In this document: positions 1 to 46,507 of the stretch, in pieces
How the letters are laid out: each line of letters begins with the position of its first letter
Numbering within the stretch: position 1 is the stretch's first letter
NCBI GenBank assembly: GCA_964395915.1
Contig: CAYNDB010000002.1
Location: 10,817 to 57,323 of the forward strand
Length of the DNA: 46,507 nucleotides
Source of the DNA: an uncultured Nitrospinota bacterium
GTDB lineage: Bacteria > Nitrospinota_A > UBA7883 > JAJRTC01
Direction: 5' to 3'
Notes under the pieces: generated by a model
What the model saw: only the letters and a program-made list of their open reading frames with translations
Database searches by the model: none
Told to the model about the DNA's origin: nothing
Translations under genes and position numbers: made by a program

Positions 1-230
1 GGCAGGTACGAAACGCGTATATCCGGCCATTCACCTTCAAAATAGCGTTCTATCCGTATCCATGACATGGTGCGCTTTTGGAAGGCCAGCTCCTCACCTA
101 CAACCGCAACGTTATTTTCCGCCTGACACGCTATTGTGCACGCGCCACATCCATTGCAACGGTCAAGGTCTATCACCATGACCCATTTGTAGTTGTTATC
201 GTGACTATAATTGAAAGACTTCACCTTCAT
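1..230 (-). CDS. 4Fe-4S ferredoxin-type iron-sulfur subunit of the adjacent molybdopterin-family complex (ActB2/QrcC/PsrB-like); the 3' part lies outside the window
   Basis: Not in the ORF track because it runs off the left edge. My translation of the minus strand from the ATG at 230..228 gives MKVKSFNYSHDNNYKWVMVIDLDRCNGCGACTIACQAENNVAVVGEE..., which contains a CxxCxxCxxxC ferredoxin motif. The start overlaps the end of the upstream subunit gene, whose stop is at 205..207. Confidence 0.7.
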   Translation of the reverse strand, partial: MKVKSFNYSHDNNYKWVMVIDLDRCNGCGACTIACQAENNVAVVGEELAFQKRTMSWIRIERYFEGEWPDIRVSYL

Positions 231-2460
231 ACTCTCCTTTGGGATGACCTTCGCGTACCATTTTTACTTTTCTATCGGTTTTTGTTATTTTCACTTTTAC
301 ACCGCGCCACGCCAGAGCCCCTGACGCGCCAAGAACAGGAAATGAGCCAAGCAAATCCATAGCGTTAGAACCTCGTCCAGTTGCGTCTTTCCCAAATGAC
401 TTATGCCCGTATCCGAACGGAACCGCCAATGTGTCCGGGCTGATACCGGGATATAAATGCGCCGGAGCCTCTATTGAGCCATAGGGTGATGAGATTTTTA
501 GAATATCACCCTGATGAATGCCCAGTGTCTCAGCTTTATGTGAATTTATCTCCACCCACATTCCCCAGCTTAAAGTTGTTATCGGTTCTGGCATCTCAAG
601 AAGCCACGTCAAGTTTGCCACGCGTCCATCACCAATGTTCACAGTTTCGTATGGAAGAAGATGAAAGTTATGCTCTGAACCTCCAGAGAAAACAGGATTG
701 CTCACCTTAAGCTGGCTCGACACATTCCATAATTGGTCGGTAGAAGGAGGCGGCTCAAGCTCGTCTGCGCGGTTTTCAGGCCACCACCCGCCTTTTTGCA
801 AAAGAAACTCCCATACTTCGTTATTTTCATAAGCGGGAGGAACTTCCGGCCATTCCGCCCGGAAATCGGTAATCATTTTTTTTATCATTGATTCCTGACT
901 ATCGAAGCCTATATCTATTCCAGCCATTTTAGCGGCTTTTAATATTACGTCGCCAGCCTGCATAGTGTCATAAAGCGGGCGTACCACAGGCTGTTGAGTG
1001 TTCACCATTGGCGATCCGTGCGGATAATCGGGAATCTGGATCGACCAGGCTTCAAGGAAGTGATGATCTGGAAGAACCAGGTCGGCGTACATGGTAGTGT
1101 CATTTAAAAATGTGTCAAACGACACAAGAAAATCAACCTTGGAAAGCGCGTTCCCAGCGTCAAGATATCCTGGCAGGGCATGCGCCGGATTTGAGTTGAT
1201 GATCATGCCAAAAGCCATTTTACCCTGCGAAGATTTTTTTAATATATCTTTTGTCGCCTGAAATTCTTTAACGGCGATCGGCGCGCCGATAACGTTTCTC
1301 ATCCTTTTATAAAGATCGGAATCAGCATATGGCAGGTCAGGGATTTTCAGTTCCCCTTTATGTCTTGCAATCTCACGCAGTAACATATTTAAAAATGATA
1401 CAGCTTTCATAGCTTCCATGCCGTTGCTCTGGTTTGCGACATCATCGCCAGGAACCACAACCGCCGGCTGATGAGTTATAAATTGCCTTGCAAGCTCTTT
1501 AATATTCCACTCCGATACACCCGTCCGAATAGCTGTTGTGGTAAGTGAATATTCTTTAAGAGCCGCGGACCATTTAGCCAGAGTCGGCCTTGGAACGAAA
1601 GTGAGCATTCTCTCTTTATCCGCCATGCGCAAAACTTCGCTGGCCAGAGCAAGGGCGAGAATACCAAGCGTCCCATGTTTTGAAGCTATATATTTATCAG
1701 CGGTAGCCGCTGTCATAGACACTCGGGGACCGGCGTACATAAGAACACCACGACGAGTGGGATCGCCCCGCCGCATCTTTCCATATGCCCAGCTGTAATG
1801 AACTGGCGAGATAGAATTTTCAAACAGATCAGCCCCGAGAAGAAGAACAAACGAGGCATGTGTCAAATCGTAATATGGCAAGGAAAATTCATCGCTGAAC
1901 ATCGATGAGGAGACAAGGCTTGTTTCAATTCCCTGAATATCAGGTGTCACAAAATCTTTCGACCCAAGCTTGTTGAGAATCTTGTTCGCAATAGCGGCGG
2001 TTATATCTGACGGGTCTGATGTCATTACAAATGAATTTTCCCCAACTGCGTTTTTCATCTTTTCAGACAGTATGGAAAAAGCTTCATCCCATGTAATCTT
2101 GACAAAATTATTGGAGCCTTTAGGGCCTTCAACCCTTTTCAGCGGATGTTTGATTCTTTCAGGATGATACAATTGCTGCACTGCGGCCTGCCCGCGAGCG
2201 CACACTCCGCCCCTGTTGATAGGGTGGTTCGGGTTTCCCTCCACCTTTTTTGCCCGACCTTCGACTGTGCGCACCATTATCCCGCATCCGGAGCCGCACA
2301 TTTTGCAAGTAGTGGCAAAAAACCATCCTTCTACAGGATTTATGCCGTCATCAGGAGGCGTCACATATGGAATTATCTTTTGCGCCGCTTGCCCGCAAGC
2401 TCCGGTAAGGCCAGCCGTCGCAACAGCCCCGCCTATTTTAAGAAACGAACGTCTATCCAC
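205..2460 (-). CDS. Tat-exported molybdopterin-oxidoreductase-family large subunit (ActB1/QrcB/PsrA-like)
   Basis: 751 aa. Twin-arginine signal MDRRSFLKIGGAVATAGLTGACG. N-terminal Cx2Cx3C...C Fe-S motif (CKMCGSGCGIMV...GGVCARG). Flanked by a pentahaem cytochrome gene upstream and an FeS subunit gene downstream. Confidence 0.85.
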   Translation of the reverse strand: MDRRSFLKIGGAVATAGLTGACGQAAQKIIPYVTPPDDGINPVEGWFFATTCKMCGSGCGIMVRTVEGRAKKVEGNPNHPINRGGVCARGQAAVQQLYHPERIKHPLKRVEGPKGSNNFVKITWDEAFSILSEKMKNAVGENSFVMTSDPSDITAAIANKILNKLGSKDFVTPDIQGIETSLVSSSMFSDEFSLPYYDLTHASFVLLLGADLFENSISPVHYSWAYGKMRRGDPTRRGVLMYAGPRVSMTAATADKYIASKHGTLGILALALASEVLRMADKERMLTFVPRPTLAKWSAALKEYSLTTTAIRTGVSEWNIKELARQFITHQPAVVVPGDDVANQSNGMEAMKAVSFLNMLLREIARHKGELKIPDLPYADSDLYKRMRNVIGAPIAVKEFQATKDILKKSSQGKMAFGMIINSNPAHALPGYLDAGNALSKVDFLVSFDTFLNDTTMYADLVLPDHHFLEAWSIQIPDYPHGSPMVNTQQPVVRPLYDTMQAGDVILKAAKMAGIDIGFDSQESMIKKMITDFRAEWPEVPPAYENNEVWEFLLQKGGWWPENRADELEPPPSTDQLWNVSSQLKVSNPVFSGGSEHNFHLLPYETVNIGDGRVANLTWLLEMPEPITTLSWGMWVEINSHKAETLGIHQGDILKISSPYGSIEAPAHLYPGISPDTLAVPFGYGHKSFGKDATGRGSNAMDLLGSFPVLGASGALAWRGVKVKITKTDRKVKMVREGHPKGEYEGEVFQL

Positions 2461-2470
2461 ACTATCTCTC

Positions 2471-3031
2471 CTATTGATGACATGTCAAGCAGTCGGTCGG
2501 CGCGTTATTTGCCTGGTGGCAATTGAGACAAAACCCCATATGATGGGTTATGAGCCGCGCGTTAACTTCAAGCGTCTCGACAGGCCCATGGCACTTCTGA
2601 CACGAAACATCTTTTGCCAAATGTCTTTTGTGACTGAACCATACATGGTCCGGCAGGTCATATATTCTGACCCATTCTATGGGCGTACGATCTTCGAAAT
2701 GTTTTCTAAGTATTTTTATAGGTTCGGTTTCGACCGATAAATTGTCGTGACAGTTCATGCATTTTGCGAGTGATGGAATTCCCGCCATTTCCGAACGTCT
2801 TGCGTAGGAGTGACAATACTGGCAGTTGATCTCGAGGTCCCCTGCATGGAGCTTGTGAGAATATGGTATTGGTTGTTCCGGCTCCCATACGGTCAGAGAC
2901 TCGACAGGGGCCACATAAAAGAAAATTACGAACCCGACAAAGCCAAAGGCGCCAAGGATTAAAACTATCGAGATGGATTTGGCGATATTGGATCTTACGC
3001 CCAGGGATTGATAGCCTCGCATTCTTCCCAC
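2471..3031 (-). CDS. Membrane-anchored pentahaem cytochrome c (ActA/QrcA-like, cytochrome c3/c7 family)
   Basis: 186 aa with an N-terminal TM helix (ISIVLILGAFGFVGFVIFFYV). Five CxxCH motifs: CQYCH, CMNCH, CQKCH, CLNCH, CLTCH. It is the first gene of the cyt c / MopB / FeS string. Confidence 0.8.
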   Translation of the reverse strand: MGRMRGYQSLGVRSNIAKSISIVLILGAFGFVGFVIFFYVAPVESLTVWEPEQPIPYSHKLHAGDLEINCQYCHSYARRSEMAGIPSLAKCMNCHDNLSVETEPIKILRKHFEDRTPIEWVRIYDLPDHVWFSHKRHLAKDVSCQKCHGPVETLEVNARLITHHMGFCLNCHQANNAPTDCLTCHQ

Positions 3032-3337
3032 AGTAAACTAAGCCTCTAATACCGGAGATTCAAATACATAACGAATAATATAGATTTTGCTCATGGTAAC
3101 ATTATTTTTATTAGCCGTCAGTTAAATATATAGAGATTAAATATGTGGGCCCCTCGAAATAACCATAAAGTTGTACATTCAGTAAATGTGCAATCTGCGT
3201 GTTAGATGTCCGTTCGCCAGAAAGGTTTCAGGAGTTTTTAAAAACATCTGATAAAACGCAAAAAGAAAAATATATCTGAATGGCTCTTTCGACCTTAGTG
3301 GCTGTATATTGTAAAAATAATAGAAGGAGGGAAAGAT

Positions 3338-3667
3338 ATGTTTAAAAAAATAATTTTTTCTTTTATGACACTTTTATTTTCATCAGCTTCCGTGATGGCC
3401 GGAGATATGCCCGCCGCATATAATACATGCAAGAAATGTCATGGTCTTCCCGGCCAGGATAGCAAGAAAAGAAAAAAGTTTCCCGATCTGGCAAAAAGCA
3501 AAATGACGTTTGAGCAATTCAGTATGCAGGTCAAAAAAGGCTCGAAATGGGAGGGCCGCCCCCCCAAAATGAAAGGTTATGAAAAAGGGAGAATGCCTGC
3601 GTTGAAAAAGAAAACCGATAAACAGATCAAAGAGATATTTGAATATATTTCCAAGGCCAAAAAGTAA
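3338..3667 (+). CDS. Small secreted monohaem class-I cytochrome c
   Basis: 109 aa with a signal peptide (MFKKIIFSFMTLLFSSASVMA) and a single CKKCH motif. A candidate distal Met sits in GRMPA. Strong RBS (aggaggg) upstream of the ATG. Confidence 0.75.
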   Translation: MFKKIIFSFMTLLFSSASVMAGDMPAAYNTCKKCHGLPGQDSKKRKKFPDLAKSKMTFEQFSMQVKKGSKWEGRPPKMKGYEKGRMPALKKKTDKQIKEIFEYISKAKK

Positions 3668-3703
3668 AGCCCATATATCAGGATATTAATTCATGGCCAA
3701 GTG

Positions 3704-4915
3704 TTACCGGTCGTGTTTAAAGTTACCGGCCCGGCCATAGATCCATTTGATTATAAATGGCGGGCCCAATGTTGTCAGCGCGATCACTAGAACCATACAG
3801 GCGTAGATATCGTTGCTGAAAATTCCGCTTGAGCGTCCCAATTCGGCAAAAACAAGACCAACCTCTCCGCGAGGAATCATCGCGATTCCGATAATCCATC
3901 GCACGGGCCAGGGTTCTTTTATCATAAAGGCGCCAATAAGCTTTCCAACGACCGCTACCGCAAAAATTGAAAATGAAAATATCCAGATGAAACTGGAACC
4001 CCAGTTAACCTCGTGTAAATTTAACGAGAGGCCAACCATAACAAAGAAAATAGGTGTGAACAGGTGTATCACGGGCTTCATCTGTCCTTCGATGCGATTG
4101 GTGAATCCTGGATCTGTATGCAAGGCAATACCGAATGGCAGGAAAAAACGCCTTGAAAGAGCAAGACCTGCGGCAAAGCCTCCCAAAAGCTCAGGCGCCC
4201 CGACAATATGGGCGAACCACGCGAAAAAAAGGACTAGCGAGACAATGGTGGTTGGAATTAAACCAGGGATTTCAGTGATATTATCAAAGTGTCTTATGAC
4301 CATTGAGATCAGTTTGGCGGCCAGTGGGGCAAGCGCAAAAAACGCCACCATAAATATCAGCACTTTGCCAGCGTTCCCCAGGTTGATTCCGCCACCGATT
4401 GAAAACTCATATAGCAACGCAAGCAACACAACTCCCATGACATCATCCATCACAGCGGCTCCCAGAACAACTTCCCCTTCTGTCGAGCGATGCAGTTTCA
4501 AATCTGTGAGGACACGGACGGTAATACCTATGCTGGTAGCTGTCAATGTTCCGCCAATGAACATCGCCATCAGCAACGGCAGATCGAACACCCAATAACT
4601 AAGAGAGAACCCCAGAGTAAATGGCAGGAAAAATCCCACGATAGCCACAACGAATGACTTCTTTCCGGCCCGAACCAAATGTCTTGCGTCGGTTTCCAGC
4701 CCTACCTCAAAAAGCAGCAATATTATTCCGATCTCGGCAAGCAGTTTGATGGCTTCTACAGGCTCAATCCAACCCAACAGGCTCGGCCCCAGAACCACGC
4801 CAGCAAGCAACTCGCCTATCACCGTTGGCGCTTGCAGGCGCACCGCAAGTTCCGCGAATACCCGCGCTGTCAACAGGATGACCATCAAGTATAGAAAAAA
4901 TGTATGGACTTCCAT
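3704..4915 (-). CDS. Cation:proton antiporter (CPA2 / Na+/H+ exchanger family)
   Basis: 403 aa and polytopic throughout, about 11-12 predicted TM segments. The N-terminus has the typical Kef/NapA-like pattern (ARVFAELAVRLQAPTVIGELLAGVVLGPSLLG). Confidence 0.8.
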   Translation of the reverse strand: MEVHTFFLYLMVILLTARVFAELAVRLQAPTVIGELLAGVVLGPSLLGWIEPVEAIKLLAEIGIILLLFEVGLETDARHLVRAGKKSFVVAIVGFFLPFTLGFSLSYWVFDLPLLMAMFIGGTLTATSIGITVRVLTDLKLHRSTEGEVVLGAAVMDDVMGVVLLALLYEFSIGGGINLGNAGKVLIFMVAFFALAPLAAKLISMVIRHFDNITEIPGLIPTTIVSLVLFFAWFAHIVGAPELLGGFAAGLALSRRFFLPFGIALHTDPGFTNRIEGQMKPVIHLFTPIFFVMVGLSLNLHEVNWGSSFIWIFSFSIFAVAVVGKLIGAFMIKEPWPVRWIIGIAMIPRGEVGLVFAELGRSSGIFSNDIYACMVLVIALTTLGPPFIIKWIYGRAGNFKHDR

Positions 4916-4918
4916 CGC

Positions 4919-7660
4919 TTAACGTTGTTCCCTCCAGAGATACCATTTATAAGTTTCAACGATCAGAAAAACTGGCATCGCCACGACGAATATCAACGCC
5001 CAGTCATCCAGGGGTAACGGCATCGTATGAAATGCTTCCTGAAAGAATGGTATATAAACAACACCCACTTGAAACCCAACAGTTACCGTCCATGCCAGCA
5101 GAACCCATGGGTTGGTGAAAAAACCTATTTCGCGTAACGGACTTTTCAAAGACCGGAAGTTAAATACATTAATTTTTTCCAGAATGATGATTCCAGTAAA
5201 CGCAACCGTTTGAGCATGAAGGGTAGCGTTGTCTCCTCCTTGCGATAGCGTATGCTGAAACAGCCACAGTGTCGCCATGCCTATATATGTTCCTATAGCC
5301 AAAACGGTAAGGATTCCCGCTTTATTGATAATCGGCTCGGCAGGAGAGTGTGGCGGTCGTTTCATAACGTCTTTTTCCTTAGGCTCCAGTCCAAGAGCCA
5401 CCGCTGTCATCCCGTCAGTTACGAGGTTCATCCATAATATCTGGACAGGCAACAATATTAGCGGCCCGCCCAACATAATATTCGTTAAAATCGCAACCAC
5501 TTCCCCTACATTGGATGAGAGCAGGTACCGCACAAATTTCTGGATATTGTCATATTGCCTGCGTCCTTCCTCTATTGCTCCGATAATAGATGCGAAGTTA
5601 TCATCGGTCAGCACCATGTCGGACGCGCCTTTCGCCACGTCGGTTCCGCGAATGCCCATGGCGATGCCAACGTCCGCCTTTTTTAAAGCCGGAGCGTCGT
5701 TGACTCCGTCGCCGGTCATGCCGACCACGTGGCCCGCCAGTTTCAACCTTGTGACTATGCGAAGCTTATGTTCCGGAGTAGTGCGGGCGAATATAGGATC
5801 TTCGTCAAGGGCTGAATCCAGCGTCTGGTCATCCATGGAAGAAACATCGCTTCCGGTAATTACTCTTCCGATTTTAAGCCCAATCCGTTTTGCGATGGCC
5901 ATTGCGGTGCCTGCCGCGTCACCTGTAATCATGATGATACGGATACCAGCCAGGTTCCCAAGCTTGATTGCGTTCTTAGCTTCCGGCCGGGGCGGGTCGA
6001 TAATCCCCACCACTCCAAGCAATGTAAGATTTGTTTCAACAATATCCTCTCGTAAAGCGCAATCATCAGGGAGAGTTCGTCGGGCCAAAGCAAGCGTTCG
6101 CAAACCGCTGTCAGCCATATCGTTATATGTTGAAGTAAAAGTTTCTCTTTCTATGCTGGTTAAGGCGCGTTCTGTTCCATTCTCTAACACTCGTGAACAT
6201 CGTTCGATGATAACCTCCGGCGCTCCTTTGACATGCGCCATCATCCCATTCGGACTTCTTTCTATAACCGTCATTCGTTTACGAGAGGAATTAAAAGAAA
6301 ACTCGGAGACAGCGCGTACCTTCTCCTCATGTTTGATATGCGCTTTATACGCCACCACCACCAAAGCCGCTTCTGTCGGTTCGCCAATTTCGCGCCAGCC
6401 CTGTTCGTCTTTCGTCAGCTTTGCGTTGTTGCACTTCAGCCCGGTTTCCAGCAAAGCGGACAAATCTTTATTATTTTCGATGCTTATCTTTTCACCGTAT
6501 CGCTCAAAGTGTCCGGTGGGGTCGTATCCCACTCCTGTAACGTTATATTCCCCAGAGAGCAGGCTTATGCGTTGAACCGTCATTTCATTTCTTGTCAGCG
6601 TGCCGGTTTTATCTGTGCATATTACTGTGGCCGCGCCCAGGCTTTCCGCCGCTTGCAAGCGACGTAACAAAGCCCGTCGTTTGACCATTGCCCTAATTCC
6701 AATGGCAAGCGTTATTGTCACAACGGCGGGCAGACCTTCCGGGACAACCGCCACTGCCAACGAAACACCGATTAAGAACATTTCCGTCGGAGGCTTCTCC
6801 ATAAAAACGCCAATGATTGTAACCAGCGAGGCGATTACGAGCGATGCGATCCCAAGCTGTTTAGCTAATCCGGCCAGCTTTTTTTGCAGCGGGGTTGTTT
6901 CATCGGCCACACTCTGGGTAAGGTGAGCGATCCTGCCGAATTCCGTGTTCATACCTGTGGCCGTAACCACTCCGCGAGACCTTCCATTTGTAACAGCGGT
7001 TCCCATCCAGGCCATGGAACGTCTTTCCGCAAGGGGAGTGTTTTTATCAAGGGCTTTTGTGTCTTTATACGAGGAGACGGACTCTCCTGTCAGAACAGAT
7101 TCATCCACCTTGAGGTTGATCGCTTCGACAAGGCGCACATCAGCCGGTATTCTATCTCCTGTCGACAGCAATACCATGTCGCCGGGAACCAATGTCACAG
7201 CGTCTATTTCCTTTTCCCGTCCACCTCGCACGACATGGCAACGGAGTGACAACATCCGCTGCAGCGCTTCCATGGCTCTCTCCGCCTTCCACTCCTGGAT
7301 AAAACCGAGGATGCCGTTCAGGATAATGATGGCGAGAATAGTTATAGTGTCCGCAATTTCACCCAACATGAATGAAACGGCCGCGGCGACGAACAGGATA
7401 AGAATGAGGATGCTTTTAAACTGACGGACGAATACTTCATGCCATGTGACTTTTTGCGTTTCCAGCAACTTGTTTAGGCCATATGCAGCGCTGCGCCGGC
7501 GCGCTTCTTCTTCGCTTAACCCGGCATGTATATCGGAGCCAAGCGCTTTTACCGTGGCTTCGACGGTTTCAGCGTGCCAAATTTTTCGATTACTGTTTTG
7601 TTGGGCCATAATCGAGCCGTCCACATGACAAACATTACCACTATTGTTAATATCAGACAT
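4919..7660 (-). CDS. P2-type cation-transporting P-type ATPase (Ca2+-ATPase-like)
   Basis: 913 aa. Phosphorylation motif CTDKTGTLT, hinge TGDGVNDAPALKKADVGIAMG, TGES actuator motif, TM4 PEGLP and TM6 NLVTDG (type II signature). No CPC motif or HMA domain, so not a P1B heavy-metal pump. Confidence 0.9.
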   Translation of the reverse strand: MSDINNSGNVCHVDGSIMAQQNSNRKIWHAETVEATVKALGSDIHAGLSEEEARRRSAAYGLNKLLETQKVTWHEVFVRQFKSILILILFVAAAVSFMLGEIADTITILAIIILNGILGFIQEWKAERAMEALQRMLSLRCHVVRGGREKEIDAVTLVPGDMVLLSTGDRIPADVRLVEAINLKVDESVLTGESVSSYKDTKALDKNTPLAERRSMAWMGTAVTNGRSRGVVTATGMNTEFGRIAHLTQSVADETTPLQKKLAGLAKQLGIASLVIASLVTIIGVFMEKPPTEMFLIGVSLAVAVVPEGLPAVVTITLAIGIRAMVKRRALLRRLQAAESLGAATVICTDKTGTLTRNEMTVQRISLLSGEYNVTGVGYDPTGHFERYGEKISIENNKDLSALLETGLKCNNAKLTKDEQGWREIGEPTEAALVVVAYKAHIKHEEKVRAVSEFSFNSSRKRMTVIERSPNGMMAHVKGAPEVIIERCSRVLENGTERALTSIERETFTSTYNDMADSGLRTLALARRTLPDDCALREDIVETNLTLLGVVGIIDPPRPEAKNAIKLGNLAGIRIIMITGDAAGTAMAIAKRIGLKIGRVITGSDVSSMDDQTLDSALDEDPIFARTTPEHKLRIVTRLKLAGHVVGMTGDGVNDAPALKKADVGIAMGIRGTDVAKGASDMVLTDDNFASIIGAIEEGRRQYDNIQKFVRYLLSSNVGEVVAILTNIMLGGPLILLPVQILWMNLVTDGMTAVALGLEPKEKDVMKRPPHSPAEPIINKAGILTVLAIGTYIGMATLWLFQHTLSQGGDNATLHAQTVAFTGIIILEKINVFNFRSLKSPLREIGFFTNPWVLLAWTVTVGFQVGVVYIPFFQEAFHTMPLPLDDWALIFVVAMPVFLIVETYKWYLWREQR

Positions 7661-7686
7661 TCCGCAATGTAAGCGCTGATTTTTCG

Positions 7687-8700
7687 CTAGCAGATTCTGG
7701 GTAGAAGCTCCCCGTCCAGCCGTGTGACAAGCCTGGACCCGCCTATAACGGAAGCAAGGGATACCCTGCCGGGAGGCCCGTTTTCTATAACTCCAACTAG
7801 AGCGGCGTTTTCACCTTCCGGGTGAGAGCGCATTATTGATAAAGCTTTGCTGGCTTCATCAGCGGGGACAATGGCGATCATTTTACCTTCGTTTGCGATC
7901 ATAAGAGGGTCGAGCCCGAGTATTTCACAAGCCGCCAGAGTTGCAGGAGCCACTGGTAAATCGCTTTCGTTTAGACGTATGGAAACGTTTGAAGCTTCCG
8001 CTATTTCAACCAGGGTTGTGGCAAGTCCGCCTCGGGTGGGGTCGCGCAACACTTTTGGAGTCACGCCTCCATCAAGCAGCTCTTTGACAAGACCGTTCAG
8101 CGCAGCGGTGTCGCTTACCACTGGAGATTCGAAATTCAACCCTTCACGCGCCAGCATTATCGCGACGCCATGATCGCCAATGGTTCCGTTTACAAGAACG
8201 GCGTCTCCCGGCCTTGCCGCTCCGCAATTTATATCAAAGCCGTTTTGCGCAACACCGATGCCGGAGGTGTTTATAAATATCTTGTCACCCCGACCACGGG
8301 GAACAACCTTGGTGTCACCACACGCGAGCTTGACACCGGCGGCCCGCGCCGCGTCTCCCATCGATCGTAGTATCAAGCCAAGATCGTTTACTTCAAGGCC
8401 TTCCTCAAGTATCAGCCCCACGCTTATAGCCACAGGCATGGCGCCTCGCATGGCAAGATCGTTTACGGTTCCGTTTACGGCAAGCTCGCCTATGTTCCCC
8501 CCAGGAAAAATAAACGGGTCGACAACATAACTGTCGGTGGTGAAAAACGTTCTGCCCGCAGGAAGGTCGATCAACGCCGCGTCGTCCATTTCCTGCGCAG
8601 AATTTCCATTATGAATGTTAGGGATAATGATCTTTTCAATCAAGCGTTCGGTCATCAAGCCTCCGGAGCCGTGCCCCAGCAATATTATATCGTCACGCAT
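7687..8700 (-). CDS. hypE: Hydrogenase maturation protein HypE (carbamoyl dehydratase)
   Basis: The C-terminus ends in the HypE signature PRIC. N-terminal LGHGSGG and AIR-synthase-like fold motifs are present. The ORF track starts it at 8721. I prefer the ATG at 8700 because GGAGAGGAAAG lies upstream and it forms an ATGnnTGA overlap with the hypD stop. Either start is possible. Confidence 0.9.
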   Translation of the reverse strand: MRDDIILLGHGSGGLMTERLIEKIIIPNIHNGNSAQEMDDAALIDLPAGRTFFTTDSYVVDPFIFPGGNIGELAVNGTVNDLAMRGAMPVAISVGLILEEGLEVNDLGLILRSMGDAARAAGVKLACGDTKVVPRGRGDKIFINTSGIGVAQNGFDINCGAARPGDAVLVNGTIGDHGVAIMLAREGLNFESPVVSDTAALNGLVKELLDGGVTPKVLRDPTRGGLATTLVEIAEASNVSIRLNESDLPVAPATLAACEILGLDPLMIANEGKMIAIVPADEASKALSIMRSHPEGENAALVGVIENGPPGRVSLASVIGGSRLVTRLDGELLPRIC

Positions 8701-9799
8701 ACGCTTTCCTCTCCGCGCCATACTTCCATTCCGCCGCGCATGTCCCTTCCGATGAAACCATGCACGCTCCTATAGGATTGTCAGGCGTGCAGGCGCTTCC
8801 GAAAATTTTACAGTCGACCGGTTGTTTAAGCCCTTTTAATATCAGCCCGCAGATACATGCGGGATTTTCTTTTGTATCTTTGAATTCTACATTCCATTTA
8901 TAAGCCGCGTCCCGATGAATATACTTATCCGAGATGGCAAGGCCGCTTCCCGGTATCGATCCCAGGCCGCGCCATATGGCGTCCGATTTTTTGAATACTT
9001 CCTTTAAAATGGCCTGCGCTTTCAGGTTGCCTTCAGGCTTTACCACTCGATTGTATTCGTTCTCCACTTCCGCTCTGCCTTCGGCCACCTGCGCTGTCAG
9101 CATGGAAATCCCACGAAGAATGTCCAGCGGCTCAAAACCTGTTATGACGCAAGCCACGCGACGTTTTTCGACCAAAGGTTTATATCCGCTCTCTCCAATA
9201 ATGGCCGAGACATGGGCGGGACAGATATATCCATCTATTCCCAATTCACCTTCCGTCAATGCGGCCATAGGCTCCGGCATCACCTTATGCGCGGCGAGAA
9301 CAGTGTAGTTTGGTATATTTTCACGTTCCGCTGTAAGGATGGATGCGGCGACAGCGGGAGCTGTTGTTTCGAACCCGACACCAAGAAACACGACATTGGA
9401 CTGTGGATTATTATTGGCGATATCTACCGCGTCCATAGGGGAATAGACAATACGTATGTCGGCTCCCTTTGCGCGTTCCTTTATCAATGACGAGTCGGAG
9501 CCAGGAACTCGTATCATGTCTCCGAAGGTAGTAATTATAAACCCGTTGCGCCTCGCAAGCTCTATAGCGGCGTCGACATAACCTGTTGGCGTAACGCAGA
9601 CAGGGCAACCGGGGCCGGAAACGAGCCTTATGTTTTCAGGAATCAACGTCCTTATTCCATGGCGGTATATCGACATGGTATGTGTTCCACACACTTCCAT
9701 AAACGTCGCCTGTTTATTAAGGCGGGACGCTTGGCCGTGAAGATCGTCCGCTAGCTTTTTCGCAAGCTTGCCATCACGGAAATCGCTAAGATATTTCAT
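8693..9799 (-). CDS. hypD: Hydrogenase maturation protein HypD
   Basis: 368 aa. Contains GPGCPVC and GFETT motifs and the C-terminal cysteine-rich Fe-S region (CxxxxxC...C). Sits between hypC and hypE. Confidence 0.92.
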   Translation of the reverse strand: MKYLSDFRDGKLAKKLADDLHGQASRLNKQATFMEVCGTHTMSIYRHGIRTLIPENIRLVSGPGCPVCVTPTGYVDAAIELARRNGFIITTFGDMIRVPGSDSSLIKERAKGADIRIVYSPMDAVDIANNNPQSNVVFLGVGFETTAPAVAASILTAERENIPNYTVLAAHKVMPEPMAALTEGELGIDGYICPAHVSAIIGESGYKPLVEKRRVACVITGFEPLDILRGISMLTAQVAEGRAEVENEYNRVVKPEGNLKAQAILKEVFKKSDAIWRGLGSIPGSGLAISDKYIHRDAAYKWNVEFKDTKENPACICGLILKGLKQPVDCKIFGSACTPDNPIGACMVSSEGTCAAEWKYGAERKAYA

Positions 9800-10019
9800 C
9801 GTTACATTTCTTTTCTATTTCTCGCATAAGACGTAATGTCTCTTCCGCGACAGTTGTATCGAGCTTTTCAATGGCAAGCCCTGCATGAACAAGAATGTAG
9901 TCCCCGATATTTACGTTATCAAGGGCCAGCAGGCTTGCAGATTTTTTTACGCCATCAATCTCGGCCATGCAGGAAAACTCTGATATCTCAATTACCTTCA
10001 TAGGGACAGCCACGCACAT
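9786..10019 (-). CDS. hypC: Hydrogenase maturation chaperone HypC
   Basis: 77 aa. Begins with MCVAVPMKV, carrying the conserved essential Cys2. Confidence 0.9.
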   Translation of the reverse strand: MCVAVPMKVIEISEFSCMAEIDGVKKSASLLALDNVNIGDYILVHAGLAIEKLDTTVAEETLRLMREIEKKCNDEIS

Positions 10020-10021
10020 GA

Positions 10022-12331
10022 TTATCTTTCCTTTGATATTGCTTTTCTTGCTCCCGCAACCGCCTGTCCAAGCGAGATACCTCCGTCGTTCGGAGGCACA
10101 CGGCTGTGGCGAAACACTTGGAGCCCTTCAGACTCCAGCATCACCCCTAGCTTGTCTGAAAGATACCTGTTCTGAAACACTCCACCCGATAACGCTACGC
10201 TTCGAAGACCTGTTTGGCCGCTGATTCTTTTAATCATCTGACAAGCGCCTTCAGCGATGGTGTTGTGGAACATCGCCGACATTATGCCGATAGGAACGTT
10301 TTTCAGAGAATCCTCCACAAGCTTTTTAAAAACCGGATATATATCAAAAATAAATTTGTCATCCACCTTCACGATATTAACGGGGTAACTTTCCTTTATT
10401 CCCGTGGTCGCTATTGTTTCAAGCTCCATCGCCGCCTGACCTTCGAAAGACACTTTCCCTCGCAATCCGGTTAAAGCCGCCGCGGCGTCAAAAAGCCTTC
10501 CAACACCATGGGAATATGTTGTGTTCAACTTTTTTTCCACCATAATTTTTATCGTCTTAAGCTTTTCTGTGGTCACCTCATTCATCCATCTTACGGAAAG
10601 CTTAGGAATATTATCGCCATATAGCTCATGTAAAATGCCGACAGCTATCCGCCATGGCTCCTTTACCGCCACATCGCCACCGGGGAGCGGAACAGCGCTG
10701 GTATAACCCATCCGTTCATACCCACCCGCGTTACCGACAAAAAATTCGCCTCCCCAAATCGACCCATCGTCTCCATACCCCGTACCGTCAAAAATAACGC
10801 CGATAACTTCTTCGTCTAATGCGCCACGCTCCGCCAGTACCGAAACAAGATGCGCGTGATGATGCTGGACTTCCACTCGTTTGGACTCAGGAAAACTATC
10901 CCTCGCCCATTGAGAGCATGAGTAATCCGGATGTTTGTCGAAAGCGACGACAGAAAAATCCCTGACGTCCAGCATGTCAAAATAGCGTTCCATCGAAAAA
11001 CAGAAGTAGTCATACGATTTTTCGTATTTAAGATCGCCAATATGCGGGCTTATATAAGCGCGGTCTTCCTTTATGACACAAAAAGTGTTTTTCAGCTCTC
11101 CACCCACAGCCAGTGTTGTCGGATATTCACGGTCGAGCATAATGGGTATCGGCGCATATCCGCGCGAACGTCTTAACACGACGGGGCCATGGCTCATTGA
11201 AAGCTCGATAGAATCATCCGCCCGGTTATATATCGGCCTGTCGTGAACGAGAAAAGCGTCGGCGATTCCAGCAAGCCTCTCCCTGGCGTCTTTTTCGGTG
11301 TGAACTATCGGATCATCGCTTATGTTCGCGCTGGTCATAACGAGCGCATTGAAGTTTCCATCGGCCATAAGCAGGTAACTCAATGGAGTGTACGGCAACA
11401 TTATGCCGAGCTTTTTGTTGAAAGGGGCTACGCCTGACGGCATATTTTTCATCAGTTTTTGAACCAGGACAATTGGCCGTGAACGGCTTTTTAAAAGCTC
11501 TGCTTCGCTCTCAGAAATATCCGCATAAAGCTTTGCCCCATCCAACGAAGAACACATCAGCGCAAACGGTTTTTCATCCCGCAATTTTTTTCGTCGTAAG
11601 CGCATCACCGCGTTATTTTTATCAGCGTCCACTGCAAGGTGGTAGCCGCCAATACCCTTGATCGCAACGATTTTACCGGTAGCGAGAAGATCGATTGCCT
11701 TTGCAAGCGCGTTATTTTTTGTATCAATTACGTTAAACGACTCGTCCATAAGGCTTAACTGCGGCCCGCAAACATGGCAGGCCACAGGCTGCGCGTGAAA
11801 TCTGCGATCGGCCGGGTTCTCATATTCCTTCAGGCAGTCCGGGCACATCTGAAAATCCTTCATCGTAGTAAAAGGCCGGTCGTACGGAATGGATTTGATT
11901 ATCGTAAAACGTGGCCCGCAGTTCGTACAGTTAATGAAGGGATATCGATAACGCCGGTCGTTCGGATCGAACAGTTCATTAAGACAATCGGGACAAACAT
12001 CGCAATCGGGTGGAATCAAAGCTGTTTTCGATCCTTTATGATCGCTTTCCCTTATTTCAAAAGCGGAATCTTCGCCGCAACAAGCTTCATGTGAAGTCAC
12101 TTTGACGATATGTGAAAGGGGAGGGGAGAGGTCCGTCAGATCGCGCTCGAAAGCTTCGATATTTTCAATATCTCCTTCAACCTCAATATCGACTCCGGAG
12201 GAATTGTTCTCCACATAGCCTGTAAGGTTATGTTGTTTTGCAATACGATATATGAACGGTCGGAACCCTACGCCCTGCACGATTCCACGGACGTGTATAT
12301 GCTTGCGATATGCAAGCTGTTCATATTTCAT
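10022..12331 (-). CDS. hypF: Carbamoyltransferase HypF
   Basis: 769 aa. Has an acylphosphatase domain (VRGIVQGVGFRPFIY), two pairs of CxxC zinc fingers (CDVCPDC...CTNCGPR and CPDC...CHVCGP), then YrdC-like and Kae1-like domains. Confidence 0.93.
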   Translation of the reverse strand: MKYEQLAYRKHIHVRGIVQGVGFRPFIYRIAKQHNLTGYVENNSSGVDIEVEGDIENIEAFERDLTDLSPPLSHIVKVTSHEACCGEDSAFEIRESDHKGSKTALIPPDCDVCPDCLNELFDPNDRRYRYPFINCTNCGPRFTIIKSIPYDRPFTTMKDFQMCPDCLKEYENPADRRFHAQPVACHVCGPQLSLMDESFNVIDTKNNALAKAIDLLATGKIVAIKGIGGYHLAVDADKNNAVMRLRRKKLRDEKPFALMCSSLDGAKLYADISESEAELLKSRSRPIVLVQKLMKNMPSGVAPFNKKLGIMLPYTPLSYLLMADGNFNALVMTSANISDDPIVHTEKDARERLAGIADAFLVHDRPIYNRADDSIELSMSHGPVVLRRSRGYAPIPIMLDREYPTTLAVGGELKNTFCVIKEDRAYISPHIGDLKYEKSYDYFCFSMERYFDMLDVRDFSVVAFDKHPDYSCSQWARDSFPESKRVEVQHHHAHLVSVLAERGALDEEVIGVIFDGTGYGDDGSIWGGEFFVGNAGGYERMGYTSAVPLPGGDVAVKEPWRIAVGILHELYGDNIPKLSVRWMNEVTTEKLKTIKIMVEKKLNTTYSHGVGRLFDAAAALTGLRGKVSFEGQAAMELETIATTGIKESYPVNIVKVDDKFIFDIYPVFKKLVEDSLKNVPIGIMSAMFHNTIAEGACQMIKRISGQTGLRSVALSGGVFQNRYLSDKLGVMLESEGLQVFRHSRVPPNDGGISLGQAVAGARKAISKER

Positions 12332-12986
12332 GTGATTTCAGTCCCGTTAGAAACGAATACCACTCATCAAGACCTTCGCCTGAGGAAACAGACAATGTAA
12401 ACAAACGTATTTCAGGGTTAATATTTCTGGCGAGCTCAACACATTTATCGACATCGAAATCCACATATGGAAGAAGATCGGTTTTGGTAATAACCAGGGC
12501 TTTCGAGGCGCGGAACATATTTGGATATTTTGCCGGTTTGTCATCCCCTTCGGTAACTGACACCAGCGCCACTTTCATTTTTTCGCCAAGATCGTAGGAG
12601 GCGGGACATACAAGGTTGCCCACATTTTCTATCATAAGCAGGTGAATGGTGGTCAGATCGATGTGATCAAGCGCTTTCAGCGTCATGGACGCGTCCAGGT
12701 GGCAGGCGGACATTGTGTTAATTTGCGTTACTTGCGCTCCTGTTTTCGCTATTCGTCTGGCGTCATTATCGGTTTGCTGGTCTCCTTCGATGACTGCGAA
12801 ATTGATTTTGTCTTTGATCTCCGATATTGTCTTGACCAGCAAAGAGGTTTTCCCCGCTCCGGGTGAGCTTACAAAATTTAACGCCGTGACTTTGGTTTCC
12901 TTGAAAATCGCTCTGTTTATCACGGCTATCCTGTTGTTTTTTGTAAATACGTCCTTTTTTATTTCAATAACTGTCGGAGCTGTCAT
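12321..12986 (-). CDS. hypB: Hydrogenase nickel-incorporation GTPase HypB
   Basis: 221 aa. P-loop SSPGAGKTSLL, G-domain metal-site residues (SACH..., NLVCPA) and an ITKTD guanine motif. No His-rich or CxxCGC N-terminal extension. Confidence 0.9.
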   Translation of the reverse strand: MTAPTVIEIKKDVFTKNNRIAVINRAIFKETKVTALNFVSSPGAGKTSLLVKTISEIKDKINFAVIEGDQQTDNDARRIAKTGAQVTQINTMSACHLDASMTLKALDHIDLTTIHLLMIENVGNLVCPASYDLGEKMKVALVSVTEGDDKPAKYPNMFRASKALVITKTDLLPYVDFDVDKCVELARNINPEIRLFTLSVSSGEGLDEWYSFLTGLKSHEI

Positions 12987-13330
12987 GTTGTCTCCACCTC
13001 AATACTTTTCACAACAAGATCATCTCCCTGCAAGACGGTTGCAGGGCCAGAGCATTCCGGACAAACAAAATATTGGCTATCAGGACTGAACTCAAGTACA
13101 CATGCGGGACAGAGAGCCACGGCTGGAATCTTGTTCAACACAAGCCTGCTCCCCTCCGTAACGACGGCCTCTTTTGAGCAAGCTTCGTAGCAAAATTCCA
13201 GCGCGTCACAACTAACACCAGCCAAATCGCCAATATCGACTGTGACAGTTAACACCTTGAGCGCATTTTGGCTCAGGACGGATTCCTCGACAACAGCGAT
13301 AACGCTCATAGCGATTGACATTTCATGCAT
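12983..13330 (-). CDS. hypA: Hydrogenase nickel-insertion protein HypA
   Basis: 115 aa. Starts MHEMSIA (the MHE nickel site). Two CxxC pairs (CPAC...CPEC) form the zinc site. ATGA overlap with hypB. Confidence 0.9.
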   Translation of the reverse strand: MHEMSIAMSVIAVVEESVLSQNALKVLTVTVDIGDLAGVSCDALEFCYEACSKEAVVTEGSRLVLNKIPAVALCPACVLEFSPDSQYFVCPECSGPATVLQGDDLVVKSIEVETT

Positions 13331-13564
13331 TACGCAATACCCGCTTGCTCTGACACCCTGTTAATTATCTAGACAATAGTATGAAATAATATATCCGCAT
13401 TAATGCCAGATATACTATATCAATAGTATTGAACGTGACTGGCTCCCATTTTTTAGTTTGTTATTTTTTATTAATATAGGCCCTATTTAATTACTTTGGC
13501 GTATATTAACTAATAAGAGCGCTAGATATTCAGATATCCCTATGCTATATGCGGAGAGGATGTT

Positions 13565-14374
13565 ATGGGACCGGCGGACAATACTGCAACGGCTAACAAC
13601 GACATATACCTTGTTGTGAGAACTCGTTCCATCTTTGCGTGTCTCCTGCACTGGATATTATTCACATCTGTGGTAGTTCTTACGCTCACAGGGTTATACA
13701 TCGGCTACCCGTCATATTTTTACGGGCAGGGTGAAGCGTGGCAAGCGTCCACAATGGCTGATATCCGGACATATCATCTTTACGCGGCGCTTGCGCTGAT
13801 ATTCTCGATTTTCACCAGAATGTATCTTGCGTTTACAAAATCATGCAACAGGGATATGAAACAATTCCTTCCCACACCTAAAAATATAATCGGGGCGCTA
13901 CGTCTCGCAAAATTCTTTATAACTTTCAAAGGCCCCCACAAACATTACCGCTTTGTAAACCCGCTTGGGGGTATAGGCATTTTCACGATGTCGATACTAT
14001 TCCTCGTTCAAATTTTCACGGGGTTGGCGCTTTATCTTCCGGGAGCCAATCCAGACAGCTGGTGGTGGGCCATATGGATACAGCCTGTGGCGGAAAACCT
14101 CCTGGGAGGTTTGCAGGGGGTGCGTCTTATTCACCATATTGCTATGTATATATTGGCGGCGGTCGTAATCATTCATGTATATATGCAAATTTGGAAAACC
14201 AGCATGTACACGGAATCTGACATATCTTCAATAATTTCCGGATACAAAATATTCCCGTTAAGCCAGATAGGCCATTTCGACGATGTATACGGTATACGGC
14301 TGGACGATGCTCCGCCAAGCAAAGATGAGATGGAGAAAGAGTCTGAAATTACTATCGAAGCAAGATATAAATGA
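13565..14374 (+). CDS. Dihaem b-type cytochrome membrane subunit of [NiFe]-hydrogenase (HyaC/HydC/FdnI family), copy 1
   Basis: 269 aa with four predicted TM helices. Conserved His residues in TM1 (LLHW), TM2 (YHLY) and TM4 (IHH...IIHVY). RBS GGAGAGGA. Ends 20 bp upstream of the small subunit gene. Confidence 0.8.
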   Translation: MGPADNTATANNDIYLVVRTRSIFACLLHWILFTSVVVLTLTGLYIGYPSYFYGQGEAWQASTMADIRTYHLYAALALIFSIFTRMYLAFTKSCNRDMKQFLPTPKNIIGALRLAKFFITFKGPHKHYRFVNPLGGIGIFTMSILFLVQIFTGLALYLPGANPDSWWWAIWIQPVAENLLGGLQGVRLIHHIAMYILAAVVIIHVYMQIWKTSMYTESDISSIISGYKIFPLSQIGHFDDVYGIRLDDAPPSKDEMEKESEITIEARYK

Positions 14375-14394
14375 TCTGAATACTGGAGGGTATC

Positions 14395-15519
14395 ATGTGT
14401 CAAACAGGAGGATTGATCGGGCCTACGCGTGAGGAAAAGCTTGAGGCCCTTGGGAACCTTGACCGGCGGGATTTTATGATGTTTTGCGTTACGATCGCCG
14501 CCACGCTTGGGCTGAGCCCTTCGTTTATTCCTAAAATAGCGGAAGCTATAGAAAAGGCCGCCAGCAAACCTTCTGTGATATGGCTCCATTTCGCGGAATG
14601 TACCGGAGACTCCGAGGCTTTCCTCCGCTCGACATACCCATCCATTGAAGATTTGATTTTGAACATTCTCTCCATCGATTATCACGAGACCATCATGGCC
14701 CCGTCGGGCGATGCCGCGGAAGAGGCGCTGGCAAAAGCGATGAAGGATAACAAAGGTAAATATATTGCCGTGTGTGAAGGCGCCATTCCAATGGCCACCC
14801 CTCCGGGACCAGCGGGCAAACTCGGCTCTTACCTTACTCTCGGCAATAAAACAGGATTTGAGCTTGCAAAAGAAGTATGCTCGGACGCATTCGCTGTGAT
14901 GTGTGTAGGGACATGCTCTTCTTTTGGTGGTGTTCAGGCGCAGAGACCAAACCCCACAGGAGCGGTTGGAGTGGAGGACGCTATTGGAATCCCCACGCTT
15001 AAGATACCGGGATGCCCTCATAACGTTATCAACTCGGTCGCTTCAATAGTCAACTATCTCCTGCTGGGTTCACTGCCAGCGACAGACAGGCTGGGGCGCC
15101 CGCTTTTCGCATATGGCAAGCGGATACACGACACCTGCCCGCGAAGAGCGCATTTCGACGCGGGCCAATATGTGGAACAATTCGGCGACGAAGCTTCTAA
15201 AAGAAGGTGGTGTCTCTACAAGGTTGGATGCAAAGGTCCGCAGACCTATCACAACTGTTCGCAAGTTGGATACAACGACAACACCTCATGGCCCATTAAA
15301 GGCGGACACGGATGCATAGGATGTTCCGAGCCGAACTTTTGGGATGATATGCAACCCTTCTATGAGAGGCTGCCAAACGTGAGGTTACCGGGAGTTGAGG
15401 CTACTGCGGACAAGGTCGGCATGACGCTGGTCGGCGCCGCGGCGGCCGGAGCCGCGGGACATGCCGCATGGACAATATTCAACAGGAAAAAGTTCGACGA
15501 CACCTCCAAGGATGAATAA
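14395..15519 (+). CDS. [NiFe]-hydrogenase small subunit, Tat-exported, with a C-terminal membrane anchor
   Basis: 374 aa. Tat motif DRRDFMMF. Aligns by eye along the whole length to standard group-1 small subunits (WLHFAECTG-, GTCSSFGG, IPGCPHN, HDTCPR, CLYKVGCKGP, HNC, GHGCIGCSEPNFWD). Hydrophobic C-terminal helix VGMTLVGAAAAGAAGHAAWTIF. Confidence 0.93.
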   Translation: MCQTGGLIGPTREEKLEALGNLDRRDFMMFCVTIAATLGLSPSFIPKIAEAIEKAASKPSVIWLHFAECTGDSEAFLRSTYPSIEDLILNILSIDYHETIMAPSGDAAEEALAKAMKDNKGKYIAVCEGAIPMATPPGPAGKLGSYLTLGNKTGFELAKEVCSDAFAVMCVGTCSSFGGVQAQRPNPTGAVGVEDAIGIPTLKIPGCPHNVINSVASIVNYLLLGSLPATDRLGRPLFAYGKRIHDTCPRRAHFDAGQYVEQFGDEASKRRWCLYKVGCKGPQTYHNCSQVGYNDNTSWPIKGGHGCIGCSEPNFWDDMQPFYERLPNVRLPGVEATADKVGMTLVGAAAAGAAGHAAWTIFNRKKFDDTSKDE

Positions 15520-15537
15520 AAGGAAGAGAGGCGCGAC

Positions 15538-17202
15538 ATGGGTGAGAGGCACGTTATAGATCCTATTACCAGGATCGAGGGACATCTGAGGATAGAGATA
15601 GAGCTTGAAAACGGAAAGGTGAAAGACGCCTGGAGTTCCGGAACGCTTTGGCGGGGCTTTGAGGTGTTCCTTAAAGGGCGCGACCCGCGTGACGCATGGC
15701 TCATAACACAGCGGGTTTGCGGCGTATGCACCGAGGTGCACGCGCTCACATCCGTCAAATGTGTCGAGAACGCGGCCGGGATAAAAATTCCTGATAACGC
15801 GCGGCTTATACGCAACCTTATCCACGGCGCTCAATATCTGCACGATCATCCTGTGCATTTTTATCATCTGCACGCATTGGACTGGGTGGATGTGGTCTCG
15901 GCGCTTAAGGCCGATCCTAAAAAAACATCGGAGCTTACAAATTCCATCAACCCGAACGCTCCCAGAAGTGGCCCTGGCGATTTTGCGGTTGTGAAGGATA
16001 AGCTAAGCAAATTCGTTTCCGCAGGCCAGCTTGGGCCATTTACGAATGGATACTGGGGGCACCCGGCATATAAGCTGCCGCCGGAGGCGAACCTGATGGC
16101 TGTCGCCCACTATCTTACAGCGCTTGCGATGCAAAGCAGGATCGCCAGGATGCACGCTGTGTTTGGCGCGAAAAATCCGCATATACAAACGTACACCGTC
16201 GGCGGTGTGACGTGTATCAACGATCTTAACGCGGACAGGATCAGCGAGTTTCTGTTCATTCTTCGTGAAGCGAAAGATTTTATCGATAACGTTTATATCC
16301 CGGACGTACTGGCCGTCGCCCCTTTCTATCTTGACTGGGCCAAGCTCGGCGGAGGTGTGAAAAACTATCTGACGTATGGAATGTTCCCTCAAAAAGGTGG
16401 TGAGGAACCGGATAATTTATGGTTCCCGCGTGGCGTGATCCTGGACAGGGACCTTTCTAAAGTTCACCCGGTGGACGTAGACAAGATAACAGAGGATGTT
16501 ACTCACGCCTGGTACAAATATTCAAAGGACGAGCCGCTGCACCCAAGTGTTGGGGAGACAGACCCATGGTACACGGGAATAGAAACGGGCAAAGAAAATG
16601 GGAAATACTCGTGGCTGAAAACTCCGCGCTATGACGGAAAGGCCATGGAGGTGGGGCCACTTTCCAGGATGCTTGTCAACTACGCATCTGGACATGAATC
16701 GACAGTGCGTGAGGTAAATGGCGTACTCAAAGCGCTGGGAGTAGGGCCGGAGATACTTTTCTCCACGCTTGGCCGCACAGCCGCCAGAGCCATTGAAACA
16801 AAGATTATCGCTCATGAGATGGAAAACTGGGTGAACGAATTGCTTTCGAACATCAAGAAGGGTGATTTGAAAACATGTGTAGATTATCCGGCGCCATCAG
16901 TCGCAAAGGGGTTTGGCATGACAGAGGCTCCCCGCGGCGCGCTCGGCCATTGGATAGAAATCGTCGATGGAAAGATAAAGAACTATCAGCTGGTCGTGCC
17001 GACAACATGGAATGGATCACCGAGGGATAAAAACAATATACGGTCGGCGTTCGAAGAGTCGCTTATCGGGACACCTGTTATCGATCCGAAACAGCCGGTC
17101 GAGGTGTTGCGGACTATTCATTCGTTCGATCCGTGTCTTGCATGTTCGGTTCATATCATTGACCCAGATAATAATGAGACCTACACGGTAAAAGCCGTGT
17201 AG
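15538..17202 (+). CDS. [NiFe]-hydrogenase large (catalytic) subunit
   Basis: 554 aa. N-terminal RIEGHLRIE and RVCGVCTEVH (L1/L2 Ni-Fe ligands). C-terminal DPCLACSVH followed by a 15-residue tail that the endopeptidase would remove. The ligands are Cys, not Sec, so this is not a [NiFeSe] enzyme. Confidence 0.95.
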   Translation: MGERHVIDPITRIEGHLRIEIELENGKVKDAWSSGTLWRGFEVFLKGRDPRDAWLITQRVCGVCTEVHALTSVKCVENAAGIKIPDNARLIRNLIHGAQYLHDHPVHFYHLHALDWVDVVSALKADPKKTSELTNSINPNAPRSGPGDFAVVKDKLSKFVSAGQLGPFTNGYWGHPAYKLPPEANLMAVAHYLTALAMQSRIARMHAVFGAKNPHIQTYTVGGVTCINDLNADRISEFLFILREAKDFIDNVYIPDVLAVAPFYLDWAKLGGGVKNYLTYGMFPQKGGEEPDNLWFPRGVILDRDLSKVHPVDVDKITEDVTHAWYKYSKDEPLHPSVGETDPWYTGIETGKENGKYSWLKTPRYDGKAMEVGPLSRMLVNYASGHESTVREVNGVLKALGVGPEILFSTLGRTAARAIETKIIAHEMENWVNELLSNIKKGDLKTCVDYPAPSVAKGFGMTEAPRGALGHWIEIVDGKIKNYQLVVPTTWNGSPRDKNNIRSAFEESLIGTPVIDPKQPVEVLRTIHSFDPCLACSVHIIDPDNNETYTVKAV

Positions 17203-17215
17203 CCGGAGGTAACAT

Positions 17216-17908
17216 ATGCCACATAGATTTATATCACCGCAAAAAAAGAAGCTGGTTTACGTGCGGAATTTCACGAACCGGTTATTGCACTGGACTATGT
17301 TTTTTGCGGTAATGGTTCTGTTGCCGACAGGTTATTATATCGGTAATCCAACCGCCGTTTACGGGCAGGGTGAGCCAGTTCAGGCGTTTGTTATGGCCGA
17401 CATCAGGCTATACCATTTCTATGCCGCTATGGCTTTGGATGTAGCCATAATGATTCGTTTCTACCTTGCGTTTTTCAGTGTATACCACCGTGACTGGTAC
17501 GAAATAATACCAACACCTGCAAATATTTATGGCGCTCTAAAAGTCATCGGAAGTTATATAACATTCAAAAAGCCCCCGTTTTTTCGCCATACCGACCCGT
17601 TTGACGGGTTTATGTTTCTAACTTTACATCTGTTTATGGTTCTGCAACTTGTGACAGGATTCCAGCTCTATGTCCACGCTTTGCCAGGCGACTACTGGTT
17701 CGCGCAGCTTATTCATATGGGCACAGACTGGATAACATGGTTGCTGGGAAGCGATCAAACCGTACGGCTTGTTCATCACATGATGCTCTGGATCATGATT
17801 GCAGGAATAATAGTTCACGTATATATCCAGGTAATCAAGACTGTGATATGGCGGGACGGACATATTTCAACCATTATCGGCGGATATAAATACCGCGATG
17901 TAAAATGA
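17216..17908 (+). CDS. Dihaem b-type cytochrome membrane subunit of [NiFe]-hydrogenase (HyaC/HydC/FdnI family), copy 2
   Basis: 230 aa and clearly paralogous to 13565..14374. For example MADIRLYHFYAAMAL...RFYLAF here matches MADIRTYHLYAALAL...RMYLAF there, and VRLVHHM...IIVHVYIQV matches VRLIHHI...VIIHVYMQI. RBS GGAGG. Confidence 0.85.
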   Translation: MPHRFISPQKKKLVYVRNFTNRLLHWTMFFAVMVLLPTGYYIGNPTAVYGQGEPVQAFVMADIRLYHFYAAMALDVAIMIRFYLAFFSVYHRDWYEIIPTPANIYGALKVIGSYITFKKPPFFRHTDPFDGFMFLTLHLFMVLQLVTGFQLYVHALPGDYWFAQLIHMGTDWITWLLGSDQTVRLVHHMMLWIMIAGIIVHVYIQVIKTVIWRDGHISTIIGGYKYRDVK

Positions 17909-18426
17909 CAAAACCAGCCAAGCCTCGTATCGTGATTATTGGCATAGGCAATATTTTCCTGTCCGATGAAGGGGTAGGCGTTCACGCTATAAGTAAACTT
18001 TTAAATGAATGGGAGTTCCCCTCAAACGTTGAAGTATATGATGGTGGTGTTACAGGAATGATGGGGCTCCTGCCAATTATTGAAGACACGGATCACCTGA
18101 TAGTAATCGACGTGGTAAACTCGGGCGATCCGCCCGGCTACATCCGCACATACACACTGGGTGATTTCAGGCTTGTCATGCCAAAGAAACTTTCCGCGCA
18201 TGATATCGGTTTTTTAGAATGCATCGCCATTGCTGAAATCAACGGGAAAACTCCGAAATCTGTGACTGTCATCGGTATTAAACCTGTGGATATAGAAACT
18301 CCCCGAAACGTTTTGAGCGATATTGTTGATTCAAAGCTTGCCGAAATAACGGAAATAACAATCGGCGAGTTGCAAAAACTGGGAGCGATAGCCGTTAAAC
18401 GGCAATTTAGTTCGCCATCTTTTTAA
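17905..18426 (+). CDS. Hydrogenase maturation endopeptidase (HyaD/HybD/HupD family)
   Basis: 173 aa. N-terminal VIIGIGNIFLSDEGVGVHA, an internal IDVV motif and an SAHDIG motif, all typical of this family. ATGA overlap with the preceding cyt b gene. Confidence 0.9.
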   Translation: MTKPAKPRIVIIGIGNIFLSDEGVGVHAISKLLNEWEFPSNVEVYDGGVTGMMGLLPIIEDTDHLIVIDVVNSGDPPGYIRTYTLGDFRLVMPKKLSAHDIGFLECIAIAEINGKTPKSVTVIGIKPVDIETPRNVLSDIVDSKLAEITEITIGELQKLGAIAVKRQFSSPSF

Positions 18427-18504
18427 AAAATTTGTCAAAGCGTAGAGAAATACTCACAATGACTGTATATTAGTGTCAGGTAGGCCTTTAACGGAGTATC
18501 TCTA

Positions 18505-19638
18505 ATGTTTGCATTGGCAAGAGTTATACGAATGATTTCTGTTTTGGCGCTCGTAATTACCATTGCCTTTTCGCCAAGCTCTGTCCGCGCCGATGAAAAA
18601 GAGTCTTATACAAGCTCAAATGTCTGTGGCGCATGTCATGTGGAAATATTCGAGAGTTGGCGTAAATCTTTACACGCTCTGTCATACAATAACCAGGTGT
18701 TTTTAACGGCATATCGTGAAGCGTATCTTGAAACCAATGGCTCCGCGAAATATTTCTGTCTGAAATGTCACGCCCCGACATATCTTGTTACAGGAGACGT
18801 GGATGCGGCTTATCCGATAACCAGGGAGGGTGTCACATGCGATTTTTGCCATACGATTGTGGGCGTTGACGTCACCAATACAGAATCGCCTTTCAAGCTC
18901 GATGTCGGCGGCGCTAAACATTCGTCACTGAAAAACGCAAAGTCGGAGGCCCATTCAACCTCATACGCAGACTGGTTTAATAAATCGGAAATGTGCGGCG
19001 CCTGCCACGAAGTTACGAACATGAACGGAGTAAGGACCGGAAGCACATACAGCGAATGGAAATCTTCCAGTTACGCGGCTGATGGCGTCCAGTGCCAGCA
19101 TTGTCATATGGCTCCTGTTCCAGGTAACGTTGTAGACCCGTCAGTTCAAGATAGCTCCAAAAATGTTTTCCATGAACATAGCCTCTCGCACAATATGGAT
19201 CAGATGAAAAACGCAATCAAGGTTGAAATAGTAGGAAAAGAAAAAATGGCGGATGGGCGCTATATCGTTGACGTCGCTATTACAAATAAAAAAGCGGGGC
19301 ATAACATACCAACAGGCTCTCCGTCACGCAAGCTGGCTCTGGAAGTCAGACTCTCCGGCGAAAACTATACTGAGTCTGTTCAGCTTAAGAAATTCGGTAA
19401 GGATATAGTCGATAAATCTGGAAACGCTCTTACGATGGACGGCGAGGTCATGATGAGGGGCGCAAAGGTCACAGGAAACAGCTCACTTAAACCGAAGGAG
19501 CGCAGGGTGGAGCGATTTATGTTCAGCGCGGCGCCAAGGGGCGAGGTAAAAGTGTCCGCCAGAGCTTTCCTCATTTATCGTCACGTTGTTACCGTTGAAG
19601 AAAGTACCTTGATTCAGATGGGCTCAGCGGTTAAATAA
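18505..19638 (+). CDS. Secreted pentahaem cytochrome c with a non-haem C-terminal domain
   Basis: 377 aa with a signal peptide ending SVRA. Five CxxCH motifs (CGACH, CLKCH, CDFCH, CGACH, CQHCH), all in the first ~205 residues. The C-terminal ~150 residues have no haem motif. Confidence 0.85.
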   Translation: MFALARVIRMISVLALVITIAFSPSSVRADEKESYTSSNVCGACHVEIFESWRKSLHALSYNNQVFLTAYREAYLETNGSAKYFCLKCHAPTYLVTGDVDAAYPITREGVTCDFCHTIVGVDVTNTESPFKLDVGGAKHSSLKNAKSEAHSTSYADWFNKSEMCGACHEVTNMNGVRTGSTYSEWKSSSYAADGVQCQHCHMAPVPGNVVDPSVQDSSKNVFHEHSLSHNMDQMKNAIKVEIVGKEKMADGRYIVDVAITNKKAGHNIPTGSPSRKLALEVRLSGENYTESVQLKKFGKDIVDKSGNALTMDGEVMMRGAKVTGNSSLKPKERRVERFMFSAAPRGEVKVSARAFLIYRHVVTVEESTLIQMGSAVK

Positions 19639-19759
19639 CCCCAAACAGGTCGTTAAGTTACTTACAAAAAATAAGAGGTGAATAGGCTTTCGCCGCTTCC
19701 CCATCGGGATGCTGGGTCGAGGTCCGACACCGCAAATTGTAAATATAATTATCATTTAT

Positions 19760-19800
19760 TAAGACTTCCCGTGTAGACCAAGTCTTATTTAATATATTTA
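19760..19800 (+). terminator. Weak hairpin plus T-rich tail between the pentahaem and 11-haem cytochrome genes
   Basis: TAAGACTT (19760..19767) pairs with AAGTCTTA (19780..19787) and is followed by TTTAATATATTT. The stem is AT-rich, so predicted stability is low. Confidence 0.3.
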
Positions 19801-19863
19801 CGTATTCCTTTCAGCGGTTTTTTTAAGTCGGGCCTATATTTTATATAGAGCATAACTGGCGCA

Positions 19864-21900
19864 ATGGGGAAAGCGAAAATGAATCGCTCCATTATAATCA
19901 TTCTGCTGGTTGCCGCGCTATTCCAGGTAACTGTGGCATCCGGTTCAGAAAACTGTTTCCAATGCCACTCCGATCCAGAACTTAAAATGGAAAGAAATGG
20001 TAAAACGATTTCCCTATATGTAGACAAAAATAAATTCATCAAGTCAGCTCATGGCGATTTTGATTGCGCCGCTTGTCATCTTGAAGTTAACCCCGAAAAG
20101 ATACCACACTTCGCGGATTATCAAAGAGTGGAGTGCGGCTCCTGTCATGAGGAAGCGCAAGAATCATATTCGAAAGGGTCGCACGGAGCGGCGCTGAAAA
20201 GGGAGGTGAAAGACGCTCCTGATTGCGTTACCTGCCATGGCAAGCACAATATACTAGCTTCCACAGAACGTTCATCGAAAACCAACAGGATGAATATACC
20301 CTCTTTGTGCGGGGAGTGTCATCGAAAAAAAGGTAAGGCTGTGGAGGCTACTGGACGGACTGCTTTGGGAGTTTATAGCGACTATTCTTTCAGCGTTCAC
20401 GGCAAGGGACTTCGTGAAAAGGGACTTCTGCCGTCAGCGATTTGTACAGACTGCCACAACAGCCATAAAGCTATTAGGAGCAGAGACTCTCTTTCCCCTG
20501 TTAACAGGCTGAATATCGATTCCACATGCGGGCGGTGCCACCTTGGTATTCTTGAAAAGCTTGAAAAGAGCATTCATTATACAGTGAATAAAAATGACGC
20601 AGGGAAATATCCGACATGCTCAGACTGCCATTCCGCTCATCAAATTTCCGAAGTAAAACGAGGGAAGTTCATCATGGAGGTACGCTACCAGTGTGGAGTT
20701 TGTCACGCCAAGCTTTCAGAAACCTATCTTGAAACAATTCATGGAAAAGCTTTCCAACTCGGTTATCTTAAAGCGGCTTCATGCTCCAACTGTCATGAAT
20801 CACATATGACACTTGCGGTTAATAACTCTGATTCCAGCGTTGGGAAAAAAAATATTTTAAAAACATGCCGAAAATGTCACGAAAGGGCAACATATAAATT
20901 TACCCAATACCTGACACACGCCACGCACAAGGACAAGGAGCGATATCCGGCGCTTTACTACGCATACTGGAGCATGACTACTTTGCTATTAAGTGTTTTC
21001 GGTTTTTTTGGTCTCCACACCCTGTTGTGGTTGCCCAGATCATTAGCGCACAGAAAAAAACTTAAAAAAGAAGTGAAAATCGGACGATACATCTTGCGTT
21101 TCACCCTTGCCGATCGAATAACTCATCTATTTGTCGTTACAAGCTTCCTTCTTTTGGCGTTAACCGGTATGGTTCTGAAATTTTCCTCAATGCCATGGGC
21201 TTTGTGGCTCTCCGATATTATGGGCGGCCCTGCTGTAGCCAGAATCATTCATAGAATATGCGCGGTTATTACTTTCGGTTACTTTTTTTATCATCTTTGG
21301 GGTCTTGCTAAAAAGAAACGTGACAAAGGGACAACCTGGGCGAAATTTATTTTTGGTGAAAACTCTATTTTCCCCAACCTGCATGATGTCAAAGAATTCT
21401 GGGGTACAATCAAATGGTTCGTTGGAGCTGGGCCAAGACCTTTGTATGGACATTGGACATACTGGGAAAAATTTGACTACTTTGCCGTATTCTGGGGTGT
21501 GGCTATTATTGGGCTAAGTGGATTGATGCTCTGGTTTCCCGAACAGTTTACTATTCTGTTCCCCGGTTGGGTAATCAACGTCGCTACAATAATACATAGC
21601 GAAGAGGCCTTACTTGCGACAGGTTTTATTTTTGTTGTCCATTTTTTCAACACGCACTTAAGGCCAGAGTCTTTTCCTATGGATAAAATCATTTTCACTG
21701 GAGCCATTCCTGAGGAGAGGCTTGCGCTTGAGCGACCTTCCGAATACGAAGAGCTCAAGAAAAGTGGAGAAATAGATAAACTTGTTGTCGAGGCGCCATC
21801 GGAGAAGTGGGATAAATACATTTATATTATAGGCGGGGCGTTTCTGGTAATCGGCATTGCGCTGGCTCTTCTAATAATTTATTCCACACTTGCGGACTGA
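19864..21900 (+). CDS. Fusion protein: 11-haem periplasmic cytochrome c domain plus C-terminal HydC/FdnI-type dihaem-b membrane domain (CbcL-like)
   Basis: 678 aa with a signal peptide. Eleven CxxCH motifs lie in residues ~30-340 (CFQCH, CAACH, CGSCH, CVTCH, CGECH, CTDCH, CGRCH, CSDCH, CGVCH, CSNCH, CRKCH). These are followed by 5-6 TM helices with conserved His (ITHLF, IIHRI, IIHSEE, VVHFFNTH). An alternative start at the ATG at 19879 has the better RBS (GGGGAAAG). Confidence 0.85.
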   Translation: MGKAKMNRSIIIILLVAALFQVTVASGSENCFQCHSDPELKMERNGKTISLYVDKNKFIKSAHGDFDCAACHLEVNPEKIPHFADYQRVECGSCHEEAQESYSKGSHGAALKREVKDAPDCVTCHGKHNILASTERSSKTNRMNIPSLCGECHRKKGKAVEATGRTALGVYSDYSFSVHGKGLREKGLLPSAICTDCHNSHKAIRSRDSLSPVNRLNIDSTCGRCHLGILEKLEKSIHYTVNKNDAGKYPTCSDCHSAHQISEVKRGKFIMEVRYQCGVCHAKLSETYLETIHGKAFQLGYLKAASCSNCHESHMTLAVNNSDSSVGKKNILKTCRKCHERATYKFTQYLTHATHKDKERYPALYYAYWSMTTLLLSVFGFFGLHTLLWLPRSLAHRKKLKKEVKIGRYILRFTLADRITHLFVVTSFLLLALTGMVLKFSSMPWALWLSDIMGGPAVARIIHRICAVITFGYFFYHLWGLAKKKRDKGTTWAKFIFGENSIFPNLHDVKEFWGTIKWFVGAGPRPLYGHWTYWEKFDYFAVFWGVAIIGLSGLMLWFPEQFTILFPGWVINVATIIHSEEALLATGFIFVVHFFNTHLRPESFPMDKIIFTGAIPEERLALERPSEYEELKKSGEIDKLVVEAPSEKWDKYIYIIGGAFLVIGIALALLIIYSTLAD

Positions 21901-21937
21901 TAAAAAGCTCTCCGATAGTTAATGCGAAAACGGTGGA

Positions 21938-22144
21938 TTATTTGAACATCCCCTTATGTATCGCCTCGAGAATCACCAGAGCCACCCAGAACAGAAACCC
22001 GCCCAACAACAACAGGCCGCCAACATTCAGGGTCACCACAAGTTTGAACGGTGTGTTGGAGACAAGAGACAGGCTAAGCGCAATTGTACCCACGATATTG
22101 AAAGCTATAGCCATCTTCATTAGAAACGGTATTTTTTCTTTCAT
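21938..22144 (-). CDS. Small two-TM membrane protein, function unknown
   Basis: 68 aa with two hydrophobic helices. Its ATG lies 1 nt after the stop of the NapC/NirT-like gene, which suggests translational coupling. I recognise no motif. Confidence 0.5.
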   Translation of the reverse strand: MKEKIPFLMKMAIAFNIVGTIALSLSLVSNTPFKLVVTLNVGGLLLLGGFLFWVALVILEAIHKGMFK

Positions 22145-22145
22145 C

Positions 22146-22745
22146 TTACCAATCCTCCTCTGAAGCCAGCAAATGCCCCATGTCGTGACAACCGCTGGAC
22201 AAACATGAGCGCCTGCCGTCCATTATCTGATCGGACAGACCATCACCCAGCATATGAGGCAGGGCTTCAATAAAATTCCGCGCAACACCATGACATCGCA
22301 GGCAATTCCTGTTTTCATATTTTTCATAGAGCTTAATTTTTTCAGGGGCGCCTTTTACGTAATAAACATAAAGATGTTTTACCCCTCTTAACTTGGCTTG
22401 CACAGGGCCGAACATGGTGTATTGAGTATGGCACGCATAACATGCTTCCTCCTGCGGCACCCAGTTGTTCTGGAAATGAATAGCCGATAGCGGCTCATCG
22501 TCGTCTACATTGAGACTTTCAACGTATTTGGTCATAACGTGGCATTTTGCGCAGAAGCTTACCTTTTTCACCCTTTCAAGGTCTTGCGACACAACTCCCA
22601 AACCCCAGAAAAGAGGGAAAACGCCCAAAGTGAAAAAAGCCAGGAACTTTTTTGCCCTTACGGTGAGACGCCGCCATTCTCCTATGAGCATGAATGAGAT
22701 GAAAACGATGTTGCCCAGCGCAAAAAATATCAGGATTATAGTCAT
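22146..22745 (-). CDS. Membrane-anchored NapC/NirT/NrfH-like multihaem cytochrome c (three CxxCH plus one Cx4CH)
   Basis: 199 aa with two N-terminal hydrophobic helices. Haem motifs CAKCH, CYACH and CLRCH, plus C-terminal CLSSGCH (a Cx4CH encoded at 22185..22205). Confidence 0.75.
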   Translation of the reverse strand: MTIILIFFALGNIVFISFMLIGEWRRLTVRAKKFLAFFTLGVFPLFWGLGVVSQDLERVKKVSFCAKCHVMTKYVESLNVDDDEPLSAIHFQNNWVPQEEACYACHTQYTMFGPVQAKLRGVKHLYVYYVKGAPEKIKLYEKYENRNCLRCHGVARNFIEALPHMLGDGLSDQIMDGRRSCLSSGCHDMGHLLASEEDW

Positions 22746-22833
22746 TATTTTACTCCTTCCAAAAAGAAGGATTGGTTTTAATAACCATCTTAGCTAATAA
22801 TTTGCAGGATATAATCTCAACATTAAGCCAATA

Positions 22834-23178
22834 TTATTGCGCTGGCGGTGTCTTGAGGCTCAAAAGCCACATCTCCAGTTTTTTATACTCTTCCTTGCTT
22901 CCTTTAAAACGTTTAAGGTGTTTTTTCCCATTCAATTTGATTTTCTTTCGTAAATACTTTACGAGAAAATCACTATCATGCTTTAGGCCAATATCTGAAA
23001 GGTCAGGGGATTCCATTAACTTTTTTTCCCCATTTATACCATGCGCCTTGACGGTATGACATTTGACGCACCCTTTCTCATGGAAAATCTTTTCACCGGA
23101 AGTGTCGGCAAATACGGAAGACGGTAAAACAAACAAGGAATAAAATACTATAGACACTGCAAGAGTTGCCACTTTCAT
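22834..23178 (-). CDS. Secreted monohaem class-I cytochrome c
   Basis: Single CVKCH motif. The ORF track starts it at 23208. The ATG at 23178 has a GGAGG 8 nt upstream and yields a clean signal peptide, MKVATLAVSIVFYSLFVLPSSVFA. Confidence 0.75.
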   Translation of the reverse strand: MKVATLAVSIVFYSLFVLPSSVFADTSGEKIFHEKGCVKCHTVKAHGINGEKKLMESPDLSDIGLKHDSDFLVKYLRKKIKLNGKKHLKRFKGSKEEYKKLEMWLLSLKTPPAQ

Positions 23179-23265
23179 GCCATTTCCCTCCTTTGAAAAG
23201 GAAATCAAATAGAAGAGACTTTTCTACTTATAAATATAAGCCCTTAATTTTAAAAATGGCGAAAA

Positions 23266-25872
23266 TTAGTCCTGCAAAGCTTCGGTGGACTCAACGACGG
23301 TAAACCGAAATTTCATATCTGAATAGTCGACCCTGACCGTGTTTCCTTCTTTGAGCTTCCCTTCGATGATCCTATAGGAAAGCTCGTCGAGTATATCGGT
23401 CTGGATAAGCCGCTTGACAGGCCTGGCGCCAAAAACTTCATCATAACCAGCTTCCGCGAGATGGGCGAGCGCGGCGTCGGTCACGTCGATAGCGATGCCT
23501 TTACCCTGCAATCTATCCGCCACTCGTTTGAGCTGCAATCTGACAATTTCCTTAAGTTCGTCATGCGTCAGTTTTTGGAAAATAATGATATCATCGATCC
23601 TGTTTATAAATTCTGGTCGGAATGCCTGACCTATAATAGTTCGCACCGCAGACTCCTGCGCCTTCCGGTCATCATGATATTCAGCGATTTCTCGTGAACC
23701 CAGGTTGCTGGTCATGATGACGACGGTATTGGTGAAATCAATGGTTCTACCTTTGCCGTCGGTCAAACGGCCATCATCGAGCGCCTGCAACAATGTATTA
23801 AATATTTCAGGATGCGCCTTTTCCACTTCGTCCAGCAGGATCACACTATACGGATGACGGCGAACCGCTTCTGTAAGCTGTCCACCCTCTTCATAACCTA
23901 CGTATCCGGGAGGAGAGCCGATAAGCCTTGCCACAGAATGTTTCTCCTGATATTCACTCATATCGATACGGATCATCGATTTTTCAGTATCAAAAAGAAA
24001 TTCCGCCAACGTCTTTGCCAGCTCCGTTTTACCAACACCTGTGGGCCCAAGGAAAAGAAACGAGCCTATGGGCCGGTTTTCGTCCTGTATACCGGCTCGG
24101 CTTCTTCGCACAGCTCGCGACACGGCGGATATCGCCTCTTTTTGGCCGATAACACGTTCTCCCAGTTTCTCTTCCATTTTTATCAGCCTGTCGCTCTCTT
24201 CGGCCAACATTTTTGATACGGGAATACCGGTCCACGAGGATACTACCGCGGCGATATCTTCTTCTGTCACCTCCTCACGAAGTATTTTTTGGTCGGATTG
24301 AATAGACGCGAGCTTTTCCTGCGCCTCTCCAATCTCTTTTTCTCTTGCCGGAATTTCTCCATATTGTATTTCGGCCACTCTTTGAAGGGCGCCTTCGCGC
24401 TCGGCCCGCTCCGCTTCCTGTTTTAAGCGGTCTATCTCCTTAGTCGAATTTTTTATCGTGTCGATTATCTTTTTTTCATTTTGCCAATGCGCCTCGATTT
24501 CAGAAAAATTTTCACGCATATCCGCCAGTTCTTTTTCCAGTTCATGTAATCTTTTTCGGGCGTCGACGTCATCATCACTCTCCTGCTTGAGCGCTTCCCG
24601 TTCTATTTCCAGTTGTCGGATTTTGCGTAATATACGGTCGATCTGTTCGGGGTTGGAGTCTATCTCGATCTTAAGCCTGCTGGCGGACTCGTCCATAAGA
24701 TCGATGGCCTTGTCCGGTAAGAATCTGTCGGCGATATATCGATCTGAAAGTGTGACTGCCGCGACAATGGCGTTATCACGAATACGAACCCCGTGATGCG
24801 CCTCGTATTTGTCCTTAATACCACGCAAAATGGATATGGCGTCTTTTACCGATGGCTCTTCGACATTCACAGGCTGAAACCTGCGCTCCAGCGCGGCGTC
24901 TTTTTCTATCTGCTGACGATATTCCTTTATCGTAGTGGCTCCTATACATCGCAACGATCCTCTGGCAAGAGCCGGTTTTAACAGGTTTCCAGCGTCCATC
25001 GCGCCTTCCGCGGCCCCTGCGCCGACTATAGTGTGCAACTCGTCTATAAAAAGAATTATCTCTCCATTGGAGTTCTCAACCTCGTTTAATACCGCTTTCA
25101 GGCGCTCCTCGAACTCGCCACGGTATTTTGAGCCGGCCAGCAATTGCCCAAGGTCCAGCGAGAGAAGCTTTTTGTTCTTTAAAACGTCAGGAACATCCTG
25201 GTCGACGATTTTTTTCGCCAACCCTTCGGCTATGGCGGTTTTGCCTACGCCAGGCTCACCTACCAGCACAGGGTTGTTTTTCGTCCGGCGCGATAGTATC
25301 TGCATGACGCGGCGAATCTCGTCGTCACGGCCGATTACCGGGTCGATTTTGCCGTCAGCGGCCATTTTTGTAAAATCGTGTGTATATTTTTCGAGCGCCT
25401 GATACGTTCCTTCGGGGTCCTGGTTTACCACCCTCTGGCCCCCCCGGATTTCAGCAAGATGAGACATAACGCTGTCACGGTCTACGGCCACTATTTTTTG
25501 TATCTCATCTCGCGCAATAAGAGCGAGAAAAAGATGTTCGACCGAAACATATTCATCGTGCAATTTCCCGGCTTCAGCAAAAGCGTCGTCGAAAACTGTT
25601 TTTAATCCATGCGAAATATACGCTTTATCCGCTCCACCGGAAACGGATGGTAAATCGCGCAAAACTTTTTCAATATCTGTGGAAACTTTCCGTGGATCGA
25701 TCTCATTCTTGCTCAGGAGCGATGGAACCACACCCCCAGCCTGTCCGACCAGAGCATGCAGAAGATGAGCCGGCGTGATCTCCTGATGGTTCATGGCGGA
25801 AGCCAGGTTCATCGAATCCTGAACCGCCTCAGCCGCTTTATTTGTGAATTTGTTAAAATCCATGTCAATCAA
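23266..25872 (-). CDS. clpB: ATP-dependent disaggregase chaperone ClpB
   Basis: 868 aa. Clp N-domain, two AAA+ modules ([13 protein letters not shown] and [12 protein letters not shown]) and a long coiled-coil M-domain between them. Confidence 0.95.
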
Positions 25873-25916
25873 TCCGCTTTCTTTAATGGTAAATACGTAT
25901 CACCGTCTCTGGCGTT

Positions 25917-25944
25917 TGTATAAGATTGATTCCAGGAATGTCAA
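25917..25944 (-). promoter_or_regulatory. Candidate promoter of clpB
   Basis: The minus strand reads cTTGACA (25944..25939), a 16 nt spacer, then TATACA (25922..25917), about 45 nt upstream of the clpB ATG. The CTTGACA could also serve as a sigma-32-type -35 element. Confidence 0.45.
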
Positions 25945-25949
25945 GCCAG

Positions 25950-25976
25950 ACCAAAGCTAGGTGGCCAGGCTTTGGT
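25950..25976 (-). terminator. Hairpin downstream of the lytic transglycosylase gene
   Basis: ACCAAAGC (25950..25957) pairs with GCTTTGGT (25969..25976) across an 11 nt loop. No clear U-tract follows. Confidence 0.3.
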
Positions 25977-26001
25977 TCTTGTGATTGCGGGAAAAGAGGC
26001 T

Positions 26002-28218
26002 TTATTTCTTTACGACTGTCGGGATGGTTATGATATCGCCAGGCATGAGGTTGTTTAGCCTGGCGTCCGGGTTGTAGAGACGGACAAGCCATATCGGCGC
26101 TTCGTTCTCTTTTACGCACAGGTCCCACAAGGACTGGCCGCGTTTTATGGAGACTTCTTTTTCACCGTCCACTTTATACGCGTCATAAAAATCTTCTCTA
26201 AGGCTCATGTGATATTCAAGCCGTTTTTGTTCGAACTGTTCCGCCGATACTCTCGATAAAGGCACCTTGATAGGAGAGCCGCTCCTGATATGCCGCATCC
26301 GTTTTTTCCTATTGAGGCTTAACACCCTTTTTACAGGAACTCTGCTCCATTCCGCATAGTGGCCTATGGTCTCTTCAGGCCGAACGACAACCTTGCCGGT
26401 ATTATCAGAAATCATCTTTATAGCGTAGTCAGAGCGCTTGAGCTGAAATCCGCGATTATCATTTTTTGCAGGCTCAGTGGTTATTTTGACAAGTTCGGTT
26501 TCCATGGAGGCGGCCGTTCCTGTCTTGACTTTTGCCGGCGTATGCGCTTTCACCGCCACCACAGGCGCTATTGAAGCCACTTTTGGAGCCGGCGCCGGTT
26601 TTTTCAGTTTAAGAATCTGGCCAGGATGTATCGTGTCGCGAATCCTCATCCCGTTGATACGGGCAAGCTTGTACATGTTCATGCCATATCTTTCGGATAT
26701 TACAAACAAACTTTCGCCAGGCATAACATAATGTTCGCCGGAATCCGGTTTTTTATAAACTACTACAGTGGCTGTTTTTCTTTTGGCTACACGCTTATTC
26801 GCTCTTCCCGGTATAACAAGCTTCTGTCCTTTGAAGATTGTATTAGAGGAAAGATTATTAGCGCTTTTAAGAGACCTTAACGAAACACGATAGCGTTTGG
26901 CGATCAGGCTCAAAGCGTCTCCCCTGCGCACGATATGCCACTTACTCATTTTTTGCGTTGAAAACCTGGAGCTTCTCGGGATAGAGGCGATGGCGGTTCT
27001 CGCAATATCTCCCAACCCGGCAGGCACCCTCAACTTATACCCTTTAGGCACATGACGCCTTCCGCTCCACACGCTTTTCCTTAACGCAGGGTTATACCCA
27101 CGCAAGGTATCAAGTGGAAGACCCATTTTTTTTGCCAATGTTCTCGCCGGGATGTAGTTTCTGACAAGTTGCATGTCATATCTGAACTTGGGCTCAAAAT
27201 TTATTCTCCCAAAGTACCGCTTGTAATTTCTGGTAACTTCCAGAGCGGCCAGAAACTCCGCATAGAAATTTTTCGACGCAAACCCGAACGATCTGCTTCG
27301 GTAGTTTTTTATAATCTTACCTATATTGTCTCCATATTTACGCTTGGCTCTTTTCATTCCATTCGTGCCATGGTTATATGCGGTGATAGCAAGTGGCCAT
27401 GAACGTAGCGCCCGGAAATTACTCTTTAAAAGACGGGCGGCGGAATCTGTGGCCACAATAGGGTCTCTTCTTTCGTCGACAGTGTAATTAAGTTTCATAA
27501 AGAGCCTGCCGGTGCCTCGTGTAAACTGCCATATCCCCGCGGCGCCAGCGCTGGAATATGCTTTATAGTTAAAAGAAGATTCGACATGCGGCAAAACCGT
27601 GAGCTCTTCCGGCAAGCCATGGGAACGGAATATCTTGCGCATTTCCCGTATGTACTTTCCCGAACGTTTCAGACCGGCCTTGAACCTGTCCGCCTGTCCA
27701 AGTTGCGCGCGCACCCTTCGGGCCGCTGATTTGAACTTTTTATATCCGGGTATATGGGCAAATTTGCCCGCTATCGCTTTTTCTTCAGCTGTGGTTGCCT
27801 TGCCCCTGTTTCTGTAAAGTTTTTTGAGGATCGCCACAATATGCCTTTTACGATTCTTTTTATATCGACGCACCTTGCGCGAACTCGCTTTATGTCTCTT
27901 ATGGCTTTTATTCAGATCCACCACCTCGTAAATGACATTCAGGTGGTCGCGATCATGTATAACGATATTCCTGGTACTGTATTTGGAATAGATTTTTTTC
28001 CAGAACTCCACCTTGGAACGCAAATCCCACGGAGTAGGAAAATTGGAATGTTTCGGAAAGTCGCGGTATGGATCCGAGCCGCGATACGATTTATCAATAT
28101 TAGCAGGGGAAGAGGCGCCGGCGCTTATAGCCTCGGAAATATCAGCCCAAAATAATGAGCAAAACAAAAGCGAGACCAAGAAAGCGGGAAAAAGATTTCT
28201 CCAGTTATTTGATATCAC
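26002..28218 (-). CDS. Membrane-bound lytic murein transglycosylase with LysM repeats (MltD-like)
   Basis: 738 aa with a signal/anchor sequence. SLT catalytic region (VESSFNYKAYSSAGAAGIWQF). At least three LysM-like repeats (e.g. HIVRRGDALSLIAKRYRVSLRSLKSANNL, YVMPGESLFVISERYGMNMYKLARING). Confidence 0.85.
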   Translation of the reverse strand: MISNNWRNLFPAFLVSLLFCSLFWADISEAISAGASSPANIDKSYRGSDPYRDFPKHSNFPTPWDLRSKVEFWKKIYSKYSTRNIVIHDRDHLNVIYEVVDLNKSHKRHKASSRKVRRYKKNRKRHIVAILKKLYRNRGKATTAEEKAIAGKFAHIPGYKKFKSAARRVRAQLGQADRFKAGLKRSGKYIREMRKIFRSHGLPEELTVLPHVESSFNYKAYSSAGAAGIWQFTRGTGRLFMKLNYTVDERRDPIVATDSAARLLKSNFRALRSWPLAITAYNHGTNGMKRAKRKYGDNIGKIIKNYRSRSFGFASKNFYAEFLAALEVTRNYKRYFGRINFEPKFRYDMQLVRNYIPARTLAKKMGLPLDTLRGYNPALRKSVWSGRRHVPKGYKLRVPAGLGDIARTAIASIPRSSRFSTQKMSKWHIVRRGDALSLIAKRYRVSLRSLKSANNLSSNTIFKGQKLVIPGRANKRVAKRKTATVVVYKKPDSGEHYVMPGESLFVISERYGMNMYKLARINGMRIRDTIHPGQILKLKKPAPAPKVASIAPVVAVKAHTPAKVKTGTAASMETELVKITTEPAKNDNRGFQLKRSDYAIKMISDNTGKVVVRPEETIGHYAEWSRVPVKRVLSLNRKKRMRHIRSGSPIKVPLSRVSAEQFEQKRLEYHMSLREDFYDAYKVDGEKEVSIKRGQSLWDLCVKENEAPIWLVRLYNPDARLNNLMPGDIITIPTVVKK

Positions 28219-28399
28219 AATTACACGTAATTAAATAAAATATGCATTAAATTAACAGTAAAAACATGGTAGCACAATCAGCTTTATTTTAGTGGGATTG
28301 TTAAGGCCAAATCGATAGAAAAAAAAACGGAATCAGCCAACGTTTAATTATTAATCAGAAAGGAAAAGCAACGCGATAGCAAAGAGGCCCGCTGGCGTT

Positions 28400-28615
28400 T
28401 TAAAAGATTTTATCTTTCTCTTCAACCTTAAGGTCAAGAGCTTCAAGAATTTTTCGTTGAGTATCGACACGGCAAACTTCGCCTCGCTCAATTCTGTTCA
28501 ATGTCTGGACAGATATCCTCGCCTTACGCGCAAGCTCCGCTTTAGACATCATCAGGTTCTCACGAAATATTTTCACTTTATTCGGAGACTTCATCTCTTC
28601 AATACTTTTAGCCAT
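28400..28615 (-). CDS. XRE-family helix-turn-helix transcriptional regulator
   Basis: 71 aa. Has the classical HTH_3 pattern: MSKAELARKARISVQTLNRIERGE. Confidence 0.75.
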   Translation of the reverse strand: MAKSIEEMKSPNKVKIFRENLMMSKAELARKARISVQTLNRIERGEVCRVDTQRKILEALDLKVEEKDKIF

Positions 28616-28951
28616 CGTAATTTTTTAATGCCGTTTTGATACTAAATTGTTGGATACAATTAGCCGCCTATCAAGTTATTATGGTTATCCAAACAAGGTA
28701 ACAATGTCAATAAATAATAATCCATAAACATCTAACTTAATGACAATTATACCCAATTAGCTAACATAAATGAAAATATATTCTAAATTTTCAGCGAAAA
28801 ATCACAATAATTCTAGACAATACATTAAATGAAATGTTTTATCTCTCTGTATAATCAGGAGTTATTAATTAATCGTAAATATATACAATAGTAATTGCAA
28901 CACTTTTTCCGCCCTGTTAGACTGTTAAATTTTTGGAGCCAACCCATAAAA

Positions 28952-30022
28952 ATGGTAAAAATTGCGATATTGCCCGGTGACGGGATCGGAGTGGAAGTTA
29001 TTGAAGAAGCAGAGAAAGTTCTCGCCTTACTGGACAAAAAATACACTTTAGGCTTTGAAACCGAGAAAGCTTTGGTGGGCGGGAGCGCCTATGATAAATT
29101 CGGAACTCCATTGCCGGAATCTACTTTAACTCTTGCAAAAGAGGCGGACGCGGTTCTGCTTGGAGCCGTCGGTGGCCCGAAATGGGAGTCTCTCGACTAT
29201 GGTGTTCGGCCAGAGCGCGCCTTGCTGGGTTTGAGAGCGGAGCTTGATCTCTACGCTAACCTTCGTCCCGCAAAGGTATATCCCGCGCTTGTAGACGCTT
29301 CATCGTTAAAGCGCGAAATTATTGAGGGAACAGACATCATGGTTGTCCGCGAGCTTGTGGGCGGCATATATTTCGGAGAGCCGAAAGGTGTGGAACAGCT
29401 TCCTGATGGAACCGAACGCGGAGTGAACACTCTTGTATATACGACTCCGGAGATAGAGAGAATAGCAAAAGTGGCTTTCGATGTGGCGCGTAAGCGCGGC
29501 AAAAAAGTTTGTTCTGTTGATAAAGCCAATGTGCTTGAATGTACGGAACTATGGCGGCGTGTCGTTTCAGGGATACATCAGGATTATCAGGATGTGGAGT
29601 TGTCCCATATGTATGTCGATAACTGCGCTATGCAGCTTGTCCGTTGGCCGAAACAGTTCGACGTAATCGTTACAACGAATATGTTTGGCGATATTTTGTC
29701 CGATGAAGCGGCAATGTTGACCGGCAGTATAGGAATGTTGCCGTCAGCGTCGTTGTCTGGGAAAAAAGGTATGTATGAGCCTGTTCACGGCTCCGCGCCT
29801 GATATAATGGGCCAAAATAAGGCGAATCCGATCGCTACGATTCTTTCCGTCGCTATGATGCTGCGATATTCATTCGACCTGGCGGACGCCGCCGAGGATA
29901 TCGAGCAGGCTGTGACAAAAGTTTTGGAGGACGGTATCAGAACGCCCGATATTCATACGGAAGGCTATACTCTTGTCGGGACTAAAGAGATGGGCGACAA
30001 GATAGTGGAAGCGATAGGGTAG
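28952..30022 (+). CDS. leuB: 3-isopropylmalate dehydrogenase
   Basis: N-terminal [16 protein letters not shown], the LGAVGGPKW motif and the [26 protein letters not shown] signature. The ORF track begins at 28895, but the conserved N-terminus starts at the ATG at 28952. Confidence 0.93.
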
Positions 30023-30034
30023 GGCTTAGAAAAA

Positions 30035-31045
30035 ATGGCAAAAGGATTATATAACATCGCCGTCGTCGGGGCCACTGGGGCCGTCGGCGAGGAAATGATA
30101 AAAATACTTGAGGAGCGTCAATTTCCGGTAAGCGTGTTTCGCCCGTTGGCGTCTTCCCGATCCGCTGGCATGGAAGTGAGCTTCCGTGGTGAATCTTATA
30201 TCGTGGAAGAGCTTACTCACGACTCTTTTGAAGGAATAAACATAGCGATTTTTTCGGCGGGAGCGGCGCGTAGCATAGAGTTTGCCCCATCCGCCGTGGA
30301 CGCCGGAGCCGTGGTGGTTGATAACTCGAGCGCGTTTCGTATGGACCCGGATATCCCCCTTGTCGTTCCGGAAGTGAACCGCAACGCAATAGCAAGGCAT
30401 AAAGGGATAATAGCCAACCCGAACTGCTCCACCATACAATTGGTAACCGCGTTAAAGCCTCTGCACGACGCGGCAAGAATAAAAAGGATCGTAATTTCAA
30501 CATATCAGTCCGTCTCCGGAGCCGGGAAAGAGGCTATGGACGAGCTTTCGCAACAAACGAAGGATATGTTCAGTTTCCAGGATATTGAGCCGAAAATATT
30601 CCCTGCGCAAATCGCTTTCAACTGTATTCCGCAAATCGATATATTTTTAGATAGCGGGTATACGAAGGAAGAGGAGAAAATGGTCAACGAGACGAAAAAG
30701 ATCATGGAGGACGAATCGATACAGGTTACCGCCACATGTGTGCGTGTGCCGGTTTTCTATTCACATGGCGAATCTGTGAACCTTGAGTTTGCGGTTCCGA
30801 TAGCTCCTGAGTTCGCCCGTGAAATATTGATGAACGCGCCTGGAGTTGAGGTGGTAGACACCCCTGAAGAACAGAAATATCCATTGGCGACCGAAGCCGC
30901 TGGCAAAGACCCTGTGTATGTCGGGCGTATACGGCGTGACGATACAGTGAAACACGGGCTTAATATGTGGATAGTGTCGGATAATATCAGGAAGGGCGCG
31001 GCTTTGAACGCTATTCAGATCGCCGAAGAACTACTGGACCTTTAA
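30035..31045 (+). CDS. asd: Aspartate-semialdehyde dehydrogenase
   Basis: 336 aa. NADP-binding IAVVGATGAVGEE, active-site ANPNCSTIQ and YQSVSGAG motifs. Confidence 0.93.
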   Translation: MAKGLYNIAVVGATGAVGEEMIKILEERQFPVSVFRPLASSRSAGMEVSFRGESYIVEELTHDSFEGINIAIFSAGAARSIEFAPSAVDAGAVVVDNSSAFRMDPDIPLVVPEVNRNAIARHKGIIANPNCSTIQLVTALKPLHDAARIKRIVISTYQSVSGAGKEAMDELSQQTKDMFSFQDIEPKIFPAQIAFNCIPQIDIFLDSGYTKEEEKMVNETKKIMEDESIQVTATCVRVPVFYSHGESVNLEFAVPIAPEFAREILMNAPGVEVVDTPEEQKYPLATEAAGKDPVYVGRIRRDDTVKHGLNMWIVSDNIRKGAALNAIQIAEELLDL

Positions 31046-31097
31046 CGGAGAGGTTCGGCATCGGCGCCAAACAATGTCGCCAACACCATCCCTTTCC

Positions 31098-31133
31098 CAA
31101 ACGTAAAGCGGGGCATGATAAATCACACCCCGC
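31098..31133 (-). terminator. Candidate terminator between convergent asd and the CI-like HTH gene
   Basis: Stem GCGGGG (31108..31113) pairs with CCCCGC (31128..31133) across a 14 nt loop. On the minus strand it is followed by TTTACGTTT. Confidence 0.4.
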
Positions 31134-31142
31134 AAAACGGGT

Positions 31143-31517
31143 TTACCTCAAGCTTTTTATACCGACTTTGATCTTTTTAAGACGGGAAATCTGCTTTTCA
31201 AGTTTGCCTATCTGCACGTCAACCTGTGACATAAGCGATTTGGTGGTATAAGCCATATCTTCTATCCGGTCAGGAAATGGCTCTCCATCGCCTGTCATAA
31301 GCCAGTCCAGGGAACATCCCGTATAGTTCCGGATTTTTATCAGGTTATCATATTTAGGTATTTTTTCTTTTTGCCAGTAGTATTGAAACAGGCCTTTTTC
31401 AATACCAACCTTTTTGCACCATGCATAAGGCTTGTTTTCGCCGATCAAAAACTCTAGCCTGTTTTTGAAAGACACAAGCTTTTGATTTCTTGTTGTTTTC
31501 TGCTTTACGCTATTCAT
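31143..31517 (-). CDS. Phage CI-repressor-type HTH domain protein with a C-terminal coiled-coil
   Basis: 124 aa. RLEFLIGENKPYAWCKKVGIEKGLFQYYWQKEKIPKYDNLIKIRNYTGCSLDWLMTGDGEPF resembles the bacteriophage CI repressor N-terminal HTH family. The gene looks low in GC by eye. Confidence 0.6.
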   Translation of the reverse strand: MNSVKQKTTRNQKLVSFKNRLEFLIGENKPYAWCKKVGIEKGLFQYYWQKEKIPKYDNLIKIRNYTGCSLDWLMTGDGEPFPDRIEDMAYTTKSLMSQVDVQIGKLEKQISRLKKIKVGIKSLR

Positions 31518-31792
31518 TTTTTTTCCCTCGAAAAAATAAGTTGTTAATATTGTTTACTACTACAGATATACATATATTCTAGCAAAAGAAACCATGATTT
31601 TCGTCATGTTTTTTTACAGTTTGAAGTAAGCGCATAATATATAGACACTTACTACATATATTATTTTCGACTCTATAAGTAAAAATAATCAATAAATGAA
31701 AACGGCGTCAAACACAAACTCCGAAGCGTCCCCCTCTCCCCCTAAGTCCTTGTTTCAACAGTGGTTAAGGGCCCAATATCAAGCTTACAAGA

Positions 31793-32155
31793 TCAGTCTA
31801 TAATGATCCTGTTGCCTTCCTTGATACTTTTTCGCTTATCATCCTGATACGCGTCCACCTTCTTCAAAATACGTTCCGCTTCGGCCTCGGTAGTTGTAAA
31901 TACGCGATAGGTAAGACCCGATCCAGGCTCGCCTGTCACAAGCACCTGGTAAACTTCTTTAAACTTTTCCCCATTTTCACATTTTATGCTTTCGACCTTA
32001 ACTATAGTGTCGGCGTCTATTGAAGCAAGTCCCTTTGTCCCGTCACAAGCTATGGTTTTAAAGGAAATTTTATATGTCGAAAGAGCTCCGGCATATGCCA
32101 ACCCGCTAAAAACCGTAACAACAATGAACAGGTTTAATAAAAATTTTCGATACAT
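31793..32155 (-). CDS. Secreted hypothetical protein
   Basis: 120 aa with signal peptide MYRKFLLNLFIVVTVFSGLAYA. I recognise no motif. The gene looks low in GC by eye. Confidence 0.5.
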   Translation of the reverse strand: MYRKFLLNLFIVVTVFSGLAYAGALSTYKISFKTIACDGTKGLASIDADTIVKVESIKCENGEKFKEVYQVLVTGEPGSGLTYRVFTTTEAEAERILKKVDAYQDDKRKSIKEGNRIIID

Positions 32156-32256
32156 GCGAATAATACCTTAAAAATTGTGAATCGAGTCTACCACGAGGAT
32201 GCGTGGTGACGCCAGAAAGTTTTTTTACCTGATACGTAAAAGTTGGTTATACGATT

Positions 32257-32288
32257 AAAAATTTCCCCTCCCGCGAGGAGAGGGGAAA
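32257..32288 (-). terminator. Rho-independent terminator downstream of the A-type Fe-S carrier gene
   Basis: A 9 bp GC-rich stem pairs TTTCCCCTC (32262..32270) with GAGGGGAAA (32280..32288) across a 9 nt loop. On the minus strand it is followed by a T5 tract (plus-strand A run at 32257..32261). Confidence 0.6.
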
Positions 32289-32337
32289 CATAAAGGTCCG
32301 CTTGAATTATATCCGCCAAGCTTATCAGCAATACAGC

Positions 32338-32658
32338 CTAGCAGCTAAATGATTTACCGCAACCGCAACCACCGTCCGAATTAGGATTGTTGAACACGAA
32401 AGAGCTTCCTTGCATGCTCTCAACAAAGTCAATCTCAATCCCGGCAAGCATAGGCGCGGAACGCTCATCAACCAGGACGGTGATACCGCCTGATTCAAAT
32501 TTACTGTCTCCAGCGTATTCTGTATCGAACCCAATCTGGTATTGATTTCCGCTGCAGCCACCGCCTACGACGGCTACACGAAGGGATTTATCCACGGAAT
32601 TAGTATCCATCTGCGCTTTCTTAATCTGATTTACAGCATTCTCGGTAAGAGTTAACAT
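32338..32658 (-). CDS. A-type iron-sulfur cluster carrier (IscA/ErpA/HesB family)
   Basis: Conserved Cys in GGGCSG and the C-terminal CGCGKSF motif. The ORF track starts at 32703. The ATG at 32658 (MLTLTENAV...) is preceded by AGGAG and gives the usual ~106 aa length. Confidence 0.88.
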   Translation of the reverse strand: MLTLTENAVNQIKKAQMDTNSVDKSLRVAVVGGGCSGNQYQIGFDTEYAGDSKFESGGITVLVDERSAPMLAGIEIDFVESMQGSSFVFNNPNSDGGCGCGKSFSC

Positions 32659-32909
32659 CTCAAGTCTCCTGTTCTTCCAATAATTGAAACATCTTAATTC
32701 CATAAAGCCATCACAACCGGCAAGGAATATATTGTCGATATAAAACTTCCTCTTAAACGCTTTTTTTAAGCGTAATATTTTTTAGTTTAGAGTCAACATA
32801 TTCTAAAACGATTCCAGAATAAACGATAATGATAATCAATATCTTTAAACTATAGTAACATAAAATAGAAAGCGCGATCAAGAGTGTCTCAATAGCGACA
32901 AGGATATGT

Positions 32910-33653
32910 TTAACTCGTTGTTTTCATGATCCGTTCAATATTTTTAAGATCATCAGCGGTATTTATGCCAAGAGCTTCTTTGGCATCTTCCGCCAGGAGA
33001 CAGTTTACGACCAATCCTTCGTCAAACGCCATGTTGACAAGGTCGGTCAGGTAATATTCGCCTTGCGCGTTGCTGTTATCCACTCGCTTCAGGGATGGAA
33101 GGAGAAAGGAGTTTTTAAAAACATATATTCCGCTGTTTATCTCCTTTACTTCAAGTTGTTCGGGGGTGGCGTCTTTCGCCTCGACAATGGCGGTGATGGT
33201 ATCGCCTTGCCGGATCACCCGACCATATGAAGCCGCGTCGTCAAGCTTGAGTGTCAACACAGTTATTGCGGCGTTGGAGTTTTCATGAGTTTTCAACATT
33301 TGTTTTATCGTTTCAGGTTTTATAAGTGGCACATCGCCGGAAAGTATGACAACGTCCCCATCAAATCCCTCCAGATATCCGGCCGCTTGCGCTACAGCGT
33401 GCGCCGTTCCAAGCTGTGGCTCCTGCGTTGCGAAACTTATATCGTGATCGCTAAACCGCTCTTTGACGAGGTCACGGCCATGCCCTACCACGACTATTAT
33501 TTTTTTGGGATCCAAAGCTCTGGCGGAGGAGAGCGCATACTCAAGCATCGGCTTGCCACATAGCGGCGCCAATACTTTTGGCAGATCGGATTTCATCCTG
33601 GTTCCTTTGCCAGCCGCCATTATCACTATGGCCAGGTTTTTGTTGATAGACAT
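32910..33653 (-). CDS. Stand-alone nucleotidyltransferase corresponding to the N-terminal uridyltransferase domain of GlmU
   Basis: 247 aa. Collinear by eye with E. coli GlmU residues ~1-230 (AIVIMAAGKGTRMKSDLPKVL, QEPQLGTAHAV, LSGDVPLI, YGRVIR, EAKDATPEQLEVKEINSGIY, NAQGEYYLTD). It stops at the linker, and no left-handed beta-helix acetyltransferase domain follows. Confidence 0.8.
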   Translation of the reverse strand: MSINKNLAIVIMAAGKGTRMKSDLPKVLAPLCGKPMLEYALSSARALDPKKIIVVVGHGRDLVKERFSDHDISFATQEPQLGTAHAVAQAAGYLEGFDGDVVILSGDVPLIKPETIKQMLKTHENSNAAITVLTLKLDDAASYGRVIRQGDTITAIVEAKDATPEQLEVKEINSGIYVFKNSFLLPSLKRVDNSNAQGEYYLTDLVNMAFDEGLVVNCLLAEDAKEALGINTADDLKNIERIMKTTS

Positions 33654-33737
33654 AATTAAATTTGCTCTTGTTAATGTAAAAAACGGATTATAACTTTAGC
33701 ATGAAGGGATTAACAATATTCGCTACATTAGTCTGAT

Positions 33738-34730
33738 ATGAAAGTCTTTATATACGAACATCTTTGCGGCGGCGGATTTTTGGAAACCTTTGGCGCAGGC
33801 TCGATGCTTGCCGAAGGGGAGGCAATGCTTTGCGCCGCTTTGCGCGATTTTGGGCGGATAGAATACGTTGAGCTGTTTTCAATAGTCGATAAAAAAATCG
33901 ATAAAAGATTACGAGAGACTTTTGCCAGGCTTCCCGAAGTGAAGCCGATAAAATCGACATGGCTTGACGCGTTTATCGATTGTGTCCAACAATGTGACGC
34001 CGCGCTGATAATCGCTCCGGAATCTAACGGGACTTTAAGAAAACTAACGAAAATAGTAATCAACCTCGGCAAAATAAATCTCGGAAGCTCACCGGAGGCG
34101 ATATCTGTTACGGGAAACAAATTGATATTCTCAACCGTGATGAAAAAAATCGGTATCGCCCATCCGCGAACATTTTTAATCGACGGCGACGTTGACCCTG
34201 ACCGGCATTTCGACGGCGCATGGGTCGGCAAGCCTGTCGACGGGGCTGGGTCTGAAAAAGTGCGGGTTTATGCAAACGGCGACTATGAGAAGGGCAGGGC
34301 GGGGGACACTGGTATGATAGCGCAGGAATACGTGGAAGGAGCGCCTATGAGCCTTTCTGTAGTATCGGGAGCTCACGACTCGACCATCCTTTCGGTTAAC
34401 CGCCAGCGCTTATCTAACAATATGAGTTATGAGGGGGGTGATATCTTGAGTGTCTCTCCTGATGACATTCTTTACGATCTGGTAAACCGTATAAAGAAGA
34501 CGATTCCGGGCTTGAACGGGTATTGGGGGCTTGATTACATCGACACAAACGAATCTCCTGTTGTGATCGAGGTCAACCCCAGACTTACCACGAGTTACAG
34601 CGCATTATCGGAGGCGCTTTGCGTAAACCCGGCTGAAATGATTTTAAATATCGCCATGGGCCAACCCTTGCCGGAAATAAAATCACGTACTGCGATCGGG
34701 TTTAGCGCTACTGGTATGGAGCCCTCATGA
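33738..34730 (+). CDS. ATP-grasp enzyme (possibly COG1821/MfnD-like amide ligase)
   Basis: 330 aa. N-terminus MKVFIYEHLCGGGF and an ATP-grasp core (GKPVDGAGSEKV, AQEYVEG, IEVNPRLTTSY). ATGA overlap with the next gene. Assignment to a specific family is tentative. Confidence 0.6.
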   Translation: MKVFIYEHLCGGGFLETFGAGSMLAEGEAMLCAALRDFGRIEYVELFSIVDKKIDKRLRETFARLPEVKPIKSTWLDAFIDCVQQCDAALIIAPESNGTLRKLTKIVINLGKINLGSSPEAISVTGNKLIFSTVMKKIGIAHPRTFLIDGDVDPDRHFDGAWVGKPVDGAGSEKVRVYANGDYEKGRAGDTGMIAQEYVEGAPMSLSVVSGAHDSTILSVNRQRLSNNMSYEGGDILSVSPDDILYDLVNRIKKTIPGLNGYWGLDYIDTNESPVVIEVNPRLTTSYSALSEALCVNPAEMILNIAMGQPLPEIKSRTAIGFSATGMEPS

Positions 34731-35725
34731 AAATACTTGGGCTGGATGTGGGAGGGGCGCATATCAAAAGCGCGCTTGTAGAAACTGGAGCCGCTTCTGT
34801 CATGCGGGAGAGGGTAATCACGCCATTCGAAATATATAAGAATAAAGAAAAACTACCCCACATAATAAGGAAAATTGTAAGACAAGCGAAACCGGATGGC
34901 GTGGCGTTGACCATGACAGGCGAACTGGCCGATGTGTTTCCAACCAGAAATGCTGGGGCGCGGTTCATCCTCGATTCCGTGGTCAAAGCCGCTAAACCTG
35001 TCCGGGTAAAAGTAATCGACACAAATGGCGATTTAATCGCCGTGTCACAGGCAAGGAAATCGCCCTGCGCCATAGCATCGGCTAACTGGGCGGCGACGGC
35101 CAAATGGGTTTCACAACAGATCGACACTTGTATCATTGTTGATATCGGCTCAACTACTACCGATATCCTGCCAATAATAAACGGAGCCGTAGCTGTTAAA
35201 GGACGAGACGATTATAAACGTCTTGGCGCAGGTGAGCTTCTATATACAGGCTATCTTAGGACAAACGCCGCCGCCGTATGCCCAGTTGTAACTATCCAGG
35301 GAAAAAGTGTCCCCGCATGCCCGGAACATTTCGCAATTATGGGAGACGCCTTTCTTTATCTCGGCGAAATAACGGCGCAAGATTACACAACACCCACACC
35401 GGACAACGCTCCCAAACGAAAATCAACCGCCGCCAGGAGACTTGCCCGCCTCGTACTTTCAGATCCATCAAAACTTGGAGAGAGAGGAATAACTTCAATA
35501 GCCCGGCAATTAATAAACTCGCAAGTTCAAATGATTGTCCACGCTGTTCGCAGGATAGAAATAGACAGAAATATCGAAAACGCGTCTCTTCTTTTGACAG
35601 GGCATGCAAATATATACCGTAAACGATTGAGACGAAAGATATCAAACCGGTTTATTAGCCGCCTTGGCGTTTTCCCTGTCAATATCGTCGATCCGGCGTC
35701 ATGCGCCGCCGCGCTATGGAAATAA
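34727..35725 (+). CDS. Hydantoinase/oxoprolinase-like ASKHA-fold protein of the 'H4MPT-linked C1 transfer pathway protein' type (possibly MfnF-like)
   Basis: 332 aa. Motifs ILGLDVGGAHIKSA, LTMTGELADVF, ASANWAATA, VDIGSTTTDILP and GELLYTGYLRTN match my memory of that family's conserved blocks. Confidence 0.6.
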   Translation: MKILGLDVGGAHIKSALVETGAASVMRERVITPFEIYKNKEKLPHIIRKIVRQAKPDGVALTMTGELADVFPTRNAGARFILDSVVKAAKPVRVKVIDTNGDLIAVSQARKSPCAIASANWAATAKWVSQQIDTCIIVDIGSTTTDILPIINGAVAVKGRDDYKRLGAGELLYTGYLRTNAAAVCPVVTIQGKSVPACPEHFAIMGDAFLYLGEITAQDYTTPTPDNAPKRKSTAARRLARLVLSDPSKLGERGITSIARQLINSQVQMIVHAVRRIEIDRNIENASLLLTGHANIYRKRLRRKISNRFISRLGVFPVNIVDPASCAAALWK

Positions 35726-35871
35726 ACATTTTGTTTCAAGTTATTTTATAGTTGCATTTAAGATGGAATTATTATTACCATACTCAGCTATCATTTTATG
35801 TCTATATTTAGTCAGCCTCAAATACGCCAACTTTGGGTCTGTCGATGACTATACTGGAGGGGTACATACAC

Positions 35872-36135
35872 ATGGCCCGGAAGATAGAAGTATTCAGCGC
35901 GGGGTGCCTGGTGTGCGATCTTACGGTCGACTATATCAAAAGCGCCGTTGTCGGTTGTGAAGTAATTGTATTAAACACGCATAAGCATGAGGTTGCGCAA
36001 AGGGCGATAGACTTTGGTATTCGGTGTCTTCCTGCGATTGTTGTAGATGGAAAGCTTGCGGATCCCTGCCAGATGGGAGGTCCCGCAAAAGCGATACTTC
36101 ATGATTACGGGTTGATTAAAAGGAAAGTTGTATAG
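35872..36135 (+). CDS. Small thioredoxin-fold protein with a CxxC motif (glutaredoxin-like)
   Basis: MARKIEVFSAGCLVCDL...CLPAIVVDGKL has a thioredoxin-fold pattern with a CLVC redox motif and a cis-Pro context (LPA). GGAGG lies 11 nt upstream of the ATG at 35872. The ORF track begins at 35833. Confidence 0.6.
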   Translation: MARKIEVFSAGCLVCDLTVDYIKSAVVGCEVIVLNTHKHEVAQRAIDFGIRCLPAIVVDGKLADPCQMGGPAKAILHDYGLIKRKVV

Positions 36136-36161
36136 AAGCTTAAACCTATAATGTAAAGTTT

Positions 36162-36884
36162 TCAGCTTTGGCCCGATTCATACGCCTCCCATATCATCGG
36201 CCATCCTTTTTTTACAATTTTCGCCATTACTTTCGCATAATCGCGGATCTCTTTTTGTGCGTCCGGAGCAAGTCGCAACGAAAAATAGTGGAGCAGGTTA
36301 CGAATATCCATACTCCATACTATCTGCGTATAAGCGGACACAGGCAACACCACTCTCGCCTGTTCACGGGCGACGCCGATCTCTATCAATTCCTTATAGG
36401 TCTCAAAAGAACGGCTGTTGGACTCGTCTATAAGCTCACGCGCTTTTTGCGATTCGGCCACAGACAATGGCTCGCCGCTCATCTGTTTGTTGGTTGAGTG
36501 TTGCGACCGCACATCGTCTTCCGCCGGGACGTAGAAAATGTCCGGGCACTCGGTATAGCGAAAAGACCATTCGTTGAGGCTGGCGGTTCGGTGGCGCACA
36601 TGCTGGCGCATCACGAATATCGGTAATCGAATTCGGAAAGTAAGGTTCACCATCTCAAAAGGGGAGGTATGCCTGTCTTTCCACAAACGCATTATCAGTT
36701 TTTTGTCATGTTCCGCGGTCTTCCCCTCGCTTCGCTGATATGATGTCCTGGCGGCTCGGGCCACACTGCTGTCGGCTCCGAGATAATCCACAAGCTCCAC
36801 TTCGCCATGCTCATGGATCGTGTATACCTTGTATAGCTCTTCCTCGGCGCCTTCGCTTATAAGGCGATTTGTTGTCTGGCTCAA
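36162..36884 (-). CDS. thyX: FAD-dependent thymidylate synthase ThyX
   Basis: 240 aa. Carries the ThyX signature RHRTAS (RHRxxS) within MRQHVRHRTASLNEWSFRY. Confidence 0.92.
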   Translation of the reverse strand: MSQTTNRLISEGAEEELYKVYTIHEHGEVELVDYLGADSSVARAARTSYQRSEGKTAEHDKKLIMRLWKDRHTSPFEMVNLTFRIRLPIFVMRQHVRHRTASLNEWSFRYTECPDIFYVPAEDDVRSQHSTNKQMSGEPLSVAESQKARELIDESNSRSFETYKELIEIGVAREQARVVLPVSAYTQIVWSMDIRNLLHYFSLRLAPDAQKEIRDYAKVMAKIVKKGWPMIWEAYESGQS

Positions 36885-36929
36885 TTCTAAAAGTTCTCCA
36901 GAGTTATAACGTGTAATTATAAACTAAAA

Positions 36930-38342
36930 TCAGTTTTGCCGTGATCCCGCGTAGTCGGCGGCGGCGCGTATCCTCGCTATACATTTTTCTCTACCAAAAG
37001 CTGTCATTACTTCAAAGAGGCCCGGGCTGACCGTTCCGCCGGTCAACGCCACGCGGACCGCTTGCGCCAGGTCTTTTAACTTAATTTCACGCATGTCAAT
37101 CAACGCGCGGAACTCCGTCTCGATATTCGCCTCGGCCCACGGCTCTATTTTATTAAGCCTGTCGACAAGCTCGTTTAGATATTGCGCTATTTTTGGTTTC
37201 AGGAATTTGTTGGCCGCTTTTTCTTCATACTCCACGCTTTCGACAAAGAAGTATTTCATGCTTTTAGCAAGATTTGGAATGGTCTTTGCCCGTTCGCGCA
37301 ACATTGGAAGAAGTTTTATTATTTCGTCAAGCTCCGTTTCAACACCGTCTTGCTCAAGTTTTGTCGCCACAAGCCTGGCAAGCGTTTCATCAGGGGCCGT
37401 TTTCATATGTTCACCATTGAGCCATGTCAGTTTTTCAACGTCGAACTTCGCGGCGGACTTGGTGACAGAATCGAGATCGAACAGTTTTTTAAGCTCATCC
37501 ATTGTAAACACTTCCTTGTCACCATGACTCCAGCCTAGCCGAACAAGATAGTTGACCAACGCTCCTGGCAAGAACCCCTGTTCACGATATTCCATAACAG
37601 ACATCGCCCCGTGCCGTTTGGATAATCGCGCCCCGTCACGCCCAAGTATCATCGAAACATGAGCGAATTTCGGCAGGTCGAACTCAAGCGCGTTGTATAT
37701 CACAGCCTGACGGGGCGTGTTGGCAAGATGGTCGTCGCCCCGGATCACGTGGCTTATACGCATATCCGCGTCGTCAATCACAACGCAATAGTTATATGTA
37801 GGCGTTCCGTCCGTGCGGGCGATTATCATATCGTCCAGCTCAACATTTTTAAATTCAATGACGCCGCGCAACAAATCCTCAACAGAGGTCACGCCTTCTT
37901 TAGGCGTCGCGAACCTTATAACAAAAGGCTCGCCGCAATCGGCGGAGATATTTTTACCTCTGCATGTCCCGTCGTATTTCGGTTTTTGACCAGCCTTCAT
38001 CATCTCCTTGCGTTTGATGTCCAAATCCTCCTTGGAACAGACGCAACGATACGCTTTATTTTCGGAGAGGAGCTTGTCGATATATTTTTGATATATTTCC
38101 GATCGTTCCGTCTGGCGATACGGCCCTTCGTCGTAATCCATTCCCAGCCAATCCATCGCCTCTATGATTTGGTTTATCGACTCATCGGTAGAGCGCTCGC
38201 GGTCCGTATCTTCTATCCTGAGGATGAATTCACCGCCGTGACGACGAGCGTATAGCCAGTTGAAAATGGCGGTTCGCGCTCCGCCTATGTGCAGGTGTCC
38301 TGTGGGGCTTGGCGCGAAACGTGTTCTGACCTTGTCACTCAT
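36930..38342 (-). CDS. gltX: Glutamate--tRNA ligase
   Basis: 470 aa. Class I HIGH motif ([15 protein letters not shown]) and a KMSKS-type motif (RLSKRHG). Confidence 0.93.
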
Positions 38343-40120
38343 CGCAAGTCACGTTTCAGCCCAAGCTCGCGCATCTGTTTGCTATCCACTTCCGATGGCG
38401 CGTCTGTGAGCAGGCATACGCCTTTCTGGGTTTTCGGGAATGCGATAACGTCGCGGATAGATTCCGATTTTGTAAGTATGGCGATGAGCCTGTCTAGTCC
38501 GAAAGCAATGCCACCATGGGGAGGCGCTCCATATTCCAGCGCCTCTAACAAAAATCCGAACTTCTCTTTTGCCTCTTCCTCACCAATACCCAGAGCGTTG
38601 AACATTTTGTTTTGAACATCACGTTTATGGATACGAATCGAGCCCCCGCCGATCTCCACACCGTTTAACGCAAGATCGTATGAGCGGGAGAGCATCTTTA
38701 ACGGGTCTGTATCGAAATACTGTACGTCTTCTTCCCGTGGCGATGTGAAAGGATGGTGCAGGGCGACGTATCGTTTCTCTTCCTCGTCATACTCCACAAG
38801 CGGAAAGTCTGTGACCCAAACAAAGTTATATTCAGAATCGTCCATAAGCCCAAGCTTTTTACCGAGGCTCACACGCAGGGCTCCCAACGTATCGAAAGCC
38901 ACTTTCTGTTTATCCGCCACGAATATCATCAGGTCGCCTTCTTTGGCGCCAGACATGGATTTAAACTCTTCCAGCGTTTCCGGAGTGAAAAACTTGGTGA
39001 TAGGAGAGACGAATCCTTCATCGGTTATTTTTATCCACGCAAGCCCTTTGGCGCCATGAATTTTCGCTTCTTCCGTAAGGTTGTCCAGATCCTTTCTGGA
39101 ATAACCCGCGCAACCGGGAACCGCCATAATACGCACTGTCCCGCCTTTTTTTACAGCGCCAGTGAACACTTTGAACTCAGATTTGCCCGCAAGCTCGCTT
39201 ACATCGGCAAGCTCCATTCCAAAACGCACATCCGGTTTATCGGAGCCGAAACGGTTCATCGCGTCGTGATATGTAATGGCAGGGAAGGGCGTTTCGAGTT
39301 TTACATTCATTGTCTTATGAAAAAGCTCGGACAACATCCCCTCGCATATGCCACGCACATCCGCTTCATCCACAAAAGACATCTCCATGTCTATCTGTGT
39401 AAACTCAGGCTGGCGGTCTGCCCGCAAATCTTCATCACGAAAACACCTTACTATCTGGAAATAACGGTCTACGCCAGCGACCATCAGCAACTGCTTGAAA
39501 AGCTGTGGCGACTGCGGCAGGGCGTAAAAATGACCTTGCGACAACCTGCTTGGCACAAGGAAATCACGAGCGCCTTCCGGGGTGGAGCGGGTAAGCGAAG
39601 GGGTCTCCACTTCCAGAAATCCATGGGAGTCCAGATAGTTGCGCATTATCATGGAGGCCTTGTGGCGCAGCGTCAGATTGTTAAGCAACGGGCCTCTGCG
39701 TATTTCCAGGTAACGGTGTTTAAGCCTTATGGATTCGCTTGGCGTATCGTTTTCATCCAGGACAAACGGAGGCGTTTTTGATGGATTCAATATTTCCGTT
39801 TTGTCCGCGTATATCTCCACTTCACCTGTCGGCAACTTGGGGTTTGTGGTTCCTTCGGGACGGCTCGATACTTTACCTGTCACCCGAAGCACATATTCGG
39901 CCCGCACAGAATGCGCAAGCTCGTGAGCTTCCTGGTCTATCTCGGGGTTGAGGGCGACTTGCGTCACTCCATATCTGTCTCGGAGGTCTATAAATACAAG
40001 CCCGCCATGATCACGCCTTTTATGAACCCACCCCACAAGGGTAACGGACCGCCCTATATCAGAGGCCCTAAGATCGCCACATGTGTGTGTGCGGCGCAAG
40101 TTTTCCTTTTCAGATGTCAA
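38339..40120 (-). CDS. aspS: Aspartate--tRNA ligase (bacterial type with GAD insertion)
   Basis: 593 aa. OB-fold N-terminus ([19 protein letters not shown]) and class II motifs ([30 protein letters not shown]). ATGA overlap with gltX. Confidence 0.94.
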
Positions 40121-40147
40121 TTGAACGCTCCTATTGTAAAATCAGGG

Positions 40148-40196
40148 TTTCAGATTCTATCACAGTAGCGCTCCGACACAGGATTGAAATCTGAAA
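40148..40196 (-). other. 9 bp inverted repeat between the PilS-like kinase stop and the aspS start
   Basis: TTTCAGATT (40148..40156) and AATCTGAAA (40188..40196) are separated by 31 nt that contain the AGCGCT palindrome. This could be a terminator/attenuator or an operator. Confidence 0.25.
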
Positions 40197-40200
40197 TGAT

Positions 40201-41919
40201 TTACTGTGAACTTGAAGCGGTTTCAAATATTGACTCGACAGGGAACCAGATGGTGAATTCGGTCCCTTTGCCAACTGTCGATTTTGCGGTGATCTTGCCT
40301 CCGTGACTTTCGACTATCTTGTGCACCGTGGATAGCCCAAGCCCGGTGCCGACATGTTTTGTGGTGAAAAATGGTTCGAATATCTTTTCGAGGTTTTCCT
40401 TCTCGATGCCGCTTCCCGTGTCGCTAAAGATTATTTTGATGAAATTACCAAATGTTTTTTTCTCGTTTATTCTCTTTCGGGGCGACTGTCGCCTGTCGAA
40501 GATGTTCGTGTCCCTGTTAGCCTTAATCGTCAAAACGCCGCCATCATTCATGGAGTCAATCGCGTTCAGGCAGAGGTTCCATATTACCTGCCGAATCTGT
40601 TCCTGATCGATAAAAGCGATAAGACCTTCATCTATTTCCTTGGCAAAACGTATATTTTTCTTGATACGGGCGTCCGATTTGATCAGGGTCAAGGTCTCAA
40701 CAAGTATTCCTCCAATGTCTGTTTCGGCGGGGTTGAGCTTTGCGGGAGAGGCATAGGAGAGAAACTGGGTGATGATCTTGTTAAGCCTCTCCGCCTCACG
40801 CATGGATATATCCATAAGGCGCCTGTCACTTTCGTTTAAAGTGGCTCCCGTGTCTGAGTTAAGCATCTGGATTGATCCGCTCAGGGACGCCAGAGGATTG
40901 CGTATTTCGTGGGCTATACCGGCGGCGACCCGTCCGATAGCGGCAAGTCTCTTTGCGTCCGCTACCTGACGCTCCATACTCTTTAAGCTGCTGACATCGT
41001 GCAGAGCAATTATGACGCCCTGAATGTCGCCTTCCACAACGAACTTGCTGGCGTCCATCGCTATATGCGCAGTCGTTCTGTCCTTGCGTTTATACGTCCA
41101 GTTGAAATGGCGGGAAGAGCCTTCCATGCTCGCGATATGAGAGAAAAATCTTTTTAATCTCGGCAACTGGAGCGTTTTGTCGATTTCACTGTTTTTTATC
41201 TCTGAGGATTCAAGACCAAGTATCGTTTCCGTGGCCGGGTTATGTGAAAGTATTATCCTGTTAAGGTTAACCGCGATAAAACCGGAGCCCATGTTTTCCA
41301 GCACGTTTTCATGAAACGCTTTAAGCAGTGTGAAGTCCTCGCTCTGTTTTTCCAGCTGTTGCTCCTTTGCGCGAAGGATATGCGCCAGACTGCCGCCGAG
41401 ATATGCGATGATAAAAAACAACGCCACATTAATTATGATCTTGAGCGCGACATTGTCTATAGTCACCGCATAATTGCCAAGCGGAAACGGACGAAGCGGC
41501 TGGAAAGCTCCATAAAACTCCAGCAACAGTGACAAACCGTATAAAAGGCTTGCGGCGGAGGTTGTCAGATATATGTCCCGGCTGTTCAGGAGAATTGAGG
41601 CGGCCAGAATGACCAGAATATAAAGAAAGGCGAACGGGCTGTTCAGTCCGCCGGTACAGTAAATCATGGAAGTGGCGAGCAGAAGGTCGAAAAATATCTG
41701 GATATAGACGAAGCGTGTGGCGTTTTTAATATACTTCAGGGACAGTGTGTAGAAAATTGAGAGCGTATACGCCGCTACGATCGTAAAAAGAGCCGGAGCC
41801 GACTCCTCCAGGGCCCCGTATCTCGCCTGGAAAAACACAACCAGACCCATGAAAAACGACACAACGGCAAGACGAGCCGCCAGAAGTATCTTCAAATGCT
41901 GGGAAGCTATTGTAAGCAA
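40201..41919 (-). CDS. Polytopic sensor histidine kinase (PilS-like)
   Basis: 572 aa with about six N-terminal TM helices and a PAS-like segment. H-box AHEIRNPLASL plus N, G1 and G2 boxes (NLCLNAIDS, DTGSGI, GTGLGL). Lies adjacent to pilC. Confidence 0.8.
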   Translation of the reverse strand: MLTIASQHLKILLAARLAVVSFFMGLVVFFQARYGALEESAPALFTIVAAYTLSIFYTLSLKYIKNATRFVYIQIFFDLLLATSMIYCTGGLNSPFAFLYILVILAASILLNSRDIYLTTSAASLLYGLSLLLEFYGAFQPLRPFPLGNYAVTIDNVALKIIINVALFFIIAYLGGSLAHILRAKEQQLEKQSEDFTLLKAFHENVLENMGSGFIAVNLNRIILSHNPATETILGLESSEIKNSEIDKTLQLPRLKRFFSHIASMEGSSRHFNWTYKRKDRTTAHIAMDASKFVVEGDIQGVIIALHDVSSLKSMERQVADAKRLAAIGRVAAGIAHEIRNPLASLSGSIQMLNSDTGATLNESDRRLMDISMREAERLNKIITQFLSYASPAKLNPAETDIGGILVETLTLIKSDARIKKNIRFAKEIDEGLIAFIDQEQIRQVIWNLCLNAIDSMNDGGVLTIKANRDTNIFDRRQSPRKRINEKKTFGNFIKIIFSDTGSGIEKENLEKIFEPFFTTKHVGTGLGLSTVHKIVESHGGKITAKSTVGKGTEFTIWFPVESIFETASSSQ

Positions 41920-42015
41920 TTAAATGGTCTCTTTTCCACTCATTTTGCCATCACACATACGGCAAGGCGTACGATGGAGTTTATGACTCTTTACATACGT
42001 ATTGACCGGGCGCTC

Positions 42016-43209
42016 TTAGCCAACCACGTCGCCCATCTTAAATATGGGCATGTACATGGCGACAACAACGAACCCGACTACGATACCGAGGAAAACCATC
42101 AGCATCGGCTCAAGCATGGAGGTTAACCCCTCAACCGCTGTATCAACTTCCTGGTCGTAAAAATCGGCGATTTTATTCATCATGGCGTCCAGGGCGCCGG
42201 TCTGCTCTCCCACTTCGATCATTTGCACTACCATCGGAGGGAACACACCTTGCTCTTTCAACGGGTCGGACAGGCCTTTACCTTGCTTGATATCATCAAT
42301 GATATTCAGCACGGCGCCTTCTATGACCTTCTGTCCGGAAGTTTTAGCGGTAATGTTAAGCCCTTCTATTATCGGCACTCCAGATGAAATAAGTGTGCCC
42401 ATAGTGCGCGTGAATTTTGCTACAGCCACTTTCTGGATAAGCGTACCAAGAACAGGAAGGCGTATGAATATCTTATCGGTTACAATCTTACCCTTTTCCG
42501 TTTTACGGAGATAGATAAAGGCTCCTATAAGAGCCGCGGGAAGTAGAAATACGGCGTACCAGTATGTAATTACAAAATTGGACGCGCTAAGAACTACCTG
42601 CGTCGGCCACGGAAGCTCCTGACCAAAGTCGGAGAACATCTGACCGAACATCGGAATAACGAAAATGAGCAGGAAAATAATAACCGCCACCGCCACAGTA
42701 ACGATAATTGCCGGATATACCATGGCGGACTTGATTTTCCCTTTCAGGACCATGGCTTTTTCCATGTAATCAGCCAGCCTGATAAGGATCTTGTCCAGAA
42801 TACCGCCCACTTCACCGGCTTCAATCATGTTTGTAAACAGCTCATCGAAAACTTTTGGATGTTTTCGGAGCGCATCGGCGAATGTTTCACCCGATTCGAT
42901 TTTCTGTTTAACTTCCATGATAATCTTGCCGAATATTTTATTATCCGTAGAGCCGCCAAGTATGTTGAGACACTGTACAAGAGGGAGACCGGCGGCGATC
43001 ATAGTAGCGAATTGGCGGGTAAAAATCACAAGGTCCTTGTTTGTGGGACCACCGCCAAAAAGGACTATATCCTTTGGTTTTTTCTTGATAGAAATGAATT
43101 TTACATGTTGCCGGGATAGAATGGTTCTCGCCGCTTCAATGGACTCAGCTTCAATCTCGGCTTTTTGTGAGCCGATTTTAGTGGCATATTTATACTGAAA
43201 AACAGGCAT
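42016..43209 (-). CDS. pilC: Type IV pilus assembly platform protein PilC (GspF family)
   Basis: 397 aa. N-terminus MPVFQYKYATKIGSQKAEIEAESIEAARTIL. Duplicated GspF domain architecture with three TM segments. Confidence 0.88.
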   Translation of the reverse strand: MPVFQYKYATKIGSQKAEIEAESIEAARTILSRQHVKFISIKKKPKDIVLFGGGPTNKDLVIFTRQFATMIAAGLPLVQCLNILGGSTDNKIFGKIIMEVKQKIESGETFADALRKHPKVFDELFTNMIEAGEVGGILDKILIRLADYMEKAMVLKGKIKSAMVYPAIIVTVAVAVIIFLLIFVIPMFGQMFSDFGQELPWPTQVVLSASNFVITYWYAVFLLPAALIGAFIYLRKTEKGKIVTDKIFIRLPVLGTLIQKVAVAKFTRTMGTLISSGVPIIEGLNITAKTSGQKVIEGAVLNIIDDIKQGKGLSDPLKEQGVFPPMVVQMIEVGEQTGALDAMMNKIADFYDQEVDTAVEGLTSMLEPMLMVFLGIVVGFVVVAMYMPIFKMGDVVG

Positions 43210-43239
43210 TACTTTTTTCCCTACATAAAACGCTTGTTA

Positions 43240-43974
43240 TTAAAATTCAATCTCTCTGCCAGTGTCCACCAGGATTTTTCTGAACACCTGATAGAAATTC
43301 TCATTATCCTTTATCGATTTTTTTAGAATAAGCTCAAAATTTGAAAAGTCCGATTCGTTTAGAACAAGGTTTACGCTCTTTGAAAAAGCCGTCAGGTTGT
43401 CTAGGGTCTTAAAGTTTTTCCCGATCAGGACAACGAACATTTTGCGACGGATATCCATATTGAGTGGCTCTATATATTTGAGAATAGCGTTATCGCTGGG
43501 GTCACAGCCGCCGAACCGCTCATTTATTATTATAAGATCATAAAAATTGAATTGCAGTTTTTTTACCGTCTCTTCCATATCCTTCGCCGCCGTGATAAGG
43601 AAGTCCATTTTACGAATGGCAGGGGAAATCAGCTCCAGGTTATCCGTGTCCGCCACGAGAGCGCGGGAAGCGCCTTCCTCCAGAATATCCATTTCATCTT
43701 CCAGGGCGTCCAGCATTGAAGATAGCGGAGCGTTCTCTGACGGAGGGGGCACCGGAATATTCTGGGTCTCATCCAGAATTTTTACTACAGTTGGCGTTGT
43801 TTCAGGAATGCCATTAAACGTTGGCATCCTTCCCGCCGCGGATTCGAAACCTTCTTTTGATATCGATATGGGAGCTTGGCAACTGGGACATTTTACTAAA
43901 ACAGACCCACTTGCCGGAACCTTTTCATCTTGAATATTAAGGTTCTTATTGCATTCAGGGCATATTACTTTCAT
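43240..43974 (-). CDS. MJ0042-type zinc-ribbon protein with a C-terminal degenerate receiver-like domain
   Basis: 244 aa. N-terminus MKVICPECNKNLNIQDEKVPASGSVLVKCPSCQAPI has two CxxC pairs. After a Pro-rich linker comes an alternating beta/alpha pattern (ALVADTD ... YDLIIINERF ... FVVLIGK) that resembles CheY, but with Asn at the expected phospho-Asp position. Confidence 0.6.
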   Translation of the reverse strand: MKVICPECNKNLNIQDEKVPASGSVLVKCPSCQAPISISKEGFESAAGRMPTFNGIPETTPTVVKILDETQNIPVPPPSENAPLSSMLDALEDEMDILEEGASRALVADTDNLELISPAIRKMDFLITAAKDMEETVKKLQFNFYDLIIINERFGGCDPSDNAILKYIEPLNMDIRRKMFVVLIGKNFKTLDNLTAFSKSVNLVLNESDFSNFELILKKSIKDNENFYQVFRKILVDTGREIEF

Positions 43975-43980
43975 AAACGC

Positions 43981-45177
43981 CTACCCTCTTTTCTTTCCTT
44001 TAAAGACGGTACCGACTTCCTTTTCATACCGCATATCCATAGAAAGCTCATCAATATCGGTAGTTTTCTGACCTCTGGAGGATTTGATATTGTCTATGCC
44101 GCGACCGACAACAGCCTTATGCGAAGCATAGCCTATCGCAGTATCTTCTGTAATCATACCTTGCAAAAACAGGTCCAGCAGGCTCTTGTCAAAGGTCTGC
44201 CATCCGAAAGGCTCGGCGGCTGTGATAATTTCGTAAAAGGTTTTACCTTCCTGTTCACCGTTCAAAATGGCGTCTTTCACACGAAGGTTGGTTCCCATTA
44301 TCTCAAATGCGGCTACTCGGCCCCCGCCAATTTTCGGCAAGAGCCGTTGGCAGACTATCCATTTTATCGACTCCGACAGCCTGATCCGGATTAATTTTTC
44401 CTCTTCAAGATCGAACATACCAATGATACGGTTTACGGTCTGTCCGGAATCGACCGTGTGTAATGTGCTCATGACAAGATGACCTGTCTCCGCTGATGAC
44501 AGGCCGATCTCAACGGTTTCCCTGTCGCGCATCTCACCTACCAATATCACTTTTGGAGCCTGGCGAAGCGCGGCTCTCAAGCCACTGACAAAAGAGTCGA
44601 AATCCTGCCCAAGCTCACGTTGATTGAATGTCGCTTTCTTGTGTGTATGCATATATTCCACAGGATCTTCAAGGGTCACCACATGCACAGATTTTTCGTC
44701 GTTGATAACATCGAGCATCGCCGCAAGCGATGTCGACTTACCGGAGCCTGTAGCGCCTGTGACAAGAACAAGTCCGTTCTTTTCCTGGGCGATTTTATGA
44801 AAGATTTTTGGCAGGCCAAGTTGTTCGACAGTAGGAATAACAGTTTCAAGCTTCCTCATTACAAGCGAAAAAGTGTTTCGCTGAGAGAAAATATTTACAC
44901 GGAACCTGGCTTTATCCGGAATATGGTGCGAACAGTCCGCCGACCCTTTTTCCAGAAGATGTTTCATGAGCCTCCTGTCGTTAGCGATAATATTCATCGC
45001 AACAGTTTCAGTCTGGAATGGTGTAAGCTTCCATATAGGCGGCTCGGTATTAACATCTACAAGTTGCCCGGAAGCCTCCACCTGCAAAGGTTTCCCGACA
45101 GTAAAGTTAAGATCTGACACGTTACTGTGGCTTGAGAGCATCGTGTCGAGGATGAAATCGACTTCTTTTTGCCTCAA
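43981..45177 (-). CDS. pilT: Type IV pilus retraction-type ATPase (PilT/PilU family)
   Basis: 398 aa. Walker A GATGSGKST, Asp box and Walker B (ILVGEMRD), His box (GHLVMSTLHT). The C-terminal region resembles PilU (GWQTFDKSLLDLF). Confidence 0.85.
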   Translation of the reverse strand: MRQKEVDFILDTMLSSHSNVSDLNFTVGKPLQVEASGQLVDVNTEPPIWKLTPFQTETVAMNIIANDRRLMKHLLEKGSADCSHHIPDKARFRVNIFSQRNTFSLVMRKLETVIPTVEQLGLPKIFHKIAQEKNGLVLVTGATGSGKSTSLAAMLDVINDEKSVHVVTLEDPVEYMHTHKKATFNQRELGQDFDSFVSGLRAALRQAPKVILVGEMRDRETVEIGLSSAETGHLVMSTLHTVDSGQTVNRIIGMFDLEEEKLIRIRLSESIKWIVCQRLLPKIGGGRVAAFEIMGTNLRVKDAILNGEQEGKTFYEIITAAEPFGWQTFDKSLLDLFLQGMITEDTAIGYASHKAVVGRGIDNIKSSRGQKTTDIDELSMDMRYEKEVGTVFKGKKRG

Positions 45178-45385
45178 TGCAAATTATCCTCCCGAGAATT
45201 CATTAGACACAGTCAAACCTGACAGTTACACATTTTACACCGACAAAGGCACATTAGTTCTGGACATTTGAATGGTTAACCGAAGATTGTTCGACATCTA
45301 TGAGCTGACAATAATTACGTTTCCGAAGGACTAACTTAAGTATTTGTAATTATATTACATTTAGCCGTTTCGTGAAATATATTTA

Positions 45386-46507
45386 TTATTGCTTGAACTG
45401 TTTTGACAGGCGCAACGACTGGTTGTAGTAATTTGAGCCTATTTCGGAGCCATACCAGATATTCGGCGCCTCGACCATCCGCTCGTATTTCATCTTGAAA
45501 AGTATCTGGCCATCCTCGATTATGAACGGCACATCATGCGGGCGCACTTCCAGGACAGCCTTTGTGCCTTTGATTTTACCGCTTTTCCCATAGCCGAAAC
45601 CGGGGTCGAAAAATCCTGCGTAATGAGTCCGAAGCTCTCCAGAGCCAGCGTCGAACTCCACCATCTCCGCCGAATAATTTACAGGCACACGGATACGTTC
45701 TTTTGACGCGAAAATATAAAACTCCTCAGGCTCAAGAATAAGCCCTCCTTTTGCTTTGGGGCGGATCGCTTCCCAGAAATCGTCCGCTTCGTAATGGGCG
45801 ATTTTTTCAAGGTCGATAACCTGGCTGTTCTTTTTTGCCTTATAGCCTATAGGCCCGCTGTTTGTGGAAGCCAGGTCAACGCTCATTAACAGACTGTCTC
45901 TCCTTAAATGCCTCAAATCACCTTTTATTAATTTGCCAGACGCATTGCAGAGCAACTCTTCTTTTACATAAAGATCGTATAGCTTTTTTTCACTTATAAA
46001 ATCATGCGGATATTCATTGTATGGAAGCAGTGGAACTTGTCCCTCATAAGACATCGAATTCTCAGGATTTAACTTAAACAGCCTGAGTTGATTCAATCGC
46101 TGTCCACAACGAACTTTAATAGTAAATGATCTGGGAACCACTTCAAGATAGAGGTTTCCAGCATACCCGGGCGCAATTTCTTCAAAGCGGGAACAATTAT
46201 CTGTTATAACCCTCGTAAATACGTCCAAACGCCCGGTGGAGCTTTTGGGGTTCGTCCTGCCCATCGTTGTTCGATCCAAATTAAGCGATTCCACCAAAGG
46301 AATTAAATAAACAGCCCCCTTTTCCAATATCCCGCCTTTATCCAGGTCCACTTCATACATTACAAGCTCTTTCATTCCCTCACGAACCGTATTGGACTGC
46401 GGAAGAAAGCTGGCCTGAAGCCTGTAAGCCACGGAACCCAGGGTAAGATCGATAGACGCCGGCTGAATATTATCTTTGATAGATTCTGGGCCTGTTTGGC
46501 TGGAAGC
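45386..46507 (-). CDS. dcd: Long-form 2'-deoxycytidine 5'-triphosphate deaminase (DCD family); the 5' end lies outside the window
   Basis: The ORF track begins at a GTG at 46432. The frame stays open to the window edge and reads ...IKDNIQPASIDLTLGSVAYRL, the conserved dCTP deaminase N-terminal block. At about 370 aa it is roughly twice the length of the canonical Dcd. Confidence 0.8.
   Translation of the reverse strand, partial: ASSQTGPESIKDNIQPASIDLTLGSVAYRLQASFLPQSNTVREGMKELVMYEVDLDKGGILEKGAVYLIPLVESLNLDRTTMGRTNPKSSTGRLDVFTRVITDNCSRFEEIAPGYAGNLYLEVVPRSFTIKVRCGQRLNQLRLFKLNPENSMSYEGQVPLLPYNEYPHDFISEKKLYDLYVKEELLCNASGKLIKGDLRHLRRDSLLMSVDLASTNSGPIGYKAKKNSQVIDLEKIAHYEADDFWEAIRPKAKGGLILEPEEFYIFASKERIRVPVNYSAEMVEFDAGSGELRTHYAGFFDPGFGYGKSGKIKGTKAVLEVRPHDVPFIIEDGQILFKMKYERMVEAPNIWYGSEIGSNYYNQSLRLSKQFKQ

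Follow-up and report, generated by a model that had tools for sequence, protein, structure and literature searches.

Membrane-bound [NiFe] uptake hydrogenases such as W. succinogenes HydABC, E. coli Hyd-1 and C. necator MBH are encoded in the order small subunit, large subunit and cytochrome b (S-L-cyt b), and the group 1b HynAB enzymes of Desulfovibrio work with cytochrome c3 and Qrc. The CbcL family of multihaem c-dihaem b fusions is reportedly the subject of work by Zacharoff in 2016. Members of the CbcL/MtrH/MtoC family carry a signal peptide, 3-23 CXXCH motifs and, in most cases, six transmembrane (TM) helices, and their genes are usually flanked by those of further c-type cytochromes (PMC6295460). 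Surveys of Nitrospinota place hydrogenases of the kind described below in HydDB group 1b, including those of UBA7883 and UBA9942 relatives (PMC10839748).

In the 46,507-nt stretch of Nitrospinota DNA analysed here (the window), ORF and profile checks located all nine genes of the region 13565-23208 at the coordinates given in a preliminary description, in the order cyt b, HydS, HydL, cyt b, maturation protease, 5-haem cytochrome (mh5), 11-haem/cyt b fusion (mh11b), NapC-like cytochrome and monohaem cytochrome c (Table 1). The gene inventory of that description was borne out by motif, Pfam and NCBIfam checks, and the 21 c-type haem motifs it had counted were recovered as 20 CXXCH and one CX4CH, the latter being the fourth haem motif of the NapC-like protein. 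Its three HydC/FdnI-type domains are those of cytb1, cytb2 and mh11b, the last being only a remote family member (PF01292 24 bits, below the gathering threshold of 30.1). The genes of the proposed dense cytochrome island are likewise present, but those for the NapC-like and monohaem proteins lie on the minus strand and run towards the plus-strand cluster. NapC/NirT/NrfH quinol dehydrogenases combine a membrane helix at the N-terminus with a tetrahaem domain in the periplasm. The NapC-like protein scored 34.5 bits with PF03264 (gathering threshold 24.1), 43 versus 134 with TIGR03153 (NrfH), and ~20 versus >300 with the NapC/NirT models. A 68-aa ORF next to it, missing from the earlier gene list, had no Pfam match. 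The genes from cytb1 through hydS and hydL to cytb2 are separated by 20, 18 and 13 nt, cytb2 overlaps the protease gene by 4 nt, and gaps of 78 nt (protease to mh5) and 225 nt (mh5 to mh11b) follow on the same strand. Divergent from this structural operon, the hyp genes (7687..13330) form a full [NiFe] maturation set, in an arrangement shared with L088, the nearest of the relatives that have a long contig. At a distance of 11 kb from the cluster there is a Qrc/ACIII-like module. As argued below, we consider it rather probable that the region represents three adjacent respiratory units and not one machine.

Table 1 Coordinates of the hydrogenase, cytochrome and maturation genes in the window.
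Feature	Position	Strand	Evidence
hypE	7687-8721	-	Pfam
hypD	8693-9799	-	Pfam
hypC	9786-10019	-	Read by translation, start MCVAVP
hypF	10022-12331	-	Pfam
hypB	12321-12986	-	Pfam
hypA	12983-13330	-	Pfam
cytb1, dihaem cytochrome b, 269 aa	13565..14374	+	PF01292 (Ni_hydr_CYTB) E=1.5e-22; TIGR02125 130.6 bits, above cut-off 121.5
HydS, small subunit, 374 aa	14395..15519	+	TIGR00391 392 bits; Tat signal RRDF, three FeS-cluster motifs, C-terminal anchor
HydL, large subunit, 554 aa	15538..17202	+	PF00374 753 bits
cytb2, dihaem cytochrome b, 230 aa	17216..17908	+	PF01292 E=1.2e-20; TIGR02125 117.5 bits, just below cut-off 121.5
HyaD/HybD-type maturation endopeptidase	17905..18426	+	PF01750, TIGR00072
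mh5, periplasmic pentahaem cytochrome c, C-terminal beta-sandwich	18505..19638	+	5 CXXCH
mh11b, 11-haem c fused to FdnI/HydC-like dihaem b domain	19864..21900	+	11 CXXCH; Pfam/NCBIfam domains
Small ORF, 68 aa, two predicted TM helices	21938..22144	-	Translation, hydropathy; starts 1 nt past the NapC-like stop codon
NapC/NirT/NrfH-like membrane cytochrome c	22146..22745	-	3 CXXCH + 1 CX4CH; two N-terminal hydrophobic segments
Monohaem class-I cytochrome c, signal/anchor segment	22834..23208	-	PF00034 28.9 bits, one CXXCH; upstream of NapC-like gene

[quoted passage not shown] HydL is of the [NiFe] type (Cys, not Sec), with the Ni-binding motifs RVCGVCTEVH and DPCLACSVH, after which 15 residues remain as the tail for proteolytic maturation. 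The alignment of HydS to C. necator HoxK reaches residue 371 and thus includes the C-terminal membrane anchor. When aligned by eye to the small subunit of the D. vulgaris Miyazaki F (MF) enzyme (1h2a_S), HydS has complete medial and distal FeS ligands, and its proximal cluster has three Cys, with Asp72 standing where the second Cys would be, giving the motif C-T-G-D and not C-x-x-C. This Asp, kept in all 12 Nitrospinota loci, is a variant already known from group 1f and from some 1b and 1h enzymes (PMC5364354), and with such a ligand 1f-like properties are conceivable. The best solved relative of both subunits is the prototypical D. vulgaris MF enzyme (660 bits for HydL with 1h2a_L, 323 bits for HydS with 1h2a). 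HydL is 67-83% identical to its counterparts in Nitrospinota MAGs, and the next-closest genomic relatives (~60% identity) are Desulfobacterota S-L-protease loci without cyt b.

The two multihaem genes downstream appear to encode members of known families. The AF2 model of mh5 (pLDDT 90.4, pTM 0.83) matched the T. tepidum c552 structure 5ZE8 over the whole chain (Foldseek E=2.3e-18, TM 0.66/0.65), and on this model mh5 shares the fold of the PHC / ExtKL / T. tepidum c552 family. Its score with the ExtKL model NF040886 (78 bits, cut-off 250) marks it as ExtKL-related and not as an equivalog, and the function of T. tepidum c552 itself is unsettled (PMC11976967). The mh11b protein probably begins at 19879 and then has 673 aa, the same as in P0001. 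Its 11 CXXCH motifs (residues 31-339) are all invariant among 18 homologues, as are H421, H463, H578 and H593. The haem positions (31, 68, 91, 121, 149, 194, 222, 252, 277, 307 and 335) follow almost residue for residue the spacing in catalogued 11-haem proteins of ~700 aa in Table S2 of PMC6295460, e.g. OIR15077.1 and PAW67162.1 (32, 69, 90, 119, 148, 192, 220, 250, 275, 309 and 337 in the latter). The membrane domain gave partial NCBIfam FdoI/FdnI matches and resembled FdnI (1kqf_C) with a Foldseek TMt of 0.76, in a model whose mean pLDDT is 56 and ~63-80 in the membrane part. Six TM helices were counted by eye, and AF2 helices and hydropathy agree with about six, although not all of them were picked out by the hydropathy script; mh11b probably has six. 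Its closest relatives (~55% identity) are 19-haem proteins of ~925 aa with an internal duplication from the FCB group (Calditrichota, Bacteroidales and kin), which agree in length and motif count with the Bacteroidetes/Ignavibacteria entries of PMC6295460. Another multihaem ORF lies within 3 kb in 51 of 80 loci with mh11b homologues, in agreement with the usual pattern of the CbcL/MtrH/MtoC family. By haem spacing and domain layout, mh11b is a probable member of this family, with a predicted activity as a quinol:cytochrome c (or quinone-reducing) oxidoreductase.

The preliminary description had singled out the cyt b genes on both sides of the hydrogenase as unusual, and this point stood. The downstream gene, cytb2, is in the textbook HydC/HupC position and aligned to E. 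coli HyaC (4gd3_A) across 212 residues. Each of the 12 Nitrospinota loci contains a cytb1 homologue, the nine that show both flanks all have the two cyt b genes (in one, cytb1 has moved downstream), and the order cytb1-hydS-hydL-cytb2 recurs among Nitrospinota relatives within the above range of HydL identity. In contrast, none of the 68 other group-1 loci examined has two detectable cyt b genes (one or zero each), the nearest non-Nitrospinota relative (L012) has just one cyt b, in the order S-L-cyt b-protease, and we found no literature description of hydSL flanked by two cyt b genes. In a tree, cytb1 forms a Nitrospinota-only clade of its own; ~60 protein clusters are at least 43% identical to it, all the named ones from Nitrospinota, and identities outside the clade do not exceed 35%. 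The hydrogenase flanked by two related cyt b genes is, on these comparisons, a conserved unit and a Nitrospinota peculiarity. Since cytb1 and cytb2 are only ~40% identical to each other, they are taken as old paralogues, of which both copies have been maintained. That one of them is a decaying, functionless duplicate is hardly credible: the one point in its favour is the TIGR02125 score of cytb2, whereas both genes are intact, each keeps all four haem-ligand His, and the pair persists across the clade down to 67% HydL identity, as well as being an old duplication. It is also quite improbable, if less so, that cytb1 is no hydrogenase subunit and was recruited to anchor another periplasmic redox enzyme in the membrane or to provide its quinone site, travelling with the locus. 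At one locus (L007), hydS is not preceded by the cytb1 homologue, which instead closes a minus-strand operon with genes for a molybdopterin oxidoreductase, a 4Fe-4S protein, DmsC and a Pyr_redox_2 protein, and this terminal place in a DmsABC-like operon suggests that cytb1 may serve a different partner. Consistent with such a role, cytb1 evolves faster (44-66% identity among Nitrospinota, versus 44-74%, mostly 62-74%, for cytb2), has a C-terminal extension of ~40 residues that cytb2 lacks, and is separated from hydS by ~250 nt in two loci (L002 and L090). However, in the window and in 11 of 12 relatives cytb1 immediately precedes hydS and is read in the same direction, often at a spacing of 20-45 nt, it is within 3 kb of hydrogenase genes at every locus, and it exceeds the curated cut-off for hydrogenase cyt b, all of which argues for a hydrogenase partner.

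The multihaem genes had also been proposed to form one co-evolved H2-to-cytochrome conduit with the hydrogenase, and here the synteny test was negative from both sides. No close homologue of mh5 or mh11b was found near the hydrogenase among six relatives whose sequence continues for at least 3 kb downstream, and the position is taken by gyrase, Sox, regulator or beta-oxidation genes in hydrogenase relatives. Conversely, hydS, hydL and cyt b were absent from all 80 metagenome loci with mh11b homologues (up to 10 kb on each side where available) and from L001, and mh5 homologues stand alone, in three unrelated contexts. These results argue against a single dedicated conduit, in which the genes from cytb1 to mh11b would be one operon and H2 electrons would be split between quinone and a periplasmic multihaem route. 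The latter might run as a haem chain from HydS through mh5 to mh11b, by analogy with the prototypical Desulfovibrio enzymes that reduce cytochrome c3, and mh11b would then be a Qrc-like quinone reductase or an exit to extracellular acceptors. Such a conduit would fit the common strand and short gaps of the genes, whose junction is genuine and no assembly artefact, being reproduced in three assemblies (two others span window positions 14943-20044 and 16908-19893 at 99.9% identity). It would also fit the relationship of HydL and HydS to the c3-dependent enzymes of D. vulgaris MF and D. gigas and to the cyt b-less Desulfobacterota loci, and the presence of the Qrc/ACIII-like module. Since mh5 and mh11b directly follow the protease gene on the same strand and no convincing terminator was found between these genes, with a promoter/terminator scan that performed no better than chance, co-transcription with the hydrogenase is conceivable, but the AT-rich gap before mh11b has room for a promoter of its own. 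The hydrogenase of L007 (HydL identity 69%, more distant) likewise adjoins multihaem genes in a different arrangement, namely a 17-haem gene divergent from hydS and an adjoining mh11b-like fragment, so that hydrogenase and multihaem genes have become neighbours at least twice within the phylum. Against the conduit, HydS is anchored and has two cyt b partners, which would make a soluble cytochrome acceptor unnecessary. Taken together, we regard the single conduit as unlikely, and the cytochromes beside the hydrogenase appear, from the gene neighbourhoods compared, to be a lineage-specific adjacency and no conserved operon design.

In the favoured reading of three adjacent units, the first (13565-18426 with the divergent hypABFCDE) would be a periplasm-facing, membrane-bound group-1 [NiFe] uptake hydrogenase, in which H2 electrons would pass through three FeS clusters and a dihaem cyt b to (mena)quinone, in a redox loop of the HydABC/FdnGHI type. 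We infer that cytb1 and cytb2 both anchor this one enzyme in the membrane, either as alternatives or assembled together. The second unit (18505-21900) would consist of the CbcL/MtrH/MtoC-type oxidoreductase mh11b and its low-potential periplasmic pentahaem partner mh5; mh11b most likely withdraws electrons from the quinone pool and passes them on towards acceptors in the periplasm or outside the cell, although the reverse direction may also occur. If mh11b takes electrons from the quinone pool, H2 could feed the second unit through quinone, and the most likely route is reduction of quinone by H2 through the cyt b subunits, followed by reoxidation of the quinol in the neighbouring CbcL-type module. 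Of the branched link between H2, quinone and acceptors that had been suggested, a functional connection to mh5 and mh11b by way of the quinone pool is plausible for this one organism, but not a conserved unit, as the relatives lack the synteny. The third unit (21938-23208, minus strand), with the NapC/NrfH-like cytochrome, the monohaem cytochrome and the small membrane protein, would be separate.

Compared with known systems, mh5 resembles the Thermochromatium tepidum low-potential c552 in having five haems and an Ig-like beta-sandwich at the C-terminus, although the two are only 19% identical in sequence. As in CbcL (GSU0274), MtrH and MtoC (Zhong and Shi 2018, PMC6295460), mh11b combines an N-terminal multihaem region with a HydC/FdnI-like membrane domain at the C-terminus in which His residues are conserved, but CbcL has 9 haems and 619 aa, versus 11 haems in mh11b. 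The hydrogenase shares with HydABC, Hyd-1 and MBH a Tat-exported HydS with a C-terminal anchor, standard HydL Ni motifs, a four-His dihaem cyt b after hydL, a HyaD-type protease and hyp genes, and by analogy its expected mechanism is an H2:quinone redox loop. Unlike these enzymes, it has a second, clade-conserved paralogous cyt b upstream of hydS and a proximal motif of C-x-x-D instead of C-x-x-C (or the C-x-C-C of group 1d), and its S and L sequences are nearest to the soluble c3-dependent Desulfovibrio enzymes. The likeness to Desulfovibrio HynAB lies in the top-scoring structures and in the multihaem cytochromes and Qrc/ACIII-like module nearby; in contrast to HynAB, the cluster in the window has no tetrahaem c3 gene, and its enzyme, being membrane-anchored and equipped with cyt b subunits, would not require c3 and Qrc to reach quinone.

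By ORF listing, motif counting and profile searches, we recovered every gene that the preliminary description had placed at 13565-23208, and its count of 21 haem motifs was reproduced as 20 CXXCH plus one CX4CH. A full hypABFCDE set lies on the minus strand upstream of the hydrogenase core, whose genes are spaced by gaps of 20, 18 and 13 nt and then a 4-nt overlap; the gap is 78 nt before mh5, the pentahaem cytochrome c gene, and 225 nt before mh11b, which encodes an 11-haem cytochrome c/cyt b fusion. The hydrogenase-to-cytochrome junction is real, since two further public assemblies cover 14943-20044 and 16908-19893 of the window with 99.9% identity. The monohaem cytochrome c gene, the NapC/NrfH-like gene and a 68-aa ORF converge on the plus-strand cluster. 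This ORF begins 1 nt past the NapC-like stop codon, has no Pfam match and may encode a small subunit of the minus-strand NapC-like unit.

Genes of the hydrogenase and cytochrome region, with positions in the window
Feature	Position	Strand	Basis or remark
cytb1	13565-14374	+	ORF/profile
HydS	14395-15519	+	ORF/profile
HydL	15538-17202	+	ORF/profile
cytb2	17216-17908	+	ORF/profile
HyaD-type protease	17905-18426	+	ORF/profile
mh5, pentahaem cytochrome	18505-19638	+	ORF/motif/profile
mh11b, 11-haem cytochrome fused to FdnI/HydC-like membrane domain	19864-21900 (probable start 19879)	+	ORF/motif/profile
68-aa ORF, two predicted TM helices	21938-22144	-	absent from the preliminary description
NapC/NrfH-like cytochrome, 3 CXXCH and one CX4CH	22146-22745	-	ORF/motif/profile
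Monohaem cytochrome c	22834-23208	-	ORF/motif/profile

Near the left edge of the window, 205-3031 on the minus strand encodes a 751-aa molybdopterin-oxidoreductase-family protein preceded by a 5-haem QrcA-like cytochrome (NF041781, 84 bits, below cut-off). The pair appears to be one end of a quinone-interacting complex of the Qrc/ACIII type that continues beyond that edge. A further monohaem cytochrome c gene occupies 3299-3664 on the plus strand, opposite to the Qrc-like genes.

HydL carries the standard [NiFe] motifs and scored highest against the prototypical enzymes of Desulfovibrio (1h2a_L, 660 bits), with the group 1e, 1d and 1c structures behind. HydS combines a Tat signal with a C-terminal anchor alignable with that of C. 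necator HoxK. With one genome taken per species, a scan yielded the 80 loci closest to the window HydL. The nine closest among them (67-83% identity) all belong to Nitrospinota or Nitrospinota-like MAGs, followed by a Spirochaetia MAG (L012, 62%) and then by Desulfobacterota S-L-protease loci (~60%), which gave no cyt b hit in tblastn. When the window proteins were mapped onto the nine closest loci and three more reached via cytb1 homologues, cytb1 was found in all 12 Nitrospinota loci, and both cyt b genes in each of the nine with both flanks visible. The cyt b genes reported on both sides of hydSL are real and conserved in this Nitrospinota clade. The group-1 enzymes of the Nitrospinota classes UBA7883 and UBA9942 have been assigned to HydDB group 1b and labelled O2-sensitive (PMC10839748); the accessible part of that phylum-wide genome comparison makes no mention of a second cyt b, and the open-access literature yielded nothing relevant on operons with two hydrogenase cyt b genes. 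The two-cyt-b layout is a conserved, apparently undescribed variant of a known hydrogenase type.

Two less likely rival readings would deprive one cyt b of a role in the hydrogenase. In one of them, cytb1 serves another enzyme. The locus to be set beside this reading is L007, a Nitrospinales MAG (HydL 69% identity), where the cytb1 homologue lies ~1.8 kb downstream on the opposite strand; all the other Nitrospinota loci keep the order cytb1-hydS-hydL-cytb2. In the other reading, one cyt b is a decaying duplicate. The two proteins are ~37-43% identical, both keep the four His that ligate both haems in HydC/FdnI-type proteins, and a neighbour-joining tree places cytb1 in a clade confined to Nitrospinota, sister to cytb2 plus the verrucomicrobial hydrogenase cyt b. 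This divergence, with the ligands kept on each side, indicates that the duplication is old and that both copies were retained. A search of 5.8 billion proteins gave ~60 clusters of cytb1 homologues with at least 43% identity, all named ones from Nitrospinota, beyond which identity fell to 35% or less. We infer that cytb1 and cytb2 are alternative or joint anchors of the hydrogenase.

The proximal-cluster motif of HydS (residues 69-72, window 14599-14610) reads C-T-G-D rather than C-x-x-C, with Asp in place of the second Cys, and the remaining FeS ligands are standard. The Asp is present in all 12 Nitrospinota loci, some of which vary at neighbouring positions (A for G or T for S), and likewise in L012 and three Deferribacteres loci; in verrucomicrobial and acidobacterial loci the residue is Asn. 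We rejected the Asp ligand as a novel feature, since it has been described for group 1f, some 1b, and 1h enzymes, and the O2 insensitivity of the C. necator group 1h enzyme requires it (PMC5364354; PMC11023054). The Asp-ligated proximal cluster weakens the 'O2-sensitive' label for the Nitrospinota enzymes and raises the question of their actual sensitivity.

The preliminary description had gone further, proposing that the hydrogenase and the multihaem cytochromes form a single, branched or bidirectional H2-to-cytochrome conduit. Synteny in relatives did not bear this out from either side. On the hydrogenase side, protease/cytb2 is followed by gyrase genes in L088, by two-component regulators in L090 and by beta-oxidation genes in L005, and a motif scan of L002-L010 found no ORF with at least two CXXCH apart from L007. 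For L088-L090, the Pfam gene tables list a c554-like cytochrome in L088, ~7 kb upstream, and in L089 downstream cytochromes of the monohaem and SoxA types. On the cytochrome side, hydS, hydL and the hydrogenase cyt b were absent from 80 metagenome loci that carry an mh11b homologue, 1.03 Mb in all. A second multihaem ORF lies within 3 kb in 51 of these 80, indicating that an adjacent periplasmic cytochrome is the normal context of the mh11b family, with or without a hydrogenase.

Several of these loci have neighbourhoods of their own. In L089, the two-cyt-b hydrogenase operon is followed at 17497-20879 by genes for a thioredoxin-like protein, a monohaem c, SoxY, SoxZ and SoxA, which suggests that different lineages place different periplasmic electron-transfer modules beside this hydrogenase. 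L007 carries a 17-haem gene (334-2484, minus strand) divergent from hydS, with an mh11b-like 3' end beside it (2-289, plus strand), and shows a recurrent but non-homologous tendency of hydrogenase and multihaem genes to cluster. It also carries an operon of a DmsABC-like molybdoenzyme and Pyr_redox_2 (7792-14629, minus strand) that converges on the hydrogenase operon and has the cytb1 homologue as its last gene. L152 is the sole one of the 80 mh11b-homologue loci with hyp genes, hypD and hypFBA adjoining the homologue (13251-18828); hydrogenase structural genes are absent from its available flank.

GC/GC3 values of 0.47/0.49 (mh5) and 0.44/0.44 (mh11b) fall inside the spread of the other window genes, with no clear sign of recent transfer. 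Promoter and terminator scans of 13200-23400 returned counts at shuffle level (15 versus 17.2 expected, and 14 versus 11.5) and are uninformative on operon structure. The AT-rich 225-240-nt gap before mh11b (19639-19878) has no consensus terminator, and Rfam matched nothing in the whole window, hence no known riboswitch or sRNA in this gap.

The mh11b product is built like the CbcL/MtrH/MtoC proteins, with a multihaem c domain joined to a six-TM HydC/FdnI-like domain. As its start codon, the choice of the gene caller (19879, with GGGAAAG before it) convinces more than the first ATG, at 19864. Among >3,600 homologues, the best (51-56% identity, ~925 aa) come from the FCB group (Calditrichota, Bacteroidales, Krumholzibacteria and Eiseniibacteria). 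Most of the homologues analysed (P0002-P0120; L093-L172) are of this long form with 19 haems, its extra length being an internal duplication of a haem module (~250-260 residues, 35% identity between copies), and the closest relative of the short 11-haem protein in the protein search was at most 56% identical. The idea that mh5 corresponds to the N-terminal module of the long form, split off as a separate gene, was rejected because the extra residues are this duplication; mh5 did not align with them. The exact mh11b product (P0001) was not found on record; the corresponding query with mh5 succeeded. In the mh11b AF2 model (mean pLDDT 56), the haem domain is unusable, and the membrane part of this poor model matched FdnI (1kqf_C, TMt 0.76).

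The AF2 model of mh5 (pLDDT 90.4) matched over its whole length the low-potential pentahaem cytochrome c552 of Thermochromatium tepidum (5ZE8, TM 0.66). This fits the weak NCBIfam match of mh5 to ExtKL, as c552 and the ExtKL of Geobacter have been assigned to one pentahaem family of unresolved function (PMC11976967). Homologues of mh5 are common in Nitrospinota and Nitrospirota; in the MAG of L002 the homologue and the hydrogenase are on different contigs, and three homologue contexts examined held no respiratory genes. Taken together, mh5 and mh11b are known cytochrome families in a lineage-specific arrangement beside a two-cyt-b hydrogenase, and the comparative evidence does not support the island as a single conduit.

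In the HydABC/FdnGHI redox-loop model, electrons pass through an FeS chain and a dihaem cyt b to quinone on the cytoplasmic side. The best-supported reading follows this model: HydSL would oxidise H2 in the periplasm and pass electrons through its FeS chain to a dihaem cyt b, with quinone reduced on the cytoplasmic side. The neighbouring mh11b and mh5 would form a CbcL-type module exchanging electrons between the quinone pool and periplasmic cytochromes in either direction, through which H2 could drive reduction of periplasmic or extracellular acceptors via quinone in the window organism. A dedicated single conduit from the hydrogenase through the multihaem cytochromes is the rival reading, which the comparative evidence does not support. 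A bolder reading, which we regard as rather unlikely, makes the Nitrospinota enzyme a distinct group-1 [NiFe] subclass with an Asp-ligated HydSL core and two different dihaem cytochromes b. If true, the two cytochromes would either join in the membrane as a heteromeric module with four haems or serve as interchangeable anchors, each suited to other quinones or redox conditions; in either arrangement, one hydrogenase would feed two branches of the respiratory chain. In the window organism, one of these branches would be hard-wired to a CbcL-type multihaem exit, co-transcribed with the hydrogenase, for H2-driven reduction of periplasmic or extracellular acceptors.

To our knowledge, no non-nitrite-oxidising member of the Nitrospinota has been cultured, and what is known of the energy metabolism of this group comes from gene inventories only. 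The conserved second cyt b bears on how H2 is coupled to the quinone pool in these organisms. From the hydrogenase lying beside a CbcL-type module, the window organism is predicted to reduce periplasmic or extracellular acceptors with H2, which could guide enrichment. Half of the apparent island dissolves on comparing relatives. Dense clustering of redox genes, when seen in one genome only, argues weakly for a dedicated conduit. Compared with known systems, the haems of mh11b (positions 31, 68, 91, 121, 149, 194, 222, 252, 277, 307 and 335) nearly coincide with those of catalogued 11-haem family members (for example 32, 69, 90, 119, 148, 192, 220, 250, 275, 309 and 337), whereas CbcL itself has nine haems, and the nearest outsider to the hydrogenase, L012, has the textbook S-L-cyt b-protease order in contrast to the two cyt b genes of the window.

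Follow-up and report, generated by a model that had tools for sequence, protein, structure and literature searches.

An aspartate at the second proximal-cluster ligand position is fixed in a lineage of predicted Tat-exported [NiFe]-hydrogenases from uncultured Nitrospinota

The small subunit of a [NiFe]-hydrogenase encoded by an uncultured Nitrospinota bacterium carries aspartate (Asp72) at the position of the second cysteine ligand of the proximal iron-sulfur cluster. The gene was found in a stretch of DNA of 46,507 nucleotides, hereafter the window, to which all coordinates refer. Asp72 is fixed throughout the enzyme lineage and maintained by purifying selection, and the enzyme is one case of an Asp/Asn variant that is widespread in small subunits of groups 1 and 2 and had been noted before. 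We consider it likely that a lineage-fixed Asp of this known type, acting as a ligand of a [4Fe-4S] cluster, is the best overall explanation of the site.

The small subunit precursor of 374 residues (14395..15519, forward strand) is preceded by a GGAGG ribosome-binding site. It matched TIGR00391 with 391.9 bits (cut-off 179.5), and its homologues contained PF01058 and PF14720. The twin-arginine motif R24-R25-D-F27 (14464..14475, forward strand), read directly from the sequence, aligned with vsRRDFlkf of D. vulgaris and precedes a hydrophobic stretch and A-x-A, which at the motif level predicts a Tat signal; 46 of the 50 clade members had RRxF. Near the C-terminus, hydropathy indicated a membrane anchor, V341..F362 (15415..15480, forward strand), aligning to the anchor region of C. 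necator HoxK and E. coli HyaA. The large subunit of 554 residues (15538..17202, forward strand; best PDB match 1h2a_L, E 2.5e-197) contained the L1 motif QRVCGVCTEVH and the L2 motif DPCLACSVH, the latter followed by a 15-residue tail, IIDPDNNETYTVKAV, which is predicted to be cleavable. Two genes for cytochrome b subunits flanked the pair on the same strand. The upstream copy (13565..14374) scored 130.6 bits against TIGR02125, with a cut-off of 121.5, and was found upstream in seven clade loci; the downstream copy (17216..17908) scored 117.5 bits, just below that cut-off, and was also kept in the clade loci; the duplication as such was preserved in seven of them. A HyaD/HybD-type maturation endopeptidase lay near the large subunit (17905..18426, forward strand; TIGR00072, 120 bits, cut-off 47.45). 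The maturation genes hypE, hypD, (hypC), hypF, hypB and hypA ran divergently on the reverse strand (7687..13330), recognised by the Pfam families AIRS/AIRS_C and HypD, ORF translations and tblastn synteny. An earlier sequence-only reading of this DNA had described a Tat signal, a C-terminal anchor and cytochrome b partners, and all three were recovered here. From its gene content, the locus is predicted to encode a periplasmic respiratory H2-uptake [NiFe]-hydrogenase, exported by the Tat route, anchored in the membrane and linked to cytochrome b. By Pfam, the remainder of the window held ordinary housekeeping genes, and an Rfam scan of the window gave no matches.

The codons GAA TGT ACC GGA GAC TCC GAG (14596..14616) encode Glu68-Cys69-Thr70-Gly71-Asp72-Ser73-Glu74. 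Within this segment, C69-T70-G71-D72 (14599..14610, forward strand) combines the Cys of ligand 1 with Asp at the ligand-2 position, and the GAC codon of Asp72 (14608..14610) falls without gaps into the column of the second proximal-cluster Cys. A phmmer search against the PDB paired FAECTGDSEAFLRS with NAECTGCSESVLRA of the best-matching structure, D. vulgaris Miyazaki F (1h2a_S, E 3e-95), and the alignment was gap-free for about 60 residues on each side. The Asp72 column corresponded to Cys20 of D. vulgaris and to Asp35 of the actinobacterial-type enzyme of C. necator (5AA5). In the MAFFT alignment, it fell on Cys20 of E. coli Hyd-1 (HyaA) and Cys25 of Hyd-2 (HybO), both in mature numbering; the columns of Cys69, Cys174 and Cys207 corresponded to Cys17, Cys115 and Cys149. 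The sequence-only description of CTGD in place of CTGC at the second proximal Cys was thus fully confirmed. The register shift that might have moved another Cys to this position did not appear, and an alternative ligand-2 Cys is ruled out by the gapless alignment; the candidates Cys127 and Cys170 vary in the clade.

Cluster-ligand positions were canonical in 11 of 12 cases (four proximal, three plus Pro medial, and His plus three Cys distal), the exception being proximal position 2, and the Pro-type 3Fe-4S medial site was kept with Pro300, as the sequence-only reading had also stated. Proximal ligand 3 is Cys174 of the G-T-C motif (14914..14916, forward strand), equivalent to Cys115 of Hyd-1. 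Ligand 4 is Cys207, which by alignment is followed by Pro208-His209 (15013..15021, forward strand) and not by the usual Pro-Pro; the His was invariant in the clade. The distal residues His245, Cys248, Cys273 and Cys279 and the medial residues Cys288, Pro300, Cys307 and Cys310 (15127..15324, forward strand) were invariant in 120 homologues. Glu128 (14776..14778, forward strand), which aligned with Glu76 of Hyd-1 and Asp81 of Hyd-2 and was invariant in 50 of 50 clade members, would place another carboxylate next to the ligand-2 iron. Oxidation of Hyd-2 displaces the iron bound by Cys25, which Asp81 then captures (PMC5902676). Since Cys25 occupies the Asp72 column, the redox-plastic iron of the proximal cluster is the one at Asp72.

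The question of whether a single residue occurs "more than by chance" is meaningless; conservation is the relevant test, and Asp72 passed it. Asp was present at ligand 2 in 50 of 50 clade members with 59-79% identity, where the clade comprises the studied enzyme and its 49 closest protein clusters, all from Nitrospinota MAGs, some of which are labelled Nitrospirae. Across 13 independent genome loci, the Asp codon was GAC in nine and GAT in four, and it is this synonymous variation on an invariant residue that points to purifying selection. The possibility that the true enzyme has Cys, and that Asp reflects a sequencing or assembly error or a decaying gene, is accordingly negligible. Error would have to recur in 13 independent assemblies and 49 clade protein clusters, through both GAC and GAT, and Cys to Asp takes two nucleotide changes; decay disagrees with an intact small-subunit ORF in which every other ligand is present, and with an operon that is complete. 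We reject sequencing error on the clade-wide Asp with its synonymous codon variation, which is stronger evidence than the read pile-up of one assembly.

Beyond the clade, the variant was far from rare. The ligand-2 residue in the 120 closest homologues was Asp in 96, Asn in 24 and Cys in none. For a broader view, cluster representatives at 50% identity were searched exhaustively with HMMER, and 150 representatives were aligned with hmmalign. The motif was covered in 106 of them, with 79 Cys, 17 Asn, 8 Asp, 1 Glu and 1 Pro at ligand 2. Asp or Asn was thus found in 25 of the 106 representatives (~24%), and 17 of these 25 had an RRx[FL] motif. Those of the 120 homologues that lie beyond the Nitrospinota clade came from Nitrospirota, Geobacter and others, with the motif LEFQDCAG[D/N], and Asn freely replaced Asp within the related Geobacter/Nitrospirota clade. 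Two enzymes encoded on plasmids, those of Sulfurimonas paralvinellae (CAGN) and Sulfobacillus acidophilus (CDGN), also had the variant, and both were accompanied by a cytochrome b gene. Judging from these sequences, the Asp/Asn variant is common among Tat-type, cytochrome-b-linked enzymes. It has also been noted before. In Yonemoto 2014, Geobacter metallireducens is listed with "Proximal, position 2, Cys to Asp" and HupS of Nostoc with Cys to Asn, with multiple members per substitution (PMC4070099). Mohammadi 2017 reported Asn or Asp for Cys in group 1f of Roseiflexus, Geobacter and Frankia, and only three Cys in some 1b, 1f and 1g enzymes (PMC5364354). The sequence-only reading had implied that Asp is unusual in a Tat-exported, cytochrome-b-linked enzyme, and this part did not hold; its own caveat, that the variant might prove common and have been described before in this hydrogenase subgroup, turned out to be correct. 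In the searchable literature, we found no Tat-exported, cytochrome-b-linked enzyme with 3Cys+Asp/Asn ligation that had been characterised structurally or spectroscopically.

The residue that follows ligand 4 covaried with the substitution. Over 218 aligned small subunits, which are phylogenetically non-independent, Asp, Asn or Glu at ligand 2 never occurred together with G-C-P-P (0/146), whereas 51 of 72 sequences with Cys had it. The Nitrospinota clade has G-C-P-H with invariant His209, and within the sampled sequences His was found at this position only together with Asp or Asn; most other Asp/Asn enzymes have Val, Met, Ala or Leu there. Loss of the second Pro probably accommodates the longer side chain at ligand 2, by making room for it or by bonding to it.

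The closest structural precedent for Asp at this column is the group 1h enzyme of C. necator, in which the proximal [4Fe4S] cluster is reported to have three Cys and one Asp as ligands, and whose O2-insensitivity is reported to be lost on substitution of the Asp (2024 review, PMC11023054). The sequence-only reading had named a 3Cys+1Asp structure for group 1h only, and 5AA5 was indeed the only solved case that we found. The pHG1-encoded HofK has the same sequence as 5aa5_A; C-D-G-D35 of HofK aligned with C-T-G-D72, and HofK, like the studied subunit, has no Pro-Pro after ligand 4 (GCPV). By analogy, the carboxylate of Asp72 would be the fourth ligand of a proximal [4Fe-4S] cluster, binding through oxygen. 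In standard enzymes, redox lability is a property of the iron at ligand 2, and the conserved carboxylate of Glu128 would adjoin this iron; an O-ligand is therefore expected to alter the potential of the cluster and its response to oxidation. The idea of the sequence-only reading that Asp72 could tune cluster potential or O2 behaviour is thus a reasonable one. With modest confidence, we infer that Asp72 O-ligates a [4Fe-4S] cluster with altered potential and oxidative behaviour.

The main rival is a proximal [3Fe-4S] cluster on Cys69, Cys174 and Cys207, with Asp72 only shaping the pocket, as in Huc. Huc, a group 2a enzyme, has [3Fe-4S] clusters at all three positions, an assignment based on the density maps together with the residue in the fourth coordinating place at each cluster (PMC10017518), so a non-Cys fourth residue can mean a missing iron and not an O-ligand. 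Such a cluster would raise the potential of the relay by roughly 250 mV. Asn is a poor iron ligand, and its exchange with Asp in related clades fits this reading, as does the background given in PMC4070099 that Cys-to-Asp changes in other Fe-S proteins can give 3Fe clusters. Nevertheless, we find it unlikely, because 5AA5, the only solved enzyme with Asp at the exact column, has an Asp-bound [4Fe-4S] cluster, the Nitrospinota clade has strictly Asp and never Asn (50/50), and a heterologous small subunit with unusual ligations, cited in PMC4070099, was reported with 4Fe4S-type clusters. As a separate observation, the Asp/Asn interchange in the Geobacter/Nitrospirota clade speaks against a carboxylate ligand being strictly required.

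His209, or one of the extra cysteines Cys127 and Cys170, could instead supply the fourth ligand and leave Asp72 a bystander, which seems to us very improbable. His209 is invariant in the clade and, in our sample, His accompanies only Asp or Asn, but the aliphatic residues and Met found there in most Asp/Asn enzymes elsewhere mean that His is not generally required. Cys127 and Cys170 are frequent in the clade (41/50 and 45/50, respectively), but they are not invariant and cannot be essential ligands. We retain oxygen ligation of a [4Fe-4S] cluster by Asp72 as the preferred reading.

An engineered counterpart exists in HynS of Alteromonas macleodii, where C81D and C81N change the same position of a Tat-exported enzyme that remained active (PMC4070099); these substitutions were artificial and introduced into an engineered enzyme with 12 Cys, and the study assigned no cluster type.

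Apart from the shared Asp, the studied enzyme differs clearly from HofK/HofG. HofK is 27% identical to the studied subunit and lacks a Tat signal, a C-terminal anchor and cytochrome b, and the L1/L2 motifs of HofK/HofG are RICGICGDNH / DPCLPCGVH, compared to RVCGVCTEVH / DPCLACSVH here; the Pro-type 3Fe-4S medial site is kept in the studied enzyme. Group 1h is defined by the absence of Tat signal and anchor, L1 TSRICGICGDNH and L2 SFDPCLPCGVH (PMC5364354), and we rejected this assignment on the Tat motif and anchor, the different L1/L2 and the low identity. Group 1d, which is O2-tolerant with a [4Fe-3S] proximal cluster, was rejected since the supernumerary Cys19 and Cys120 are missing, with Gly71 and Gly179 at those columns. 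A [NiFeSe]/group 1a enzyme was likewise rejected, as L2 DPCLACSVH has Cys and not Sec and the medial Pro300 is kept. The model NF033181 gave a score of 619, just over its cut-off of 600, but it carries a generic product name.

Groups 1f and 1b required a closer comparison. The nearest small-subunit homologues outside the clade (53-58% identity) belong to the Geobacter Hya-type group, which, with its Nitrospirota and Myxococcales relatives (HydDB 1f, "oxygen-protecting"), shares the Tat signal, the anchor, cytochrome b, Asp/Asn at ligand 2 and GCP-V/M. Asp72 itself represents the group 1f trait of Asp/Asn at proximal ligand 2. However, the Geobacter enzymes have one cytochrome b gene compared to two here, and LEFQDCAGD/N where the studied enzyme has LHFAECTGD; one Geobacter member showed the S-L-cytochrome b-protease operon of the Hya arrangement. 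The best solved relatives of both subunits, 1h2a_S and 1h2a_L, are prototypical group 1b. Group 1b enzymes (D. vulgaris Miyazaki F, D. gigas, Shewanella Hya) gave the best PDB matches and share the flank LH.AECTG.SE, but they have four-Cys proximal ligation and GCPP, and those of Desulfovibrio are soluble, with cytochrome c3 as their electron acceptor.

In neighbour-joining (NJ) trees, the Nitrospinota clade was sister to canonical CTGC enzymes of Desulfobacterota, in 189 of 200 replicates for the large subunit and in 277-296 of 300 for the concatenated subunits. The latter range covers three distance corrections; all these trees rest on a modest taxon sample, and their deeper nodes are unsettled. 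Direct grouping with the Geobacter/Myxococcales Asp/Asn clade was seen in 0-2 of 300 NJ replicates (1% or less bootstrap), and this placement does not support filing the enzyme under group 1f on Asp alone. The sisters, from Desulfomonile tiedjei and Syntrophobacteraceae (loci L021, L015 and L017), have large subunits 58-62% identical to that of the studied enzyme; in contrast to it, they carry the canonical Cys and GCPP, and are soluble enzymes with short, anchorless small subunits and no adjacent cytochrome b. With CTGC sisters in the NJ trees, repeated gain or loss of the ligand-2 swap within group 1 is indicated, and the tree topology suggests an apparent independent occurrence of Asp in the Nitrospinota lineage.

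The HydDB survey of Kop 2024 placed the Nitrospinota classes UBA7883 and UBA9942 in group 1b as a class-level label, assigned MAG NC_50_18, the source of the orthologue L009, to 1a as well as 1b, and described membrane-bound group 1b in non-Nitrospinia Nitrospinota as O2-sensitive (PMC10839748). Metagenomic surveys infer O2 sensitivity from the HydDB class in this way, for example "O2-sensitive 1b" for Nitrospinota. Such inferences may be unsafe because a quarter of the family differs at the ligand that controls the O2 behaviour of group 1h. A more far-reaching proposal is that the Nitrospinota lineage gained Asp independently of 1f and 1h, together with His209 and a second cytochrome b, and that Asp72, Glu128 and His209 would form a redox-switchable O/N ligation giving O2 resilience to a periplasmic, membrane-bound enzyme labelled O2-sensitive 1b in classifier-based surveys. 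We regard this proposal as doubtful, with the odds well against it. If it were true, it would represent a third, convergent route to O2 tolerance, and H2 oxidation by these bacteria would have been mis-scored as strictly anaerobic.

We must also note that sequences with the 3Cys+Asp/Asn signature are common and have been recognised before, and the finding alone is of limited weight. Mildly new are the apparent independent occurrence beside CTGC sisters, the mutual exclusion of Asp/Asn and GCPP along with the invariant His, and the conserved pair of cytochrome b genes. For annotation, the exclusion between Asp/Asn and G-C-P-P offers a simple two-site sequence signature of the variant.

The second Pro of the standard GCPP motif around proximal ligand 4 was replaced in the small subunit by His209 (C207-P208-H209, window 15013..15021), and this His was invariant across the 50-member Nitrospinota clade. 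Among 218 sequences, GCPP accompanied none of the 146 Asp, Asn or Glu variants at ligand 2 and 51 of the 72 enzymes with Cys at that position, and His at position 209 was found solely alongside Asp or Asn at ligand 2. The small subunit opens with Met-Cys (14395..14400). This Cys2, located well upstream of the Tat motif, was found in 37/50 clade members.

The large subunit (15538..17202) scored above the cut-off of the NCBIfam model NF033181, short name "NiFeSe_hydrog" (619 vs 600 bits). Despite this match, its L2 carries Cys and not Sec, and the small subunit retains a Pro-type medial site.

Two hydrogenase-type cytochrome b genes (13565..14374 and 17216..17908), sharing about 35-45% identity with each other, lie on either side of the hydrogenase structural genes. 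The gene order cytb-S-L-cytb, optionally followed by a protease gene, was common to seven loci of the Nitrospinota clade. In contrast to the two copies in the window, the Geobacter, Myxococcales and Mycobacterium-MAG relatives have a single hydrogenase cytochrome b, whereas the CTGC sister enzymes of Desulfomonile tiedjei and Syntrophobacteraceae have none. Directly 3′ of the operon we observed a c-type cytochrome gene cluster (18505..19638, 19864..21900, and, on the minus strand, 22146..22745 and 22834..23208), which encodes an ExtKL-like multihaem protein, a fusion of a multihaem domain with an FdnI-like cytochrome b, a NapC/NirT-like protein and a small cytochrome c. In the relatives, nothing equivalent to this cluster was found in the 8 kb around the hydrogenase genes, and it could be a lineage-specific electron outlet. 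Elsewhere in the window, the gene for an Fe4S4-domain molybdopterin oxidoreductase adjoins that for a cytochrome c7/c3-type protein (205..3031, minus strand).

The plasmid-borne hydrogenases of Sulfobacillus acidophilus (CDGN) and Sulfurimonas paralvinellae (CAGN) have Asn at ligand 2, are cytochrome-b-linked, and were placed near Shewanella group-1b-type enzymes in NJ trees. On plasmid pHG1 of C. necator, the group 1h small subunit HofK (4963..6018 of locus L083; NC_005241.1 59962..61017), identical to 5aa5_A, is labelled in RefSeq as "hydrogenase expression protein HypE", as are its homologues on Streptomyces and Mycobacterium plasmids. The name HypE on HofK-type small subunits is an annotation error, and because of this mislabelling, keyword searches miss HofK-type group 1h genes.

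Follow-up and report, generated by a model that had tools for sequence, protein, structure and literature searches.

An 11-haem member of the CbcL/MtrH/MtoC cytochrome family next to an uptake hydrogenase operon in an uncultured Nitrospinota bacterium

The window, that is the whole stretch of 46,507 nucleotides analysed here, contains a gene for a bc-type cytochrome that lies downstream of an uptake [NiFe] hydrogenase operon and a pentahaem cytochrome gene and is followed by two convergent cytochrome genes (Table 1). The hydrogenase operon is presumed to be the H2-to-menaquinone entry point, and a futalosine-pathway gene, indicating menaquinone, is present in the genome. The setting is cytochrome-rich, with 23 ORFs carrying at least three CxxCH motifs, and QrcA/QrcB-like genes are also found in the window. 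In the public gene call the start is placed at the second ATG (19879), giving a protein of 673 aa (P0002). No clear terminator or promoter was recognized in the 225-bp gap upstream of the gene. Recent horizontal transfer was considered as well; the GC content across the gene (0.42-0.46) is similar to that of the surroundings, and hence there is no sign of such an event.

Table 1. Features of the bc-type cytochrome locus; positions are those of the window.
Feature	Position	Strand	Remarks
Uptake [NiFe] hydrogenase operon	13565..18426	+	Cytochrome b, small subunit, large subunit, second cytochrome b, maturation protease
ExtKL-like pentahaem cytochrome	18505..19638	+	377 aa, upstream; candidate periplasmic partner; one of three genomic paralogues
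Whole gene, bc-type cytochrome of the CbcL/MtrH/MtoC family	19864..21900	+	Stop codon included; 678 aa, open throughout
Predicted Sec-type signal peptide, residues 1-27	19864..19944	+	K/R-rich n-region, hydrophobic core, VASG end; by eye from sequence
11-haem c domain, periplasmic, residues 31-339	19954..20880	+	First to last CxxCH
Linker TM helix TM0, residues 362-402	20947..21069	+	Returns chain to cytoplasm; carries near-universally conserved His385
FdnI/HydC-type four-helix dihaem-b core, residues 408-595	21085..21648	+	Holds family signature WTYWEKFDYFAVFWG
C-terminal sixth TM helix, residues 647-677	21802..21894	+	
NapC/NrfH-like membrane cytochrome	22146-22745	-	Convergent
Monohaem cytochrome c	22834-23208	-	Convergent

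The N-terminus (MGKAKMNRSIIIILLVAALFQVTVASGS) is a predicted Sec signal peptide. It is followed by 11 CxxCH motifs, starting at residues 31, 68, 91, 121, 149, 194, 222, 252, 277, 307 and 335, which account for 22 of the 23 cysteines of the protein. These motifs are organized as one 8-haem module (spacing 37-23-30-28-45-28-30) and a 3-haem tail (25-30-28). An initial sequence-only reading had described a single ORF with a signal peptide and 11 CxxCH motifs in about 310 residues, and this description was confirmed by the 678-aa frame with its motifs across residues 31-339. The haem domain offers 12 further His residues as distal ligands, ten of which are invariant in an alignment of 25 sequences. 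The conserved His residues of the domain suffice for the predicted bis-His ligation of all 11 c haems.

The AlphaFold2 model (pLDDT 78) contains six long helices (residues 362-402, 415-439, 456-488, 533-557, 569-594 and 647-677), in agreement with the five to six TM helices with conserved His pairs counted before. The loop charges obey the positive-inside rule, which together with the model helices places the haem domain in the periplasm, as had been proposed. The C-terminal domain had been assigned to the HydC/FdnI type, and homology of this kind was indeed detected. NCBIfam models for FdnI/FdoI matched it with E values of 2.5e-11 and 1.3e-9, at scores far under their equivalog cut-offs; E. 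coli FdnI (PDB 1kqf_C) was matched by sequence (E 0.0027) and was also ranked first by Foldseek (probability 1.00, TM 0.79 on target). The suggested search with Pfam Ni_hydr_CYTB (PF01292) gave a match (E 3.2e-5), but its 24.2 bits lie under the 30.1-bit gathering cut-off. Since the homologue of relative G024 reaches 42.6 bits with the same model, the window protein is a divergent branch rather than a non-member. The HMMER alignment to 1kqf_C sets residues H421, H463, H578 and H593 against His columns of FdnI, which correspond to H18, H57, H155 and H169 of that protein. In the four-helix bundle, helix 1 and helix 2 each bear one His and helix 4 bears two; H421 and H593 are assigned to the cytoplasmic-side haem and H463 and H578 to the periplasmic-side haem. 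The YWEKFD block and the four His of the b haems occur in 73-75 of 75 b domains of the family, CbcL-type ones included. Additional conserved His are His385, His477 and His598, of which His477 is kept in most of the family and missing from the CbcL type. The four-helix dihaem-b fold and the four TM His are thus common to FdnI and the window protein. However, FdnI is a separate 217-aa subunit without c-haem domain, N-terminal linker helix or sixth helix, and the identity is ~18%.

The protein is encoded by a single gene and belongs to the CbcL/MtrH/MtoC family. It combines an exported N-terminal domain with multiple CxxCH motifs, about six TM helices of the HydC/FdnI type and conserved TM His, and its homology to named members is indirect, running via P0030 and BAX79136.1, via CbcL-spaced representatives and via the printed CbcL motif. 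The 19 haem positions of P0030, which is 52% identical to the window protein, are exactly those of the published BAX79136.1. The supplement of PMC9129911 prints part of G. sulfurreducens CbcL in a machine-read, corrupted form, of which one motif was used here, ...RWYWEKFDFAVFWG.... According to Zhong and Shi 2018 (PMC6295460) the family occurs in 15 phyla and comprises proteins with 3-23 haems; 11-haem and 19-haem forms with a haem spacing of this type are listed in their table. Our searches returned more than 3,800 full-length matches of the window protein, and the architecture occurs in thousands of metagenome proteins. The motifs WTYWEKF and DY[FML]AVFWG are common to at least 598 species genomes with the same architecture, where the underlying scan of genome contigs gave 19-haem forms only. 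Matches to the b domain at E<=1e-30 comprised 370 representatives of 50%-identity clusters, and 11 was the commonest haem count among the best 150 of the cluster representatives. As the family is large and already catalogued, the window protein counts among its ordinary representatives and does not introduce a novel design.

The protein had initially been described as CbcL-like with more haems. Family and architecture are indeed shared: like CbcL (GSU0274), it has a signal peptide, a periplasmic multihaem bis-His c domain, six TM helices and an FdnI/HydC-type dihaem b domain, and the signature YWEKFD.FAVFWG and the His ligands are common to both. The additional haems, however, are not unusual given the counts above, and the relationship is not one of orthology. 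CbcL is a protein of 619 aa with 9 haems (spacing 23-25-23-24-29-28-43-28), whereas the window protein has 678 aa and 11 haems (37-23-30-28-45-28-30-25-30-28). The identity of its b domain to 9-haem proteins with CbcL-type haem spacing, which were picked among the cluster representatives by this spacing and are CbcL-type by inference rather than by name, is 38-46% (BLASTP) or 39-49% (phmmer). In the tree these representatives form a separate clade (97% support), and the window protein is located outside of it, among 19-haem forms. It thus has neither the nine haems, nor the spacing, nor the clade placement of CbcL sensu stricto and, as judged by sequence comparison, is not a CbcL orthologue. 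A sequence search of the PDB yielded no CbcL; entry 28pb_A (278-aa 'Cytochrome c') was considered as the CbcL soluble domain and rejected, its aligned sequence being unlike CbcL. MtoC and MtrH (Sideroxydans, Gallionella, Dechloromonas; Rhodoferax) belong to the same family, share the spacing 25-30-28 of the last four haems and have six TM helices. They differ in having 9 haems and in being encoded in mtoAB/mtrAB porin-cytochrome clusters, while no MtrB-type porin was found in the window genome.

The nearest relatives are uncharacterised 19-haem forms from Bacteroidota, Calditrichota and further phyla, such as those of Draconibacterium sediminis, Maribellus sp. YY47 and Marinifilaceae SPP2 (BAX79136.1), which align with more than 90% of the protein at 51-56% identity. 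They share the within-module spacing, the 3-haem tail and the b domain with the window protein. While the 19-haem forms contain two tandem 8-haem modules, the window protein has one chimeric module: haem intervals 1-4 are ~50% identical to module 1 of the 19-haem forms and 31% to module 2, and intervals 5-8 are ~57% identical to module 2 and 35% to module 1. Furthermore, the short-form clade is nested inside a 19-haem clade of 99% support. From these comparisons, the protein likely descends from a 19-haem ancestor by in-register loss of eight haems through recombination between the two tandem modules. A weaker version of the same module-1/module-2 pattern is seen in more distant 11-haem proteins, so that uneven divergence after the duplication could mimic a deletion. 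Recombination between tandem modules would make the gene a clean example of a haem wire changing its length in whole 8-haem units. Tabulated 11-haem members, among them Opitutus terrae Oter_2603, Lacunisphaera limnophila, Dadabacteria CSP1-2 and Lentisphaerae, have nearly the same spacing (37-21-30-28-44-28-30-25-34-28 in Oter_2603). Cluster representatives with 11 haems (P0248, P0258, P0260, P0261 and others), which are not name-matched to the tabulated organisms, are found on several branches of the tree. The 11-haem state probably arose or was kept more than once.

A frameshift or assembly error that joined two genes had been named as a possible weakness of the reading. In a broader form, the fusion or the short length would be an artefact, or the gene, having lost eight haems, would be a remnant in decay; the source genome is a draft of 185 contigs and most close homologues are ~250 aa longer. 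Against this, an alignment of 25 sequences drawn from several phyla shows no variation at residues F346, L350, H352, A353, Y361, P362 and M371 of the c/b junction. Hundreds of genomes keep the join, which answers the frameshift question: it is not an artefact. The short length recurs in a further four 11-haem proteins (full-length identity 57-58%), which form a clade with the window protein, retain all 11 motifs and come from independent assemblies, relative G024 among them. An assembler would keep the modules of the long form apart, since the identity between the two is only ~34%. None of the haem motifs or His ligands is damaged. We regard the chance of an artefact or a remnant as negligible.

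It is very probable that we are dealing with a CbcL/MtrH/MtoC family protein of the architecture described, which connects the quinone pool to periplasmic cytochromes. The Sec signal peptide would export the 11-haem c domain to the periplasm, and the linker helix would bring the chain back. Two stacked b haems would span the membrane and join a menaquinone/menaquinol site to the periplasmic haem chain, allowing electron exchange between the quinone pool and soluble multihaem cytochromes. By analogy to CbcL, we somewhat favour the outward direction, from menaquinol to periplasmic cytochrome c. Menaquinol made by the neighbouring uptake hydrogenase via its own cytochrome b subunits would be oxidised by the window protein, and the electrons would run along its 11 c haems to cytochromes of the periplasm, for example the upstream ExtKL-like pentahaem protein, and on to periplasmic or surface acceptors. 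Searches of the 91%-complete window genome with MtrB_PioB and DUF5777, the latter run without a positive control, gave no match, and an extracellular end-point is therefore not supported. CbcL itself has been described as a menaquinol/menaquinone oxidase that is needed for acceptors below about -0.1 V and is inactivated at high potential (PMC9129911; bioRxiv 10.1101/2022.08.31.506072).

In the opposite direction, periplasmic cytochromes that had received electrons from H2, Fe(II) or other donors would pass them on to menaquinone at the cytoplasmic-side site. The protein would then work as FdnI does in formate dehydrogenase-N, or as has been proposed for MtoC, and form a proton-motive redox loop. 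The b core is FdnI-like, and in FdnI electrons move inward, to a menaquinone site on the cytoplasmic side. The last haems have a spacing (25-30-28) that fits MtoC/MtrH-type members and not CbcL, and the QrcA/QrcB-like genes in the window suggest that the organism may use cytochrome-to-quinone routes. In the published survey, family members occur in Fe(III) reducers as well as in Fe(II) oxidisers, and oxidases could not be separated from reductases by sequence (PMC6295460). However, the hydrogenase owns two cytochrome b genes for quinone reduction, so that a second inward route for electrons from H2 is not needed, and for CbcL, a member of the family, genetics and electrochemistry show the role of a quinol oxidase. 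We consider inward flow unlikely and retain menaquinol oxidation as the preferred direction.

The location directly downstream of a hydrogenase operon had been highlighted, and a survey of the genomic context of homologues had been proposed. This survey showed that the adjacency recurs in one other genus of the class (G030, G019), where a 19-haem homologue adjoins hydS-hydL-cyt b-hyaD. It is not a trait of the family, as a hydrogenase was found within 10 kb at none of 80 loci from other phyla, and the nearest short-form homologues lack the adjacency as well. The usual neighbours of the 19-haem forms are not a hydrogenase, but a Crp regulator, an MtrC-like hexahaem cytochrome, a DUF5777 beta-barrel and a separate cytochrome b561. 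These data bear on the idea of a dedicated hydrogenase partner, in which the gene would be part of the operon and the hydrogenase or a docked cytochrome would pass electrons directly to the 11-haem domain, bypassing the quinone pool. In favour of this idea, a stretch of 1.4 kb without a clear terminator separates the gene from the hydrogenase protease gene 5' of it on the same strand, and the arrangement in the second genus points the same way. On the other hand, beside the distant loci, the adjacency is missing in G024, in the metagenome contigs that encode P0123 and P0125 and in five other relatives carrying the gene, relative G001 of the same family has kept the hydrogenase and lacks the gene, and the intervening ExtKL-like gene is not linked to a hydrogenase in relatives. 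A dedicated partner is therefore highly improbable.

A functional link of the gene to H2 is plausible. Its position beside an uptake hydrogenase, seen in two lineages of the class, suggests that an uncultured group may feed cytochrome respiration with H2. To judge by the names of the nearest hydrogenase homologues, the class is probably Nitrospinota-related. That the CbcL-family gene and the uptake hydrogenase form a coupled, co-inherited module in this class, leading from H2 via menaquinone to a periplasmic haem wire, is rather doubtful. If true, a lineage known above all for nitrite oxidisers would have the trait of respiring metals, or other acceptors within reach of cytochromes, with H2, and one in-register recombination would also have cut its haem wire from 19 to 11 haems. 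Module recombination and hydrogenase adjacency are of modest specialist interest and leave the known working of the family unchanged.

Public labels of such proteins are 'cytochrome c3 family protein', 'hypothetical protein' and 'cytochrome b subunit of formate dehydrogenase'. The practical value of the analysis lies in a correct annotation: the proteins are of the CbcL/MtrH/MtoC type and connect the quinone pool with periplasmic cytochromes. A multihaem cytochrome of 808-815 aa and a NapC fusion with 17 haems, which accompany the gene in G024 and G030, were absent from the window genome by tblastn. In relatives, the 17-haem NapC fusion (660-674 aa) is located at the position of the convergent NapC/NrfH-like gene.

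The fusion gene comprises 678 open codons, and the window protein combines a typical Sec signal at its N-terminus with 11 CxxCH motifs spread over residues 31-339, bearing out what the sequence-only reading had proposed for this single ORF. In total, 22 of the 23 cysteines lie inside these motifs. The haem domain contains 12 further histidines as candidate distal ligands, ten of which are invariant in a 25-sequence alignment, in agreement with the all-bis-His ligation reported for CbcL. Two in-frame ATGs are located five codons apart at 19864 and 19879, with a purine-rich GGGGAAAG just upstream of the second. The public gene call starts at this second ATG and gives 673 aa.

The c and b domains form a genuine single-gene fusion, as had been claimed. 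At the c/b junction, residues F346, L350, H352, A353, Y361, P362 and M371 show no variation among 25 sequences drawn from several phyla. Full-length matches number more than 3,800 among database proteins. When one genome was scanned for each species, at least 598 genomes had the b-domain signature WTYWEKF / DY[FML]AVFWG joined to a multihaem domain. A frameshift artefact joining two genes is ruled out for practical purposes by this conservation.

An AlphaFold2 model built on the 25-sequence alignment (mean pLDDT 78) contains six long helices, in line with the five to six predicted earlier. Lys and Arg number 8-9 per loop in 391-415, 482-535 and 595-649 and zero in 440-457 and 558-570; based on this distribution, the basic loops are cytoplasmic and the haem domain is periplasmic. 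Attachment of haem c takes place on the periplasmic side, which demands the same orientation. Residues 408-595 were matched by the NCBIfam FdoI/FdnI models (E 2.5e-11 and 1.3e-9), and Pfam Ni_hydr_CYTB matched with E 3.2e-5, under that model's cut-off. E. coli FdnI (1kqf_C) was recovered by sequence search and was also the best Foldseek structural match (probability 1.00, TM 0.79 on target). These profile, sequence and structural matches confirm the suggested HydC/FdnI homology of the C-terminal domain. In the HMMER alignment H421, H463, H578 and H593 fall on His columns of the FdnI blocks; the FdnI counterparts are H18, H57, H155 and H169, the four ligands of the two b haems of FdnI. We regard domain composition, topology and ligand set as established. 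H385, H477 and H598 could possibly contribute to a quinone site or serve as an additional haem ligand.

In the survey by Zhong & Shi 2018 (PMC6295460), CbcL/MtrH/MtoC homologs came from 15 phyla, measured 416-1034 aa, carried 3-23 CxxCH motifs and in most cases had six TM helices. Proteins with 11 haems at nearly the spacing of the window protein (for example Opitutus terrae Oter_2603, Lacunisphaera and Dadabacteria) appear in its Table S2, as do 19-haem members from Bacteroidetes, Ignavibacteria and other groups. In P0030, a homologue 52% identical to the window protein, the 19 haem positions are exactly those tabulated for Marinifilaceae BAX79136.1 (PMC6295460). When the b domain alone was searched with HMMER against the complete set of 1.84 billion cluster representatives, 2,364 matched, 370 with E<=1e-30. 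In the 150 best-scoring representatives the commonest haem count was 11 (19 clusters), compared with 18 clusters that have nine. A haem number above that of CbcL is therefore normal in the family. The description "CbcL-like, but with more haems" was right in family likeness and count, but the count itself is ordinary. The original observation and its core interpretation are correct, but proteins of this architecture are found widely and have been catalogued in the literature.

CbcL-type representatives were picked by spacing (nine haems, ending ...43-28, as in GSU0274) and not by name. Their b domains are 38-46% identical to that of the window protein (BLASTP) and form a separate, 97%-supported clade in the b-domain tree, the window protein being placed elsewhere. 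Of 75 family members, CbcL type included, 73-75 have the four b-haem histidines and a YWEKFD block. A machine-read, noisy CbcL fragment (PMC9129911 supplement) shows the same block, with Phe where the CbcL-type representatives have Phe. Since block and histidines are common property and the CbcL-type clade is separate, the window protein is, on sequence grounds, a family member and not a CbcL orthologue.

The nearest relatives (51-56% identity, about 925 aa) carry 19 haems, arranged as two tandem 8-haem modules of the same spacing (37-23-30-28-45-28-30) and a 3-haem tail. In the window protein, one module precedes the tail. An interval-by-interval comparison puts haems 1-4 closer to module 1 (about 50% identity, against 31% to module 2) and haems 5-8 closer to module 2 (about 57%, against 35% to module 1). 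Four other short, 11-haem forms with 57-58% full-length identity share this pattern. In the b-domain tree these five form a clade (support 87) within a 99%-supported clade of otherwise 19-haem proteins. The simplest reading is that a single in-register recombination between tandem modules probably deleted eight haems. More distant 11-haem proteins carry the pattern in fainter form, so unequal divergence after duplication is a less likely alternative. This loss of a whole eight-haem unit is one of two small points of interest.

The other is a hydrogenase neighbourhood that recurs within one class. On the same strand, the genes preceding the fusion begin with those for a cytochrome b, the small and the large subunit of the [NiFe] hydrogenase, another cytochrome b and a maturation protease, in that order. 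Gaps of 78 bp and 225 bp separate the protease, pentahaem cytochrome and fusion genes, and no convincing terminator or promoter was found in either. Database labels on the closest hydrogenase homologues read Nitrospinota/Nitrospinae MAGs and hydrothermal vent metagenome. A NapC/NrfH-like and a monohaem cytochrome are encoded convergently downstream.

Features of the window and of related loci
Feature	Coordinates	Strand	Remarks
Qrc-like genes	205-3031	-	molybdopterin-type subunit (751 aa; best match QrcB, E 3.6e-103, under cut-off); pentahaem cytochrome (186 aa; best match QrcA, E 1e-23, under cut-off)
Hydrogenase cytochrome b, first copy	13565-14374	+	before small subunit; TIGR02125 130.6 bits, above 121.5-bit cut-off
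Hydrogenase cytochrome b, second copy	17216-17908	+	after large subunit; TIGR02125 117.5 bits, just under 121.5-bit cut-off
Pentahaem cytochrome	18505-19638	+	377 aa; Geobacter ExtKL-related, NCBIfam E 4e-22, under cut-off
Fusion gene	19864-21900	+	
Chimeric haem module	19954-20631	+	residues 31-256
Six long helices		+	residues 362-402, 415-439, 456-488, 533-557, 569-594, 647-677
H385	21016-21018	+	extra linker helix; conserved in 73/75 family members
H477	21292-21294	+	conserved in 57/75; other residue in all eight CbcL-type representatives
H598	21655-21657	+	after helix 4; conserved in 66/75
Convergent NapC/NirT-family region	21938-23208	-	membrane cytochrome, 199 aa
Convergent 17-haem NapC fusion of relatives	L014 7601-9625; L018 8892-10874; L102 2375-4393		660-674 aa
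19-haem cluster, Bacteroidota and Calditrichota	L026 4824-12769; L021 7385-12721		

The adjacency to the hydrogenase, earlier called notable, is mostly not conserved. Hydrogenase-operon homologues were found at 0 of 80 loci from other phyla (up to 10 kb flank each side), where Crp regulator, MtrC-like hexahaem cytochrome, DUF5777 beta-barrel and cytochrome b561 recur. Likewise, no adjacent hydrogenase was present in the related genome G024 or on the metagenome contigs with the closest short forms; there the gene lies between a c7-type trihaem gene and the convergent NapC fusion. G001, a relative from the same taxonomic family, has the hydrogenase and lacks the CbcL-family gene, and the multi-copy family of the ExtKL-like gene is without hydrogenase linkage elsewhere. 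The adjacency does recur in one other genus of the class: a 19-haem homologue and its cytochrome cluster lie immediately beside hydS-hydL-cyt b-hyaD in G030 and apparently also in G019. Within this class, then, the arrangement was gained or retained two times or more, which is suggestive of functional coupling but short of evidence for it.

CbcL is a menaquinol oxidase that passes electrons to periplasmic trihaem cytochromes (PMC9129911; bioRxiv 10.1101/2022.08.31.506072). By analogy, electrons would likely flow outward, from H2 through the hydrogenase and its cytochrome b to menaquinol, and via the window protein to periplasmic cytochromes. In this scheme the two b haems would carry them through the membrane, linking a menaquinone site to the periplasmic 11-haem chain. 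The source genome (2.5-Mb draft, 185 contigs) contains a futalosine-pathway gene for menaquinone and 23 ORFs in which CxxCH occurs three times or more. Reverse flow from cytochrome to quinone, as in FdnI or the role proposed for MtoC, is the less likely direction, though the sequence is compatible with it. An extracellular end-point is not supported, since searches of this 91% complete draft revealed neither an MtrB-type nor a DUF5777 porin, the DUF5777 search having no positive control.

Several minor observations were made. The 19-haem cluster of Bacteroidota and Calditrichota (Crp regulator, MtrC-like hexahaem cytochrome, monohaem protein, DUF5777 membrane beta-barrel, separate cytochrome b561) looks like an uncharacterised porin-cytochrome system; at L021 a second paralogue of the fusion (798 aa) is located next to the 19-haem form in divergent orientation. 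The related hydrogenase operon of G030 has the downstream cytochrome b copy only. The family of the window's pentahaem cytochrome, itself distantly ExtKL-like, occurs in 2-4 copies per genome in the class, with three here (contigs C2, C18 and C72). The window's NapC-family protein is weakly similar to the 17-haem fusion of relatives (pairwise E 2e-4). In sulfate reducers, QrcA and QrcB form part of the menaquinone reductase complex, and the Qrc-like complex runs past the left end of the window.
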